A DNA stretch of 56,117 bases from a virus (Duplodnaviria; Caudoviricetes): IMG/VR virus record IMGVR_UViG_3300042868_001938, positions 1 to 56,117 of that record, one strand, 5' to 3'. Of this stretch, positions 1 to 56,117 are shown in pieces. The notes below the pieces were generated by a model, which ran no database searches, was not told the origin of the DNA, and saw only the letters and a program-made list of their open reading frames with translations. The position numbers and the translations under genes are program-made. Within the stretch, counting starts at the first letter, position 1. Each line of letters starts with the position of its first letter.

Positions 1-701
1 TTGCTAAGATTGGTATTGTAACTTAACTGAATATCTGTCCTACCTGAACGTATCATCTCCTCAAGTATAACATAATGTTCTTCTGTAATCAAGGGCTCTC
101 CGCCCGCAAAGTATGCAGTTTCTATGTGTTCAATCTGACCCAATACGTCGGATAAGAACTCTTTGTTGTCATTCTTAGGTATAGTTCTAGCGAACCAAAC
201 GTTGTTCTTTAAGTCTTCTTGTTCCCATTGTGTGCTGAATCCTGATCCGCACGTTCTGCATTTAAAGTTACAAATGTTACTGAAACGGATATCAAAGTAA
301 CGCATTTTAAACTCACTCAATGACCCATCAATGTTCGTGGTTTCCATTGCTTCACCAAAAAACTGTTCATAGTCTCTGTTAGCATGTTTGCGGAAACTCA
401 CTACACCCTGATCTTCGTGATTGTGACATTTAGCACATTCAGGATTTCTTACGTCAGATAGCATATCTAAACGTAATTGTTTCATCTTATCACTGTTAAT
501 GATAGTTGACAATGATTGTGTTCTAGAATTACCTACGCCGTCTTCTGTGGCACAAGATTCTGATATGCAACATGGTGCGGCTACACCACTAGGACTAGTG
601 TGCAAATGAATCCAAGGAATGATACAGAATGACTTTCCCTCAGTCAATATATCTTTCTTTGGTATAGCCTTCTTTGGAAGCTTTTTTACTTTTTTTATCA
701 T
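1..701 (-). CDS. Radical SAM protein with N-terminal SPASM/twitch-like Cys cluster (3'-truncated by window edge)
   Basis: Not in the ORF track; translated by hand from ATG at 701 (ATGA overlap with upstream stop): MIKKVKK..FCIIPWIHLHTSPSGVAAPCC..FSNICNFKCRTCG (CxxxCxxC)..YFAGGEPL..YNTNLS. Confidence 0.88.
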   Translation of the reverse strand, partial: MIKKVKKLPKKAIPKKDILTEGKSFCIIPWIHLHTSPSGVAAPCCISESCATEDGVGNSRTQSLSTIINSDKMKQLRLDMLSDVRNPECAKCHNHEDQGVVSFRKHANRDYEQFFGEAMETTNIDGSLSEFKMRYFDIRFSNICNFKCRTCGSGFSTQWEQEDLKNNVWFARTIPKNDNKEFLSDVLGQIEHIETAYFAGGEPLITEEHYVILEEMIRSGRTDIQLSYNTNLS

Positions 702-2095
702 TTTGGATTCAATTGATTAACTTCTTGACACAAACGGTAGAAGTTTAAATACTCAGGAAATACTGATAGCATGTCTGCATCTCTGCGTTCATCTAATTCA
801 TTGAACCAATTGTAGAAATCTCTGCGACCCTCTATCAATTTAGCATCTGAGTAATTTGTTTCAGCCATATAATCTACTACACGTTTGAACTTCTCATACT
901 CAATTGTAGTGAATGCTTCTGCTTTGTTGTCGTCTACATGTTCTTCCATGAACTTTAATGCATCATGCATGTAGGGCATGAATTCTTCTTTAGGAAGAAT
1001 GTTCATATCATATTGAATAGGATCACGCAAGTAAGGGGTGTCAAAACGAATACGATGTTTGTCTGAATCTTTGTCTTCATACCATCCATATTGCTTGCGC
1101 CATTCTAAGAATTTACCCAAGAATTCTTTGAATGTCGTGACACTAAAGATATTGAAAGTAATCATGAATGTGATTGGACTGTCTGTGTTCTGTAGATATG
1201 TATGAAAGTTCTTCTCCCACAGTTCTAAATCAAGACCTGTGCGAATATACTCAGCACGTGGGCCCCATGTATCTAAGCTAGTAAATAATTTGAAGCTACG
1301 AATCTTATTATCGTCACATAGTTGCTTAACTGATGTTGATAGCTTTTCAACCAATGCAGTCTTTGTCCCTAAGTTGCTATTGATGTTCAACTCTAACCAG
1401 GGCATAGGATCATTGTCAATCTCTTTCAGTAGCTTCCATGTGCTTGTATGCATCGTAGGTTCTCCCCCGGTCACACGCATGATATTCAATGTCTTGCGTA
1501 GTTCAGGCCACCATTTCCAAAATGCGTCAACATAGGGGTTTTCTTCTTCACGTTGATACAACTTCATCCAATCAATGTCGCAACGATGATTCGTTACTGT
1601 AGTGACAGGACCGTGATCTTTAATCTCGTTGAAGAATCGTGTACTGTATTTGGGGTGACAGTATCCACACTTAAAATTACACTCATTCCCGAAGTTGATT
1701 TCCAAATATTCAGGATTGATATTTTGATCCCAAGGACCTTTAAGGGTTTGCTCATAACGTTCCTCTGTAAAAATGCTACTGTTACGTATATGTCTATCAC
1801 TTATATAGTCCGGACCCATTGCTTCAATGTTCCAGCAATATTGACATCCTGCAGGCTTTTCACCTTCTAACATCATCTTTCGTTCCATCTTCTTTTCTTG
1901 CGTATTGTGCAACGCTGATGGATTATCTTTAAGCTCACTGAGTGGAATCTTATGTGGTTTAGGGTGATAACAACTGTGTGTCTCACCTGATTGCAGATAC
2001 ATTGTTACATGATGCCATTTGGCAAGGCAGAACGTAGGTGTAGCTTCGTTCTCAATCTTTATCTTAATCTGTTTGATTCTATCGTGTTCTGCCAT
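698..2095 (-). CDS. Radical SAM protein with N-terminal twitch/SPASM-like domain
   Basis: CNFKCGYC (CxxxCxxC), TGGEP, NSN motifs; N-terminal FCLAKW..SCYHP..GCQYCW. Confidence 0.88.
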   Translation of the reverse strand: MAEHDRIKQIKIKIENEATPTFCLAKWHHVTMYLQSGETHSCYHPKPHKIPLSELKDNPSALHNTQEKKMERKMMLEGEKPAGCQYCWNIEAMGPDYISDRHIRNSSIFTEERYEQTLKGPWDQNINPEYLEINFGNECNFKCGYCHPKYSTRFFNEIKDHGPVTTVTNHRCDIDWMKLYQREEENPYVDAFWKWWPELRKTLNIMRVTGGEPTMHTSTWKLLKEIDNDPMPWLELNINSNLGTKTALVEKLSTSVKQLCDDNKIRSFKLFTSLDTWGPRAEYIRTGLDLELWEKNFHTYLQNTDSPITFMITFNIFSVTTFKEFLGKFLEWRKQYGWYEDKDSDKHRIRFDTPYLRDPIQYDMNILPKEEFMPYMHDALKFMEEHVDDNKAEAFTTIEYEKFKRVVDYMAETNYSDAKLIEGRRDFYNWFNELDERRDADMLSVFPEYLNFYRLCQEVNQLNPK

Positions 2096-3048
2096 TACCA
2101 GCCTTCAATTTTTCTAATAACATCCATCTCTGTTACGAGAGGGCCTAGATTGTGTTTGTCTGCATTGTAGTGACGTTTGAAGAACTTGCTTTGTTCCTTG
2201 TCTAGTGTGCAGATCGGTAGTCCTAATTTATCTTGAAGAATCTTACCGATATCTTCTGCTTGGTGAGTAGGGCCCATGTTACCGTATTGTTCCCACAATT
2301 CATTATAGTTGTCGAACCATTGTACATCATGTGCGTTCCAATCAGTAAGTAATGTTAAGTACGTTCCTAGGCGGGCACCGTAGATTGCCCAATTACCATT
2401 CTCCGCATCCATACCTACATTGTGCCAGACGGTCAAGTTGTTTAAGTTACGACTTGCTACTGTTTCTTTGAATTCATCTACTGATGGGACTTTGCCTCTG
2501 TTCAAACACATCTTAACACCTTCACGGAAACCTGCGCGCCATGCTTGAAACGGTGTCATGTTTGGATATGTTGTGCTGTAGCAATCATGCATTGCCCAAT
2601 ACAAATTGTCTTTACTGTCTAAGCAGAAATCGGCTATACGTGATTCATCACCTTCTGTCTGGTGTTCATGTGTTTTCATTTCACGCACATAAGTCTTTGT
2701 CCAAGAACTCATGCCCCCGTTGCCATAACGCAACCCGTTAACGCTATTAACAGCTTTCCAACGAAACTGTGCTTGTTTGAATTTCTCGTCTTTACCGGTG
2801 AAGTCTAGTTGAATGTTGAAGAAGTCTTCATCGGGCATGTTGTCCCCGTCGATAAGAATGAATCGTTCAGTGTCTGAAGCTTCGCCGGCCGCTTTGTGAG
2901 CCGCGTCAGAACCCTTAACACCGTCAACCCGTTTTGCCCAAGGCACCATGTTCTTAATCTTGAGCCAAAATTCTTCTTTTTGTGGTTCATCGTAACTGAG
3001 ATAGATGCAGTCTAAATCAGCTACGTCAATGATATCATCCGAGTTCAT
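2095..3048 (-). CDS. Putative nucleotide-sugar transferase (GT-A-like fold)
   Basis: 317 aa; ILIDGDN DxD-type motif after VKGSDAAHKAA; lies among GT/rSAM genes, translationally coupled. Confidence 0.5.
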   Translation of the reverse strand: MNSDDIIDVADLDCIYLSYDEPQKEEFWLKIKNMVPWAKRVDGVKGSDAAHKAAGEASDTERFILIDGDNMPDEDFFNIQLDFTGKDEKFKQAQFRWKAVNSVNGLRYGNGGMSSWTKTYVREMKTHEHQTEGDESRIADFCLDSKDNLYWAMHDCYSTTYPNMTPFQAWRAGFREGVKMCLNRGKVPSVDEFKETVASRNLNNLTVWHNVGMDAENGNWAIYGARLGTYLTLLTDWNAHDVQWFDNYNELWEQYGNMGPTHQAEDIGKILQDKLGLPICTLDKEQSKFFKRHYNADKHNLGPLVTEMDVIRKIEGW

Positions 3049-3379
3049 ATGTGTTTAGTTTCCATTTCTGTATTTTACCTGTGTAACTGTCATTAGTGAT
3101 GATACTGATATCATCAAATGCACAAGTAACGCCCTCATGTTCGTCGGGCATCAATTTAGAAACTACTAAGTTAGACGATACTGTTGAGATTCTACCGTCA
3201 ACTACTCTAATGTCAGGACGACCTTGAGCAAAAGTCAAAGCATCAATGACAATGTAGTTTCCATCAAGCTTCTCACAAGTATAGCATATTACGTGCCCTG
3301 TGTCATCATAATATAGCCTAAGTTCGGGTGGAACAACCACTGGAGCTTCCCAAATAATTAAATGTTCGCTGTCTTCCAT
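3035..3379 (-). CDS. Hypothetical protein
   Basis: 114-aa ORF with AAGGA RBS, overlapping the next gene. Confidence 0.7.
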   Translation of the reverse strand: MEDSEHLIIWEAPVVVPPELRLYYDDTGHVICYTCEKLDGNYIVIDALTFAQGRPDIRVVDGRISTVSSNLVVSKLMPDEHEGVTCAFDDISIITNDSYTGKIQKWKLNTYELG

Positions 3380-3388
3380 TAGTATTCC

Positions 3389-4129
3389 TTAAAGTTTATT
3401 CGCAAATGATTTCACATGATAGTGAAACGGGTACAGTTGCGGGTATGTATTCACTCTGATATAGTCACTTGTTACTTCGTACAACAGAGTATCAGTCCAA
3501 GTTTCTGTGGGCAATTCATTAACGAATTGCTTCATATGTATCATACTCATTTCTGTAAAATTAGGTAGTAGAGTCTTTTCAACACCTACAATGTGAGATG
3601 CTATTGCGTAAGCCCAGTCAGTAGTAGCTAATTCTTGTGGGTTGCATTTTAATATAGCTTTGTACTCACCCCAATTCTCAAATACATCTTTAACTATTTC
3701 AAAGAATTGTTTAGCTGTTTCAGATTTCTTAAAGTATGTGATTGCGTTATACGTATCTGGTAAATCGTTATCTATTATGAATCTGCGGTAAGCTCTTACA
3801 TCTGAAACTACACCTTTGTAATTACGTATAGTGCTATTCACTACTATATCACGCTTAGATAATATATCCCACCAGTGGTCAATGTTACGTGGTATAATCA
3901 TATCTGCTTCTAACTTGATAGTTTCATCGTACGGGCTAGCTTCGTACACTTGCCAATCATTTTGAAGCTTCCAATTAGTGTCAGGTGCTTGATCGCCGTA
4001 GGGTAACATATCGGTAGTAATGATAGTTACGTTAGCCTCAGGCATTACCCGTTTAATACTTGCTTCTAGCTTACTAGCGCAACGGACGTAATCATCTCCT
4101 TGAGCCATTATAACAAAACCCTTAGTCAT
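3389..4129 (-). CDS. GT-A-like glycosyltransferase (GT8-like), paralog of 4122-4928
   Basis: KGFVIMA N-terminal strand, YEASPYDETIKLEADM (ExD), TDWAYAIA, C-terminal FHYHVK. Confidence 0.6.
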   Translation of the reverse strand: MTKGFVIMAQGDDYVRCASKLEASIKRVMPEANVTIITTDMLPYGDQAPDTNWKLQNDWQVYEASPYDETIKLEADMIIPRNIDHWWDILSKRDIVVNSTIRNYKGVVSDVRAYRRFIIDNDLPDTYNAITYFKKSETAKQFFEIVKDVFENWGEYKAILKCNPQELATTDWAYAIASHIVGVEKTLLPNFTEMSMIHMKQFVNELPTETWTDTLLYEVTSDYIRVNTYPQLYPFHYHVKSFANKL

Positions 4130-4928
4130 TGATTAGCTCCATGAAGTTATCTTTGTTCATTACGTGAAAGTCACAATCTTTTATTGTAGTGTATTCTTTG
4201 CGAATCTTACCACGTTGCCAATTATCAAACATAACAGTATATTCGGTGTTGAACTCGTCATCGTTGTTTTTATATACGCTAGTATTCTTACCAACATGAA
4301 CTAGGTTCCATGGGATAATATCTGATGGATCAGTACTATGCCCGTTAGCTATACGTAACGCTAATGTCAGTGCATAGTCATTTCTGAAAACACCTGCAAT
4401 AAAGTTGTGAATGTTAGCATAATGATTGTAGTTCTTTTGAACCATTTCTAGACATTCAAAGATATGTTTTGCCCGTTCAGTCTTCCTGAACATTATCACT
4501 GTAGCCCACAATGTATCAAAGCTATAAGCACTCAATACTTCTTGCGGCACTCCCGGGTGCATCATAAAACTTGTAGTGTCATGGCAACAGAAATCAACAC
4601 CTGTATCAAATGTCTTCAATAACTTGTCTGAGTTAACTACGTAATCTGTATCCAATAATAATGTTTCGTCATATGGACTTAGTTCATATGCACGATATCT
4701 ACCTTTGTTTAACCAAAGAGTATTGTCTCGTTTGTTTGTTTTGTCTGCGGGTGCAATGATAACATTGTCAAATTCATATGTTGTATTTGTTGCGGCTGAT
4801 TCTTCATCAGTGACTACAGACACTGGTAGGTTTAGGAAATGATTGATACGCTTTGCCGCATACACAGCCATGGCATAATAATCATATTTAGGGGAGTTGA
4901 ATGCAAAGAGTAGAACGCCTCTGCTCAT
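4122..4928 (-). CDS. GT-A-like glycosyltransferase (GT8-like)
   Basis: RGVLLFA N-terminal strand, YELSPYDETLLLDTDY (DxD), FRNDYALTLA, C-terminal FHVMNK. Confidence 0.65.
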   Translation of the reverse strand: MSRGVLLFAFNSPKYDYYAMAVYAAKRINHFLNLPVSVVTDEESAATNTTYEFDNVIIAPADKTNKRDNTLWLNKGRYRAYELSPYDETLLLDTDYVVNSDKLLKTFDTGVDFCCHDTTSFMMHPGVPQEVLSAYSFDTLWATVIMFRKTERAKHIFECLEMVQKNYNHYANIHNFIAGVFRNDYALTLALRIANGHSTDPSDIIPWNLVHVGKNTSVYKNNDDEFNTEYTVMFDNWQRGKIRKEYTTIKDCDFHVMNKDNFMELIND

Positions 4929-5230
4929 CGTTTTTTCTCTAATTCAGACCATTCTTCATACCATTCAGTCATCACTGATTCGTATGTGTTTTGCAATATT
5001 GATAGCAATTCTTTTCTATCAACTTGTACAGGGTTATTAAAAGTGTCAATTAAAATGACCTTTTCTTTATCCGATGCGTTGAGAAAATTGATTGTTTCTA
5101 AGTTAGCTTTCCAGAGTCCACCTTGTTCAGCGACAATAAATTTGCCGTCGTATTTGTCCCTGAGATATGCTTTAGTTGAATTGTGATTGAAGCGGGCTTT
5201 GGCCTCGCTGATTAACGTCTTTGTATCCAT
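4925..5230 (-). CDS. Hypothetical protein
   Basis: ATG at 5230 with AGGAG RBS and GTAAATA late-promoter-like motif at 5246-5252. Confidence 0.7.
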   Translation of the reverse strand: MDTKTLISEAKARFNHNSTKAYLRDKYDGKFIVAEQGGLWKANLETINFLNASDKEKVILIDTFNNPVQVDRKELLSILQNTYESVMTEWYEEWSELEKKR

Positions 5231-5275
5231 AAACACTCCTACGAGTATTTACACAGATACAAAGACTAGAGAAAA

Positions 5276-6226
5276 TTATACGACTGAGACAGTGCCAGTG
5301 ACCGAAATCGTACCCCAACTGTTAGCTAAATTGGTTGTTTCGGGAGGTCGAACTGTAAGTGTTGTAGTACCACCGGATGCCACTACTAACCCGTCAGGAA
5401 CTTCGTCCCAAATAGTGTAGATAGTGATGACAGAACCTGTATCACCGTTGCTACCTTGAGTACCGTTTGACTTAGCAATCATACGAATAAATGTAGCTAA
5501 GTAACCAGATGGGCCTGTACTTGCAGTCTGAGTGAATACTGTTGTATTTGAAGTAGTCATTGCATAGTATCCGCTGTTAGTAGATACAGTAGGTGTGCTA
5601 CCGCCGCCACCAACTTTAGTAATACCGTTGTATGATGTACCAACAATTGTTACTGCACCTGAAGAAGGTGCAGACATAACTACAGTTCCTACGTTACTGC
5701 ATAAGTTGTTGAACAACAAGTTAATACCCGATGCTCCTGATTGTGCGCAAGTGATTGCTAATTGACCACCTGAGTTAAAGAAGTAACGTGCCGCATTACC
5801 GTTAGCAAAAGTTACAGTGTGTGTGAACGTTGCAAGTTGCGACCATGTTGTACCAATAGTTACAGTGTTTGCTGTTGTACCACCTTGTGAGGCTGCATTT
5901 AAACGAGCACTATAGATAGTATTTAAGTTAGGTTGTACAGCAGACAGATAGGTAACAATACCACCTACAACCGGTACACCAACTGAGCTAATACTTGAAC
6001 CTTGATGTGTGGCTGCACTAGCAGTATTAGAAACTAACGCTGCCCAATTACTTGCGGCAACAGTTCCACCTACAGCAACGTTAGCTGCCGCAGTTTGTCC
6101 ATATCCTGCAGTTGCGCCGCCGGTGGCCCAAGTAGCATTAAGTGTGTTAGCAGTCGTTGTAGGATTTCCGCCCACTAATGTATTATAATCTGTTGCCTCG
6201 ATTGTTCCAAATTGTGCCCAAGTCAT
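5276..6226 (-). CDS. Virion structural protein (tail fibre/baseplate-associated, T/G/A/S-rich beta protein)
   Basis: Composition, ARYFFNSGG motif, position next to the fibre gene. Confidence 0.55.
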   Translation of the reverse strand: MTWAQFGTIEATDYNTLVGGNPTTTANTLNATWATGGATAGYGQTAAANVAVGGTVAASNWAALVSNTASAATHQGSSISSVGVPVVGGIVTYLSAVQPNLNTIYSARLNAASQGGTTANTVTIGTTWSQLATFTHTVTFANGNAARYFFNSGGQLAITCAQSGASGINLLFNNLCSNVGTVVMSAPSSGAVTIVGTSYNGITKVGGGGSTPTVSTNSGYYAMTTSNTTVFTQTASTGPSGYLATFIRMIAKSNGTQGSNGDTGSVITIYTIWDEVPDGLVVASGGTTTLTVRPPETTNLANSWGTISVTGTVSVV

Positions 6227-6229
6227 GGT

Positions 6230-7441
6230 TTATCCTTTAATTGTTACGATTGCTTCAACAGTGCCGGCGCCGTCGTCTATTTTATTCTCCAATGATCTAC
6301 CAATGACGTTGAACGCCGTTGCTTCCCCATCGTTTGCCGCACGTGCGATACCATTACCTGCACTAACTAAGCGTTGACCTTTACGAACTTTACCCGTAAC
6401 TTTAACTTGTACACGACCTGAAACTGCAATTGGAGGGTGAGTTGTATCTGACCCTGCTCCAGCATTCATCAAGTAAGCCGCTGTATCGGATACAACACCA
6501 AACACATCTTCTGATAATTCATATTGAACCGCAGTAATTTCTTTTTCCCCGCCCATTTCAACAACTGTTCCAGCATCATAATAAGCGTCAGCTTCAAAAC
6601 GTTCTGCCAAGTCAGCGTATGTAGCATTTAAACGTGATCCTGTACTCAATGTCCAGTTACCTGTAACAGTACCTGCAGTTGTATTAGCACCTGTAGTTAG
6701 AGTAATACCCTGTAATGTAGTTGCTAAGACGTTGCCGTTGTATGTTGGTAAATATGCCGCAACGTTTGCATTTGAGTATGTACCTGCAAAAGAGATTGGG
6801 CTACCATTTGAATAGTAATAGAAATCAGACTTGATACCTGCGCTTGCTGTGTTTGCAATAAACAAGTTACCATTAGTAATAACAAATGAGTTACCTGATG
6901 CGCCACCGTTTGCAGTCCATGTACCTGTCAATGAACCTGCAGTTGTGTTAGAACCTGATGTAATTGATGTTGTGTTAGCAGTACCTAAAATAGCACTAGT
7001 GATATTACCTACAGCAATGTTTGCGTTAGCACTTACTGAGATATTAGTGAAAATACCGTTTGCGCCAGTCACGTTGTTAGTTGCAGTAATGTTATTGGCT
7101 TGTAAGTTTCCAGTTACAGTAACTTGACCAAAAGTCGTTGTACCACCACTAGCAGTAGAAGTCAATGCAAACCAGTTTGCAGGGTTAGTTTCGCCGTCTG
7201 TAGGGCAAACTAATAAAACCTGTGTGTTGGTATTATACCACAACTGACCTCTAATAGGATTATCCGGTGGATTTACATCCGCAAAGTTTTCCAATTGATG
7301 CACAATGTTTGTGTCTAGTGTTTGTCCGTAGCCAGCATAGTTTCTTCCAGGAAGCCCCTGTGAAGTACTTGTTGTGTTGATAGTTCCGTCTGCAATTGTG
7401 GTCAGTACTGTACCATCACTCTTTACAATTGTATATGCCAT
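6230..7441 (-). CDS. Tail fibre/spike protein with C-terminal peptidase-G2-type intramolecular chaperone domain
   Basis: N-terminal GRNYAGYG..HQLENFA..P..GQLWY baseplate-attachment module; beta-rich N/T/G repeats; C-terminal YADLAERF..YDAGTVV..GVVS..AVSGRVQVKV. Confidence 0.65.
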   Translation of the reverse strand: MAYTIVKSDGTVLTTIADGTINTTSTSQGLPGRNYAGYGQTLDTNIVHQLENFADVNPPDNPIRGQLWYNTNTQVLLVCPTDGETNPANWFALTSTASGGTTTFGQVTVTGNLQANNITATNNVTGANGIFTNISVSANANIAVGNITSAILGTANTTSITSGSNTTAGSLTGTWTANGGASGNSFVITNGNLFIANTASAGIKSDFYYYSNGSPISFAGTYSNANVAAYLPTYNGNVLATTLQGITLTTGANTTAGTVTGNWTLSTGSRLNATYADLAERFEADAYYDAGTVVEMGGEKEITAVQYELSEDVFGVVSDTAAYLMNAGAGSDTTHPPIAVSGRVQVKVTGKVRKGQRLVSAGNGIARAANDGEATAFNVIGRSLENKIDDGAGTVEAIVTIKG

Positions 7442-7464
7442 ATTAAATCACTCCGATATTCTGT

Positions 7465-7472
7465 TATTTATC
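7465..7472 (-). promoter_or_regulatory. T4-type late promoter (GATAAATA)
   Basis: tatttatc on + strand, upstream of the 7441 start; T4 gp55 consensus is TATAAATA. Confidence 0.65.
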
Positions 7473-8093
7473 TTAAATTGTCACTAAGTTAGTCAAGCTC
7501 TGAATTCTAACTGTATAATCTATTTGAATTTGTCGGTTCAAAGACTTCTGAACCGGGTGAAAGATAACGTGAGTCAGTAATCGTGTGATTACGTTTCCAT
7601 CATTGTCTGTTCCGTAGTTTGCTAATAACCCAAGTTCGTCAAAAATGTACGAACTATCCGTTTGAGTACTATTATCAAATGCCGCTTGTCCTGCAGGCTC
7701 ACCGTAATCTAGCAAACACTGCACTAAAATGTCAGTATAGACCTTACCTGTAGTATGAGAAACTGTCATTTTGTTACGTGTAGGGTCTAAGTTAAACACA
7801 CTAGTATCATCAACGATTTTAGCGTAAGTTTGGTTATACAGTGCCGCATTCTGACCAGTTGTATTTGGTGGCAAATACGTAATAACGCCGGTTTCGTCAA
7901 CTGACGCACCACCGTTACCAAATGCCATTTCGTAGATTTCTCCGTAACCACGACTGCTTAATGTGTCAGCAATAGCTTCTGACATGTTTTCATAATTGAT
8001 GGCATTTTTCTTGTCTACGAATACTTCCCCGTTGTTTGGGTCGTAGATTTTGATAAAACCTTCAACTTTGTATGATAGTGTTATTACTGACAT
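7473..8093 (-). CDS. Baseplate/tail structural protein
   Basis: 206 aa; FGNGG, FDELGL, LTHVIFHPVQKS..IDYTVRI pattern; structural context. Confidence 0.6.
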   Translation of the reverse strand: MSVITLSYKVEGFIKIYDPNNGEVFVDKKNAINYENMSEAIADTLSSRGYGEIYEMAFGNGGASVDETGVITYLPPNTTGQNAALYNQTYAKIVDDTSVFNLDPTRNKMTVSHTTGKVYTDILVQCLLDYGEPAGQAAFDNSTQTDSSYIFDELGLLANYGTDNDGNVITRLLTHVIFHPVQKSLNRQIQIDYTVRIQSLTNLVTI

Positions 8094-8096
8094 TCG

Positions 8097-8246
8097 TTAA
8101 TCGCCTCTTGTTTGAACCAATACTTGTTTAGTATTCGGGTCTGTTATCTTTAGGAAAGAAGAAAAGTAAAATCCACCAGTTTCGTTCGGTTTTTTACCGG
8201 AATCTTCGGTAGATTCTACTTTTTGCTGATCCGCATTATTATTCAT
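8097..8246 (-). CDS. 49-aa small protein resembling the N-terminus of the downstream gene
   Basis: Hand-translated MNNNADQQKVESTEDSGKKPNETGGFYFSSFLKITDPNTKQVLVQTRGD; fills the gap; GATAAATA at 8252-8259 directly upstream. Confidence 0.7.
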   Translation of the reverse strand: MNNNADQQKVESTEDSGKKPNETGGFYFSSFLKITDPNTKQVLVQTRGD

Positions 8247-8261
8247 ATATTTATTTATCAT

Positions 8262-11200
8262 TTAGCTGATATCCGTATTTAAGAATATTGCGGCTGCTGT
8301 CTGACTAATTTGTAGAGGGTCACCGTCGGTTGTATTATAAACATACGAATTCCACTCTTTATTATACTGAGTGTTAGTCATTCTATTTGAAGATAATATA
8401 CCAAATACTTCACTGTACAATGGAATTACTGCTTGCTCACCTGTACCGTTTGCTCCTCGCTGTAGACCAGATAATGTGTTGGTTGCTAAATTAACAGATG
8501 TGAACTTGATTTGTTCACCGTTAATATAGACTAAATTACCCTCAATTACAGTGATTACTAGGTCATCCCCGGTGCTTACACCTGCAGTAATTACTAGCGT
8601 AGGGGCTAGATTGATTACCTTTATAGTGTAAGAAGTTACCATCATTCCTGTCGTAGTGTTATATACGCTAATTGCAGAAATTATGTTCTTATCAGCAGTT
8701 ATACCAACATGATAATTACCGTTTACTTCCGGTGATGGGGTCGTAGTATTCTCAATTACAGAATCGGTAATTCTAGTAACATCATGTACTTGGATACTTG
8801 ATGATGTGTTATACAATGGCTGAGTCAACCAAGTTCTAGTTAAGGTATTAGCTCTGTATACTGACGCTTGATTGGTTTGATTTACATTCAACAAGTAAAC
8901 TTCTTCATTAGGTGTTGCACTTGGAATCATACTAGTTATGATTACTTCGTCTGCACTAGTGATTGGGGACAATATACTAACTTGGTTATTAGGATTTAAT
9001 CTCAATGAACTAGAAGGAACTCTGTACCCGTTAACAGTTACCCATAATCTATCAACGTTATCCTGCTCCCATTGAGTCATGTTGAAAGTTTGAGAATCAG
9101 CAGTTAGTGCAAATTCTGTTCCGCCACGTGTCTCAGAAACAGAGAATTCACCCACGTTGAAAATTTCTCTGATATAATATGTTGTACCTACAACGATACC
9201 GCAATCTAGTACATCTCCTATCTGAGTTCCAAATAATGAGAACAGAATTGGTGTTCCCACTGTCATTGATGTAGTATCGCCTAATATTCTGTGGCTACTT
9301 ACAACAACAGTTGTTCCGGTAGAAACTGCTGTGACTAACGGGAAGATATTTTGAATCCAAGTATAACCACCACCTGTATACGCAGAGATTTCAGTAATTG
9401 GATAGTTTACTGCGGCGTATGAAGAATCGTATGGCTCAGAGTACAAATCAAATTGTATTGAATTAATCACTTTTACATAGAATATTTGATTGTTCAATTG
9501 CGTTGATCCAGTAGTACCGTCAATCATAACAATATCACCATCTGAATAACCATGAGCAGTAACAGTTGTTACACGAACAGCAGGTTGACCTCCAACATAA
9601 GCAACAATCAAGCCTGTCCCTGTAGTCAAGTTCACAATAGTGCCGGCTTCATTTTCAATAGTGAAGTGGGTGCTATCAATAACAGCACGTACAAAGTAAA
9701 CAGTACCGTTAGTAGCTATAGAACCAAAACTAGTGCCTTTGAATTCTATTGTTTGTCCTACAATAAAGTTAGTAGTAGATGCACAAGTGATATATTCTGT
9801 TGTACCGTCAGTTGCAGTTACGTTTGTAGATGCAATTGGTGCAGAAATAGCGTTAGTTATATCTGCAATAGAAGATACTGTATTACCGGTTATACCGTAC
9901 TGAGTAGTTAGATATTGACGCAATGTAATGTTATATGTTGTTACTGATATTACTGAACCCAAAGAAGGTGCAGTTGTAAAGGTAACTGTATCGGTGTATG
10001 AATCAATAGTATACTCAGTATCACTTACACGTATTCCGTCAATCTCCACAATACCACTGGTAACGTTGTCTAACTCATTATTGTTTAGTAAAACAAATAC
10101 ATCAGTTGAACCGTCACCTTCAAAGTATTGTGTTTCGGGAATAGTATATCCATACTGCTCAGGCGCAGTTTCTCCAAACAATGTATATGTGATATAATCA
10201 ACATCAGTGTCGTATTGGCTTGCAAATATTAACTTTGCTGACACACCATTGGGAGCGATACCAAATGCATAATCATTTGTTACAAATGATGCACCACCGG
10301 TAGCAGTAGTCAATGCCAAGTCAGTACCCGGATAAGTTTCAGAAACGGTAAACTCGTTAGCATCATATATGCTGTTAATATAATATACAGTCTGTGGTTG
10401 AATCACACCACCAAACATAGTGTCACTGAATACAATAGGAGTTCCTAAAATCATTGATCCAGTAGTGTTACATGTAATTGCATTGTTTAGGCTACTTGTT
10501 TTTGTAACTGTACCGGTTGTTCCGTGCAATAGTTTAACACCATTATGATATAATAAAGGATCAGTGTACGTAGTTCCAGTACCAACGTTGATAACAGCAA
10601 TCATATTACCTGTATCGGAAGTCAATGCTAGCGTTGGGCCTGCAGTACCTGTAGAAAGATTGTATGTCAATGATACAGTAATTTTATTAGTTATAATACT
10701 TACTGTTTTAACGTAGTAAGTTGTGTCCTCAGCAATTCCCCCAAACACTGCTCCTTGGAATGTGATAGGGTCATTAATATTAAAGTCACGTATGTTATCG
10801 CATAATATAGTGTCTGTTACAGAGTCCGTCACAGACGCAGTTGCAAATTTTTCATTTGTTCCCGATTGGATGACCCCTGATCCATTGAATATTGTACCTG
10901 TGTAATTACAGTTAACATATATTTCATTCCAACCAGTGACTGTGTTTATGCGAAGAGGATCTGTTTTTGTACTAGCCTTAACTAGTTGGTCTCCATTACC
11001 TGTTTCATATAAGTCAATACGTAATTTATTAGTTGGAGTACCACCTAAAGGAGCATTTAATGTTATGGTAGATGTAATCCAGTTGATACTATAATCAGCC
11101 GTAACACTGTCATTGTTAGGACCAATTAATGTAGTACTCAATCCAGTTGTTCCATCTATCGCAAACACAGCTAACTGTGCAGGAGTCTGAACTAATTCTG

Positions 11201-14200
11201 CAAAACTATATATTGTTTGGGTAGCTGACTCAGGAGTATATTCTCTAGAAACTACATCGTAGCCCGCATGTGCATATGTTTCAACTGACCAGTTAGTACC
11301 AGGACGAGTTGCAACTATCATAGTTACATTGTCTGTCACTACACCAGGAACCAATTCTTCTGGACCGTATCCATACATGAACTCGTTACCCTGAACATCA
11401 TAGATTGTAGGGTCTACCGTGAACAATGAGATGCTTTCCCACGTAGATCCGTCATCACTGCTTTGTAGAATAACGTTGTTATCCCCTACAACAATCCACA
11501 CAGAGTCATCGGCGTTAAACATAACTCCGTTTAGTTTTTCTGTAGTACCTGATGTTTGAGTTGTCCAAGAATAACCGTCACTTGATGTTCGGATGATACC
11601 ATTGTCACCCACTGCCATAAATAATGAGTTAGCAAAATAAACATCGTTCAATGTGTCAGTCTCTGGGTAGAGATACATCTGTGTTGCTACTGTTGGTTGA
11701 GCAGAAGTCAATGTTAATGTACTGCCACCCAATGATGTAGATATAGTGACTCTACTTGATGAATCAACTGTCTTAATCCAGTAATCTGTACTAGCAGATA
11801 TAACACCAAAAGAAGTTGTGAATCTAATCTTATCATTTACTGCGAAACCTAATGTACTTTGTACACTAACTTGATTTGCAGTGACGAATGAACCGTACAC
11901 TAATGTTTCGGATACACCTAACCATAATGCTCCGTTAACACTTGAGTAGATAACACCGTCTTCACCTACAACGATAATTAAACTACCGTTGTCAGTTGCG
12001 CTATTAAATCCTTTAGTAGTTAATGAAGGGATAGTGCTCCACTGATAACCAGTAGTACTAGTCATTAATATGTTAGTGTCAACAGTTTGAGTTACACCAG
12101 TAGAGTAATCGTATCGCTGACCTTTACCAACTGCTACAAAACCTGCAAAGCTAGTAACTGCAACACCATCTACTCCGTTAAACTGATTAACTAAATCATC
12201 CGGGAAGAAATATGTTTCTCTCCATACGTATGTGTCAGTACTTGTGACAATATTTTCACCTACTGCTACCCATAGACCCAATGAATCAGAATAACCCACA
12301 CTATTCAATGAGATAGATGCTACTTCCAAAGCAGTTACATCATATGGGAAATCATCATACGGAGTCGAACTATACGGTGTATACTGTCCGTTTGATGTCC
12401 AGTCTGTTCCGTTGTTACTTCTGTAGATAGGTGTCGCTGCGTTGCGTGTGGTCAATACATAGTATCCACCTGCATATAGCATATCTGTAAAGTTTAGAGA
12501 TGTGTTGGCTAATTTATCAATAGTCCACTCGTCACCGGGGGCACTTGCTATGATAGCAGAGTAATCAGGGGTGTTAGATGCGCCTAAATAAGTCAATCCG
12601 TCCCATGTAATTGAAACGTTGTCTACTTCAGTAGGATAGAAAGGCTGATCTTGTAGGATAGTATCAACTTCAAACTGTTGCTCTGGTGCGAACGCATTAC
12701 CCAAATATGTACTGTCTGGATAAGTGATTCCCTCAACTAACTGTGTCAAGTCTAGACCCGGCATGTTAGCTGTAGGTTGATAGTAGCCCACAATTCTGTC
12801 AAGTGCATTTAGATATCTATCACCGCTGTCTAATAGTTCCCACTTACCAAATATGAAGTCTGTGTCATTGTTACTGATGATACAACGATATACTCTGTTA
12901 TTGTATTTGACAACACTCTGATTGAATGAGAACGGTTCCGGTAACAATGCAAAGTCACCTGACTTAGCCATTGTAAATGACAAGTCTGTTTCTGTTCCTA
13001 CATCAAATGATGCGCCGCCTACTGTTTCACTAATAGTAAATGTAGGAGTTAGTGTCTTGATATAGTATGTAGTTCCTAATTCAATATTACCCGCAACTGT
13101 ACCAGTGAAGACTACTGGATCGTTGACACTGAAGCCAGTTAAACTATCTACTGTAATATCATACGTGTCAAGTTCAGTCACAGTGGTTGAAGTAACGCCT
13201 TGATACGGGAAGTCTATTCCACTTACAGGGATAGTCATCAATGAATTTGAATATACTCCAAACTGATTAGCCGACAATACTCTGAAATAATATTGAACAC
13301 TAGTTCCTGCAGGAGTGCCAGAACAAATTACAGAAGTAATTGCACCTGTACTACTTACTGAGTCTACTGTTAATGTTAAGTCATTTGCAGTAGTTGACCC
13401 ACCAATGTCATTACCTGAAATAGTAATAATATTATCAACTGCATAACCAGTTGCACCGTCTTCAATCGTAACTCTATATCCACCTAAAATATAACTTGCA
13501 TCAAAGCTAGGTGTTCCGATTGGTGTCTGTGTTAAAGTCACAGGACCTGTAGCGGTAGATAAAGTTTCTGCTGTTCCACCAAGAGTCTGTGATACCTGTA
13601 TGTATGGTGAACCAGTTCCTACCATTGTTCCGTTGTCATTTGACATTACTGTTTCTGCACCGCCGGGGGTATTAGTTACAGTGAATGTAGTAGATGTTGA
13701 GATAGACTTGACGTAATACTCAACTGACAAATCTATAGTTCCTAAACCAGTACCACTGAATATGATTGGCATGTCTACATACAATGATGCAGTGCTAGTG
13801 CATAGTAGTGCGTTACCAGTAGAAGATGTGTTAGTTACAGTAACTGAAATGTTACCATGATCTACAATATAGTATTGAGTACCTGTAGTTAGACCACCAA
13901 TGTTTGATGCCACTTCGATTGGCATATTATCATATAAGTTAGTCAGTCCACCGCTTGTTTCTGTAATAGCAATTCGGTTAACAGTAGCTAATGTCTTTTC
14001 AATAGTTCTAGTAATCAAGCTACCATCTGTTCCAGTAACATTGTTATACTGTTCAGATGTGGGGTACAACGTGAATAACTGACCGTTAACTTGACCTGGA
14101 CTGACTGGTAATGAAACGTTCATTGTCATGTTACCAGTAGCTGTAGTTAATGTGACTGTATCAGACTGGCTTGTCATCAAGGCTGAAGTATTAGATGCCG

Positions 14201-17200
14201 CAACTATATCTGTTGTTATGTCAAAAGTTCCACCATTTACTACTGAAGAAATAGTAAGTTGTGTTGGATTAATAATTGAACTTACATAGTATGTTGTTCC
14301 ATCTTGGATGCCACCAAAGTCGGTTACTGCGGAACCAGCAATCAACATATTGTTGAAAATAACAGGATCATTTATATTTAAATCTAGAGTAGATTCACAA
14401 TTTATGATATTAGTTGATGCAGTAGCAGAGTATACAGTTACAGATACCGGATCTTGATTTTCAGACATAGTAAATGTCTGAGAATCGATAACAGTTGTAA
14501 CATAATATGTTAAGTTTTCAACTATACCACCAAAAACGTTACCTGTAAAGAAGATAGGCAAGTTTACATAAAATCCTGCTGTTCCCCCGGTACCTGTATC
14601 GTTTAGTGGTACTGTAATTGTATTCAATGTTTTCAGTGTGTTAGTTACATTGCGTATTCCTGGATAGTTAACCGTGATTACTGCGGTATTAGTAACTTCA
14701 CCAACAAAACATTGTAGTCCGGCTGCGCCGATAGTTTGTGTACCTAATGAGAATATTGAACCGTTAACTGTTGCAGAAATAGTAAAGGATATTTCACTTA
14801 ATACTTCTTTGACATAGTATGTAACATCATTCACAATATTGCTAGAACCAACTGCACCTTTAAATTTCACTGGCATCCCAACATAGAAACCAAGAGTAGT
14901 ACCAGATGCGTTTAACTCAAGATCAGACAAGTCAGGATTGTTTCCGTCTAGTGGAGTCAACAGAATACTATCATATGTTGCTTCAGTGCTCTTTACAGAA
15001 CGAATGAATGATGACCATGTTAATTCTTGGTCGTTGTCGACGGTAACTATTTCAAATGCTATACCTTGTGCGCTTGCTAAAATAGATTCAATTGGAGGCT
15101 GAGTAGTCTCTAATGTAATTACAGAACTAGCAACTGTTTGGCTACTGTTGTATGTACCTGCATAGTAGGATCCGTAGAACTTGCCAGCTAACCAATCTAT
15201 AACTTGTGAGTCATATGTGGTTCTATCAAAGCGAATTGCAATGTTGTTCTCTCTAACTGGGCTAGATGAGCTAATACATGATGCTCTTGCACCTTCACTG
15301 AATACGTGACCTACACCTGTCCCAGTAGAGTATAATTCAACTCTATCTTGATCCTTAACTGCATTGCTATATCTGCTATACAATGCGACAGTTACTGTTG
15401 GTACAGTCTCTAAAACTTTTACATAGTACCATTGACCAATAGACAACCCTTGAATAGGAGTAGTACCTGACATGACGCTATATTGCACTAAATCACCTGT
15501 TGCTAACAACGGTGCATATAATTGAATAGTATTTGTAGTAACGCTTACTTCACTTGAAGCAAATGTTACAGTAACTGCACTGTCAATTATAATTTCGGGC
15601 AAGACCGCATAACCTTTACCCGGGTTTACTACTGTAACGCTTAGTACAGAGTCTAGGTTCATAACCGCAACTAACTGTGCTAGTTCATCAGGTTCTGGAT
15701 ATATGGAAGTATCAATATATGCAGTAACCTTAGGAGGCTCTGCATACCCTCTACCACCATTCAATACTAGTACAGCAGGTAAGTCAATAGTAATGATCTC
15801 ACCTGGAATATGGGTCGATATGTCAGTACCATTCACTCCGCGGGTTAAGCCACTGATGATGTTTAAATTTCTGTCAACTGATGAGTATCCAATCAACTCA
15901 GTGCCGATCTTAACAACGCCGTTGATTGGGAAACCATATGCATTGTCAACTGCAAATGAGTGTGTGTTCAATGCTACATAAGTTGCTAGAACAGAGATAG
16001 GATAATCAGGCTGTCCTGTTATGCTTACACCGTAGTTGCTAAACCATTGTGAGTATGCAGGATCTTGCCAAATTGCACTATCAGATGAATACTGATTATC
16101 AGAACTTGGATTACCGTATACTAGTTCTGGAGTGATGTATTTCTCAAGTGCGGTGTTATACTTAGCTGGCAAGTCAAAGTCTGTAATGTCACCTTCGTAA
16201 ACTTCTGTCTTTGTGTACTTGAACAAAAATTCTTTAATAACTACATGATATGGTTTAACTTCATTCAAATATCCGGCTAAGAAATCTTGATTATCAGACT
16301 GGAATACTTCTAATGGAACTAACTCACGAATGGTATGTGCAACATCAACAAATGATGTTTTATTCAACCAAGGCAAGTAATTCTGTGATTCAATTGTTTC
16401 TGATTGAATGTATTCAAATAGAAGAATCAAACTTTGATTACGGTATATCAATAAGTCATTGATATAAATTTGCTCATTCAGTGCTCTAACAATGTAACGT
16501 GTTTCTTCAGACGGATATTCATCAAAAGGGTTCGTATCATAGAAGTTATCGCCAAATCCTAGTCTAGCCGCAGAGTAGTCCCACAATGCGCTATTGATTG
16601 TAATGGTTCCGTTGTTCAATCCAATACGAGTCCATGTACCATCTGTGTTCTTAATGTAAGTTTCTGCCTTACCATCACCGTTGGCTGCTACTCTAGCGAT
16701 AGTACCGGTATCAACTTCAAGTGCTGCTAAATCGGCATATATAGGAACTTGCACCGCAGACTTAGTGTTATCATTATAACCAATTGCCCACCAATTAGTG
16801 AAACTCCAATAGTTACTAGTATTATAGAACGCACCTGAAGTAGTTAAGAATGAAGTTCGGCGTGTTTCTGTAATAGGATACAATGACAAAACTTCATTCG
16901 CAAATGTCAAATAGTTTTTAAGTGCCAAGAATCTATTGATGAAGAAGCTTTGACGAGGACGAACTAATACACCTAACTGAACTGCTTTAGGTAAGTACGG
17001 GTTAGGTACCACTGCTCCTGTCTCATCAACACCACATAAGCTATCTAACATTCTGTCATACAAATATTGAGGACTGTCAGTAGAAGTCGTTGCAGGTAGA
17101 CCTGGCAAGAAGTCATCCGCATAATTAGCACGAATTAATGAATAACGTGAGTGCGGGACATCACCATTGTCTCCGGTAGCGTATCCAATGTGCAATACAG

Positions 17201-20200
17201 TATCGTTTGCATTGATGTATTCTGCACAGTTGTACAATGCAAATACGTTTGGTAACAACGGTGCAAAGTATGCAATACCTGAACTCTTAGGAGAAAGAAT
17301 ATATGCTTGAATCACAGAATCAGCTAATGTCTTGCCAATATTTTCAAACACAATATTAGTGTTACGAGCCCAGAAGAAGTAGACAGGTGTTAACGATCCT
17401 GAAGGATTAGAAATATAGTCTATTGAGTATACGGTTCTATCGTATGGTACTCCGGGGCCTACGTATGAGCTAGGTGGAACATTACTTGATATCCAAGTAT
17501 AAACAGCAACACTGCTACCCGGGAACAATGTTCCCCAGTACTTACTATTGTAAGTATTATCATTCTGGTGATAGTTTACAAATCTAACAGCAGATGTGTC
17601 GAACCAAATCTGTCCAACTTTATCAGCTTTCCAAGCTAATGGACGCTGTGTTGATTGTGCAACAGGTGTAGTATTGTATCCGGCTGGATCAATGTTAGAA
17701 ATGCAGTCAATGTTCTGTCTTACAGAACCTAGTATTTTTCCTTGCAACGGATCAATGTAATCCAAATTATCTAGTGTATTGTTTGTTTCAGCACTAAACA
17801 ATTGAACGTTTTGAATCTTATCAACATCTACTACTGCTGCCGAACTTCTATACACTGACCAATCAGCTTGTCCGGAAGTGTTTATGTATGTTACAACCTG
17901 ACCGTTGCTATCGCCGTTAGTCATGTTAGGTGTACCAACAATAACATGATAGTCAGAGAAGTCAACTGCATGACCATACATAGGTTGTGAGCCATATTCT
18001 TCATTCAATGCATTCACGCTTTGTGCATATGCAAACTTACCTGGAGTTAATAATGATTCGTTAGCTACTGATAGGTAGTCAAACATGTATACAGCACCTG
18101 CATAACTGAATGTGTCTATCCACTGAGTGGCATTGTTATCAAAGATTGTGTCATCGTCTTGATTCTCGTCATCGGAGAAGTCAAAAGTTGTTGCTACATA
18201 ACGTGTTCCTGTTGGCGCGCTAGCTACAAAAGACCCAGCTTGGTTAAATTGAACAACGTTACCAAATTGAGTAGGCCCTGTTTTATGCGGGCAAGTTATA
18301 ACTTGAGTTTGGGTGAATACAGAAATACCCAACTCAGCTAAAGTTGCAGTATTTGTTACTGCGATAGTTAACTTGTCATTAGGTGTCGATAGATCGGTGT
18401 TTATCAAGCTGATTACTAGTTTGCCGTTGATAGCACTAGCTTGAATATTAGTAATCTTAGAACTGTTAATATAGTTAGCCGCTACTGTTGCATTTCCTGC
18501 AGGTATGGATACTAGATACCCGTTCAATAGAACGTTCCTAGTTACTGTTAGTGAGCAATCAGTTGTACCAATTAGTACCCCGTACTTGCCGCCTGCGTTT
18601 GTATAGCGATGCACTGCACCTTCTTGGTTTTCACTGTTAAGTGCGAACGGTGCACCAACTATAATTTCACTAGCATACGTAGTTGTGTCAACACTTTGAC
18701 CAAAGTGTACACCAACTCTAGGTGTAGCTTCTGTCGTCAATGTTTGAATTTTTGTAAACTGATTACCGCTTACGTTTACAATATCGCCCGCATTGATTGA
18801 TTTAGTAACTATTACTTGACTGCCAACTACAGCGTAATCGTTATCTACAAGCAATGTTCCGTTAACGCTTACATACAACGGTGTGCTTTGTACGTTTACA
18901 ATCATGCCTGAACCACTATCAGTGTCTAATTCAAATACAGCACCGTTTCTAGTCAAAGAAATAGTAAAGTTTGTAGCATCCACAACTTGTTTAATGTAGT
19001 AAACTGTATTAGGATCAATATTACTTGATGCCAATACTGTACCTGAGAATATAACTGGTTGACCTAGAGTACCACCAACAAAGCCACTAGTACTCACGCA
19101 AGTAATTCTATTAGTTGAACTAGAAGTTGCTGAGGCTGCTGTGCTAATTGTAGTAGGGGTCCACGCTAATGTAAATGCTTGTTGACTTAATACCGGAGTA
19201 GTATATTGAGCTTCAATGTTTTGTACTACACGGTCAAATACATAAGTGTAACCCCAGTTATCTATTGTCGCACTATAATCTTGATTAGGTGCAGAAATTA
19301 CAACAGTATCACCATAGTAATCTGTAGCTATGCTATAACCAAACATGTCACCGGAGGCTAAACTAGCATCAGTTAGGTAAGTTACGTACTCATATTCTTC
19401 TGTCAACTGAGATAGTCTATACACATAAACTCTGTTTAAGTCAGTAGCAGAAATGTACAACCACTTCTTATCGCCTGATATTTCTACTGCACTTCCCCAG
19501 TTAGTAGAACTGTCTCTAGCTGTGATAGGACTTTGATATACAATCAAGTCATCAACTAGCGTTGTATTTTGTAAGTCATAGATATGAACCTGTGATGCAC
19601 CTGTTGGCTCAGAGATAACGAAAATGTTATCTGCATACGCAATTGATGAACCGAATGACGCACTGTGAGATATAGTTTGAACTAAATCATACACATTATT
19701 CAAGTCATTGTATGTGTAACGATATGCCTTACCGTCTCCTGCATCGCCTACTAAGTAACCCAAAACAGAAGTATACGCTACTGCACTACCGAATGTTACG
19801 GTGTTCTCTTTAGTAATTTCAGATTCGTATTGGTAGTTTATACCCTTGCGATAAACTGCCCATGCTCCGTCGTTATTAGTATCAACCCATACTTTGTTCT
19901 TAGTGAATTCACTGTCTAATAAAGGCAAGTTGATAATATCAGCAGGAGTATTGACTCGTTGAGATTGGAACTTAAATCCAACTCCTTGACCAGTAACATT
20001 AAGAATGCTTGGATTCAAGTTCAAATTAATGATGACTCTATATTGGTCGATCACTAGTGTAGCAATGTAATAACCATTAATAACGTTGTCAAAGTTTACT
20101 ATAGCAAATGCTTCGTACTTCTTTAACTTGTGCGGGTTAGTAAATGTTGCGGTTACTGTACCATTCAAATTATTTTTAATTAATACTACTTGACCCATTG

Positions 20201-23200
20201 ATGTAGGAGTGTACACTTGCCATGAACCAAGATAATCAGCTAACCATACATAATCACGCACATAGAAATTATCTATTGGTATTATAGTACCATTCTGATT
20301 GATAGCGGTTGCCATGTTGTTGTAAAAATAAGATACCATTTTTACATCATTGAAGTTTACGTAGCCGGCATCAGGAAACACTGTAGACGGGGTTATAGTA
20401 GGTATTGTTGCTAAAACATTTTCATCGGTTACTAGTCTACCATAATTGAATAATGAATATAATGGGATTTCTTGCTGTACACCTTCATTTGGTGTGCCAG
20501 TAGTTATTCCTACGATAGACGGATTACCAGTCATGTAATTTTCGTTGATTTTGAATTCAATAAAATTGTTGTTCAATACACCGCCGAACTCACCTGATAG
20601 TATTGCCCAGTTTTCATAGATATCGTAATCAATACCACCTTGTGGTAAGTTAGCACCCTTGAATGCATTGGTTGCATTACGAGTACCTTTATTCTTAATC
20701 ATGTTCTTGTAGACATTAATTTGAGTAATGTCTGTCAAATCCGCAAGTGCTAGATAGTCACGTGGACGATATCCAATCAAGCTAAAGCTTAATAAGTCTG
20801 CGTCATTTTCAAGGTTAGCTTTGTTTACGTCATAGTATAATGTAGATTCATATGAGCGTGTGGAACTGTTAGGTAACAAACCTTTTTGTATTTCGTTATA
20901 ATCAGTTTGCTTCCAATCACGTTCGTCAAATAATTCTTTTGCTTGAATGATTTTAGTAGCAATCCAATACTTGTTCTTGTACTTGACAATAGAACCAGTA
21001 GTGTACTTAAATTCTTTTGTCCACTCTACAATATTGTCTTGGTTTAATATAAAACCTTGTGCGTCAACTGTACCATTCCACTCAGCAGTCTTTGTTCCCT
21101 TAGTAAGAATACGTGTTTGACGTAGACCAGTGATAGTATTATAGATAATATCATTGAACAATGTTACGTTGTCGAATACAATGCCATGCTCAAAATTGCT
21201 TAGATTAAATTGACCATACGCAACGGTATCACCCTGATTCAGCGGTTGAACCGTGAAAGCAGTGCCGTCACGTAATATAGACAAGTCCTTTGATTGAATA
21301 GGATACAAATTCTGATTCAATACAAAGTTTTGTTGACGGAATGTTAATGGTTGTACAATGCTATTTTCTTTGTCAATTAACAACAATGAGGCTGCAGGGT
21401 TCATAGTAACGATACTACCTGTCTGCCATCCTGTCTGAGACCAGTATAAGAATTCAGCAACCATCTGGCGCCATGTGATTGGCAATCCATTTTCTATTTG
21501 GTCAAAAACAACACCCTGTGATTCTAAATATCTACCGTAGCTTTCGATGAACTGTGCAACTTCCTGCACGTTGTAGAACTCAGTGTTATACGGTACGTAT
21601 GATATGTTATCAGAATAATCATTTGCTAACTTAACGGTTGTCTTATCAACTTCAAGTGTATAATAATTACCGTTAATTAATGGATCTTGTACTGTAAAGA
21701 ATGCTTCAGTTTGTGAGTTACCAAAAACTGTATAGCCGTTCTTAGACAATTGTATAACTACACCACTGTAAACAATTCTAGTGAACGGTTGGTTATCATA
21801 TAATAGAACAGAGTAGCTTTCGTCAGGGATCAACAACGATGCATTTCTACTATTCGGAGTACCCTTTTCAACGTAGAACTTTAACAAGTTCTTATCAGTG
21901 AAGCCGGCAGCACGATATACTAAACGAACATCTAGGTTCTTTAACAAGTCTGATATGTTCTGTGTTGCGTCTATGCCAACTTGTTTTTCATAGTCAACTA
22001 TCCAGTTAATGTAACTAGTTTTAGCTGTACCGTTACCGTAGATTTCTATGTCACCTAGTACTAAATGACTTCTATCATTGACCAAGTACTGATTAAACTC
22101 CTCGTTATATTTGTAGTTGTCAACGTCTACTGCTAAGTTGAAGAACTCTGCTGGTTTGGTCAATGCAATTATACGCATCAAATCAAAAGGATATGAGCTA
22201 CTTCTACGGTATGAGAATTCTGCAGGACCCGCATCACCAACTTTCCAATCACGTTGGAAAATATTACTGTTGTAATTGCCTACGAGTGATACAAAAGGTG
22301 ACACTAAGTTACCTGCACTATCCACTGGCAGTACGTCTAGTAATTGAGGACGTATTGCTTGTTCGATAACAACTGGGTCACCGTTATTCCAATTAATACC
22401 TGCTGCCAAATCACCCCATAACACTAAGTTGTCACTTGTGTATGGTGCAGGACCGTATCGTGTTGCCCACCATGATGGCATGTTTTTAAAGCCGAGCATT
22501 TCCCAAGGACTTGTGTCGGGAGTACTAGTATCGTAGAAATATTGATACACCCCTCTCCAGTTTCCTGGTTGGATAACGGCTTTATTAATTTTGTTTCCAC
22601 TTTGATAGTAATTCCAAGTGAATTCGTCTTGCTTATTAAAGATTTGACGTTTGTAATTTATTCTGTTTTGACCTACCCAATTCAAGAATGTTTCTGAATA
22701 TATTTTCAAGACTTCATCATACGTGTAATCTGTTTCTCTGAAGAAACCGGGTAATACCTCGTATTCCTGTACAGGAATAGTGTTGCTTAGTTTCAAGTTG
22801 TTATATACACGTGTTTCATACTCAAGCAAAGCTTGATCTCTGAAGTCAATCAATACACCTGTGACAGGGTCATACTCGCCGTATAATTTATTATATGAAC
22901 CGTCGTGTCCTTTAATAAAATATGTAGGGACATTGTATGACGAATCTAATACGACACTCGGAATTGATGCAGGATACAACCCCATCTTAGTAGGAGTGTT
23001 GGGTGCATAGCTACCGTATGTTTGATTATATTCTTTGATAATAATCTGATCGTTTGGCAATAAGTCTAATGTAACTGTCAATGACGGTGCTGTTGCACTA
23101 ACTGAGTAGTCAACATTTTTTACAAGCTGAGTGGTTTGTGTAAACCCATTAGTAGTTCTAACCAAGTATACTAGCACACCGTAATAATTTGCAGTAGCAA

Positions 23201-26200
23201 AGTTATAGACTCTAGTTAAAGGATAGATACTAACATCTAATGAGTTTGCGAAAGAATATGTATTTGTTACATACGCAGCCTTAGAAGGTAACATATCAGA
23301 CCAGAAGAATGGTTCGCTGTCAGTTTTTGAAGCAGCCATTTGGTCTAGTGCGTTGTCTAGCATTTCAGCAGGAGTTTGTAATCTAGAATACGCAGTCTTG
23401 TTAACAGTGTCAACTAGTAATGTCTTGAAGGCAATATACTCTCTGCTGTTAAACATCAATGCATTAAACAAGTTGTGATTTTGCTTACGCAAGAATACGC
23501 TAGGCAATACTAAGCTTGCACTATTCTGAATGATTCTGTTGCCCCATGGCACAACATTGCCTAAGTCACGATAGTTGTTTGAGCCAAAAACTTCACCGGT
23601 TGTATTTGGGTTGTTATAGAAAATACTCTGATACTGGCCGCGAATGTCACCAATGTTAGCGATAGTCAAGTCTTGATTCAATGGGTTGTTGTTCAAGTTA
23701 ACAGGTATAGTATAATAAGCAGTCTTACTCACTTGGTCGCTTAATAACAACACTTGAACAATCTGTGCTTCTACAGGCGTGGTCAACATCACAATAGTTG
23801 TGCTGTTGTTAGTTGTAGTATAAGAATACTCAGTTGCATCTAACAAAATATTGTTAGCATACACTTGAATAACTGGCCACTTAGATTGTGTCTCACCAAT
23901 AGTAGCAATATCTAAGAAGAAGGTGTCTATTGTGTCGGGGCCGTATGTATATTGGAACAACTGATACTGCACGCTAGGAGCGACGGCTGTTTGCCAGCCC
24001 AACTGTCTATTAAATGTCGCGGTAGAAGTGTAGTTATATACGTATCCAGTGTTTACTTTTTGGGTGACAGGAGTAGATCCATTAACATAGTCAAACGTAT
24101 CGGAGTTTAGCGAAACATCAAAGCTAATATCTCCTACGTTGTTAACAGAGCTATAGCGTACTGGGAACCCTAATACGGTATCATCTAATCCAGCACTTGC
24201 AATACCATATGCAAATAGTTTTGTTCCGACAAAAGAACTACCAACATATACAGAGCGGTCACCAAAACTGATGCCGTTGCTATCGTAGATATCAAATAAC
24301 GGTGGCTGATTTGCGTTTACTTTTTGCTGTGAACTAATCCATTCAACGCCATCAAAGTGGAAATCTTTTCCTGCATTGTTGTATCCTCTAAAAGCAACAG
24401 TCTGCTCGTTAGGCAATACGTCACCGTCAGCCGCTTCGCTCAATGTAATAATTGGTGATCCTGATGAACTGACAGTAGAGAAGTGAACTACGTAAATTTT
24501 ATTACGTACTTCCAAATCAGAATCTACTGTGAATACTATGCGACTACCTTCAAATAATGCATAGTTATCAACAGTGGTATCAGTTGATACTAACGCCGCC
24601 ACTGATGTGGATGCAAACAATGTGTCGCTAGCCCACACTATAGTAATAGTAGTAGTAGTAGTTGTTTGAGAGATAGTTGATACTAATGAATTATTTGGTA
24701 ATAGATTAGTAGAGTCAGCAATGTACTGTCCTACTTGCAATGATCCAAACAAGTTTGCATTTGCTACAGTGATTGTAGTACTCAACGGGGTTACAGTAGC
24801 TACCATAGAGCCACCACTAGCAGTAGTTACAGGTAATACATCACCGTCTTGTGTCAATGAGATTGTAAATTTAGTTGTGTCTAGTATATCCTTGATATAA
24901 TAAACTGCACCTGAAGTAAGACCACCGATCATTGTACCAGAGAACACAATCTTGTCATTGACCTTCATATCAGCCGTTGTTTCAAGTGAATCTAATGTTA
25001 ATGTGTTTGCTGGGTACCCGCTGGTATCGGTAACAGTATGAGTAATGTATACAGATGCCGTACCAGAACCTGAACCAACACCTGTTGCAACAAACGTTGT
25101 GCCCACTGTGTTTGCGGTTGCACCTATAGCGGTAAAGTTAGTTGTGCCTAAGCTGATAATTTTATATTGTTTACCGATAGTAAAAGAACCAGCAGATAAT
25201 AGTGTACCTACGAAAGATGCGCTTGCAGTAGTATAAGAAGCAACGTCAGGATAATAGCTCGGCTGGCCGGCAACTTGTGTGAATGCGTCAGTAGTTCGCA
25301 TGTCAATAAAATCAACCGGAGCTTTACCAATTGCTCCTGCGTTGAATAGTGACAAGTTTGGATAGAATTCGATAATTGGGCGCTTAGCCTTGTTATTAAT
25401 CGTGGCTAGAACAGTTGCTATGCTTGGATTATTATTGTATGTTGCAGATGCATTGATGACATCAATATGGAACCATCTGTTACTTCTTGACCACGCATTT
25501 TTGTTGATACTATTTCTAGAAATAGTAATGTAGTCAGGTACTACAGGTATATATAAGTCGCTATCATAGTTTCCAATATCATACGGGGTAGTATCATAGG
25601 GGATATATGTACTTACTGTAAATGACTCTGGTGCAATTAGGTCCGCGACAGGAATTAATTCAATTGCTGTTCCTACACCCTCAACATAGTACTGTCCATC
25701 TTTGTATGATGATGGGTATATGTCACCTTCAAATACCACTTTAAGACCGTTGGTGAAAACAACACCATTTGATGCTGTGTAATTAATTTTACCTAATATG
25801 TCAGTTTCAACATTAATTCTGTTAGTAGTGTTGCTATCAATTAATTTGATTACACCTACTTTATTAGCAGTAGTGCCATCTTGGTAGTACAACGTATCTA
25901 ACAATGAACTTAAGTAAGGAACTATAGAAATATTACCATTAACGTCTTTGTAAAATTCTCTGTTAATCCACTCGCTACCATATTGAGGAAGAATTTTTTC
26001 TTCAATTGGAATAGGACCTGCAGGTAATAATCTGATTGTTGGGTTTGAAGGGTCTCCTACGTAAGTAACAGTATAGAAGGTGTTATTCACTTGTGTGTAG
26101 TAACCTTCTTCCATCAAACCTTGATTAATATTACCTGTCATTGCGCCGCTAGCAGTCGTCAATGTTACTTGCGTTCCACCTAGAGAAAGTGATACGGTAA

Positions 26201-27350
26201 ACTGTGTACTGTTAACAATGGATTCTATATAATATAGAGTATTAGGTAGTGTTTCTGAGTACTGTGATATTCCACCAAAAGGTGTACCGGTGAAGGTAAT
26301 AGTTGAACCTACAATTAAATCAGCAGTCGTGTTGCATGTAATAAGATTACCAGTAGCATTAGTATTTGTCACTGATATTGTTGCAGCCGGAACTAAATCA
26401 TTATTTACGTCAAACGCAGTATAGTCAAAGAAGTTAGATATAAATCCGCTCTCATTTACAACACCGGTGTTGTAGAACATCACAGTCAATCCTTCTAGTG
26501 AAGTGATACTATCAATTCCACCAATGTCACTTACTCTCGCTCCGTTAACTTGAATGAAGGGTAATGTACTAACTACACCTACTGAATTGTTTCCGGGGAA
26601 ATTGTATTGGTTCTGTGAATTTTTATTAGGTACAGTGAAAGTAACGATACCGGACGTAGTACCGTTATTAGTTACTCCAAATACATCTCTTGTTTGTATG
26701 TTAGGTTGAGTTAGACTATATCCAGTTACACCCGGTTCACCTTGAATCCAAAACTGTGTTGTTTGGTTAACTGCAAAAGTATATGTGCCACCACGCAACA
26801 ACGTTAGTGTTGGGTTAGTTGAGCCGGCACCACCGGTGGGTGTTGTTATTATATATCCGTTGGTAGCATCATTTACAATATAATCAGTTGAGATGAAAAC
26901 AGTATCCGCAGAAACCACGACTTGTTCTGGGCCGTTAGGTAACCAGTAATATTGATTATAGTTAATAATCTTGTCTAAGTTAGTAAACGAGTCCCATGAA
27001 TAGAACTCGCTATTAAACAAACGATTATTATCATCAGTAATAGCACCTTCTAACTTAAGTGCATCAATGATACCAGGATATGATATAAAATCTTGCGCTG
27101 TAGATTCGTTGTTCTTAGTAAAGACAACGCCTGGTTCAAGTTGATAATCAACTCTAGTTTTTGTAGGTTCAGTAACGTAATAATCCTTAGGATTAATACC
27201 GTAACCAAACTTACTACCAATATAACCTTCTATCTTTTGAGTATTAGGTTGTTGTACAATCTGATCCAATGTAGCTCGTAAAAACTGAGCATTAGTTGGA
27301 GTTTTGAATATGTCTGGTAAAAAATTTAGTGTTCTGATTCGTGTTGCCAT
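8262..27350 (-). CDS. Giant (6362 aa) baseplate/fibre-associated structural protein with repeated beta modules and two propeller-like regions
   Basis: Uninterrupted 19-kb ORF; ~15 copies of a (C)-x-T..G/N..I.F.G..GG....YY(V/I)..(F)T(I/V)S module; FG-GAP-like and BNR/Ycf48-like repeats; follows the gp6-like gene. Confidence 0.75.
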   Translation of the reverse strand: MATRIRTLNFLPDIFKTPTNAQFLRATLDQIVQQPNTQKIEGYIGSKFGYGINPKDYYVTEPTKTRVDYQLEPGVVFTKNNESTAQDFISYPGIIDALKLEGAITDDNNRLFNSEFYSWDSFTNLDKIINYNQYYWLPNGPEQVVVSADTVFISTDYIVNDATNGYIITTPTGGAGSTNPTLTLLRGGTYTFAVNQTTQFWIQGEPGVTGYSLTQPNIQTRDVFGVTNNGTTSGIVTFTVPNKNSQNQYNFPGNNSVGVVSTLPFIQVNGARVSDIGGIDSITSLEGLTVMFYNTGVVNESGFISNFFDYTAFDVNNDLVPAATISVTNTNATGNLITCNTTADLIVGSTITFTGTPFGGISQYSETLPNTLYYIESIVNSTQFTVSLSLGGTQVTLTTASGAMTGNINQGLMEEGYYTQVNNTFYTVTYVGDPSNPTIRLLPAGPIPIEEKILPQYGSEWINREFYKDVNGNISIVPYLSSLLDTLYYQDGTTANKVGVIKLIDSNTTNRINVETDILGKINYTASNGVVFTNGLKVVFEGDIYPSSYKDGQYYVEGVGTAIELIPVADLIAPESFTVSTYIPYDTTPYDIGNYDSDLYIPVVPDYITISRNSINKNAWSRSNRWFHIDVINASATYNNNPSIATVLATINNKAKRPIIEFYPNLSLFNAGAIGKAPVDFIDMRTTDAFTQVAGQPSYYPDVASYTTASASFVGTLLSAGSFTIGKQYKIISLGTTNFTAIGATANTVGTTFVATGVGSGSGTASVYITHTVTDTSGYPANTLTLDSLETTADMKVNDKIVFSGTMIGGLTSGAVYYIKDILDTTKFTISLTQDGDVLPVTTASGGSMVATVTPLSTTITVANANLFGSLQVGQYIADSTNLLPNNSLVSTISQTTTTTTITIVWASDTLFASTSVAALVSTDTTVDNYALFEGSRIVFTVDSDLEVRNKIYVVHFSTVSSSGSPIITLSEAADGDVLPNEQTVAFRGYNNAGKDFHFDGVEWISSQQKVNANQPPLFDIYDSNGISFGDRSVYVGSSFVGTKLFAYGIASAGLDDTVLGFPVRYSSVNNVGDISFDVSLNSDTFDYVNGSTPVTQKVNTGYVYNYTSTATFNRQLGWQTAVAPSVQYQLFQYTYGPDTIDTFFLDIATIGETQSKWPVIQVYANNILLDATEYSYTTTNNSTTIVMLTTPVEAQIVQVLLLSDQVSKTAYYTIPVNLNNNPLNQDLTIANIGDIRGQYQSIFYNNPNTTGEVFGSNNYRDLGNVVPWGNRIIQNSASLVLPSVFLRKQNHNLFNALMFNSREYIAFKTLLVDTVNKTAYSRLQTPAEMLDNALDQMAASKTDSEPFFWSDMLPSKAAYVTNTYSFANSLDVSIYPLTRVYNFATANYYGVLVYLVRTTNGFTQTTQLVKNVDYSVSATAPSLTVTLDLLPNDQIIIKEYNQTYGSYAPNTPTKMGLYPASIPSVVLDSSYNVPTYFIKGHDGSYNKLYGEYDPVTGVLIDFRDQALLEYETRVYNNLKLSNTIPVQEYEVLPGFFRETDYTYDEVLKIYSETFLNWVGQNRINYKRQIFNKQDEFTWNYYQSGNKINKAVIQPGNWRGVYQYFYDTSTPDTSPWEMLGFKNMPSWWATRYGPAPYTSDNLVLWGDLAAGINWNNGDPVVIEQAIRPQLLDVLPVDSAGNLVSPFVSLVGNYNSNIFQRDWKVGDAGPAEFSYRRSSSYPFDLMRIIALTKPAEFFNLAVDVDNYKYNEEFNQYLVNDRSHLVLGDIEIYGNGTAKTSYINWIVDYEKQVGIDATQNISDLLKNLDVRLVYRAAGFTDKNLLKFYVEKGTPNSRNASLLIPDESYSVLLYDNQPFTRIVYSGVVIQLSKNGYTVFGNSQTEAFFTVQDPLINGNYYTLEVDKTTVKLANDYSDNISYVPYNTEFYNVQEVAQFIESYGRYLESQGVVFDQIENGLPITWRQMVAEFLYWSQTGWQTGSIVTMNPAASLLLIDKENSIVQPLTFRQQNFVLNQNLYPIQSKDLSILRDGTAFTVQPLNQGDTVAYGQFNLSNFEHGIVFDNVTLFNDIIYNTITGLRQTRILTKGTKTAEWNGTVDAQGFILNQDNIVEWTKEFKYTTGSIVKYKNKYWIATKIIQAKELFDERDWKQTDYNEIQKGLLPNSSTRSYESTLYYDVNKANLENDADLLSFSLIGYRPRDYLALADLTDITQINVYKNMIKNKGTRNATNAFKGANLPQGGIDYDIYENWAILSGEFGGVLNNNFIEFKINENYMTGNPSIVGITTGTPNEGVQQEIPLYSLFNYGRLVTDENVLATIPTITPSTVFPDAGYVNFNDVKMVSYFYNNMATAINQNGTIIPIDNFYVRDYVWLADYLGSWQVYTPTSMGQVVLIKNNLNGTVTATFTNPHKLKKYEAFAIVNFDNVINGYYIATLVIDQYRVIINLNLNPSILNVTGQGVGFKFQSQRVNTPADIINLPLLDSEFTKNKVWVDTNNDGAWAVYRKGINYQYESEITKENTVTFGSAVAYTSVLGYLVGDAGDGKAYRYTYNDLNNVYDLVQTISHSASFGSSIAYADNIFVISEPTGASQVHIYDLQNTTLVDDLIVYQSPITARDSSTNWGSAVEISGDKKWLYISATDLNRVYVYRLSQLTEEYEYVTYLTDASLASGDMFGYSIATDYYGDTVVISAPNQDYSATIDNWGYTYVFDRVVQNIEAQYTTPVLSQQAFTLAWTPTTISTAASATSSSTNRITCVSTSGFVGGTLGQPVIFSGTVLASSNIDPNTVYYIKQVVDATNFTISLTRNGAVFELDTDSGSGMIVNVQSTPLYVSVNGTLLVDNDYAVVGSQVIVTKSINAGDIVNVSGNQFTKIQTLTTEATPRVGVHFGQSVDTTTYASEIIVGAPFALNSENQEGAVHRYTNAGGKYGVLIGTTDCSLTVTRNVLLNGYLVSIPAGNATVAANYINSSKITNIQASAINGKLVISLINTDLSTPNDKLTIAVTNTATLAELGISVFTQTQVITCPHKTGPTQFGNVVQFNQAGSFVASAPTGTRYVATTFDFSDDENQDDDTIFDNNATQWIDTFSYAGAVYMFDYLSVANESLLTPGKFAYAQSVNALNEEYGSQPMYGHAVDFSDYHVIVGTPNMTNGDSNGQVVTYINTSGQADWSVYRSSAAVVDVDKIQNVQLFSAETNNTLDNLDYIDPLQGKILGSVRQNIDCISNIDPAGYNTTPVAQSTQRPLAWKADKVGQIWFDTSAVRFVNYHQNDNTYNSKYWGTLFPGSSVAVYTWISSNVPPSSYVGPGVPYDRTVYSIDYISNPSGSLTPVYFFWARNTNIVFENIGKTLADSVIQAYILSPKSSGIAYFAPLLPNVFALYNCAEYINANDTVLHIGYATGDNGDVPHSRYSLIRANYADDFLPGLPATTSTDSPQYLYDRMLDSLCGVDETGAVVPNPYLPKAVQLGVLVRPRQSFFINRFLALKNYLTFANEVLSLYPITETRRTSFLTTSGAFYNTSNYWSFTNWWAIGYNDNTKSAVQVPIYADLAALEVDTGTIARVAANGDGKAETYIKNTDGTWTRIGLNNGTITINSALWDYSAARLGFGDNFYDTNPFDEYPSEETRYIVRALNEQIYINDLLIYRNQSLILLFEYIQSETIESQNYLPWLNKTSFVDVAHTIRELVPLEVFQSDNQDFLAGYLNEVKPYHVVIKEFLFKYTKTEVYEGDITDFDLPAKYNTALEKYITPELVYGNPSSDNQYSSDSAIWQDPAYSQWFSNYGVSITGQPDYPISVLATYVALNTHSFAVDNAYGFPINGVVKIGTELIGYSSVDRNLNIISGLTRGVNGTDISTHIPGEIITIDLPAVLVLNGGRGYAEPPKVTAYIDTSIYPEPDELAQLVAVMNLDSVLSVTVVNPGKGYAVLPEIIIDSAVTVTFASSEVSVTTNTIQLYAPLLATGDLVQYSVMSGTTPIQGLSIGQWYYVKVLETVPTVTVALYSRYSNAVKDQDRVELYSTGTGVGHVFSEGARASCISSSSPVRENNIAIRFDRTTYDSQVIDWLAGKFYGSYYAGTYNSSQTVASSVITLETTQPPIESILASAQGIAFEIVTVDNDQELTWSSFIRSVKSTEATYDSILLTPLDGNNPDLSDLELNASGTTLGFYVGMPVKFKGAVGSSNIVNDVTYYVKEVLSEISFTISATVNGSIFSLGTQTIGAAGLQCFVGEVTNTAVITVNYPGIRNVTNTLKTLNTITVPLNDTGTGGTAGFYVNLPIFFTGNVFGGIVENLTYYVTTVIDSQTFTMSENQDPVSVTVYSATASTNIINCESTLDLNINDPVIFNNMLIAGSAVTDFGGIQDGTTYYVSSIINPTQLTISSVVNGGTFDITTDIVAASNTSALMTSQSDTVTLTTATGNMTMNVSLPVSPGQVNGQLFTLYPTSEQYNNVTGTDGSLITRTIEKTLATVNRIAITETSGGLTNLYDNMPIEVASNIGGLTTGTQYYIVDHGNISVTVTNTSSTGNALLCTSTASLYVDMPIIFSGTGLGTIDLSVEYYVKSISTSTTFTVTNTPGGAETVMSNDNGTMVGTGSPYIQVSQTLGGTAETLSTATGPVTLTQTPIGTPSFDASYILGGYRVTIEDGATGYAVDNIITISGNDIGGSTTANDLTLTVDSVSSTGAITSVICSGTPAGTSVQYYFRVLSANQFGVYSNSLMTIPVSGIDFPYQGVTSTTVTELDTYDITVDSLTGFSVNDPVVFTGTVAGNIELGTTYYIKTLTPTFTISETVGGASFDVGTETDLSFTMAKSGDFALLPEPFSFNQSVVKYNNRVYRCIISNNDTDFIFGKWELLDSGDRYLNALDRIVGYYQPTANMPGLDLTQLVEGITYPDSTYLGNAFAPEQQFEVDTILQDQPFYPTEVDNVSITWDGLTYLGASNTPDYSAIIASAPGDEWTIDKLANTSLNFTDMLYAGGYYVLTTRNAATPIYRSNNGTDWTSNGQYTPYSSTPYDDFPYDVTALEVASISLNSVGYSDSLGLWVAVGENIVTSTDTYVWRETYFFPDDLVNQFNGVDGVAVTSFAGFVAVGKGQRYDYSTGVTQTVDTNILMTSTTGYQWSTIPSLTTKGFNSATDNGSLIIVVGEDGVIYSSVNGALWLGVSETLVYGSFVTANQVSVQSTLGFAVNDKIRFTTSFGVISASTDYWIKTVDSSSRVTISTSLGGSTLTLTSAQPTVATQMYLYPETDTLNDVYFANSLFMAVGDNGIIRTSSDGYSWTTQTSGTTEKLNGVMFNADDSVWIVVGDNNVILQSSDDGSTWESISLFTVDPTIYDVQGNEFMYGYGPEELVPGVVTDNVTMIVATRPGTNWSVETYAHAGYDVVSREYTPESATQTIYSFAELVQTPAQLAVFAIDGTTGLSTTLIGPNNDSVTADYSINWITSTITLNAPLGGTPTNKLRIDLYETGNGDQLVKASTKTDPLRINTVTGWNEIYVNCNYTGTIFNGSGVIQSGTNEKFATASVTDSVTDTILCDNIRDFNINDPITFQGAVFGGIAEDTTYYVKTVSIITNKITVSLTYNLSTGTAGPTLALTSDTGNMIAVINVGTGTTYTDPLLYHNGVKLLHGTTGTVTKTSSLNNAITCNTTGSMILGTPIVFSDTMFGGVIQPQTVYYINSIYDANEFTVSETYPGTDLALTTATGGASFVTNDYAFGIAPNGVSAKLIFASQYDTDVDYITYTLFGETAPEQYGYTIPETQYFEGDGSTDVFVLLNNNELDNVTSGIVEIDGIRVSDTEYTIDSYTDTVTFTTAPSLGSVISVTTYNITLRQYLTTQYGITGNTVSSIADITNAISAPIASTNVTATDGTTEYITCASTTNFIVGQTIEFKGTSFGSIATNGTVYFVRAVIDSTHFTIENEAGTIVNLTTGTGLIVAYVGGQPAVRVTTVTAHGYSDGDIVMIDGTTGSTQLNNQIFYVKVINSIQFDLYSEPYDSSYAAVNYPITEISAYTGGGYTWIQNIFPLVTAVSTGTTVVVSSHRILGDTTSMTVGTPILFSLFGTQIGDVLDCGIVVGTTYYIREIFNVGEFSVSETRGGTEFALTADSQTFNMTQWEQDNVDRLWVTVNGYRVPSSSLRLNPNNQVSILSPITSADEVIITSMIPSATPNEEVYLLNVNQTNQASVYRANTLTRTWLTQPLYNTSSSIQVHDVTRITDSVIENTTTPSPEVNGNYHVGITADKNIISAISVYNTTTGMMVTSYTIKVINLAPTLVITAGVSTGDDLVITVIEGNLVYINGEQIKFTSVNLATNTLSGLQRGANGTGEQAVIPLYSEVFGILSSNRMTNTQYNKEWNSYVYNTTDGDPLQISQTAAAIFLNTDIS

Positions 27351-27375
27351 TGTTTATCTCGATTACTTATAGTAC

Positions 27376-30300
27376 TTATCTTATTTGTAATTCGGCGGAA
27401 GTTAGTGCTGAAATTACTACCACATCGCTAGCCGTTGCCGCGTTTACGAATATCTCGTATGGCGCACATTTGATTTCATATAAATCTCCAAAACTCATTG
27501 TAGGGTCATTTGGTACTAGCACAACTGAGCTAACTAATTCACCAATCTCACCGTGAATATATGCACTCAATTCAGAGAAGTAGAATGTATCTCCGAAGTT
27601 CCAATTGTTAATGCTGAAATAGGTATTCATAGTAGTCAATGTTGCACTACGTATTTCACTATCACTTGCATTAGTGTTAGATGCCTTAATAACCTTAATA
27701 GTTGCTCTTAATGCAGAGGCGGCTTTAGGTCCAAACAATGGTTTGAATACAACACTGTTTAAAACAACACTGTCACTTAACATCTTGTAATCTTGTACTT
27801 TACTATACTCTTGGCTTAGTTCATTAATAGTAGGTTTGTCCGGCATAGGAATTGTGTTCGTGGTATCTTGAATCCAATTCTGATATTCAGTATAATATGC
27901 TTGGGTGACAACATATAAATCAATGATGTTTGTAGTTGCAGGATCTATACGTGTTGTATTATTACTATTGTGGCGATATTGATATATCAGTCCTTGACGA
28001 CCGGGCTTAACTGAGTACTGTGGTTGTTCAATCAACACATAGTATGGCGTTGTGATTGCATTATCTTGCTGAGTAATATAAAATATATTATCAGCATATG
28101 CATAGAACAATTGACCTTCAGGATATTCATATTTTGCAACTTCAATTTGTGTTTTAGTTGCATATTGATAAACCACAGATGTACTGGGTACAATCTGATA
28201 GGTGTTCAACGTAATATCATTCTCTATCAACTCAAAAAATACATATACCCCAATATTAGAATTACCAGTAACATATCCTGTAACTTGTGTGAAGAAGTCT
28301 GGATTAGAGATAATAGTTCTGTCGTTCACATCAATGCTAGCAACTTCAACTTCAAAGTCATCTACGTACCCATCTGATTCAACTGTTTGACCAATAACAC
28401 TTACTTTAACATCTTTGTTCAACGGGTAATTAGAATTTGGTTGTGTGTTGCTACTAAGAACATTAACAAAGTCTTGTAATATCTTACCAGAGAATGGATC
28501 ATATACTAGTTTATTTGCTTCGAATGTAAATCTAGTATCAGCAACACTTCCAAAGTAATATGCTAGCGCACGGAATGTCACTATGTACTTGTTGGCAGAT
28601 TGACTTTGAAAATTAACAAACCAATTAGCATCATCGTATGGTTTAATAGACCAACGTTCTTGATTCACTGCTAATGAGTTATTGAATACTAATGAAAAGT
28701 TTTGTTGCAGTTCCATTCTAATAATACATTCCTGTATTATTTCTGCCGATAGTGTATTATCAAAAGTAGGTAGTATAGTGGTTAGTATTGCTCCACCCGG
28801 AACATACCCGTTTAATACAATAGGACCTGTTCCATTACTAAAGCCACCTTCGCCGTTATTATAGCCGTCACCTATTACATTAAGTACAGTAGTCCACAAC
28901 ACTGTAGGGTCAGCTGGTCCCGGAACACCTGATACCAATCGGTTATTACTATCAAAATAATATCCAGTTGGTGCAGAGAATTGCACTAACGCTCCTTTGT
29001 TAATATACTTTACATTATTAGTAGAATATGTTCCGACAGGAATTGGAACTTCTTGTGAATTACTTAAATTATAGAAATAACCTGTCTCACTATTTGCATC
29101 TACTGTTTTAGTTTTCCAATACACAGTACCATCACCGCTGGCACTGTTTACTGAATATCTAGTATAGTTTTGCGTGTAATATTGTTTTGCTTTATTAGCA
29201 GACAACACTGACGATAGAGTATCTGTTAAGAACGTTATAATACTACCAGTTGTAGTAATTGTTAGTGCTAGATAACCGTTACTTGTATCTTGGTATAACG
29301 CGCCGTCACTTGCAAAACTATTTGTGCTGGAATACTTTCCAGTTGGATCTAACATATCTAAGTTTTTAGATACACCAACTGAACTGCGATTAATCGCTTT
29401 TGATTTGATAATGGAACTGTATAATGTATATGGGAAGTTGTTATAATCTTCTCCGTTAACCATACGATTCTGTGTGTAGTAACGAGTTGGAGCACGTTGT
29501 TTAATATTAGCTAATGACTCACGTGCTTGAGCGTTAGACACTGGCACTTGCAATGCTAATCCAATTGTTAGTGTTTCAATTCTTCCTACTCGGTTTACAT
29601 AAGAGAATGCAACAGTAATACCTTGCATTTCAGAAGGATCAACTGTGTATGTCAACGCATTGCCTGCACGTACATATGATCTGAAAGAACCCACAGGTAT
29701 TTCACTGAATATACCATCACCAAATATATACGATACTTGGTCGTTAAATCTTGAACCTACACTAAAAATCTTGCGCACACTAGATTCTGTTTGCAAATAT
29801 GCATCAGCATATACGTTTTCAACTTCTTTCCACAACCCGGTAGTTCCGTTTGTAGCACTCAATTGATACAACCATGTATCAGTATTGTTAATACCTTGAA
29901 TATCAATGTCAACTACTTGGTTACTGATTTGTTGTTCTAAGGTAAAGTCAAAATTCTGCAATGATCCTTGCTTGAAGTAGAAGAAGAAACCTGTGTTTGG
30001 GCTACCGTAACCTAATTTGTCGTTGCGATATAACATATTGAAACGACCGCTTGGTGCAGGAGGAATTTCATATATGTAATCTTCATCAACTGAGGTTACG
30101 GATACTAATTCAAAATTCATGTTTGTACCGTCAACCGAGCTAGTGAATGGGATGATCGGTAAACTATTTTGAGGGATATTAAGTGCGTACTCATCTGTCT
30201 TTACACCTAACAATTGTGCTGAATTGCCAGGGCGGCCGATTCGCTGTGCGTCCACTAAGGCGGCGTTAATGATAGTGTTGAACTGCTCTAGCCAATTAGG

Positions 30301-30747
30301 GTTTGCAGGGTCATTCCATAATACAGTTAAATTGCTTAGATTCAACCCGTTAACATCAATGACGTTCTGACTGGTTGACAAACTGACGACTTTCAAATAT
30401 CCTTGACCTGCTAAGTTGCGTTTAGGTGTATAGCTAACCAAGTTAGCCAATTTAACAACACTGTCTCTACGTTCAGCAGTATCAATGAAGTTTTCACGTG
30501 TGTTTAAGTCATTACGGAAAGCAAGACCTTGACCCATGAACGCCATAACGTCTAGTAAAGCAATAAATTCACTAGATTCAATATAGTCGTTAAATGTCTC
30601 TGGGTAATATACACGCAGATAATCTATGAAACTTTTACGAAGGGTTTCATAGTCGTAGCTTCTGAAATCGGCTTCTCGGAAAGTCTGATAAATCGCTTTC
30701 CAGTCATTAACGCCGAATAATGCTGATTGTCTTGAACTTGTAGCCAT
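27376..30747 (-). CDS. gp6: Baseplate wedge subunit, T4 gp6-like
   Basis: DFRSYDYETLRKSFIDYLR..ENFIDTAERRDSVVKLANLVSY; FGDGIF; ESLANIKQRAP..QNRMVNGEDY. Confidence 0.8.
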   Translation of the reverse strand: MATSSRQSALFGVNDWKAIYQTFREADFRSYDYETLRKSFIDYLRVYYPETFNDYIESSEFIALLDVMAFMGQGLAFRNDLNTRENFIDTAERRDSVVKLANLVSYTPKRNLAGQGYLKVVSLSTSQNVIDVNGLNLSNLTVLWNDPANPNWLEQFNTIINAALVDAQRIGRPGNSAQLLGVKTDEYALNIPQNSLPIIPFTSSVDGTNMNFELVSVTSVDEDYIYEIPPAPSGRFNMLYRNDKLGYGSPNTGFFFYFKQGSLQNFDFTLEQQISNQVVDIDIQGINNTDTWLYQLSATNGTTGLWKEVENVYADAYLQTESSVRKIFSVGSRFNDQVSYIFGDGIFSEIPVGSFRSYVRAGNALTYTVDPSEMQGITVAFSYVNRVGRIETLTIGLALQVPVSNAQARESLANIKQRAPTRYYTQNRMVNGEDYNNFPYTLYSSIIKSKAINRSSVGVSKNLDMLDPTGKYSSTNSFASDGALYQDTSNGYLALTITTTGSIITFLTDTLSSVLSANKAKQYYTQNYTRYSVNSASGDGTVYWKTKTVDANSETGYFYNLSNSQEVPIPVGTYSTNNVKYINKGALVQFSAPTGYYFDSNNRLVSGVPGPADPTVLWTTVLNVIGDGYNNGEGGFSNGTGPIVLNGYVPGGAILTTILPTFDNTLSAEIIQECIIRMELQQNFSLVFNNSLAVNQERWSIKPYDDANWFVNFQSQSANKYIVTFRALAYYFGSVADTRFTFEANKLVYDPFSGKILQDFVNVLSSNTQPNSNYPLNKDVKVSVIGQTVESDGYVDDFEVEVASIDVNDRTIISNPDFFTQVTGYVTGNSNIGVYVFFELIENDITLNTYQIVPSTSVVYQYATKTQIEVAKYEYPEGQLFYAYADNIFYITQQDNAITTPYYVLIEQPQYSVKPGRQGLIYQYRHNSNNTTRIDPATTNIIDLYVVTQAYYTEYQNWIQDTTNTIPMPDKPTINELSQEYSKVQDYKMLSDSVVLNSVVFKPLFGPKAASALRATIKVIKASNTNASDSEIRSATLTTMNTYFSINNWNFGDTFYFSELSAYIHGEIGELVSSVVLVPNDPTMSFGDLYEIKCAPYEIFVNAATASDVVVISALTSAELQIR

Positions 30748-30767
30748 GGGATGTGTTCTCTTTTAAG

Positions 30768-30775
30768 TATTTATC
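30768..30775 (-). promoter_or_regulatory. Late promoter (GATAAATA)
   Basis: tatttatc upstream of the gp6-like start. Confidence 0.6.
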
Positions 30776-30802
30776 ATACTTGAAAACACCGGTTTTTAAG
30801 GG

Positions 30803-31252
30803 TTACTGAGCGGCTGCGGTATTAGTTTGACTACTGAAGAACACATTAAGAAATTGTGCTTGGTTGAAGGGTGTTATGGCTAATTCAACTTCAATTAAAA
30901 TCCCGTTTTCTTGTGGGTATGCTTTAACTGAGTTGAGAATCATTCTAGGATCTAAACTAGCAACCCTAGTGATTTCATTCTCTAATTGAAACTGTACATC
31001 CGCAGTGTTAGGTTCGAATACAAACGACCATAGGGTAGTACCATATGCTGGATTTCCTACTTTTTGCCCTTGAGGAATATTCAATGCATTAATAAAATCT
31101 TGAATGACTAATTGTGCATCAACCGATCTGTACTTTTTACCATATACGATTGGTTGCATAATGCCGCCGGCCCCGCCTGAACTACCACCTGCAAGGTTAG
31201 TTGACTGTGGTTTGTTAGCGTTAATCGTACTGAACCCAATATATGATGGCAT
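30803..31252 (-). CDS. gp25: Baseplate wedge subunit, T4 gp25-like
   Basis: LNIPQGQKVGNPAYGTTLWSFVFEP..DPR, typical gp25 signature. Confidence 0.85.
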   Translation of the reverse strand: MPSYIGFSTINANKPQSTNLAGGSSGGAGGIMQPIVYGKKYRSVDAQLVIQDFINALNIPQGQKVGNPAYGTTLWSFVFEPNTADVQFQLENEITRVASLDPRMILNSVKAYPQENGILIEVELAITPFNQAQFLNVFFSSQTNTAAAQ

Positions 31253-31270
31253 ATGTATCCTTTAATTTAT

Positions 31271-34200
31271 TTATGCTGTTGTAGCCAACGTTTGTAGCTC
31301 TTTTCTAATTGCAACTAGTTGTTCTTCTTTTGCATACAATGCATCTCTTGCAGTTTCAATACCCGGATCGCCTGCAGGCAAATCTTTCTTAGCGTTATAG
31401 TAAGCCTTCTTCAAATCAAATATTTCATCTTGTGCTTTTTCTAAATCTTTCTTAACCTTATCATATTTCTCATATGATTCTGTTTGTTTCTTTGTCAACT
31501 GCAAACTAGCGCTGGCTTGCCCGCCCGTGAAGTTAGGCATCGGAATTTTAGCATTACCCAATACACTAGTTAGCTGGGCGTTAAGTTCCCCTCTATCTAA
31601 TGTGTTTGACGCAACTGTTGGGAGTTTAATAGGCAACGATCCACCAGCTGATAATGAATTCATAGCCGCAGATAGCTGAGAGCCCAAGCCTGGCGGCAAG
31701 CCTGACAAAGCAAGTGATGATAGTGAAGTAGCTCCCTTTTTCAATGCATCTAGTCCACCACTAAGTGCGCCAGTCAACGACCCTGTTGCCGCAGTCAATG
31801 CCCCACCTAGGCTGCCGGCGGCTGTAGTTAACCCGCTGGTTATACCTGTTATTGAGGCTGCACCGCTAACTAAACTTGCCGCGGCTGATATACCGTTGGT
31901 CGCCGCTGTTGACACCGTGTTAATCAACCCGGTTATTGCTCCCGTACCCGGGACTGCATTTAGTATTCCCTTTGCATTATCAACGACTGATGCTACTGCA
32001 TTCTGTCCACCTGGGATAGCAGATAATCCACTACTTACACCTTGTAATGCAGTAGTAACCCCCTTAGTGACACCTGATATTGCTGAAGATACGCTGTTAG
32101 CAACACTTGATACTGTACTTCCCACTGCTCCTGCTACGGTAGACAATGCACCTGTCAATCCGGTAGCACTAGATAGTGCACCGGTAAGTCCTCCAGTAGC
32201 ACTACCTACGGCAGCGTTTACTGCGCTTCCTAGTGCATTAGTTGCAGTACCCAGTGCACCAGTAACAGTACCCAAAGCACCTGTAATTGACCCAGGTGCG
32301 CTAGTTACGGATGATACTATTCCTTCAGCTTTAGCTTTTAGTTCCTTTGCGTTTGCTTCTGCAATTGCAGTTAAGTTCTGTGGTATACCGGCTTTCAATG
32401 GTTTAAACGCACTGGTAACTGCGGCAAAAGCTGATCCTGCGACACCTTTAGCAGAATCTAGTAGTCCGCTTATTCCTGCGCCTGCAGTTTTTGCGGCGCT
32501 AGATAATGCGCCTGCAATAGCTCCTAATCCACCTGTTGTAGTAGCTAGTGCGGCAGCAAAATTACCAGTAGAGATTGCGCCTGCAACTGCGTTGGCTGCG
32601 CCGTTTACTGCATTAGTTGCACCAGAGAGTGCCCCGTTTAACGCACTTGTTGCCCCATTTACTGCCCCATTTACCACATTAGTAACTCCGGTGACGGCAG
32701 CAGTGGCAGATGAAGCAACATTCTTAACTACATCTACTGTAGCATTAACCCCTACTTGTGCTCCTGCCATAACCATACCAGCTACTGCTCCCGGAGCTTC
32801 TTTACCTGTCATCACGCCGGCTGAGGTAAGTGCTGTTTGTGATTTTTGAAATAGTTCAACTTGTGCTTGAACTTGCGCTCCTGTATTTTGAACTAATTTA
32901 GTTAATGTCTCTGCACCTGGCTTACCAGTGAATAAGTTGTTAGTCATTGCGGCTGTAACATTTGCACCACCTTGTACTAATGAGTTTACTAATGCGGCTG
33001 CACCTGGTTTAATAATACCTGCATCTTGTAATTGCTTAGGAGTCTGTGCTAAACTACCTACTGCGGCTACTGCACCTTGTGCGGTTTGAACAATACCTGC
33101 TCCTGCTGCCACAGCAGCCTTAGCAGGACCTTCTGCGGCAGATTTTGCTACAGCTCCTACCATTGCGGCTGTTGTGTTTTTGTCAATGGCTGCACTTATT
33201 GCTGCCACAGGAGGTACTGTAGCTGATGTAGCGGCTGTTATTGTTGCAGGCGCTGCACCCGCGACTGCGGCATTTGTTTTTGCAACTGCAGGTGAAGGTG
33301 GAGAAGGTAACTCTGAGCTTGCGTTTGTGCTAGTTTTGACATCCACGCCCTGTCCCCAATTGGCCCAAGGCGCATGAGCAGGAGCACGACTTACTATGCT
33401 TAATAATTTACCCGGTGCTGCGGCATATCCTTTAATCGCATCAAACAATGTATCAGTATGTGCTTGAATTGGAATAGGTGGAACAACTTTTGGTACAGTA
33501 CCGGTTGAGCCTGTATTCAAATTTACTTTGCTTCCATTGATATAAGTAAGGTTTTTACTTGCAAAGGATGCATCACTACCGGATTCAAAACTCATTTGCG
33601 CATCAACTTTGTGAGTTTCTTTTCCCTTAGTATATACGCTATAGTCTGTTCCTACTTTGTGGCTAGTTTCTTTTTCAGAGTTTATGTTTATAGACTCTGC
33701 TTGAATGTTTAATTGTTTAGTTGCGTTTATGTTTATATTGTTATCTGCATGTAGGTTCAAGTCACCTTGAGTTCTAATGTTAACTGAGTTAGTAGAGTAC
33801 ATGTCGATAGTACCTTCTTTGCCTAACTCAATCCAACTCTGACCATTACTGTGTATAATAAACAAACATTGACCATCATCACTCATTAATATTTGATGTC
33901 CTAAAGCAGTACGCAATCTGATTAATTGGTCTGATCCTGTAAGATCACCGTCATCCATTACAATTGAGTGGCCACCTCTACGGGCGATAACTTTTAAATC
34001 TTCTCCGGTTGAACCAGATGTTGCCGCGCTTGCTATAGACTCATCAGTGTACCCACCTTCATAGATAGGGCGACCGGGGGAACTGACTCCCCACCCTACA
34101 CGTGAAGGTGATTCTCGTTGTGCGCTGGTACTAATAGTCCCGCGAACTGGATCTCGTATCAAGCCTTGTTGACTCAAAATAGATGCTACATAACTATGAA

Positions 34201-34753
34201 CAGGTTTTGGTTCATTCAAAAAAGTAGGACTATCTGATATATCAGAGTTGTTAGAGTTCATGTTTGTTACCGGTAGTCTAGTTGCACCACCGTAACTGTT
34301 GGCTTCTCCTGCGTTAGTAATTACTTTGTCACTACTACCGATTGCAGGGACCATATACAATGCTTCTGCTTTAGGTACACATCCAATCCAAAATCCATAA
34401 TTAGGGTCACCGTTAACAAACAAACAAATAACAGTTGTTCCTATATCAGGTGGACTACTCCACATACCGTAAGAACTTGAATTAGAAGTAAACTCTCCGT
34501 AACCAGTATCGCCTCCTGATGGTTCAGTTCTTCCATAGAACGGAGTCATGTATGAAACAGTAGACCAACTATCAGAATCATCAGGGTCTTCACCGCCTAA
34601 GTCAGATATGTATACACGCAATCTACCTGATCGTGTAGGATCAATATTGTCCTTAACAATACCAAAAACAGGAACTTCACGTGTAACCGCATTACCTGCA
34701 TCTGGTTCACTTGCCTTTGTTCTGCCTCTTGGTTTAAAATAGTCTTCTGCCAT
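31271..34753 (-). CDS. gp5: Baseplate central spike, gp5/VgrG-like, with long Ala/Gly-rich extension and C-terminal coiled coil
   Basis: N-terminal OB-fold (GIVKDNIDPTRSGRLRV..PPDIGTTV), GHSIVMDD..IRLRT..GHQI, beta-helix repeats, HAPW; no lysozyme motif seen. Confidence 0.7.
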   Translation of the reverse strand: MAEDYFKPRGRTKASEPDAGNAVTREVPVFGIVKDNIDPTRSGRLRVYISDLGGEDPDDSDSWSTVSYMTPFYGRTEPSGGDTGYGEFTSNSSSYGMWSSPPDIGTTVICLFVNGDPNYGFWIGCVPKAEALYMVPAIGSSDKVITNAGEANSYGGATRLPVTNMNSNNSDISDSPTFLNEPKPVHSYVASILSQQGLIRDPVRGTISTSAQRESPSRVGWGVSSPGRPIYEGGYTDESIASAATSGSTGEDLKVIARRGGHSIVMDDGDLTGSDQLIRLRTALGHQILMSDDGQCLFIIHSNGQSWIELGKEGTIDMYSTNSVNIRTQGDLNLHADNNININATKQLNIQAESININSEKETSHKVGTDYSVYTKGKETHKVDAQMSFESGSDASFASKNLTYINGSKVNLNTGSTGTVPKVVPPIPIQAHTDTLFDAIKGYAAAPGKLLSIVSRAPAHAPWANWGQGVDVKTSTNASSELPSPPSPAVAKTNAAVAGAAPATITAATSATVPPVAAISAAIDKNTTAAMVGAVAKSAAEGPAKAAVAAGAGIVQTAQGAVAAVGSLAQTPKQLQDAGIIKPGAAALVNSLVQGGANVTAAMTNNLFTGKPGAETLTKLVQNTGAQVQAQVELFQKSQTALTSAGVMTGKEAPGAVAGMVMAGAQVGVNATVDVVKNVASSATAAVTGVTNVVNGAVNGATSALNGALSGATNAVNGAANAVAGAISTGNFAAALATTTGGLGAIAGALSSAAKTAGAGISGLLDSAKGVAGSAFAAVTSAFKPLKAGIPQNLTAIAEANAKELKAKAEGIVSSVTSAPGSITGALGTVTGALGTATNALGSAVNAAVGSATGGLTGALSSATGLTGALSTVAGAVGSTVSSVANSVSSAISGVTKGVTTALQGVSSGLSAIPGGQNAVASVVDNAKGILNAVPGTGAITGLINTVSTAATNGISAAASLVSGAASITGITSGLTTAAGSLGGALTAATGSLTGALSGGLDALKKGATSLSSLALSGLPPGLGSQLSAAMNSLSAGGSLPIKLPTVASNTLDRGELNAQLTSVLGNAKIPMPNFTGGQASASLQLTKKQTESYEKYDKVKKDLEKAQDEIFDLKKAYYNAKKDLPAGDPGIETARDALYAKEEQLVAIRKELQTLATTA

Positions 34754-34778
34754 GTTCTCTTACCTTACTCGGTTGTTA

Positions 34779-37700
34779 TTATCCACCAGTAGCGTCATCA
34801 TCTACTACTGCTTTGTTGACTGGTACTGAATTAGTACCACTGCCAACTGCATTCTTTTTATTATTATATTCTGTTCTTGCCGCTTCGTTCTCTGCTAATT
34901 GTTTCTTAACATCATCTACAAGCGGAGTAATAACAGTATCGTAACTAGCTTTCAAACTAGTTAATGCAGACAAATCTTGTGGGTTTGCTCTTTCTATTTG
35001 AGCATCCCATTGCGCAGGGCCCCAACCGTTTACGTTTGTTAATTCTAGCCCGCTAGGTAAAAATACAGACACAAAAATACTAGTACCTGATTGATACGCT
35101 TTAATACGTGCTCCTGCAAAAGTTGTTCTTGCAGTTGGTGTTGGATTAGGTAGAACGAACGGGGCTGGTGCAGGTGGAGCAGGTGGAGCGGTATTAGATG
35201 TTCCGCCGGTAGGGCTAGTAACTTCAGACGTTGTAGCCGCAGTTGGGGTTAGTGGTTCAGGATTTGTTGTACCACTGCTACCATTAACTTGCGCATCTGT
35301 TGTAGCGGGGCTTGGTGTCAACCCGGTACCCTCATTAGTTGATCCTGAAGAATTAGTAGCTGATCCTGAATCAACTGCTCTTGCTGAAGCTTGTGTGGCT
35401 GGTTTTGCTGGTTCTCTTCCCCCGGCTTTGTCCGCCGGTGCATCGTCAGTAGTCCCGCCAAATGTGTTTATATTGCAATTTATATCCTGAGTGAACTTAC
35501 CACCTTTAAATATGCTCGTAACTTTGATAACCAAATAACTCACACCGCCTCCTCTAGAAGCTATGTCTTTTAGAATAGCACTAGGATACTTCCAGAATAA
35601 TATTGATTCATTAATGCTTAACAACCCGGTTGAGTTTTTATAGTCTTGTGCTTCTTTGAAATTAATTTCAATAAAAACTTGGCCACCGTTTGCATTAATA
35701 GTGTATCCGTCAGTACCGTAGAATTGATTGTATACATCGTTGATGCTACCCGGAGATTCTTGAACTAAAAAGTCAGGATCTCCTAATATTGTAATTTTAG
35801 CTTCTGCATATGAGCCGGGATCAAACAAACTAGTCATGTATGAGTTCTGTGCTTCCATACCCACATCTGGTTTACCAAGCCTTGATTCATTTTGTCTTTT
35901 ACTCGCAACAGTAGATACATCAGTTGCTCCACCTTGACTAGTGCCATCACCAGTTGGTGCGATAGCTACGTTGAAGTATGCATTGTTTAATGTTTGCTCA
36001 TAGTTGATGATTTCAGAATTTTTTCCAGTGTACCAGTATTCATAACGTTTATGCGGGCCGTAATACTTTGCAGCCGCATTAGTGTACGCACTCATGACTA
36101 CTGGTGTATCATATGGTTGAATAACATAAGTAATTTCAAACGCAAAGTCGCCTACTTTATTATCCCAACCCAAACACTTTACTTCAGAACTGAGATTATA
36201 CCAACGAATCGTTTTGTTAGTATCTGGCTTTTGTTCGTCATCAGAATCTGTGCCTGAGTCCGGTTGTAAACTATCAGTATACACGACTTTCATTGCGTCT
36301 TCCAAGTATGAACTCTGCGCAACAATTTGTGTTATTGCTTGTAGTATTGGGGTGTCACTTGGGAACACAATTTGACGTTTTGTACTGTCGGGTTTTGCGG
36401 CAGTGGATGTACTATCATTTACACCTGTACTATTTTTAATATTACTCATTCGCCACTTAGACTTGTCTAAGTCGGCTTTACTTACGATAGTTGCAGTCTC
36501 TAATTCTTTAAAACCAAGTTCTTCTTTATTACCAATGAATCTAACTTTGTATACGTTAGGTATCTCAATTGATTTGTTTTTCAAAGAATCTTGTTGCGTC
36601 TTGTTAAGCTTTGTTAATAACCCTTCAACCCCTTCACCTTCACCATCAATAGCTTCTCTAACAGTATTAGCTACAATAGTTGCGCCCCTGTCAATCCTAC
36701 CACGTTTAATACCCATAGCCGTAGTTGGTGGCAATGATGCCGCAGTTATGTTGTATGTTGTTGCTCTGCCATCAATTTTAAATTTGATGCCAGTAAGCAT
36801 AATATCATAGAATGTTTGAAATACTCCGCCGTTCTTAGTTGCGTTAGGATCTAACACATCACCTGTACTACTAAACGTTTCAGTGCCGTTAATAACTTTA
36901 CCGTTTTTATCATACCCTTGAAATCTAACACCTAATATAAAAAACTGTTTTGAAGGATTTTGTAGCCCCTCAAAGTTTTTAGTCTTGCTTTTTTTCTGCA
37001 ATTCTTCGGCTGCAAATTTTAATTTTGAGATGAATGAAAAACCATATGGTTCATAAATGTTGAAGCTCATTTCACTTACGTTAGATGAAGTCTGCGTTTC
37101 TTTACCATTTGTGTTTGACACTATTTTCAAATCATCAATGTAGTAGTCTAACTCAAATCCAGGAGCACGTTTACTAGATTTGTTATTAATACCACCACTC
37201 TGAGCAATGATGTACGCACCACCTGAACTGCCGGCGGCGTTTGCACCAGTTAACACATCAATCGTTTTTCTACCTGATTGAATGAACGCATCATACGCAT
37301 CGGGTGTAATCATATATAAAGTCAATTGATAAGTGTAACTAGAGAATTCACCTAAAGGATTTTGTAATCTTCTCCCGGGCTTGGGGGCGTTTTTCTTGGC
37401 AGCAGGTGTGCTAGATTTTCCAGCGGTAGTGGTTCCGCTATTAGATCCTGATCCATTATTAGAAGCAGTAGTTCCTGTACCGTTCGTAGATGATTGATTG
37501 CTACCAGAATCGTCATCTGCTGACCCTGATTTAGCATATTCTTTATTCTGTTGGTCTGTGTTTGTGCTGCCGGGTGCTCCTGGATCTGCGGGTGCAGGAT
37601 CAGTATCCTTTTCAGGATTCTTTGCGGTGGCAACTGCTTCTTCTGCTTGCTTCTTTATAGCTTTGTATTCTACTGCTATACCTACAGTGGCTTTCCATGC

Positions 37701-37991
37701 ATCTTGAACTGCGGTAACCGCCGGGCGCATTGCTATTCTATCTTCAGAAGAGGCAGCATTGAACGCATTAACCACTGCATTATTATTCAAAGTACCTTGA
37801 GGGTTTACTGAAGTTTGAACACCTTTGTATTCTTCAGTCATAGCCGCAAGTTTAGCTTCAGCATCAGGATCATTAGGATTGTCTAAAATCGCCTGTGCTC
37901 TTGCTTTAAAATTTTCAATGGTAGGTGTTACTTCATTTATTAATTCTTGATAAGCATCAATGGCTACTTGGATATCTGCTTGTGTTGTCAT
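34779..37991 (-). CDS. Baseplate hub/tail protein (gp27-like position) with low-complexity flanks
   Basis: NPLGEFSSYTYQLTL, IYEPYGFSF, YWYTGKN, ITILGDP motifs; between gp53-like and gp5-like genes. Confidence 0.55.
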   Translation of the reverse strand: MTTQADIQVAIDAYQELINEVTPTIENFKARAQAILDNPNDPDAEAKLAAMTEEYKGVQTSVNPQGTLNNNAVVNAFNAASSEDRIAMRPAVTAVQDAWKATVGIAVEYKAIKKQAEEAVATAKNPEKDTDPAPADPGAPGSTNTDQQNKEYAKSGSADDDSGSNQSSTNGTGTTASNNGSGSNSGTTTAGKSSTPAAKKNAPKPGRRLQNPLGEFSSYTYQLTLYMITPDAYDAFIQSGRKTIDVLTGANAAGSSGGAYIIAQSGGINNKSSKRAPGFELDYYIDDLKIVSNTNGKETQTSSNVSEMSFNIYEPYGFSFISKLKFAAEELQKKSKTKNFEGLQNPSKQFFILGVRFQGYDKNGKVINGTETFSSTGDVLDPNATKNGGVFQTFYDIMLTGIKFKIDGRATTYNITAASLPPTTAMGIKRGRIDRGATIVANTVREAIDGEGEGVEGLLTKLNKTQQDSLKNKSIEIPNVYKVRFIGNKEELGFKELETATIVSKADLDKSKWRMSNIKNSTGVNDSTSTAAKPDSTKRQIVFPSDTPILQAITQIVAQSSYLEDAMKVVYTDSLQPDSGTDSDDEQKPDTNKTIRWYNLSSEVKCLGWDNKVGDFAFEITYVIQPYDTPVVMSAYTNAAAKYYGPHKRYEYWYTGKNSEIINYEQTLNNAYFNVAIAPTGDGTSQGGATDVSTVASKRQNESRLGKPDVGMEAQNSYMTSLFDPGSYAEAKITILGDPDFLVQESPGSINDVYNQFYGTDGYTINANGGQVFIEINFKEAQDYKNSTGLLSINESILFWKYPSAILKDIASRGGGVSYLVIKVTSIFKGGKFTQDINCNINTFGGTTDDAPADKAGGREPAKPATQASARAVDSGSATNSSGSTNEGTGLTPSPATTDAQVNGSSGTTNPEPLTPTAATTSEVTSPTGGTSNTAPPAPPAPAPFVLPNPTPTARTTFAGARIKAYQSGTSIFVSVFLPSGLELTNVNGWGPAQWDAQIERANPQDLSALTSLKASYDTVITPLVDDVKKQLAENEAARTEYNNKKNAVGSGTNSVPVNKAVVDDDATGG

Positions 37992-38303
37992 TTATAAACC
38001 TAAAACTTGATTTAAAGTTTCTGCTTTGGGAATATAAATCCCCAAGCCTGTAACAAAGTCAAAGTAAGGATCTTTCAATCTATTTGGATTTCTCGCAGTG
38101 AATACCCACCATAACTTAGAATTGCCATATAAGTCATATGCTAGTAAGTCGGGTCTGTATTCATATACTGGTGTTACTTCATAATATATGTCAGATGGTA
38201 ACATAGGTATAGGACGATAGATCATTATATCTAAGAACTTTCCTGAAACAACATCCGTGTTGTAATACGGGCTTGTTGCTGGGTATAAACTGTTATTTGC
38301 CAT
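37992..38303 (-). CDS. gp53: Baseplate wedge protein, gp53/LysM-like
   Basis: YEYRPDLLAYDLYGNSKLWWVF..N; ATG at 38303 overlaps upstream TAA (TAATG). Confidence 0.75.
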   Translation of the reverse strand: MANNSLYPATSPYYNTDVVSGKFLDIMIYRPIPMLPSDIYYEVTPVYEYRPDLLAYDLYGNSKLWWVFTARNPNRLKDPYFDFVTGLGIYIPKAETLNQVLGL

Positions 38304-40795
38304 TACCAAATTCCTCCGCCTTGGTGTTTAGTTCCTCGCAACAGTTGACCTGTTGCATATTTTTCAAGACTGAAATTATTACTAATATCATTACGTGTTA
38401 CTACCGGTACTGCCCCGATAGTCATTTGAATCTTTGTAGGTACATAGGTTGGATCTACTGTACCCGGTGGGGTAGAGAATATCGGAGCGGGTGCCTGTCC
38501 CCCGGGTCTCAAAGTCCCCAATCTTGTATTAGATGAATTAGGAGAGTTATTTACTACATTAGACGCCGCCCTGTTTACACCTGCCCCAGCCGTTACTGCC
38601 CCTGCACGTATATAGTCCACATCAGACGGTAAGCTATAATTAAAACTAGTGATTGCTAATGGATGGGCGTCGAACTGAAATGCTCCCAATCCTGATAGAT
38701 AACATAGCGGCGGAGGTGTTCCTGGTTTTGGATTTTGATCCTGTCCATAGAACATCTTAGTGACGCTTTTAAAGAAATGTATAACTGCTAATAAGTAATT
38801 TGCTTCATAGGTATCTTGTGCAGTAAAGTCACACGTAATAGAAACTGAATCCACTCCGCTGTTTCTATATTGATATATCTTATAGTTGCTATGTGTTAGA
38901 TCGGTTGGGTCGTAGTTAGCTACGTAGTTAACTTGAATTTGAGGGGTATACGGGAATATGACTCCGTCTGTCGCCTGAAGTGGTTCTAATATTCCTGCTG
39001 AACCTTTGGGAACTTTATACAAGTAATTTGCACTTGGTGCTAAACTTAAACGTACACGCCAGTCTTCCTTTTGTTTAAAGTTAGAAACGTCTTGCTGTGT
39101 TGCTTGAGAATTAGTGTTTAATTGCTTTGCTGTTAACCCTTGTGCGGCTGCCCTAGATGCATCTGCACTTGCTTGTGTTGCTGGCTCTACAAATATAGTT
39201 CCATCAGCATTATTACCAACCCATACAGGATTGTTATCTTCATCCAATGACCATCCGGGCATGAGATTACCTTCATCATCATACGGAGGACCTTGAATAC
39301 TACCTACTGGAATAGTTTTTTGGTCACTGATATTTTCACCAGTTGCATCTATGTAACCTTCACCAACCCATACCGGGTTGTTGTCCTCGTCTAGACCCCA
39401 ACCAGGATTCAAGTTACCAAGTTCATCGTACGGGTCACTAGTAGGGCCGTTTGGTACAGTTTTTTGGTCACTAATATTTTCACCAGTTGCATCTATGTAA
39501 CCTTCACCAACCCATACCGGGTTGTTGTCCTCGTCTAGACCCCAACCAGGATTTAGTTGTCCAGTTTCATCATATGGATCAGATGTGGGACCATTAGGTA
39601 CTAGTTCTGGTGCAATCTTTGGTACCATGTCAGTGCCAACATAATATGGGTTACCTAATTCATCTTGTTCCCAGCCCGGGTTCAAATTACCCAATTCATC
39701 ATACGGGATACTACCACCTCCGCTGGGTACTAGTTCCGGATTTATTTTTTCAACTGGAGTTCCTAAATCTACAGTAGTACCATCGGCAGCAGTATACGTA
39801 GTTCCAGCACCGTTAGGATCGTTAGTTACTTGATAAGTTACTCCGTCAATAGTTTCAGTAGTTACATTATATCCAGATACTTCTCCATTGATAGTAGTTG
39901 ATTGTGATACATTTGCTGTTTTAATATTCGTTACAGTAACTTCAGTTGTGTTTTGATTTGGTGTTGTTGTTACCGTTGGTGGTACGTTAATTTCGGCAGC
40001 ATATGATTGTTTTCTTAATTCAGCAGATTTATTAAAAGCTTGTTCTCGGGCAGCTTGGCGTTCATCATCAGTTAAATTCTTAACACGATTATATTCTTCC
40101 TGTGTAATTTCTCCGGAATTAAGTTTCCTGTCAAGTGCTCGCTGGCCAAACGGAGTATCTGGATTAAGAGATAGTAAGTCACGCTCTTTTGCATATATAT
40201 TTGATTGGGCTAGTAATTCTTTACTTCTTTCAGTTTGAATTGGTGGGATAGAAACAGTCGTTACTGATCCTCCACCTGTTGTATTTTCTACAGTAGTAGT
40301 CTGTGACCTACTGACAGTAGAAGTAGTGACTGAAGACGCCGAGAATCCATTCGCCGCACTGGGTGATGGAGAGGTCACTGGTGTCACTGTTGCGGGGACA
40401 TATTGGTATGATGTAGGATTTCCTGGACTAGCTGAAGCAGGCGGCGGTGTTGTTTCTGATAATGGACTACTTGCATTTTCAGCGGCTTTTGCGGCCGCTG
40501 ATTCGGCTGCCGCATTTGCATTGTTTGATTGCTGTCTAACCTGACTAGCGTTTGCAGTAGAAGTCACTACCAAATTTTGTGCGGTTAGTAATTGCTGGTT
40601 TGCAGCGGCAAGAGCCTGAGCGTTGCCTTGGGCCTTTGCTGATTCTATTGCAAGATTTGCTTTGTAAACATTAGCTTTTGCATCCAGTACACTTTGTTCT
40701 GCGGCAAAAGCTGCCAAATCAGCTTTGTAGGCCGCATCTTCTGCCGCAGCCGCGGCAGCTTTCCATTGGTTTGACGTTGATGATCCGGTTGCCAT
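38303..40795 (-). CDS. Tail-tube initiator/baseplate protein (gp48/gp54-like C-terminal domain) with long N-terminal extension and 48-aa repeats
   Basis: C-terminal GVIFPYTPQI..HSNY..FTAQ..PGTPPP..LSG.G..P..ITSF; Ala-rich N-terminus. Confidence 0.55.
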   Translation of the reverse strand: MATGSSTSNQWKAAAAAAEDAAYKADLAAFAAEQSVLDAKANVYKANLAIESAKAQGNAQALAAANQQLLTAQNLVVTSTANASQVRQQSNNANAAAESAAAKAAENASSPLSETTPPPASASPGNPTSYQYVPATVTPVTSPSPSAANGFSASSVTTSTVSRSQTTTVENTTGGGSVTTVSIPPIQTERSKELLAQSNIYAKERDLLSLNPDTPFGQRALDRKLNSGEITQEEYNRVKNLTDDERQAAREQAFNKSAELRKQSYAAEINVPPTVTTTPNQNTTEVTVTNIKTANVSQSTTINGEVSGYNVTTETIDGVTYQVTNDPNGAGTTYTAADGTTVDLGTPVEKINPELVPSGGGSIPYDELGNLNPGWEQDELGNPYYVGTDMVPKIAPELVPNGPTSDPYDETGQLNPGWGLDEDNNPVWVGEGYIDATGENISDQKTVPNGPTSDPYDELGNLNPGWGLDEDNNPVWVGEGYIDATGENISDQKTIPVGSIQGPPYDDEGNLMPGWSLDEDNNPVWVGNNADGTIFVEPATQASADASRAAAQGLTAKQLNTNSQATQQDVSNFKQKEDWRVRLSLAPSANYLYKVPKGSAGILEPLQATDGVIFPYTPQIQVNYVANYDPTDLTHSNYKIYQYRNSGVDSVSITCDFTAQDTYEANYLLAVIHFFKSVTKMFYGQDQNPKPGTPPPLCYLSGLGAFQFDAHPLAITSFNYSLPSDVDYIRAGAVTAGAGVNRAASNVVNNSPNSSNTRLGTLRPGGQAPAPIFSTPPGTVDPTYVPTKIQMTIGAVPVVTRNDISNNFSLEKYATGQLLRGTKHQGGGIW
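39215..39731 (-). repeat. Four in-frame acidic repeats (PYD..G.L.PGW..DE..NP), period 144 nt for the central pair
   Basis: 39314-39409 equals 39458-39553 with one mismatch. Confidence 0.9.
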
Positions 40796-40817
40796 AATAT
40801 GTTGTTATCCTTACTTA

Positions 40818-40833
40818 TATTTAGCACTAAATA
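40818..40833. promoter_or_regulatory. Back-to-back late promoters TATTTAG-ca-CTAAATA
   Basis: Perfect 7-bp inverted repeat between divergent genes. Confidence 0.6.
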
Positions 40834-40868
40834 AAAGTGCTGTTTTTACCCTTTCAATCGTCAAATCG

Positions 40869-40897
40869 TTGCATTTCTGCAACAATCATGCTATACT
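40869..40897 (+). promoter_or_regulatory. Sigma70-type promoter for the gp55-like gene
   Basis: TTGCAT (40869-74), 17 nt, TATACT (40892-97) with extended TG; GGAG RBS downstream. Confidence 0.75.
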
Positions 40898-40922
40898 TAA
40901 TACAACATAACAACGGAGAAAT

Positions 40923-41840
40923 ATGTCCCTATTACCAGCCCCAAGAAAACCTGTCAATTACTTAAACAACAAAGACATTTTAAAAGAAATACACGATAGC
41001 AAAAACACATACTGTACATTTATTGCTCCTGAACTTCATAGGTATGATTTCATCGTAGATATGCCCACAGAATCACTAGAGAATAGTTTAGCATACGCAT
41101 TAAAAACAGAATCTATTCAGCTAGCACGTGAGACCCGAGCACTAAGAATGGACATTGAACAGGGCTTGACTAAAGGCACAATTGATCCGTTGTCTATTCC
41201 AATCACTGATTTAGTGTTTCGTGTTATGACTTGGGATCATGTCCCGGTCGCACCAAAACAACCACGTAAAACTGTCAAAAAGAAAACAGCAAAAGATATT
41301 TTTGAGTTTGACGAAGAAGATCCAGATGCTATTTTTGCTGACTTAGAAGATGCGGCTCCTATCAAAGCTGATGTTGATGACATGGTTCATGTCAAAGTAA
41401 ACTTCCCACCTTTTCAACACTATAGATTTGATGACACTAATACTGCACGTTGTATTGGTAAAAGTCATTGGAAAGGTGATTTAGAAACCGGTGAGTTCAG
41501 CAAAGATCACGGTCAAGTTACAAACAAATTAGCCCGAATGTACATTATGATGTGCGAAAAATATGCAATGAAGTATAATTGGCGCGGGTACACATACAAC
41601 GATGAAATGCGTAATTCGGCGATTCTACAACTAACCTATGTTGGTTTGCGATTCAATGAAGCGAAATCAGCTAACCCTTTCGCTTACTATACAGCCGCTA
41701 TCACTAACAGTTTCTGTCGTGTTCTTAACACTGAAAAGCGCAATCAAAACATACGTGATGATATCTTAGAACTAAACGGCCTAAACCCAAGTTGGTCTAG
41801 ACAAGGATCTGGATCCAGTTCTGTTTCATACGAAGAATAA
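40923..41840 (+). CDS. gp55: Late-transcription sigma factor, T4 gp55-like
   Basis: VNYLNNKDIL N-terminus; NWRGYTYNDEM..FNEAKSANPFAYYTAAITNSFCRVLNTEK; upstream of gp47/gp46. Confidence 0.85.
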   Translation: MSLLPAPRKPVNYLNNKDILKEIHDSKNTYCTFIAPELHRYDFIVDMPTESLENSLAYALKTESIQLARETRALRMDIEQGLTKGTIDPLSIPITDLVFRVMTWDHVPVAPKQPRKTVKKKTAKDIFEFDEEDPDAIFADLEDAAPIKADVDDMVHVKVNFPPFQHYRFDDTNTARCIGKSHWKGDLETGEFSKDHGQVTNKLARMYIMMCEKYAMKYNWRGYTYNDEMRNSAILQLTYVGLRFNEAKSANPFAYYTAAITNSFCRVLNTEKRNQNIRDDILELNGLNPSWSRQGSGSSSVSYEE

Positions 41841-41858
41841 TCAATTTAACCAAGGGAG

Positions 41859-41887
41859 TTGCATTGCACTCCCTCTTCCTTTATAAT
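41859..41887 (+). promoter_or_regulatory. Sigma70-type promoter for gp47
   Basis: TTGCAT (41859-64), 17 nt, TATAAT (41882-87); ATG 6 nt downstream. Confidence 0.75.
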
Positions 41888-41893
41888 CAACAT

Positions 41894-42910
41894 ATGAGTA
41901 ATCTTTTCAAAAAAGCCGCTGTATTCACAGACATTCACTTTGGTCTAAAGAGTAACAGCTTACAACACAATCAAGACTGTGCCAATTTCGTAGATTGGTT
42001 TATTGAAACTGCAAAGAAAGAGGGATGTGAAACTTGCTTCTTCTTAGGTGATTATAATCATCACCGTGCGAGTATAAATATTCAGACTTTGCAATTTGGT
42101 CTACAAGCACTGGAGAAATTAAATGCTAACTTCAATCGGGTATATTTTATTCCAGGCAATCACGATCTTTATTATCGTGATCGCAGGGATATCCACAGTG
42201 TGGAATGGGCTAAACATCTACCGAACGTACAGGTCATCAATGACTTCTTCCAAGAAGGACAAGTAGTTATCGCACCCTGGCTTGTATCAGAGGATTACAA
42301 AAAGCTACAGAAGATGAAGGGCAAGTATTTGTTTGGTCATCTTGAGTTACCACGCTTCTATATGAACGCTATGGTAGAGATGCCCGATCACGGAGAAATC
42401 AGTGAAGAACACATGACTGGTTTCGAAAAAGTGTTCAGTGGGCATTTTCACAAACGTCAAAGTAGAAAGAACATTTGGTACGTAGGTAATGCGTTCCCAC
42501 ATAACTATGCTGATGCAGGTGATGATGCACGTGGCATGATGATTTTAGAGTGGGACAAAGAACCTGAATTCAAGTCATGGCCTAGACAACCTATCTATCG
42601 TGTACACAAACTGAGTGAAATATTAGAGAACCCGGAAGGCTATCTATTAATTGACAGTCATGTTAGAGTACATCTTGACATTGATATTTCATATGAGGAA
42701 GCTAACTTCCTACGTGAAACATTCATCCCCGAATACAAACTACGTGAAATGACATTGATCCCTATAAAGGGTGAGGCTATTGAGCAGGGTCAGAACAGTG
42801 ATGGTCTTAAGTTTGAGTCAGTTGACCAAATCGTCATTGACCAAATCAACGCTATTGAAAGTAAAAACTTTGACAAAAAAGTACTATTGGACATCTATAA
42901 CAACCTATGA
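41894..42910 (+). CDS. gp47: Recombination endonuclease, Mre11/SbcD-like
   Basis: DIHFG, GD, PGNHD, GH, SGHFH metallophosphoesterase motifs; ATG at 41894 preferred over upstream TTG. Confidence 0.92.
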   Translation: MSNLFKKAAVFTDIHFGLKSNSLQHNQDCANFVDWFIETAKKEGCETCFFLGDYNHHRASINIQTLQFGLQALEKLNANFNRVYFIPGNHDLYYRDRRDIHSVEWAKHLPNVQVINDFFQEGQVVIAPWLVSEDYKKLQKMKGKYLFGHLELPRFYMNAMVEMPDHGEISEEHMTGFEKVFSGHFHKRQSRKNIWYVGNAFPHNYADAGDDARGMMILEWDKEPEFKSWPRQPIYRVHKLSEILENPEGYLLIDSHVRVHLDIDISYEEANFLRETFIPEYKLREMTLIPIKGEAIEQGQNSDGLKFESVDQIVIDQINAIESKNFDKKVLLDIYNNL

Positions 42911-44991
42911 TAACTATAAAGAATATTACACTACGCAACTTCCTATCTATCGGTAACGTAACACAAGCAGTTGACTTTGACAAGAAAGACATTACACTTA
43001 TTCTAGGTGAGAATTTAGACTTAGGAGGTGATGGTGCTCGTAATGGTACTGGTAAAACTACGTTGATTCAAGGTCTATCCTATGCCTTGTTTGGTGTGCC
43101 CATTAACTCTATTCGTAAAGATAATTTAGTTAATCGTACAAATGGTAAGGGCATGTTAGTTACATTAGAGTTTAACGTTAACGGCACTGAGTACAAGATT
43201 GAGCGTGGTCGTAAGCCCAACGTATTGAAGTTTTATGTAAACGATGTTCAACAGAAAGCTACTGAAGACCAACAGGGTGAGAACAAAGAAACACAAGCGG
43301 CAATTGAGCGTGTGTTGAATATGAGTCCCGAAATGTTCAAACACATTGTTGTGTTGAACACTTATTCCGAACCATTCCTTGCACTAAAAAACAACGAGCA
43401 AAAAGATATCATTGAACAACTTTTGGGTATCACTTTATTGAGTGAGAAAGCAGAAGTAGTTAAAGACTTGATCCGTCAAAGCAAGGATGATATCCAACAA
43501 GAAGAATTTAGAATCAAAGCAGTTGAAGAAGCTAACAAGCGAGTCAAAGAACAGATCGATAGTGTTAGAAGAAGACAAACACTGTGGCAACGAAAGCATG
43601 ATGAAGACTTGTCTTTCATTGCCACTGAGTATGACGAGTTGAGTAAAGTTGACATTGATACTGAACTACAGGCTCACAAAGACTTAGTGGTTTGGAACTC
43701 ACAAAAGCAACAGCAAGAGGCATACGATGCATTGATTGCTAGACAAACAGCTTGGATGCAAAAACAAGACAAAGACATTGCTACACTCAAACTTAAAATG
43801 GATGAGTTGAGCCATATTGACTTTGTTCATGAACTACAAGCTCACACTGATTTGGCTGTGCATAACCAACAAGTTCAACTAAAGACTGCGCACGACAGTA
43901 AGGTTGATAGTTTACGTAAAGATATTACTAAAGAAAGTAAGAACTACAATAAGTTAACCCAAGAAGTTGATACACTTAAAGAACATAAATGCTATGCATG
44001 TGGACAAGATTTCCATGATGACCAACATACTAGTGTTCTAAACAGCAAGATTGAATTGTGGAATACAAGCAAGAGTCATTTGGATGATTTGCGTTTTCAG
44101 TTAGATGAACTTGTTGCTAATCCAATCGTTGTAGGAGATAAACCTGTTACACATTATAAGACAGAGGTTGAAGCAGTACGTCAGTCAACGGAGATTGATA
44201 ACATCAAAAAGCAGATTGACGAAAAATCCAGCGAGAATAACCCCTTTAGTGAACAACTTTTTGACACGCCTAGCGTCACTTTGGGTAGTAAGCCATCTAC
44301 TCATTACGATACCGAAGCCCAAGCAGTGGAGCACAGGACTAAGATATCAAATCTATTATCACAGATTGAGAACAAAGCGCAGGAAACTGATCCGTATCAA
44401 GAGCAGATTCTTGAAATGGAAGCACAAGCTCTGCAAGAAATAAATTTTGATACGATTAACAATATCACAAAAGCAATGGAACATCAAAAGTTCTTACTAG
44501 ACTTGTTAACTAGTAAAGACAGTTTCGTTCGTAAGAAGATTATTGACCAGAACTTGAGTTACTTGAACGCACGACTGACGCATTACTTAGATAAGATTGG
44601 CTTGCCTCATAATGTCGTATTTAAGAACGACTTGACAGTTGAAATCACTGAGTTAGGTCGTGAACTTGACTTTGACAACTTGAGTCGCGGTGAACGTAAT
44701 CGTTTGATCTTGGGACTGAGTTTTGCTTTCCGTGATGTATGGGAGAACTTGTATGCTCCGGTTAACACATTGTTCATTGACGAGTTGATTGACAGTGGTC
44801 TTGACACTATGGGTGTTGAGAACAGTCTAGCAATTCTCAAAGATATGAGTCGCCGTCGTCATAAGTCAATTTGGCTTGTGTCACACCGTGAAGAACTAGC
44901 AGGTCGTGTACCAAACGTTCTCAAGGTTATCAAAGAAAACGGCTTTACTTCATATAGCAATGATAGCGAGATATCAGATGTTCGAACTTGA
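42907..44991 (+). CDS. gp46: Recombination ATPase, Rad50/SbcC-like
   Basis: Walker A NGTGKTT, CYAC zinc hook, LSRGE signature, FIDELID Walker B, VSH. Confidence 0.93.
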   Translation: MITIKNITLRNFLSIGNVTQAVDFDKKDITLILGENLDLGGDGARNGTGKTTLIQGLSYALFGVPINSIRKDNLVNRTNGKGMLVTLEFNVNGTEYKIERGRKPNVLKFYVNDVQQKATEDQQGENKETQAAIERVLNMSPEMFKHIVVLNTYSEPFLALKNNEQKDIIEQLLGITLLSEKAEVVKDLIRQSKDDIQQEEFRIKAVEEANKRVKEQIDSVRRRQTLWQRKHDEDLSFIATEYDELSKVDIDTELQAHKDLVVWNSQKQQQEAYDALIARQTAWMQKQDKDIATLKLKMDELSHIDFVHELQAHTDLAVHNQQVQLKTAHDSKVDSLRKDITKESKNYNKLTQEVDTLKEHKCYACGQDFHDDQHTSVLNSKIELWNTSKSHLDDLRFQLDELVANPIVVGDKPVTHYKTEVEAVRQSTEIDNIKKQIDEKSSENNPFSEQLFDTPSVTLGSKPSTHYDTEAQAVEHRTKISNLLSQIENKAQETDPYQEQILEMEAQALQEINFDTINNITKAMEHQKFLLDLLTSKDSFVRKKIIDQNLSYLNARLTHYLDKIGLPHNVVFKNDLTVEITELGRELDFDNLSRGERNRLILGLSFAFRDVWENLYAPVNTLFIDELIDSGLDTMGVENSLAILKDMSRRRHKSIWLVSHREELAGRVPNVLKVIKENGFTSYSNDSEISDVRT

Positions 44992-45628
44992 TAGTATTAA
45001 ATCCCTGCATCTAGAAACAAGTAGTGTTTGTAACGCGGCTTGTCCTATGTGCGGGAGAGAAATTGATCCAAAGTTTAATAAAGCTACTGACCCAAAATCA
45101 TTATCACTAGAAAAAATAAAACAATTGTTTAATGACCAGTTTATTAGTAATCTAGAATATATGTGGATGTGCGGCAATTACGGAGACCCGGCGGCGGCAC
45201 CCGAGTGCATCGACATATTTAAATACTTTAGACATGTAAATGATAATATCAGATTAGGTATACATACAAACGGTGGGTTACGTAATACATCTTGGTGGAC
45301 AGAACTAGGTAGCGTACTATCTAAACTAGGCGATGAATGTTATTTTGGTATTGATGGATTAAAAGACACAAACCATATACATCGTGTAAACACTGACTTT
45401 GAAAAGATAATGAAAAATGCCTCTGCATTTATTGCCGCGGGCGGCAGAGCACATTGGGAATACTTGGTGTTCGAATATAATGAACACCAAGTTGAGGAAG
45501 CTAGAAAGTTAGCAATTGACATGGGGTTCATAGGGTTCCGAACTAAAGTCAGTAGTCGCATGAAAAAACCTATCTTCATGCACTTGCGTGAAACATTCAA
45601 GCCACCAAAAGGAATCGAATATCAATGA
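44978..45628 (+). CDS. Radical SAM core domain protein
   Basis: CNAACPMC, CGNYGDP, HTNG, FGIDG; ATG at 44978. Confidence 0.85.
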   Translation: MFELDSIKSLHLETSSVCNAACPMCGREIDPKFNKATDPKSLSLEKIKQLFNDQFISNLEYMWMCGNYGDPAAAPECIDIFKYFRHVNDNIRLGIHTNGGLRNTSWWTELGSVLSKLGDECYFGIDGLKDTNHIHRVNTDFEKIMKNASAFIAAGGRAHWEYLVFEYNEHQVEEARKLAIDMGFIGFRTKVSSRMKKPIFMHLRETFKPPKGIEYQ

Positions 45629-45903
45629 TTAAATGTAGAGTATTAACTGAAAAGAGTATATTTGTTACTTCTAATGGTGACATATTACCGTGTTGTTACA
45701 TGTATGATGGTGGACCAACGCTCACTGCGGAAATTAGAGAAGCTATAAAATCTCCCAATTTCAAAACAATAACAGATTCATGGAACACTGATAAACCATT
45801 CGCACCTTGTTATAGATTATGTGATGACAGTACCATTAATAATCCTAGCAACATGATAAATTTTGAAAAGCAATGGAAAATTAAAGACGCTACTCCCAAG
45901 TGA
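45625..45903 (+). CDS. Stand-alone SPASM/twitch-like Fe-S domain protein
   Basis: C..KSIFVTSNGDILPCC..PCYRLC; ATGA overlap with the rSAM gene. Confidence 0.7.
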   Translation: MIKCRVLTEKSIFVTSNGDILPCCYMYDGGPTLTAEIREAIKSPNFKTITDSWNTDKPFAPCYRLCDDSTINNPSNMINFEKQWKIKDATPK

Positions 45904-45914
45904 TAAGTATTACT

Positions 45915-46484
45915 ATGACAAGTCCACAAAAAGCAAAAGGTTCAGGTTTCGAGCGAGAAGTCGCAAAATTTCTTTCTGATATTTACGGAGAGAGTTTTAT
46001 TCGTGCGCCTGGATCTGGAGCTTATGTGGGTGGAAAGAATCAATCACGTACAGAATTCTTGCATGAAGGTCAAATTCGCTCTTTCAAGGGTGACATTGTA
46101 CCCGGTCAAAGTTTCAGTAAAATGAACATTGAGTGCAAGTTTTATGCTGATTTTCCTTTTCACTTAGTACTTACAGGCGAGTGTAAGCAGTTAAATACTT
46201 GGATTGAACAGTTGATGGATGTTGCCGAAGAAGGCGATATAAATCTATTGTTCATGAAGTTTAACCGCAAAGGTCGTTATGTCGCTGTGCAATGCGGCGC
46301 TACTTGGAAAACTGATAACTTTATGTATTATTCTTCAAGTAAACTTGGTGATTGGCTAATCATTGAGTTTAATGACTTCTTTAAACACAACAGAGACCTT
46401 CTCAAACTATATTCGGGCAAAACAGACACCACGTCAACTATTACCTTTACAACAACCCCAATACAAATCCCTCAAATCAATTAA
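45915..46484 (+). CDS. PD-(D/E)XK nuclease, Holliday junction resolvase-like
   Basis: KAKGSGFERE..SGA..GDI..IECK; ATG at 45915 with GATAAGTA at 45902-45909. Confidence 0.75.
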   Translation: MTSPQKAKGSGFEREVAKFLSDIYGESFIRAPGSGAYVGGKNQSRTEFLHEGQIRSFKGDIVPGQSFSKMNIECKFYADFPFHLVLTGECKQLNTWIEQLMDVAEEGDINLLFMKFNRKGRYVAVQCGATWKTDNFMYYSSSKLGDWLIIEFNDFFKHNRDLLKLYSGKTDTTSTITFTTTPIQIPQIN

Positions 46485-46496
46485 TTTAATATAAAA

Positions 46497-46985
46497 ATTT
46501 GTTGTCCTGGCTGCAGGACCTCCTTGAGTTTGTACAGATTGTGCTGTGCTGACGGATCTGGAGTAAGCATGATTAGCGATAGTCATGGAATACCGAAGAG
46601 GCAATCGGAAAAGCGAACCTCTAACAAGTCTATATCTACTTTATCTTTGCGATATAGAATGTGCGTTACAGAAGAATCAACATCAAAACTTGACAGCTTC
46701 ACTACAGTCCCATAAACTTTACAGTGTAACCGGTAGCGTTTAATAGCATCAAATAGCTAATTAGACGGGGAAAAGATAACAAAGGATGACGGGCATGGCA
46801 TATTCCCTTTACCATTGGTAGTGCTTAATAGCACTACCATGGCTTCTAAGCGGCAATCATATCCCGTATAGAGATAGATTGATTAACCGTAAGAAATAAC
46901 GAATGAGTGCAAAGCACGAATGAGTTAGATGAACGAAGTTCATCTCTAAATGAAACCCGGTAAGATAAATGACATATTACGGTTA
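46497..46985 (+). ncRNA. Candidate large structured non-coding RNA (family not recognised)
   Basis: At least 10 helices, GNRA loop, G-U pairs valid only on + strand, two pseudoknot-type pairings; only long non-coding gap in the window. Confidence 0.65.
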
Positions 46986-47210
46986 GAAGAATGGTAACTG
47001 TGACTTCTTAGTAATATCCAAATTACTCTCAATCAATTCATTAATATGAATTCGTTCATCCATGGACATATTGAGTGCATCCTCATAGGATATACCACCC
47101 CTCATGTACCACGCTAAACTCAATGCATTCTTCTTTATATCACTGCAATCTTTTTCCATTTCGTCTAACAGCTTCTGTACGCCTCCGGGGTCAAGGCGTA
47201 GAAGCCTCAT
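46983..47210 (-). CDS. Small tail/baseplate assembly protein; probable -1 frameshift extension of 47207-48037
   Basis: WYMRGGISYEDALNMSMDER motif; in the -1 frame at the slippery site of the upstream gene; ATGA overlap. Confidence 0.7.
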   Translation of the reverse strand: MRLLRLDPGGVQKLLDEMEKDCSDIKKNALSLAWYMRGGISYEDALNMSMDERIHINELIESNLDITKKSQLPFF

Positions 47211-47219
47211 GCGAAAAAA
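47170..47219 (-). promoter_or_regulatory. Programmed -1 ribosomal frameshift signal
   Basis: Heptamer T TTT TTC (47219-47213), 6-nt spacer GCATGA, hairpin GGCTTC-TACGCCTT/GAGGCGTA-CA-GAAGCT (47206-47170). Confidence 0.7.
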
Positions 47220-48037
47220 TCAGATGTGTTTAACGTAAAGATTTGTTCGTAATCATGTTGACAATGGATGCACTTCAACTTTAATGGTTTAATTTGAGTG
47301 CTTTCTCTCAATTTTGTATTATGGTCACGCAATGTTACATACATGTTTTTATCGCAATGTGTTAGGAAGTCAAGCAAGTAATCGTACTCTGTTACAACTA
47401 CTGTAGGTGTTTTGATATACTCAATTGCTTGAGCTAGAATCTTCATCGTTAGTTCAGTAATAGTTCTTACAGCTTCCTGAGTCTTTTTATTACGTACTTC
47501 CATGTCTTCTTCATATTCGATAGATTGGAATGTACGTTGCGCATCAAATTGACCAAGAGCAGCCTGATTCATTTCTCTGTACGTAAGAGGTCTGAACTTG
47601 ACTTCTAACTCATTTATTTGTATGACTTCATTATAATCAGCGGCCTTCAGTCCGGTTAACAGTCCAACTAAGTTGACACCGTAGTCAGCGACTTCTTTGC
47701 ATTCAGGGCATATAGTAGTGATGTCCATGCTATTGCCATTAGTTGCGGCTTTGATACCAACTAAGATAGCATCAAAGTCTGTACTGCTAACAGCCCAAGG
47801 ATCTTTAATATCAGGTATGCAACTCTTAATAAGTTCAGCCATTGCAGTTCCGTTGAACAATGCATCAGGTGTTCTAGCAGTGATTTCATCAATCGCAGTC
47901 ATCGGGTACACGGGTAGATCACCGGTTTCAGGTAAATCTATCACTCCGGGTTTGTATCCTACACCGCCACTAGGTAGTTTTAGATAAATCGCAGGTCTGC
48001 GGAAATACTGTCTTAGGGGGTTATTTGAAATTGCCAT
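47207..48037 (-). CDS. gp26: Baseplate hub assembly protein, T4 gp26-like (tail assembly chaperone position)
   Basis: LKLPSGG, PMTAIDE, D.DAIL..I, CPEC and CIHC Zn pairs, terminal DFF. Confidence 0.7.
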   Translation of the reverse strand: MAISNNPLRQYFRRPAIYLKLPSGGVGYKPGVIDLPETGDLPVYPMTAIDEITARTPDALFNGTAMAELIKSCIPDIKDPWAVSSTDFDAILVGIKAATNGNSMDITTICPECKEVADYGVNLVGLLTGLKAADYNEVIQINELEVKFRPLTYREMNQAALGQFDAQRTFQSIEYEEDMEVRNKKTQEAVRTITELTMKILAQAIEYIKTPTVVVTEYDYLLDFLTHCDKNMYVTLRDHNTKLRESTQIKPLKLKCIHCQHDYEQIFTLNTSDFFA

Positions 48038-48075
48038 TTATTGTCCTTGTGTTAAAAAGTCGTAGTTAGCCCAAT

Positions 48076-48103
48076 ACTAAATACATTATAAAACATATTT
48101 AGT
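48076..48103. promoter_or_regulatory. Face-to-face late promoters ACTAAATA / TATTTAGT for divergent genes
   Basis: 8-bp inverted repeat at 48076-48083 and 48096-48103. Confidence 0.65.
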
Positions 48104-48115
48104 GGGTAAAAATAC

Positions 48116-51100
48116 ATGGCTGAAAATAATGAAAATATGGACAATCTGAACGAAACGGTTCGCAAACTAGACGATTCAATGCGTCAAATGGCTGAACGAA
48201 ACGAGCAGTTGGCCGCCGCCATGTTGGCTATGATGGGTAACATGACAGGCGTAGGCAAGTCAATGAAGGACTCAACGATAACCGCTGAGCAAGCCGCAAA
48301 GTCGTTGAAGAATCTGCAAAAAGGAGTAGACGAAAACACCGAAGCAGAAAAGATTAATACAGAAATGGCTAAGAAATACGCTGAAGCCATGGCTAATTTC
48401 TCTAAAGCGGCAACATCAAGTACCACCGCATTGACATCAATGACAAGTGCAGTATTGTCAGGTAAAGATGGTTTTGAGAAGTACAACAATGCGATAAAGA
48501 ATGCAGGTGATGCGGCTTGGAGTCTAGGTAAAAACTTTGGTATATTAGGTACAGTATTAGGCGGTGTAATTAAAGGTATGTCTATAGTTGCTGAAATGGC
48601 AACCAAACAAGCTGATGATGTACTAAAAGCTACAGATAATTTTAGTAAGCTAGGCGGTGCAGGAGCACTAACTGCTAAACAAGTTTTAGATATGGGCCAT
48701 AAAGCTGGTCTCACTGCCGCTAACTTAGAAGTAATGACGAAAGCTGCCGCTAAAGCCAACACAGGTATGGGTGGTTTGGGTAGTACACTTGGTGAAGGTA
48801 TTGTAGCGTTTGGTAAGATGACTGCTGTTACCTCAGAACAGCGTCAAGCATTTCAACGATTGGGTGTCAGTCAAGAAGAATTGATGGCTCGTCAAGCTGA
48901 CTACGTAAAATTACAAGAAATGTCAGGTAAGTCTTTAGCATCAGACGCTAAATCCGGAGACAAACTAAGAAAGCAATCATTAGAATACGCAGAAAACTTA
49001 TCTAGATTATCAGCACTAACCGGTAAGAGTGCAGATCAATTGCAAGGTGAGCAAAATGCAGCCATGCTTGAGTATGAGGAAATTGTTGCTACTCGTATTG
49101 AAGATGATAAGATTCGTAAGTTAAAAGCTGAAGGTAGAAAAGAAGAAGCTGATAGTTTAGAAAAAGAACAGAAGGCTAGAAAAGCATACATCACCCAAGT
49201 AACTAACCAATTAGGTAAAGAAGCTGGATTACAAGTAGGTAAAGTAGCAAGAACCGGTTCATATGATTCTAGTACTGCAGGATTGGCAGCACTAGGCGTA
49301 ACCCCAGATCAAGTACAAAAGGGTTACAAAGGTAAGTCAGAAGAAGAAGCTAGAGCCGGCGCTGCCGCATTTACACAGACTGTTAAAGAAAAGCAATCTG
49401 AAAAATTAGGACAATTAGGGACAGCATTACAGTACGGTGGCGAAGACTTAGGTAAAAAGTTTTTCTTAGGTAAAGAGTCGTTACAAGAAACAGGTAAGTT
49501 TGCTGAACGTGATGAAAACAAAGCTAACCAAGAAGCTACTAATAGAACGAAGGGTGCAGCAGCCGGAGCCTCAACTGCAGGTGGTGTAGCCGCTACAGAT
49601 CCGGCTCAGAAAGCAAGAAACGAACTTACTGAGATGGAAATCAAAGCAAGGGTTAAAGTTGATGAACTAGTAGCATCAATGAACCCGTTGCTAAATGGAT
49701 TTAATGCTACAACAATTGCAGCCACTGCATTAGCAGCAGCCGCAGCCGCAGCCGCACTAGCCTTGGGTGTTATGGCAGGCAAATCTCTATTGGGTAAAAT
49801 AGGTGGCGGCGAAGGTAAAGGAAAAGCCGGAGGAAAAGGCAAGACACCGGCGCCACGTGGACCGGATGGTAGATTTGTTAAAGCAGGCGCGACTGCAACT
49901 AAAGGCGCCGGCATGGTAGGGACATTAGGTAAAGGTGCCGCAGGATTAGGCAAGATTGCAGGACCAGCCGGAGCAGTGGTGTCAGTTGGTATGGGATTAC
50001 ATAGTGCCTACGAAGGTGCTAAAGATGTAGATGAAAGAGTTAAATCAGGTGAATTAACAAAAGCAGAAGGTACAGTCAAAAAATCAGAAGCAGTTGGTTC
50101 AGGCTTAGGTAGTGCCGCCGGCGGAGCAGCCGGCGCATGGGGCGGCGCAGCCGCAGGTGCTGCAATTGGTTCAGTTGTTCCGGTTGTCGGTACCGTTATT
50201 GGTGGCTTATTAGGAGCCGCAGTCGGTGGTTGGTTGGGTAGTAAAGGTGGTGAAGTTGTTGGTGAGAAAGTTGGTAAAGTAACTGGTGAAGCATTAAAAG
50301 AAACAGGAACACCTTCTGAGAAGAAAGCAATAGAAGACAAAAAAGCTGAAGTCACTAAAGATTCAACAAAAGCAACTGACACATTAAACAAAACATATTT
50401 GTCAAATAAGAAAGCAATGGAAGATTTGACACAAGCTATTAATGACTTGTCAAACATTGCTACATCTAAAGATCAACCAGGATCACCTGAAGATAAAGCA
50501 AAACGTCTAGAACAAATTTATGCTAGACTTAGTGGAGGTGGTGGCTCCGGAGGTGGTGGCTCCGGAGGTGGTGGCGCAGCCGCACCATCTGGTGGCGGTG
50601 GAGGTGGTAAAGCTACTGCTCCATCTAGTAGCGGTGGTGGTAAAGCAGGATCGTCACCTCCAACCTTATCCCCGCAGGCACCGGACGGCTCCACCGATTC
50701 AACTAGCAAGATTAAACCTGAAGATGTAATAAAATTCACAGCTAGATCCGGTAGTAAAGAATCATTTGACGCATTGGATGGTGGTATTAAAAATGCTGTT
50801 CTTAATGCTGCTGAGGAGTATAAGGCAAGTACTGGTAAAATTATACAACTCAATAGTGCTAAGAGAGATCCAGCAGATCAGCAACGATTGTATGATGACT
50901 GGGTTGCACGTGGCAAAACTGGCATGCCAGTTGGTAAACCCGGTCGTAGTTTGCACGAAAAGGGACAAGCAGTTGACATACAAAATTACAACGATCCGGC
51001 TGCTGTCGCCGCATTTAACAAACAGGGATTGTCACAAAAAGTCCCTAATGATCCGGTTCACTTCCAAGCTCGTAACGGTGGATTGTTTAGCGGGCCAAAT

Positions 51101-51376
51101 TCAGGATATGATGTTACTCTGCATGGTAGAGAAATGGTTATTCCTACTCCTGATGTATCTAAGATGTTTGACGGGAAAAACAACGTAGATAAACAAGAGC
51201 TATCTTCTGTTTTTAATCAACAAAACACTAATAACATGCAATCTGGTGACACCGCTACAGTAGATATGCTTGCAAAACTGATGGAAATGATGGAAGAAAA
51301 GATGGATGATATGATAGATAAACTAAGTGATAGTCATAGCACCCAAGAGCAGTTATTAAAGTATTCTAAAGCTTAA
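48116..51376 (+). CDS. Tape-measure-like protein with glycine-zipper segment and C-terminal M15-family Zn peptidase
   Basis: Long Ala/Lys/Gln helical region, GxxxG repeats, SAKR..QQRLY..SLHEKGQAVD..DPVH. Confidence 0.7.
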   Translation: MAENNENMDNLNETVRKLDDSMRQMAERNEQLAAAMLAMMGNMTGVGKSMKDSTITAEQAAKSLKNLQKGVDENTEAEKINTEMAKKYAEAMANFSKAATSSTTALTSMTSAVLSGKDGFEKYNNAIKNAGDAAWSLGKNFGILGTVLGGVIKGMSIVAEMATKQADDVLKATDNFSKLGGAGALTAKQVLDMGHKAGLTAANLEVMTKAAAKANTGMGGLGSTLGEGIVAFGKMTAVTSEQRQAFQRLGVSQEELMARQADYVKLQEMSGKSLASDAKSGDKLRKQSLEYAENLSRLSALTGKSADQLQGEQNAAMLEYEEIVATRIEDDKIRKLKAEGRKEEADSLEKEQKARKAYITQVTNQLGKEAGLQVGKVARTGSYDSSTAGLAALGVTPDQVQKGYKGKSEEEARAGAAAFTQTVKEKQSEKLGQLGTALQYGGEDLGKKFFLGKESLQETGKFAERDENKANQEATNRTKGAAAGASTAGGVAATDPAQKARNELTEMEIKARVKVDELVASMNPLLNGFNATTIAATALAAAAAAAALALGVMAGKSLLGKIGGGEGKGKAGGKGKTPAPRGPDGRFVKAGATATKGAGMVGTLGKGAAGLGKIAGPAGAVVSVGMGLHSAYEGAKDVDERVKSGELTKAEGTVKKSEAVGSGLGSAAGGAAGAWGGAAAGAAIGSVVPVVGTVIGGLLGAAVGGWLGSKGGEVVGEKVGKVTGEALKETGTPSEKKAIEDKKAEVTKDSTKATDTLNKTYLSNKKAMEDLTQAINDLSNIATSKDQPGSPEDKAKRLEQIYARLSGGGGSGGGGSGGGGAAAPSGGGGGGKATAPSSSGGGKAGSSPPTLSPQAPDGSTDSTSKIKPEDVIKFTARSGSKESFDALDGGIKNAVLNAAEEYKASTGKIIQLNSAKRDPADQQRLYDDWVARGKTGMPVGKPGRSLHEKGQAVDIQNYNDPAAVAAFNKQGLSQKVPNDPVHFQARNGGLFSGPNSGYDVTLHGREMVIPTPDVSKMFDGKNNVDKQELSSVFNQQNTNNMQSGDTATVDMLAKLMEMMEEKMDDMIDKLSDSHSTQEQLLKYSKA
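50534..50575 (+). repeat. 15-bp tandem repeat GGAGGTGGTGGCTCC x~3 encoding a (GGGGS)n linker
   Basis: Directly visible. Confidence 0.9.
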
Positions 51377-51378
51377 CG

Positions 51379-51385
51379 CTAAATA
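51379..51385 (+). promoter_or_regulatory. Late promoter CTAAATA
   Basis: 7 nt upstream of the portal ATG. Confidence 0.65.
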
Positions 51386-51392
51386 CTACGCT

Positions 51393-53192
51393 ATGACATA
51401 TAAAAAACGTTTTCTAAACAGAAGTGGTATATCCAGTCCAATCTCAGGTGGCAACAGTAATGCTGATGCATGGAATGGTAGTCCAGGACAAAATGGGTCA
51501 CCAACCGGCGGTTGGAACAATGACCAATTTGGGTACAAGAACTATGGAAGTAGATTACCAGAAGTATATACAGGTCACCCAAACCGTATCGAACGATACA
51601 ATCAATATGAAATGATGGACGTTGATGCAGAAATTAACGCTTGCTTAGATATTATCTCTGAGTTCAGTACTCAGAAAAATGAACACAACAAAACACCGTT
51701 TGCATTTGAATTCAAAGAAGAACCTACTCAACACGAAGTTGAATTATTGAAAACACAATTACAACAGTGGTGTAAACTAAACGAGTTTGATACAAGAGTT
51801 TTTAAGATTTTTAGAAACACTATCAAATTTGGAGATCAAGTATTTGTAAGAGATCCAGAGAACTTTAAGTTGTACTGGATTGACATGACTAAGATTATCA
51901 AAGTTATTGTTAATGAAAGTGAAGGCAAGAAGCCCGAACAGTATGTTATCAAAGACATTAACATTAACTTACAAAACTTATCTGCGGCTCAAAAGACCAA
52001 CACAGACTTTGCGGCTAACCCTGCAACAGGTTTAGGTGGTACAGGTGGCGGCGGTACAGGTGGTAGCGGTGGATATACTGCACCAAGTATGCCCTATAAC
52101 ACAACAGGTAGTCGATTCACTTTGGGCCAGAGCGAGTCAGCCATAGATGCTAAACATGTAGTCCATCTAAGTTTGACAGAAGGTCTGGATCGTTTCTGGC
52201 CCTTTGGTCAGAGTGTACTAGAAAACATCTTTAAAGTTTATAAGCAAAAAGAATTACTAGAAGATGCGGTTCTTATCTATCGTGTACAACGTGCGCCTGA
52301 ACGTAGAATGTTCAAGATTGACGTTGGTAACATGCCAAGTCACATGGCTATGGCTTTCGTTGAGCGTATTAAAAACGAAATTCACCAACGTAGAATTCCT
52401 AGTGTATATGGTGGATCATCTGTAGTAGATGCTTCATACAACCCATTATCAATGAACGAAGATTACTTCTTCCCCGTCACTGCTGATGGCAGAGGATCAA
52501 GTGTTGAGGTACTACCCGGTGGACAAAACTTAGGTGAGATTGATGACTTGCGCTACTTCAACAATAGGTTAGCTCGTGGTTTGCGAGTACCAAGTAGCTA
52601 TCTTCCTACAGGTCCAGATGATAACACAACTCCATTGAGTGACGGTCGTGTTGGTACTGCGATGATTCAAGAGTTCCGTTTCAATCAATATTGCGAACGT
52701 CTTCAAAGCTATATGGCAATGAAGTTAGACGAAGAATTCAAATTATTCTTGCGTTGGAGAGGCTTCAATATTGATTCAGGACTATTCCAATTAACATTCA
52801 ATCCACCGCAAAACTTTGCGGCTTATCGTCAAAGTGAGTTGGATACCGCACGTATCAGTTCTTTCACTGCTATTGAACAGTATCCATATATCTCTAAACG
52901 CTTTGCACTAGAGCGTTTCTTAGGTCTTACTGAAGAAGAAATTTCTAAGAACGAAACTATGTGGCGTGAAGAAAATAACAAAGAATCTGATAACGATCCT
53001 GCAGGCTCAGACTTACGTAGTGTGGGTGTATCTGTTGGAGACTTAGAAACAGATGAACAAACCGCAGCCGATATGGAAGCTCCACCTGAAGAAGGAGCAA
53101 TGCCCGATGGTGGTGTAGCAGGACCAGTAGGCGATGCGGCAACAGGTGGCATGGCAGGTGGAACACCCGCACCTGCTGGTAATGGCATGTAA
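51393..53192 (+). CDS. gp20: Portal vertex protein
   Basis: LLEDAVLIYRVQRAPERRMFKIDVGNMP, MNEDYFFP, LPGGQNLGEIDDLRYF. Confidence 0.95.
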   Translation: MTYKKRFLNRSGISSPISGGNSNADAWNGSPGQNGSPTGGWNNDQFGYKNYGSRLPEVYTGHPNRIERYNQYEMMDVDAEINACLDIISEFSTQKNEHNKTPFAFEFKEEPTQHEVELLKTQLQQWCKLNEFDTRVFKIFRNTIKFGDQVFVRDPENFKLYWIDMTKIIKVIVNESEGKKPEQYVIKDININLQNLSAAQKTNTDFAANPATGLGGTGGGGTGGSGGYTAPSMPYNTTGSRFTLGQSESAIDAKHVVHLSLTEGLDRFWPFGQSVLENIFKVYKQKELLEDAVLIYRVQRAPERRMFKIDVGNMPSHMAMAFVERIKNEIHQRRIPSVYGGSSVVDASYNPLSMNEDYFFPVTADGRGSSVEVLPGGQNLGEIDDLRYFNNRLARGLRVPSSYLPTGPDDNTTPLSDGRVGTAMIQEFRFNQYCERLQSYMAMKLDEEFKLFLRWRGFNIDSGLFQLTFNPPQNFAAYRQSELDTARISSFTAIEQYPYISKRFALERFLGLTEEEISKNETMWREENNKESDNDPAGSDLRSVGVSVGDLETDEQTAADMEAPPEEGAMPDGGVAGPVGDAATGGMAGGTPAPAGNGM

Positions 53193-53208
53193 AAAGATAA
53201 ATAGTAAT

Positions 53209-53445
53209 ATGAAATTATTTGAAATGTTTGATGCGGCAATTCAAGGTTATCAAGATTTAGAGTCTGATAACAGCAAGCCTAAGTGGCGTGAATCCCGTAA
53301 AACAAAACTAACATTAAAACAAATTCGTAAGTTAAGAAAGATGTTAGATGTTCGTAACTACGAAAAACAGAAGTATATGAAGAAAGTTCATGAGCAATAC
53401 GGTGCGGCTGCAGCCGCCGCCGGAGCAGAAACTCCTACAGTTTAA
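53209..53445 (+). CDS. Small basic head-module protein
   Basis: ATG at 53209 after GATAAATA (53196-53203); RKTKLTLKQIRKLRKM. Confidence 0.75.
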   Translation: MKLFEMFDAAIQGYQDLESDNSKPKWRESRKTKLTLKQIRKLRKMLDVRNYEKQKYMKKVHEQYGAAAAAAGAETPTV

Positions 53446-53478
53446 CAGTAAAAATGTTATTCTGAACGAAAACGTAAA

Positions 53479-53503
53479 AAAACAGCACTTATTGTGCTGT
53501 TTT
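53479..53503. terminator. Intrinsic terminator-like hairpin (possibly bidirectional)
   Basis: AAAACAGCAC-TTATT-GTGCTGTTTT, followed by CTAAATA at 53516-53522. Confidence 0.6.
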
Positions 53504-53558
53504 CCATGATACACACTAAATAATTCTACAAAGCCATTCTATTTAGGAGAAACAAACA

Positions 53559-54398
53559 ATGGATAACAAAAAATTTGAACAACTTATTAATTTAATCATT
53601 AATGAGAACGAAGAACAAGCACGTGCATTGTTCCATGATATCGTGGTTGAAAAATCCCGCGAAATCTATGAAGGAATGATGGATGATGAAATGGGTGAAG
53701 GCATGGGCGGTCAAGTAGGTGATCTACTAGACGAGATCAATGCTGAAGAAGCCGGTGGCATGACTGAAGATGACGAAGCCGATATCGAATTTGATGACGG
53801 TGACGAAGACGGTGAAGAAGTTGAGCTAGAACTAGGCGATGAAGGTGAAGAAGGCGGTCTAGAAGACCGTGTTGTTGACCTAGAAGATAAATTAGACCAG
53901 CTAATGGCTGAGTTTGAAGACATCATGGGCGGTGACGCTGACGAAGGTGCTGACGATTTTGAAGCTGGTGAAGAAGAAGGCATGGCCGACTTTGGTGCTG
54001 GTGAAGAAGAAGGCGCTGAAGAAGCTATGATGGAAGCCGTACAAATGAAACAAATCGGCGGCTCAACTTATAACAAGTATGGTCAAATGGGTGACAATGG
54101 CGCTCAAACAAAGAGCCCAAGCTTAGTAAACAGCGGTCAAGCTGGTATGGATTCTAAGCCAGTTAAATTCTCTGGTGCATCTGAGTCTGTTCCTACAAGC
54201 CCAAAAGCTCCAAGCAATGCTTATACAAAAGGTGAAACGTCTGTAAAAGGTGCTGGATCATTTAAGAATGCTCCTGCTCAGAACAACTTTAGTGAAAAAG
54301 GTGAATCTACACCTAAGCCAGTAACTAAAGACGAAGCAGGTAAAGTACGTAGCCCAGTAGCTGAGTCACGTAATACTCCAGCTAAAAGACGTATCTAA
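53559..54398 (+). CDS. Acidic prohead core/scaffold-type protein (gp67/68 position)
   Basis: Very D/E-rich, between portal and protease, AGGAG RBS. Confidence 0.6.
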   Translation: MDNKKFEQLINLIINENEEQARALFHDIVVEKSREIYEGMMDDEMGEGMGGQVGDLLDEINAEEAGGMTEDDEADIEFDDGDEDGEEVELELGDEGEEGGLEDRVVDLEDKLDQLMAEFEDIMGGDADEGADDFEAGEEEGMADFGAGEEEGAEEAMMEAVQMKQIGGSTYNKYGQMGDNGAQTKSPSLVNSGQAGMDSKPVKFSGASESVPTSPKAPSNAYTKGETSVKGAGSFKNAPAQNNFSEKGESTPKPVTKDEAGKVRSPVAESRNTPAKRRI

Positions 54399-54412
54399 TA
54401 GGATCTGAGAGA

Positions 54413-55048
54413 ATGGCTTTGTATCTCAAAGAACATCTGACATTCGACCGTGCTAGCATGGTCGTTGAGTCGTCAGGTGAAGGCAAAGAAAAATCCCTTT
54501 ATATGAAGGGGATTTTCATTCAGGGCGGGGTAAAGAACGCAAATGAGCGTGTTTACCCCGTTTCCGAAATTACTAATGCTGTTGAAACTCTTAACAAACA
54601 AGTCTCAGAAGGCTATTCAGTCTTAGGCGAAGTCGATCACCCGGATGATTTAAAAATCAACCTAGACCGTGTGTCACACATGATTACATCTATGTGGATG
54701 GACGGCGCAAACGGCTTCGGAAAACTAAAGATTTTACCAACTCCAATGGGACAGTTAGTGTCTACTATGTTGGAGAGTGGTGTCAAACTAGGTGTATCAA
54801 GTCGAGGTAGCGGTAACGTGAACGACATGAATGGCCATGTCAGTGACTTTGAAATAGTCACTGTGGATATTGTCGCTCAACCGAGTGCTCCCAATGCATA
54901 TCCTAAAGCAATCTATGAAGGCATGATGAATATGCGTCATGGTCATAGAACGCTTGATATTGCAAAAGATGCTCAGACCGACAAAAAAGTAGAAAAGTAT
55001 TTGAAAGAGGAAGTAATGCGCCTCATCAAAGACTTGAAAATCAAATAA
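54413..55048 (+). CDS. gp21: Prohead protease
   Basis: GIFIQ..KNANERVYP, GEVDHP, TPMG, GVSSRGSG, DIVAQPSAPNA. Confidence 0.95.
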   Translation: MALYLKEHLTFDRASMVVESSGEGKEKSLYMKGIFIQGGVKNANERVYPVSEITNAVETLNKQVSEGYSVLGEVDHPDDLKINLDRVSHMITSMWMDGANGFGKLKILPTPMGQLVSTMLESGVKLGVSSRGSGNVNDMNGHVSDFEIVTVDIVAQPSAPNAYPKAIYEGMMNMRHGHRTLDIAKDAQTDKKVEKYLKEEVMRLIKDLKIK

Positions 55049-55060
55049 AGGGGAATAAGC

Positions 55061-56117
55061 ATGTTTGATGCTATCAAACCATTACTTGACGGTGGACTAA
55101 TCAATGAGGATGTTGGTCAAGCTCTTAACGAAGCTTGGGAAACAAAATTAAATGAAGCCCGAGAACAAGTACGTGCAGAATTACGTGAAGAATTTGCACA
55201 ACGTTACGAACACGATAGAGTCGTAATGGTTGAAGCCCTTGATAAGATGGTTACAGACAGTCTATCAGAAGAAATTGAAGAATTTCGTGCTGAAAAGATT
55301 GCAATGAACGAAGACCGTGTAAGAGCACAAAACAAATTACGTGAATCCGCAACAAAATTCAATGATTTTATGGTTACTAAACTAGCTGAAGAAATCAAAG
55401 AACTACGCAGTGATCGTAAGATTCAGAAAGAAAGTCAAGAGAAGTTAGAACAATTCGTTGTTCACGCTTTATCACGTGAGATTAAAGAATTCTCACAAGA
55501 CAAGAAAGCTGTAGTTGAAGCTAAGGTTAAGTTAGTTGCAGAAGGTCGTAAACAACTTGAATCATTGAAGTCACGTTTTGTGGCTGAAAGTGCTAAGAGA
55601 TTGAATACAGTAGTCTCATCTCATCTAAAGGGTGAATTATCTCAATTGAAGGAAGACATTAAAGTTGCTCGTGAGAACAATTTTGGTCGCCGACTATTTG
55701 AAGCATTTGCAGGTGAATTCAGCGTTACTCATTTAAATGAGAAATCTGAAACTCGCAAACTAGTAGCAAAATTAGCTGAGAAAGAATCTCAACTAGCAGA
55801 AGCTAAACAACAAGTAAACCAAACTGCACAGTTAGTTGAAAGTAAGGAACGTGAAGTTCGCATTATTAAAGAGTCTGTTAATCGTGAGAAAGCAATGGGT
55901 CAACTATTGTCTACTCTAAACGAAGAAAAGGCCGCTGTAATGCAGAGCTTACTAGAAGGTGTGCAAACAACTAAGTTGCAAGCCACTTTCGATAAGTATT
56001 TACCAGCAGTGTTGAATACCGGAGCTGACAAATCTACAAAGATTGTCAAGGAACGTATTGTAGAAGCAACTGGTAATAAAACTGCCAAAAAAGAAGTTGA
56101 AGTCGAAGCACGTGATA
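55061..56117 (+). CDS. gp22: Prohead core scaffolding protein (truncated by window edge)
   Basis: Not in the ORF track; ATG at 55061, MFDAIKPLL..EAWETKLNEAREQVRAELREEFAQRYEHD, coiled coil open to the window end, follows gp21. Confidence 0.8.
   Translation, partial: MFDAIKPLLDGGLINEDVGQALNEAWETKLNEAREQVRAELREEFAQRYEHDRVVMVEALDKMVTDSLSEEIEEFRAEKIAMNEDRVRAQNKLRESATKFNDFMVTKLAEEIKELRSDRKIQKESQEKLEQFVVHALSREIKEFSQDKKAVVEAKVKLVAEGRKQLESLKSRFVAESAKRLNTVVSSHLKGELSQLKEDIKVARENNFGRRLFEAFAGEFSVTHLNEKSETRKLVAKLAEKESQLAEAKQQVNQTAQLVESKEREVRIIKESVNREKAMGQLLSTLNEEKAAVMQSLLEGVQTTKLQATFDKYLPAVLNTGADKSTKIVKERIVEATGNKTAKKEVEVEARD

What the first reader, a model, noticed from the sequence alone, without database searches (positions are those of the whole stretch)
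46497..46985. ~490-nt multi-domain, pseudoknotted non-coding RNA candidate directly behind a PD-(D/E)XK nuclease
Seen: the only long gap in a tightly packed genome is almost fully base-paired. Helices: ATTTGTTG 46497-504/TAACAAGT 46622-29 (closes a 5' domain); GTCCTG/CAGGAC 46504-19; CAGATT/GATCTG 46535-60; CATGATTA-GCGA-TAGTCATG 46568-87 (GNRA loop); TCTATATC/GATATAGA 46629-58; GTTACA 46665-70/TGTAAC 46725-30; CGTTTAAT/ATTAGACG 46737-67; AAAGG/CCTTT 46781-810; TGGTAGTGCT-TAAT-AGCACTACCA 46816-39; AGATGAAC/GTTCATCT 46927-45; TAACCGTAA 46884-92/TTACGGTTA 46977-85. Non-canonical pairs are G-U on the + strand (A-C on the -), which gives polarity and argues for RNA-level selection. I recognise no tRNA, tmRNA, RNase P or intron core. 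Inference: an undescribed large phage RNA, co-transcribed with the gp46/47-resolvase block; it could be a ribozyme, an RNP scaffold/guide for the adjacent nuclease, or a replication-priming RNA.
Basis: partly seen in the sequence, partly recalled or inferred. Interest (0 to 1): 0.88.

Follow-up and report, generated by a model that had tools for sequence, protein, structure and literature searches.

The report
Large folded RNA behind phage resolvase gene
The gap holds a real, strongly conserved, knotted non-coding RNA of about 450 bases that giant lake-water phages always carry directly behind their DNA-junction-cutting nuclease gene; what it does is unknown.

Summary
Window 46485-46982 has no coding signal and matches no Rfam family. 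On the + strand it folds into about 20 helices and two pseudoknots. On 52 distinct homologues, 122 pairs are 94.3% paired against 36-43% in slid controls, and 81 pairs show changes on both sides. A second sample agrees. G-U outnumbers A-C 300 to 72, which fixes the strand. Its closing helix and two others are not, and one is ambiguous.

The RNA is single-copy in uncultured jumbo myoviruses of 264-525 kb. It always starts 0-100 nt after the stop codon of an Hjc-like PD-(D/E)XK resolvase gene. Divergent relatives sit at the same place in other clades: at least 51 of 80 nuclease loci carry one. In 8 of 28 loci scanned with Rfam, the 5' domain is the orphan motif Polynucleobacter-1 (RF01718). The window RNA itself does not match RF01718.

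A contig from an RNA library runs from the nuclease gene into the RNA. My best reading is a stable RNA carried on the resolvase transcript that acts with or on the resolvase. That function is inferred, not shown.

The parts
45900..46484 (+). PD-(D/E)XK nuclease gene (Hjc-like Holliday-junction resolvase), always directly 5' of the RNA
   Evidence: It matches PF24608 (7.9e-27) and phrog_244. The AF2 model has pLDDT 76.5. The best fold match is archaeal Hjc 2wiz_A, prob 0.97, E 8.8e-3. The gene lies upstream of the RNA in 72 of 76 loci found by an RNA motif alone; the other 4 are cut by the locus edge.
46495..46501 (+). Conserved single-stranded leader AAAUUNG just before P1
   Evidence: A12, A13, U14, U15 and G17 are at least 94% conserved in 52 sequences. 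No covarying partner was found.
46504..46519 (+). P1 hairpin (46504-09 / 46514-19)
   Evidence: All 6 of 6 pairs show changes on both sides (helix 1).
46520..46563 (+). P2 (46520-23/46560-63), conserved internal loop (UUGAG ... GGAUCU) and P3 hairpin (46532-37/46544-49)
   Evidence: P2 is invariant within this clade (52 of 52). Sister clades replace it with CCGG/CCGU, CCUA/UAGG, CUCA/UGAG or CCCA/UGGG. Pair 46528-46553 covaries: GC 31, AU 18.
46568..46587 (+). P4 hairpin with a GNRA-type loop (GCGA; GUGA, GUAA or GCAA in relatives)
   Evidence: helices 5 and 6: 7 of 8 pairs changed on both sides.
46591..46735 (+). Central domain closed by long-range P5 (46591-95/46731-35). It holds P6/P6a (46597-46622), P7/P7a (46624-46662) and P8/P8a/P8b with the conserved ACUACAG...UUACAG loop (46665-46730).
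   Evidence: helices 7-15. On a second sample it is 97.2% paired against 33-40% in slid controls, and 32 of 45 pairs changed on both sides. The CM R1 was built on 46588-46780.
46737..46767 (+). P10 hairpin
   Evidence: 10 of 11 pairs changed on both sides.
46768..46779 (+). Pseudoknot strand. GGGA (46768-71) pairs with UCCC 46708-11 (PK1). AGAUAA (46774-79) pairs with UUAUCU 46641-46 in the P7a loop (PK2).
   Evidence: PK2: 5 of 6 pairs compensatory, 98.7% paired. PK1: 2 of 4 pairs, 92.8% paired. Slid controls are 33-60% paired. In clade B, PK2 is kept as UAAUUG/UAGUUA (read by eye).
46781..46857 (+). 3' core domain: P11 (46791-93/46805-07), P12 (46812-15/46839-42 plus 46817-25/46830-38) and the conserved single strand GGCUUCUAAGCGGCAAU
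   Evidence: helices 18-19. Invariant columns are listed. The G/U at 46850 co-varies with 46793, not as a Watson-Crick pair.
46858..46899 (+). Variable A/U-rich linker
   Evidence: low conservation and many indels.
46900..46945 (+). 3' hairpins. P13 is 46907-10/46914-17 flanked by GAAUGA repeats here; most relatives have stem-GA-stem-GAA-stem-GA-stem. P14 is 46927-34/46938-45 with a GAA loop.
   Evidence: helices 20-23 (P14: 6 of 8 pairs changed on both sides). Both hairpins are kept in clades B and C. A weak 17-nt tandem lies here.
46964..46982 (+). Conserved tail AUAAAUGA-N5-UUACGG; whether it belongs to the RNA is uncertain
   Evidence: It is over 90% conserved. It stays on the RNA side where - strand ORFs are inserted (L012, L021, L023, L028). 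The pairing with 46884-92 is not supported.
46983..48037 (-). Convergent neighbours: a 75-aa ORF and a gp26-like baseplate hub gene. They are context, not part of the RNA.
   Evidence: These proteins are only about 50-60% identical where the RNA DNA is 75-80% identical.

Best explanation
Window 46504-46945, perhaps extending to 46982, encodes a genuine non-coding RNA read from the + strand.

It has a conserved core of about 355 nt (46504-46857) in three domains: P1-P4; a four-way junction closed by P5, plus P10; and P11-P12. Two pseudoknots lock the core. A variable linker and two 3' hairpins (P13, P14) follow.

It is one member of a superfamily of RNAs that uncultured freshwater jumbo myoviruses carry immediately 3' of their Hjc-like PD-(D/E)XK resolvase gene. 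In some sister clades the 5' domain of that RNA is the orphan Rfam motif Polynucleobacter-1 (RF01718).

Shown: conservation, structure, strand, single copy per genome, and strict adjacency to the nuclease gene.

Likely (about 0.7): it is transcribed as the 3' extension of the resolvase mRNA.

Inferred (about 0.35-0.4): the folded RNA persists as a stable species and works together with or on the resolvase. It could be an RNP partner or an RNA decoy/regulator of a structure-specific nuclease that is toxic in excess. The many invariant unpaired bases would then be a protein- or tertiary-contact surface.

The confidence of 0.45 is for the whole statement including the inferred function; that this is a real structured RNA I put at about 0.97.
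For: Structure:
- On 52 distinct homologues, 122 pairs are 94.3% paired against 35.9-42.6% in slid controls. 81 pairs have changes on both sides against 30-39 in controls. The covariation score is 0.350 against about 0.07, and 0 of 500 shuffles reach it.
- On 66 distinct rows found by an RNA motif rather than by the protein, pairing is 97.2% and 32 of 45 pairs are changed on both sides. The pseudoknots hold as well.

Strand: G-U 300 against A-C 72.

Not coding:
- Column entropy is flat over codon positions (0.67, 0.63, 0.64).
- 297 of 316 indel runs are not multiples of 3.
- Stops of all three kinds occur in all six frames.

Selection on the RNA: its DNA is 70-97% identical in 79 of 80 loci, while the flanking hub protein is only about 50-60% identical.

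Linkage to the nuclease:
- The nuclease lies directly upstream in 72 of 76 motif-found loci; the other 4 are at locus edges.
- In the loci inspected, inserted genes appear only downstream of the RNA or upstream of the nuclease, not between the two.
- Divergent RNAs sit at the same spot in at least 51 of 80 distant nuclease loci.

Homology chain:
- The clade-A CM hits clade B at E 2.5e-8.
- The clade-B profile hits the core behind RF01718 in L370 and L384 at E 1.6e-9. After iteration it hits the window RNA at E 1.1e-30.

Co-transcription:
- A 651-nt contig of an RNA library spans 46198-46848.
- In clade B and L341 the nuclease stop codon abuts or overlaps P2.

Copy number: exactly one copy in 5 of 5 phage records of 264-525 kb.
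Against: - No experiment or raw-read data shows a discrete RNA, its ends, its strand or its abundance. The RNA-library evidence is contigs only, and such libraries can hold DNA.
- The nuclease family also occurs without any detectable RNA behind it. This is so in PA5oct and SCTP-2 and in 29 of 80 distant loci, so the enzyme does not need such an RNA in general.
- The nuclease has no extra domain that would suggest RNA binding.
- Overall gene order (SbcCD, nuclease, RNA, baseplate hub) is conserved across the clades. Adjacency may therefore reflect shared synteny and a shared promoter rather than shared function.
- No complementarity to other parts of the window exceeds chance.
Confidence: 0.45

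Rival explanations
1. It is an independent trans-acting 'ornate' RNA: a scaffold, a homo-oligomeric assembly like ROOL or GOLLD, or a decoy for a host factor. On this view it merely rides on the resolvase late transcript, and its link to the nuclease is transcriptional only.
For: It is large, has several domains and pseudoknots, and has many invariant unpaired bases. It is single-copy in jumbo phages. The nuclease family works without it elsewhere. The 5' domain is swapped between clades (D1, a reduced D1, or RF01718), as if modules were exchanged on a common core. Phage-borne large RNAs that form RNA-only assemblies have precedent (PMC12286853, abstract seen in the listing).
Against: In the loci inspected nothing separates it from the nuclease gene, even though genes are inserted on both outer sides. 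There is no sequence or CM similarity to GOLLD, ROOL, OLE or raiA. No consistent self-complementary loop was seen (P12 loops, by eye).
Confidence: 0.28
2. It is a ribozyme. For example, it could be a self-processing element that cuts itself out of, or defines the 3' end of, the resolvase mRNA, or a trans-acting catalyst.
For: It has high information content. Invariant bases are concentrated in junctions and pseudoknot strands. It has a compact knotted core of about 355 nt. It lies inside a longer transcript and would need processing to be released.
Against: It matches no ribozyme family in Rfam 15, even at E up to 10. The contigs give no sign of discrete ends. From my own recall, earlier large bacterial RNAs suspected of catalysis (HEARO, OLE, ROOL, GOLLD) turned out not to be ribozymes.
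Confidence: 0.12
3. It is a purely cis-acting mRNA element. It could be a 3' stabiliser or terminator/insulator at the boundary between the + strand replication/repair block and the - strand baseplate block. Alternatively it could be a 5' regulatory leader of whatever gene follows, as Table 1 of Weinberg 2010 marks Polynucleobacter-1 as probably cis-regulatory.
For: In this clade it sits at a convergent gene boundary. It ends with two stable hairpins. In clade B and several RF01718 loci a + strand gene follows. Polynucleobacter-1 is marked 'cis-reg: y' in PMC2864571 (passage seen).
Against: A conserved core of about 355 nt with two pseudoknots is far more than a stabiliser or terminator needs. 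There is no hairpin followed by a U-tract. The downstream gene differs between clades or lies on the other strand, whereas the upstream nuclease is constant.
Confidence: 0.1
4. It is not an RNA gene. It would then be a missed or recoded protein gene, or a DNA-level element such as an origin or single-stranded DNA hairpins.
For: Stop-free stretches of 48-95 codons exist in the core. GCGAAGC-type GAA mini-hairpins are known from my own recall as stable DNA hairpins, and G-T wobble would also fit single-stranded DNA.
Against: There is no codon periodicity, and the indels shift the frame. No single stop reassignment opens a frame. Long-range helices and two pseudoknots with compensatory changes and GNRA loops are typical of RNA. 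The region is present in RNA libraries.
Confidence: 0.03

Closest known systems
Polynucleobacter-1 RNA motif (Rfam RF01718; Weinberg et al. 2010, PMC2864571)
   Same: It occupies the same genomic slot: 10-102 nt after the stop of the homologous nuclease gene in 8 of 28 sister loci scanned (59-115 bits against a gathering score of 37). In L370 and L384 the RNA continues 3' of the motif into a core homologous to the window RNA. It is also known from freshwater, and its function is unknown.
   Different: The window RNA and its clade do not match RF01718, even at E up to 10. Their 5' domain (P1-P4) is different. RF01718 models only 141 nt, and the shared central core, pseudoknots and 3' hairpins are in no Rfam model. 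It was listed as from Burkholderiales and probably cis-regulatory, not as a phage RNA tied to a resolvase gene.
GOLLD, ROOL and OLE: large 'ornate' bacterial and phage ncRNAs
   Same: These are also hundreds of nucleotides long, with many helices and pseudoknots. They are stand-alone and often phage- or prophage-borne, GOLLD partly from lake metagenomes, and their biological roles are still unclear.
   Different: There is no CM or sequence similarity. The window RNA is smaller. It is tied to a nuclease gene rather than to tRNA clusters (no tRNA in the window). Oligomerisation is untested.
omega-RNA / reRNA of IscB and TnpB (HEARO, RAGATH-18 type)
   Same: These are also large structured RNAs encoded directly beside, and co-transcribed with, a small nuclease gene. 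They were orphan motifs for years before the link to the nuclease explained them.
   Different: The nuclease here is an Hjc-like PD-(D/E)XK fold of 194 aa, not RuvC or HNH. There is no transposon context. No guide-like complementarity was found. The nuclease family exists without the RNA.
phi29 pRNA and T4 autogenous RNA operators (gp32, gp43, RegA)
   Same: These are phage RNAs that act through their fold, either with the packaging or DNA-metabolism machinery or as binding sites that regulate a nucleic-acid-binding protein.
   Different: They are much smaller. The operators lie in 5' leaders, not 3' of the gene. There is no sequence or structure similarity. These comparisons rest on my own knowledge, not on a call.

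Membership tests
Any Rfam 15 family (4227 covariance models) | CM score at or above the family's gathering score | tested here: not met
   There are 0 matches in the whole window. At E up to 10 on 46300-47300 only two chance hits appear: JUMPstart at 16.9 bits against 35, and RefA5 at 13.6 against 91. There are 0 hits in the RNA of 8 diverse clade-A loci.
Polynucleobacter-1 RNA (RF01718) | Match to the 141-nt covariance model (gathering score 37 bits) | tested here: not met
   The window has no hit at E up to 10. Sister loci do match: L370, L402, L377, L381, L384, L404, L357 and L359, at 59-115 bits.
Polynucleobacter-1 RNA (RF01718) | Same genomic position and a homologous remainder of the RNA | tested here: met
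   All 8 RF01718 hits start 10-102 nt after the nuclease stop. The core 3' of the motif in L370 and L384 matches the clade-B profile at E 1.6e-9, and the iterated profile matches the window RNA at E 1.1e-30.
tRNA / tmRNA | Cloverleaf, or tRNA-like domain plus tag reading frame | tested here: not met
   ARAGORN finds 0 genes in the window, and there is no Rfam hit.
Group I / group II intron, RNase P RNA | Match to the catalytic-core models, and for introns an interrupted host gene with exons on both sides | tested here: not met
   There are no Rfam hits. The nuclease ORF ends with a stop before the RNA, and the next genes are on the opposite strand.
Intrinsic terminator | G+C-rich hairpin followed by a U-tract | tested here: not met
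   The scan finds no such site in 46485-46982. P14 is followed by CUCUAAA or CUUUACA.
Guide RNA of an RNA-guided nuclease (omega-RNA type) | Adjacent co-transcribed nuclease gene | tested here: met
Guide RNA of an RNA-guided nuclease (omega-RNA type) | RuvC/HNH-type effector and a variable guide segment complementary to targets | tested here: not met
   The effector fold is Hjc-like PD-(D/E)XK. The longest complementarity to the rest of the window is 12 nt, against 11-16 nt in 30 shuffles. Only 16% of the genome could be checked.
Type III antitoxin RNA (ToxI-like) | Tandem array of short repeats upstream of an endoribonuclease gene | tested here: not met
   The only tandem is a weak 17-nt x 2.6 repeat at 46894-46937. 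The RNA lies downstream of the gene.
Protein-coding gene (standard or recoded) | Conserved open frame, codon periodicity of substitutions, indels in multiples of 3 | tested here: not met
Homo-oligomeric RNA assemblies (ROOL/GOLLD type) | Defined multimer formed by the RNA alone | not testable with these tools
   This needs native gels, SEC-MALS or cryo-EM.

The most novel reading that the evidence does not exclude
The RNA is an obligatory partner of the Hjc-like resolvase. This would be the first RNA subunit, or RNA switch, of a structure-specific DNA junction nuclease. It might time, target or restrain cutting of branched DNA during packaging of very large genomes. Alternatively it is a new ribozyme class that processes the resolvase transcript. 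Either reading would also give a function to the orphan Rfam motif RF01718.
Probability: 0.25. Interest if true: 0.95.

Novelty: categorically new. Interest (0 to 1): 0.82.

Why it matters
Large, information-rich RNAs of unknown function are rare. Past examples led to new biology: the HEARO RNA turned out to be the guide of IscB, and ROOL and GOLLD turned out to form RNA cages.

This RNA class is abundant in lake phage metagenomes. It has an unusually clean covariation signal and two pseudoknots. It also has a fixed protein-gene partner, which gives an immediate and testable hypothesis.

The work also re-reads an orphan Rfam family, RF01718, which has stood uncharacterised since 2010. It appears to be the 5' module of a much longer jumbo-phage RNA attached to the resolvase gene.

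I rate it 'categorically new' as an RNA family, because no model or paper I could search describes it. Whether its mechanism is new is unknown.

Tried and rejected
Readings rejected:
- Protein gene or recoded ORF: rejected.
- Known RNA family for the window RNA: none.
- Own late promoter: TATAAAAA at 46490-97 resembles the (C/A)TAAATA motif upstream of late genes. It is not conserved in relatives, where only AAAUUNG is, and where the nuclease stop codon often lies inside it. Not claimed.
- Sigma-70 promoters and intrinsic terminators: not above chance.
- Anti-Shine-Dalgarno mimic (the invariant CCUCCUU): dropped, because sister clades replace CUCC/GGAG with other complementary tetramers. The regex count is noisy: 27 of 78 against 2-10 in shuffles.
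- Guide or antisense complementarity to the rest of the window: not above shuffles.

Searches that found no homologue:
- blastn against 50,697 phage records: none.
- nhmmer near the PA5oct and SCTP-2 resolvase genes: none.
- CM R1 on the whole genomes of PA5oct, SCTP-2, Atu_ph07, XaC1 and Phosso: 0 of 5. The tool ran this with stricter filters.
All 80 loci returned were chance matches by R1, 0 of 80. Absence from genomes is therefore not shown.

Methods with limits:
- CM R2 of domain 1 was too clade-specific to align the other clades.
- ORF-based gap lengths proved unreliable, because spurious ORFs are called inside the RNA.

RNA-library contigs: no contig was laid on 44900-45860 or 46933-48100. 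Since these are contigs, that is not evidence of absence, and I draw no conclusion about RNA ends or relative level.

Rows left out:
- 7 distinct long gaps with inserted ORFs (L012, L021/26, L023/29, L028, L053, L064, L069) were left out of alignment A1.
- 8 loci were cut by contig ends.
- A2 used 33 of the 52 rows of A1, and A6 used 32.

Literature: searches found no description of this RNA. Fremin et al. 2023 (PMC10690425; I read the abstract, section 2.1 and passages) lists 8,495 IMG/VR candidates of 29-151 nt in supplementary files that I could not open. A fragment of this RNA may be among them. The supplement of Weinberg 2010 on Polynucleobacter-1 was also not visible.

Full report
**What is there**

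The window is a 56-kb fragment (CheckV estimate 16% complete) of an uncultured myovirus. Its structural genes are T4-like: a Portal_T4 portal, baseplate wedge and hub, prohead protease, a gp55-like late sigma factor and SbcCD. The nearest cultured relatives are jumbo phages. The portal is about 50% identical to those of Atu_ph07, XaC1, PA5oct and Phosso. The nuclease is about 42% identical to those of SCTP-2 and PA5oct.

Positions 46485-46982 are the only gap over 200 nt between ORFs of 70 aa or more. The gap lies between a + strand PD-(D/E)XK nuclease gene (45900-46484; PF24608, phrog_244) and a convergent 75-aa ORF followed by a gp26-like hub gene. The nuclease model (pLDDT 76.5) is closest in fold to the archaeal Holliday-junction resolvase Hjc (2wiz_A, prob 0.97, E 8.8e-3, TM 0.35/0.50). 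That match is weak but agrees with the family annotation.

**Not coding, not a known RNA**

All six frames carry stops of several kinds, so no single reassignment opens a frame. Across 52 homologues, column variability is flat over codon positions (0.67, 0.63, 0.64), and 297 of 316 indel runs are not multiples of three. ARAGORN finds nothing. Rfam 15 gives no match at gathering scores in the whole window. At E up to 10 it gives only two chance hits, and it gives none in the RNA of eight diverse close homologues.

**Structure**

The + strand folds better than shuffles (z = -3.60, 0 of 100 shuffles as good). The - strand does so less clearly (z = -2.53).

The decisive evidence is comparative. 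A search with the nuclease protein found 192 relatives in IMG/VR, and the best 80 loci were kept. In 79 of these 80, the DNA behind the gene is 70-97% identical to the window gap. The hub protein next to it is only about 50-60% identical in most.

From 73 gaps I obtained 59 distinct sequences. The 52 of at most 700 nt were aligned as A1. A model of 122 pairs in 23 helices is 94.3% paired, against 35.9-42.6% when partners are slid by 1-3 columns. It has 81 pairs with changes on both sides (30-39 in controls) and a covariation score of 0.350 (about 0.07 in controls). None of 500 shuffles reaches these values. G-U cells outnumber A-C cells 300 to 72, so the + strand is the folded one.

The architecture, in window coordinates, is:
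- P1: 46504-19.
- P2/P3 with an invariant internal loop: 46520-63.
- P4 with a GNRA-type loop: 46568-87.
- A four-way junction closed by long-range P5 (46591-95/46731-35). It holds P6, P7/P7a and P8.
- P10: 46737-67.
- A single strand that forms two pseudoknots: PK1 46768-71 with 46708-11, and PK2 46774-79 with 46641-46.
- P11, P12 and a conserved single strand, up to 46857.
- A variable A/U-rich linker.
- Hairpins P13 and P14, up to 46945.

**Independent sample**

Of the 80 loci returned, 76 are true homologues by both nhmmer and the covariance model R1. The other four are chance matches.

On these sequences (66 distinct rows) the central domain is 97.2% paired against 33-40% in controls, and 32 of 45 pairs are changed on both sides. 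PK2 has 5 of 6 compensatory pairs and is 98.7% paired. PK1 has 2 of 4 and is 92.8% paired.

Seven of the eleven are confirmed. The AAAGG/CCTTT helix is ambiguous. The closing helix 46497-504/46622-29, the helix at 46535-60 and the helix at 46884-92/46977-85 are not supported.

**Context and distribution**

In 72 of the 76 motif-found loci the nuclease gene lies directly upstream. The other four are cut by the locus edge. Five large phage records of 264-525 kb, three of them complete, each hold exactly one copy.

Where extra genes have been inserted, they lie downstream of the RNA. Examples are - strand ORFs of 172-247 aa in the long-gap loci and a + strand 5'-3' deoxyribonucleotidase gene in clade B. 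Others lie upstream of the nuclease, such as the radical-SAM/SPASM ORFs in this window. None lies between the nuclease and the RNA in any locus I inspected.

DNA runs that hold the stretch are lake and other aquatic metagenomes: 14 runs hold at least half of its sampled words, four of which may be the source.

**A wider family, and a link to a known orphan motif**

I repeated the search with an alignment of diverse nucleases, with PA5oct's as first row. It found 578 relatives, and I examined the best 80, L326-L405.

- R1 matched 16 of them strongly. It matched 7 weakly but significantly ('clade B', E 2.5e-8 to 1.6e-4 with filters off). All matches lie directly 3' of the nuclease gene.
- Clade B lacks P1 and P4. 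It has CCGG/CCGU in place of CUCC/GGAG in P2. It keeps P6, P7/P7a, P8, a PK2 with different complementary letters, P13 and P14.
- Other clades show further P2 variants (CCUA/UAGG, CUCA/UGAG, CCCA/UGGG) and the same general plan.
- Rfam found the Polynucleobacter-1 motif (RF01718) at 59-115 bits (gathering score 37) in 8 of the 28 sister loci scanned. It always starts 10-102 nt after the nuclease stop.
- In L370 and L384 the sequence after that motif matches the clade-B profile at E 1.6e-9 without iteration. The iterated profile reaches the window RNA at E 1.1e-30.

By at least one computed criterion, 51 of the 80 loci carry a related RNA behind the nuclease, and 29 show none.

RF01718 was published in 2010 as a candidate RNA from Burkholderiales and fresh water, and was marked as probably cis-regulatory (PMC2864571, Table 1 passage). 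It is the only paper in the library that uses the name. My reading is that RF01718 is the 5' module of one branch of this resolvase-attached RNA family. The window RNA itself does not match it.

**Expression**

Four metatranscriptome runs from four studies were laid on 44900-48100. Their contigs cover 45927-46848. One 651-nt contig (X15) runs from inside the nuclease gene (46198) to 46848, close to the end of the conserved core. One 244-nt contig (X19) covers 46547-46790.

Contigs give no strand, ends or level, and RNA libraries may hold DNA, so this is only a weak hint of co-transcription. In clade B and L341 the nuclease stop codon abuts or overlaps the first helix, which leaves no room for a separate promoter. 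No conserved promoter or terminator is evident in the window.

**How it most likely works**

Shown: this is a conserved, compactly folded + strand RNA, single-copy, fixed to the 3' end of the resolvase gene.

Likely: it is made as part of the resolvase transcript.

Inferred: because that adjacency has survived clade divergence, domain swaps and insertions on both outer sides, I favour a role with or on the resolvase (about 0.35-0.4). It could be an RNP partner. It could also be an RNA decoy or regulator of a junction-specific nuclease that must be restrained until DNA packaging.

Against this:
- The same nuclease family exists without such an RNA (and 29 of 80 loci).
- The protein has no extra domain.
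- Overall synteny is conserved, so adjacency could be historical.

The rivals are an independent ornate RNA (0.28), a ribozyme (0.12), a purely cis-acting mRNA element (0.10), and no RNA gene at all (0.03).

**Novelty**

No Rfam model matches the window RNA, and I could find no paper that describes it or the shared core. Supplementary lists of short IMG/VR candidates (PMC10690425) could not be opened and may hold fragments of it. The family is new and overlaps one orphan motif in its sister clades. Whether its mechanism is new is open.

Noticed in passing
L370:3124-3268, L402:3062-3211, L377:3051-3207, L381:2999-3140, L384:1557-1701, L404:3062-3211, L357:912-1068, L359:3039-3195: The orphan Rfam motif Polynucleobacter-1 (RF01718) lies in jumbo-phage contigs directly behind the same nuclease gene. 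It appears to be only the 5' part of a much longer RNA. This changes how that family should be read.
   Followed up: partly
window 8262-27350 (-): There is a single ORF of 6362 aa next to the baseplate genes. I did not analyse it.
   Followed up: no
window 44906-45628 and 45625-45903 (+); 698-2095 (-): A radical-SAM ORF and a separate overlapping SPASM-domain ORF lie just upstream of the nuclease. A second radical-SAM-like protein lies at 698-2095. Their function is unknown.
   Followed up: no
L012:5076-5633 (-), L069:1938-2456 (-), L053:5061-5804 (-): Extra - strand ORFs are inserted between the RNA tail and the small ORF in some relatives. Two look like free-standing GIY-YIG homing endonucleases, and one has a GDSL-like N-terminus. 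I judged this by eye from the translations and did not test it.
   Followed up: partly
window 46964-46982: The motif AUAAAUGA-N5-UUACGG is over 90% conserved. It stays with the RNA when ORFs are inserted after it. It resembles the late-promoter-like (C/A)TAAATA motif seen upstream of late genes. Its role is unexplained.
   Followed up: partly
window 46793 and 46850: G/U at 46793 (in P11) and G/U at 46850 (in the conserved single strand) change together without being complementary. This may be a base triple, or it may be phylogenetic coupling.
   Followed up: no
window, upstream of 48116, 51393, 53559 (+) and 7441, 30747, 31252, 40795, 48037 (-): A (C/A)TAAATA motif lies 10-40 nt upstream of many structural genes and resembles the T4 late promoter TATAAATA. 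I ran no statistics on it.
   Followed up: no
L353:3387-3908 (+): In clade B a 5'-3' deoxyribonucleotidase gene (phrog_2643) follows the RNA on the same strand, 7 nt after P14.
   Followed up: partly
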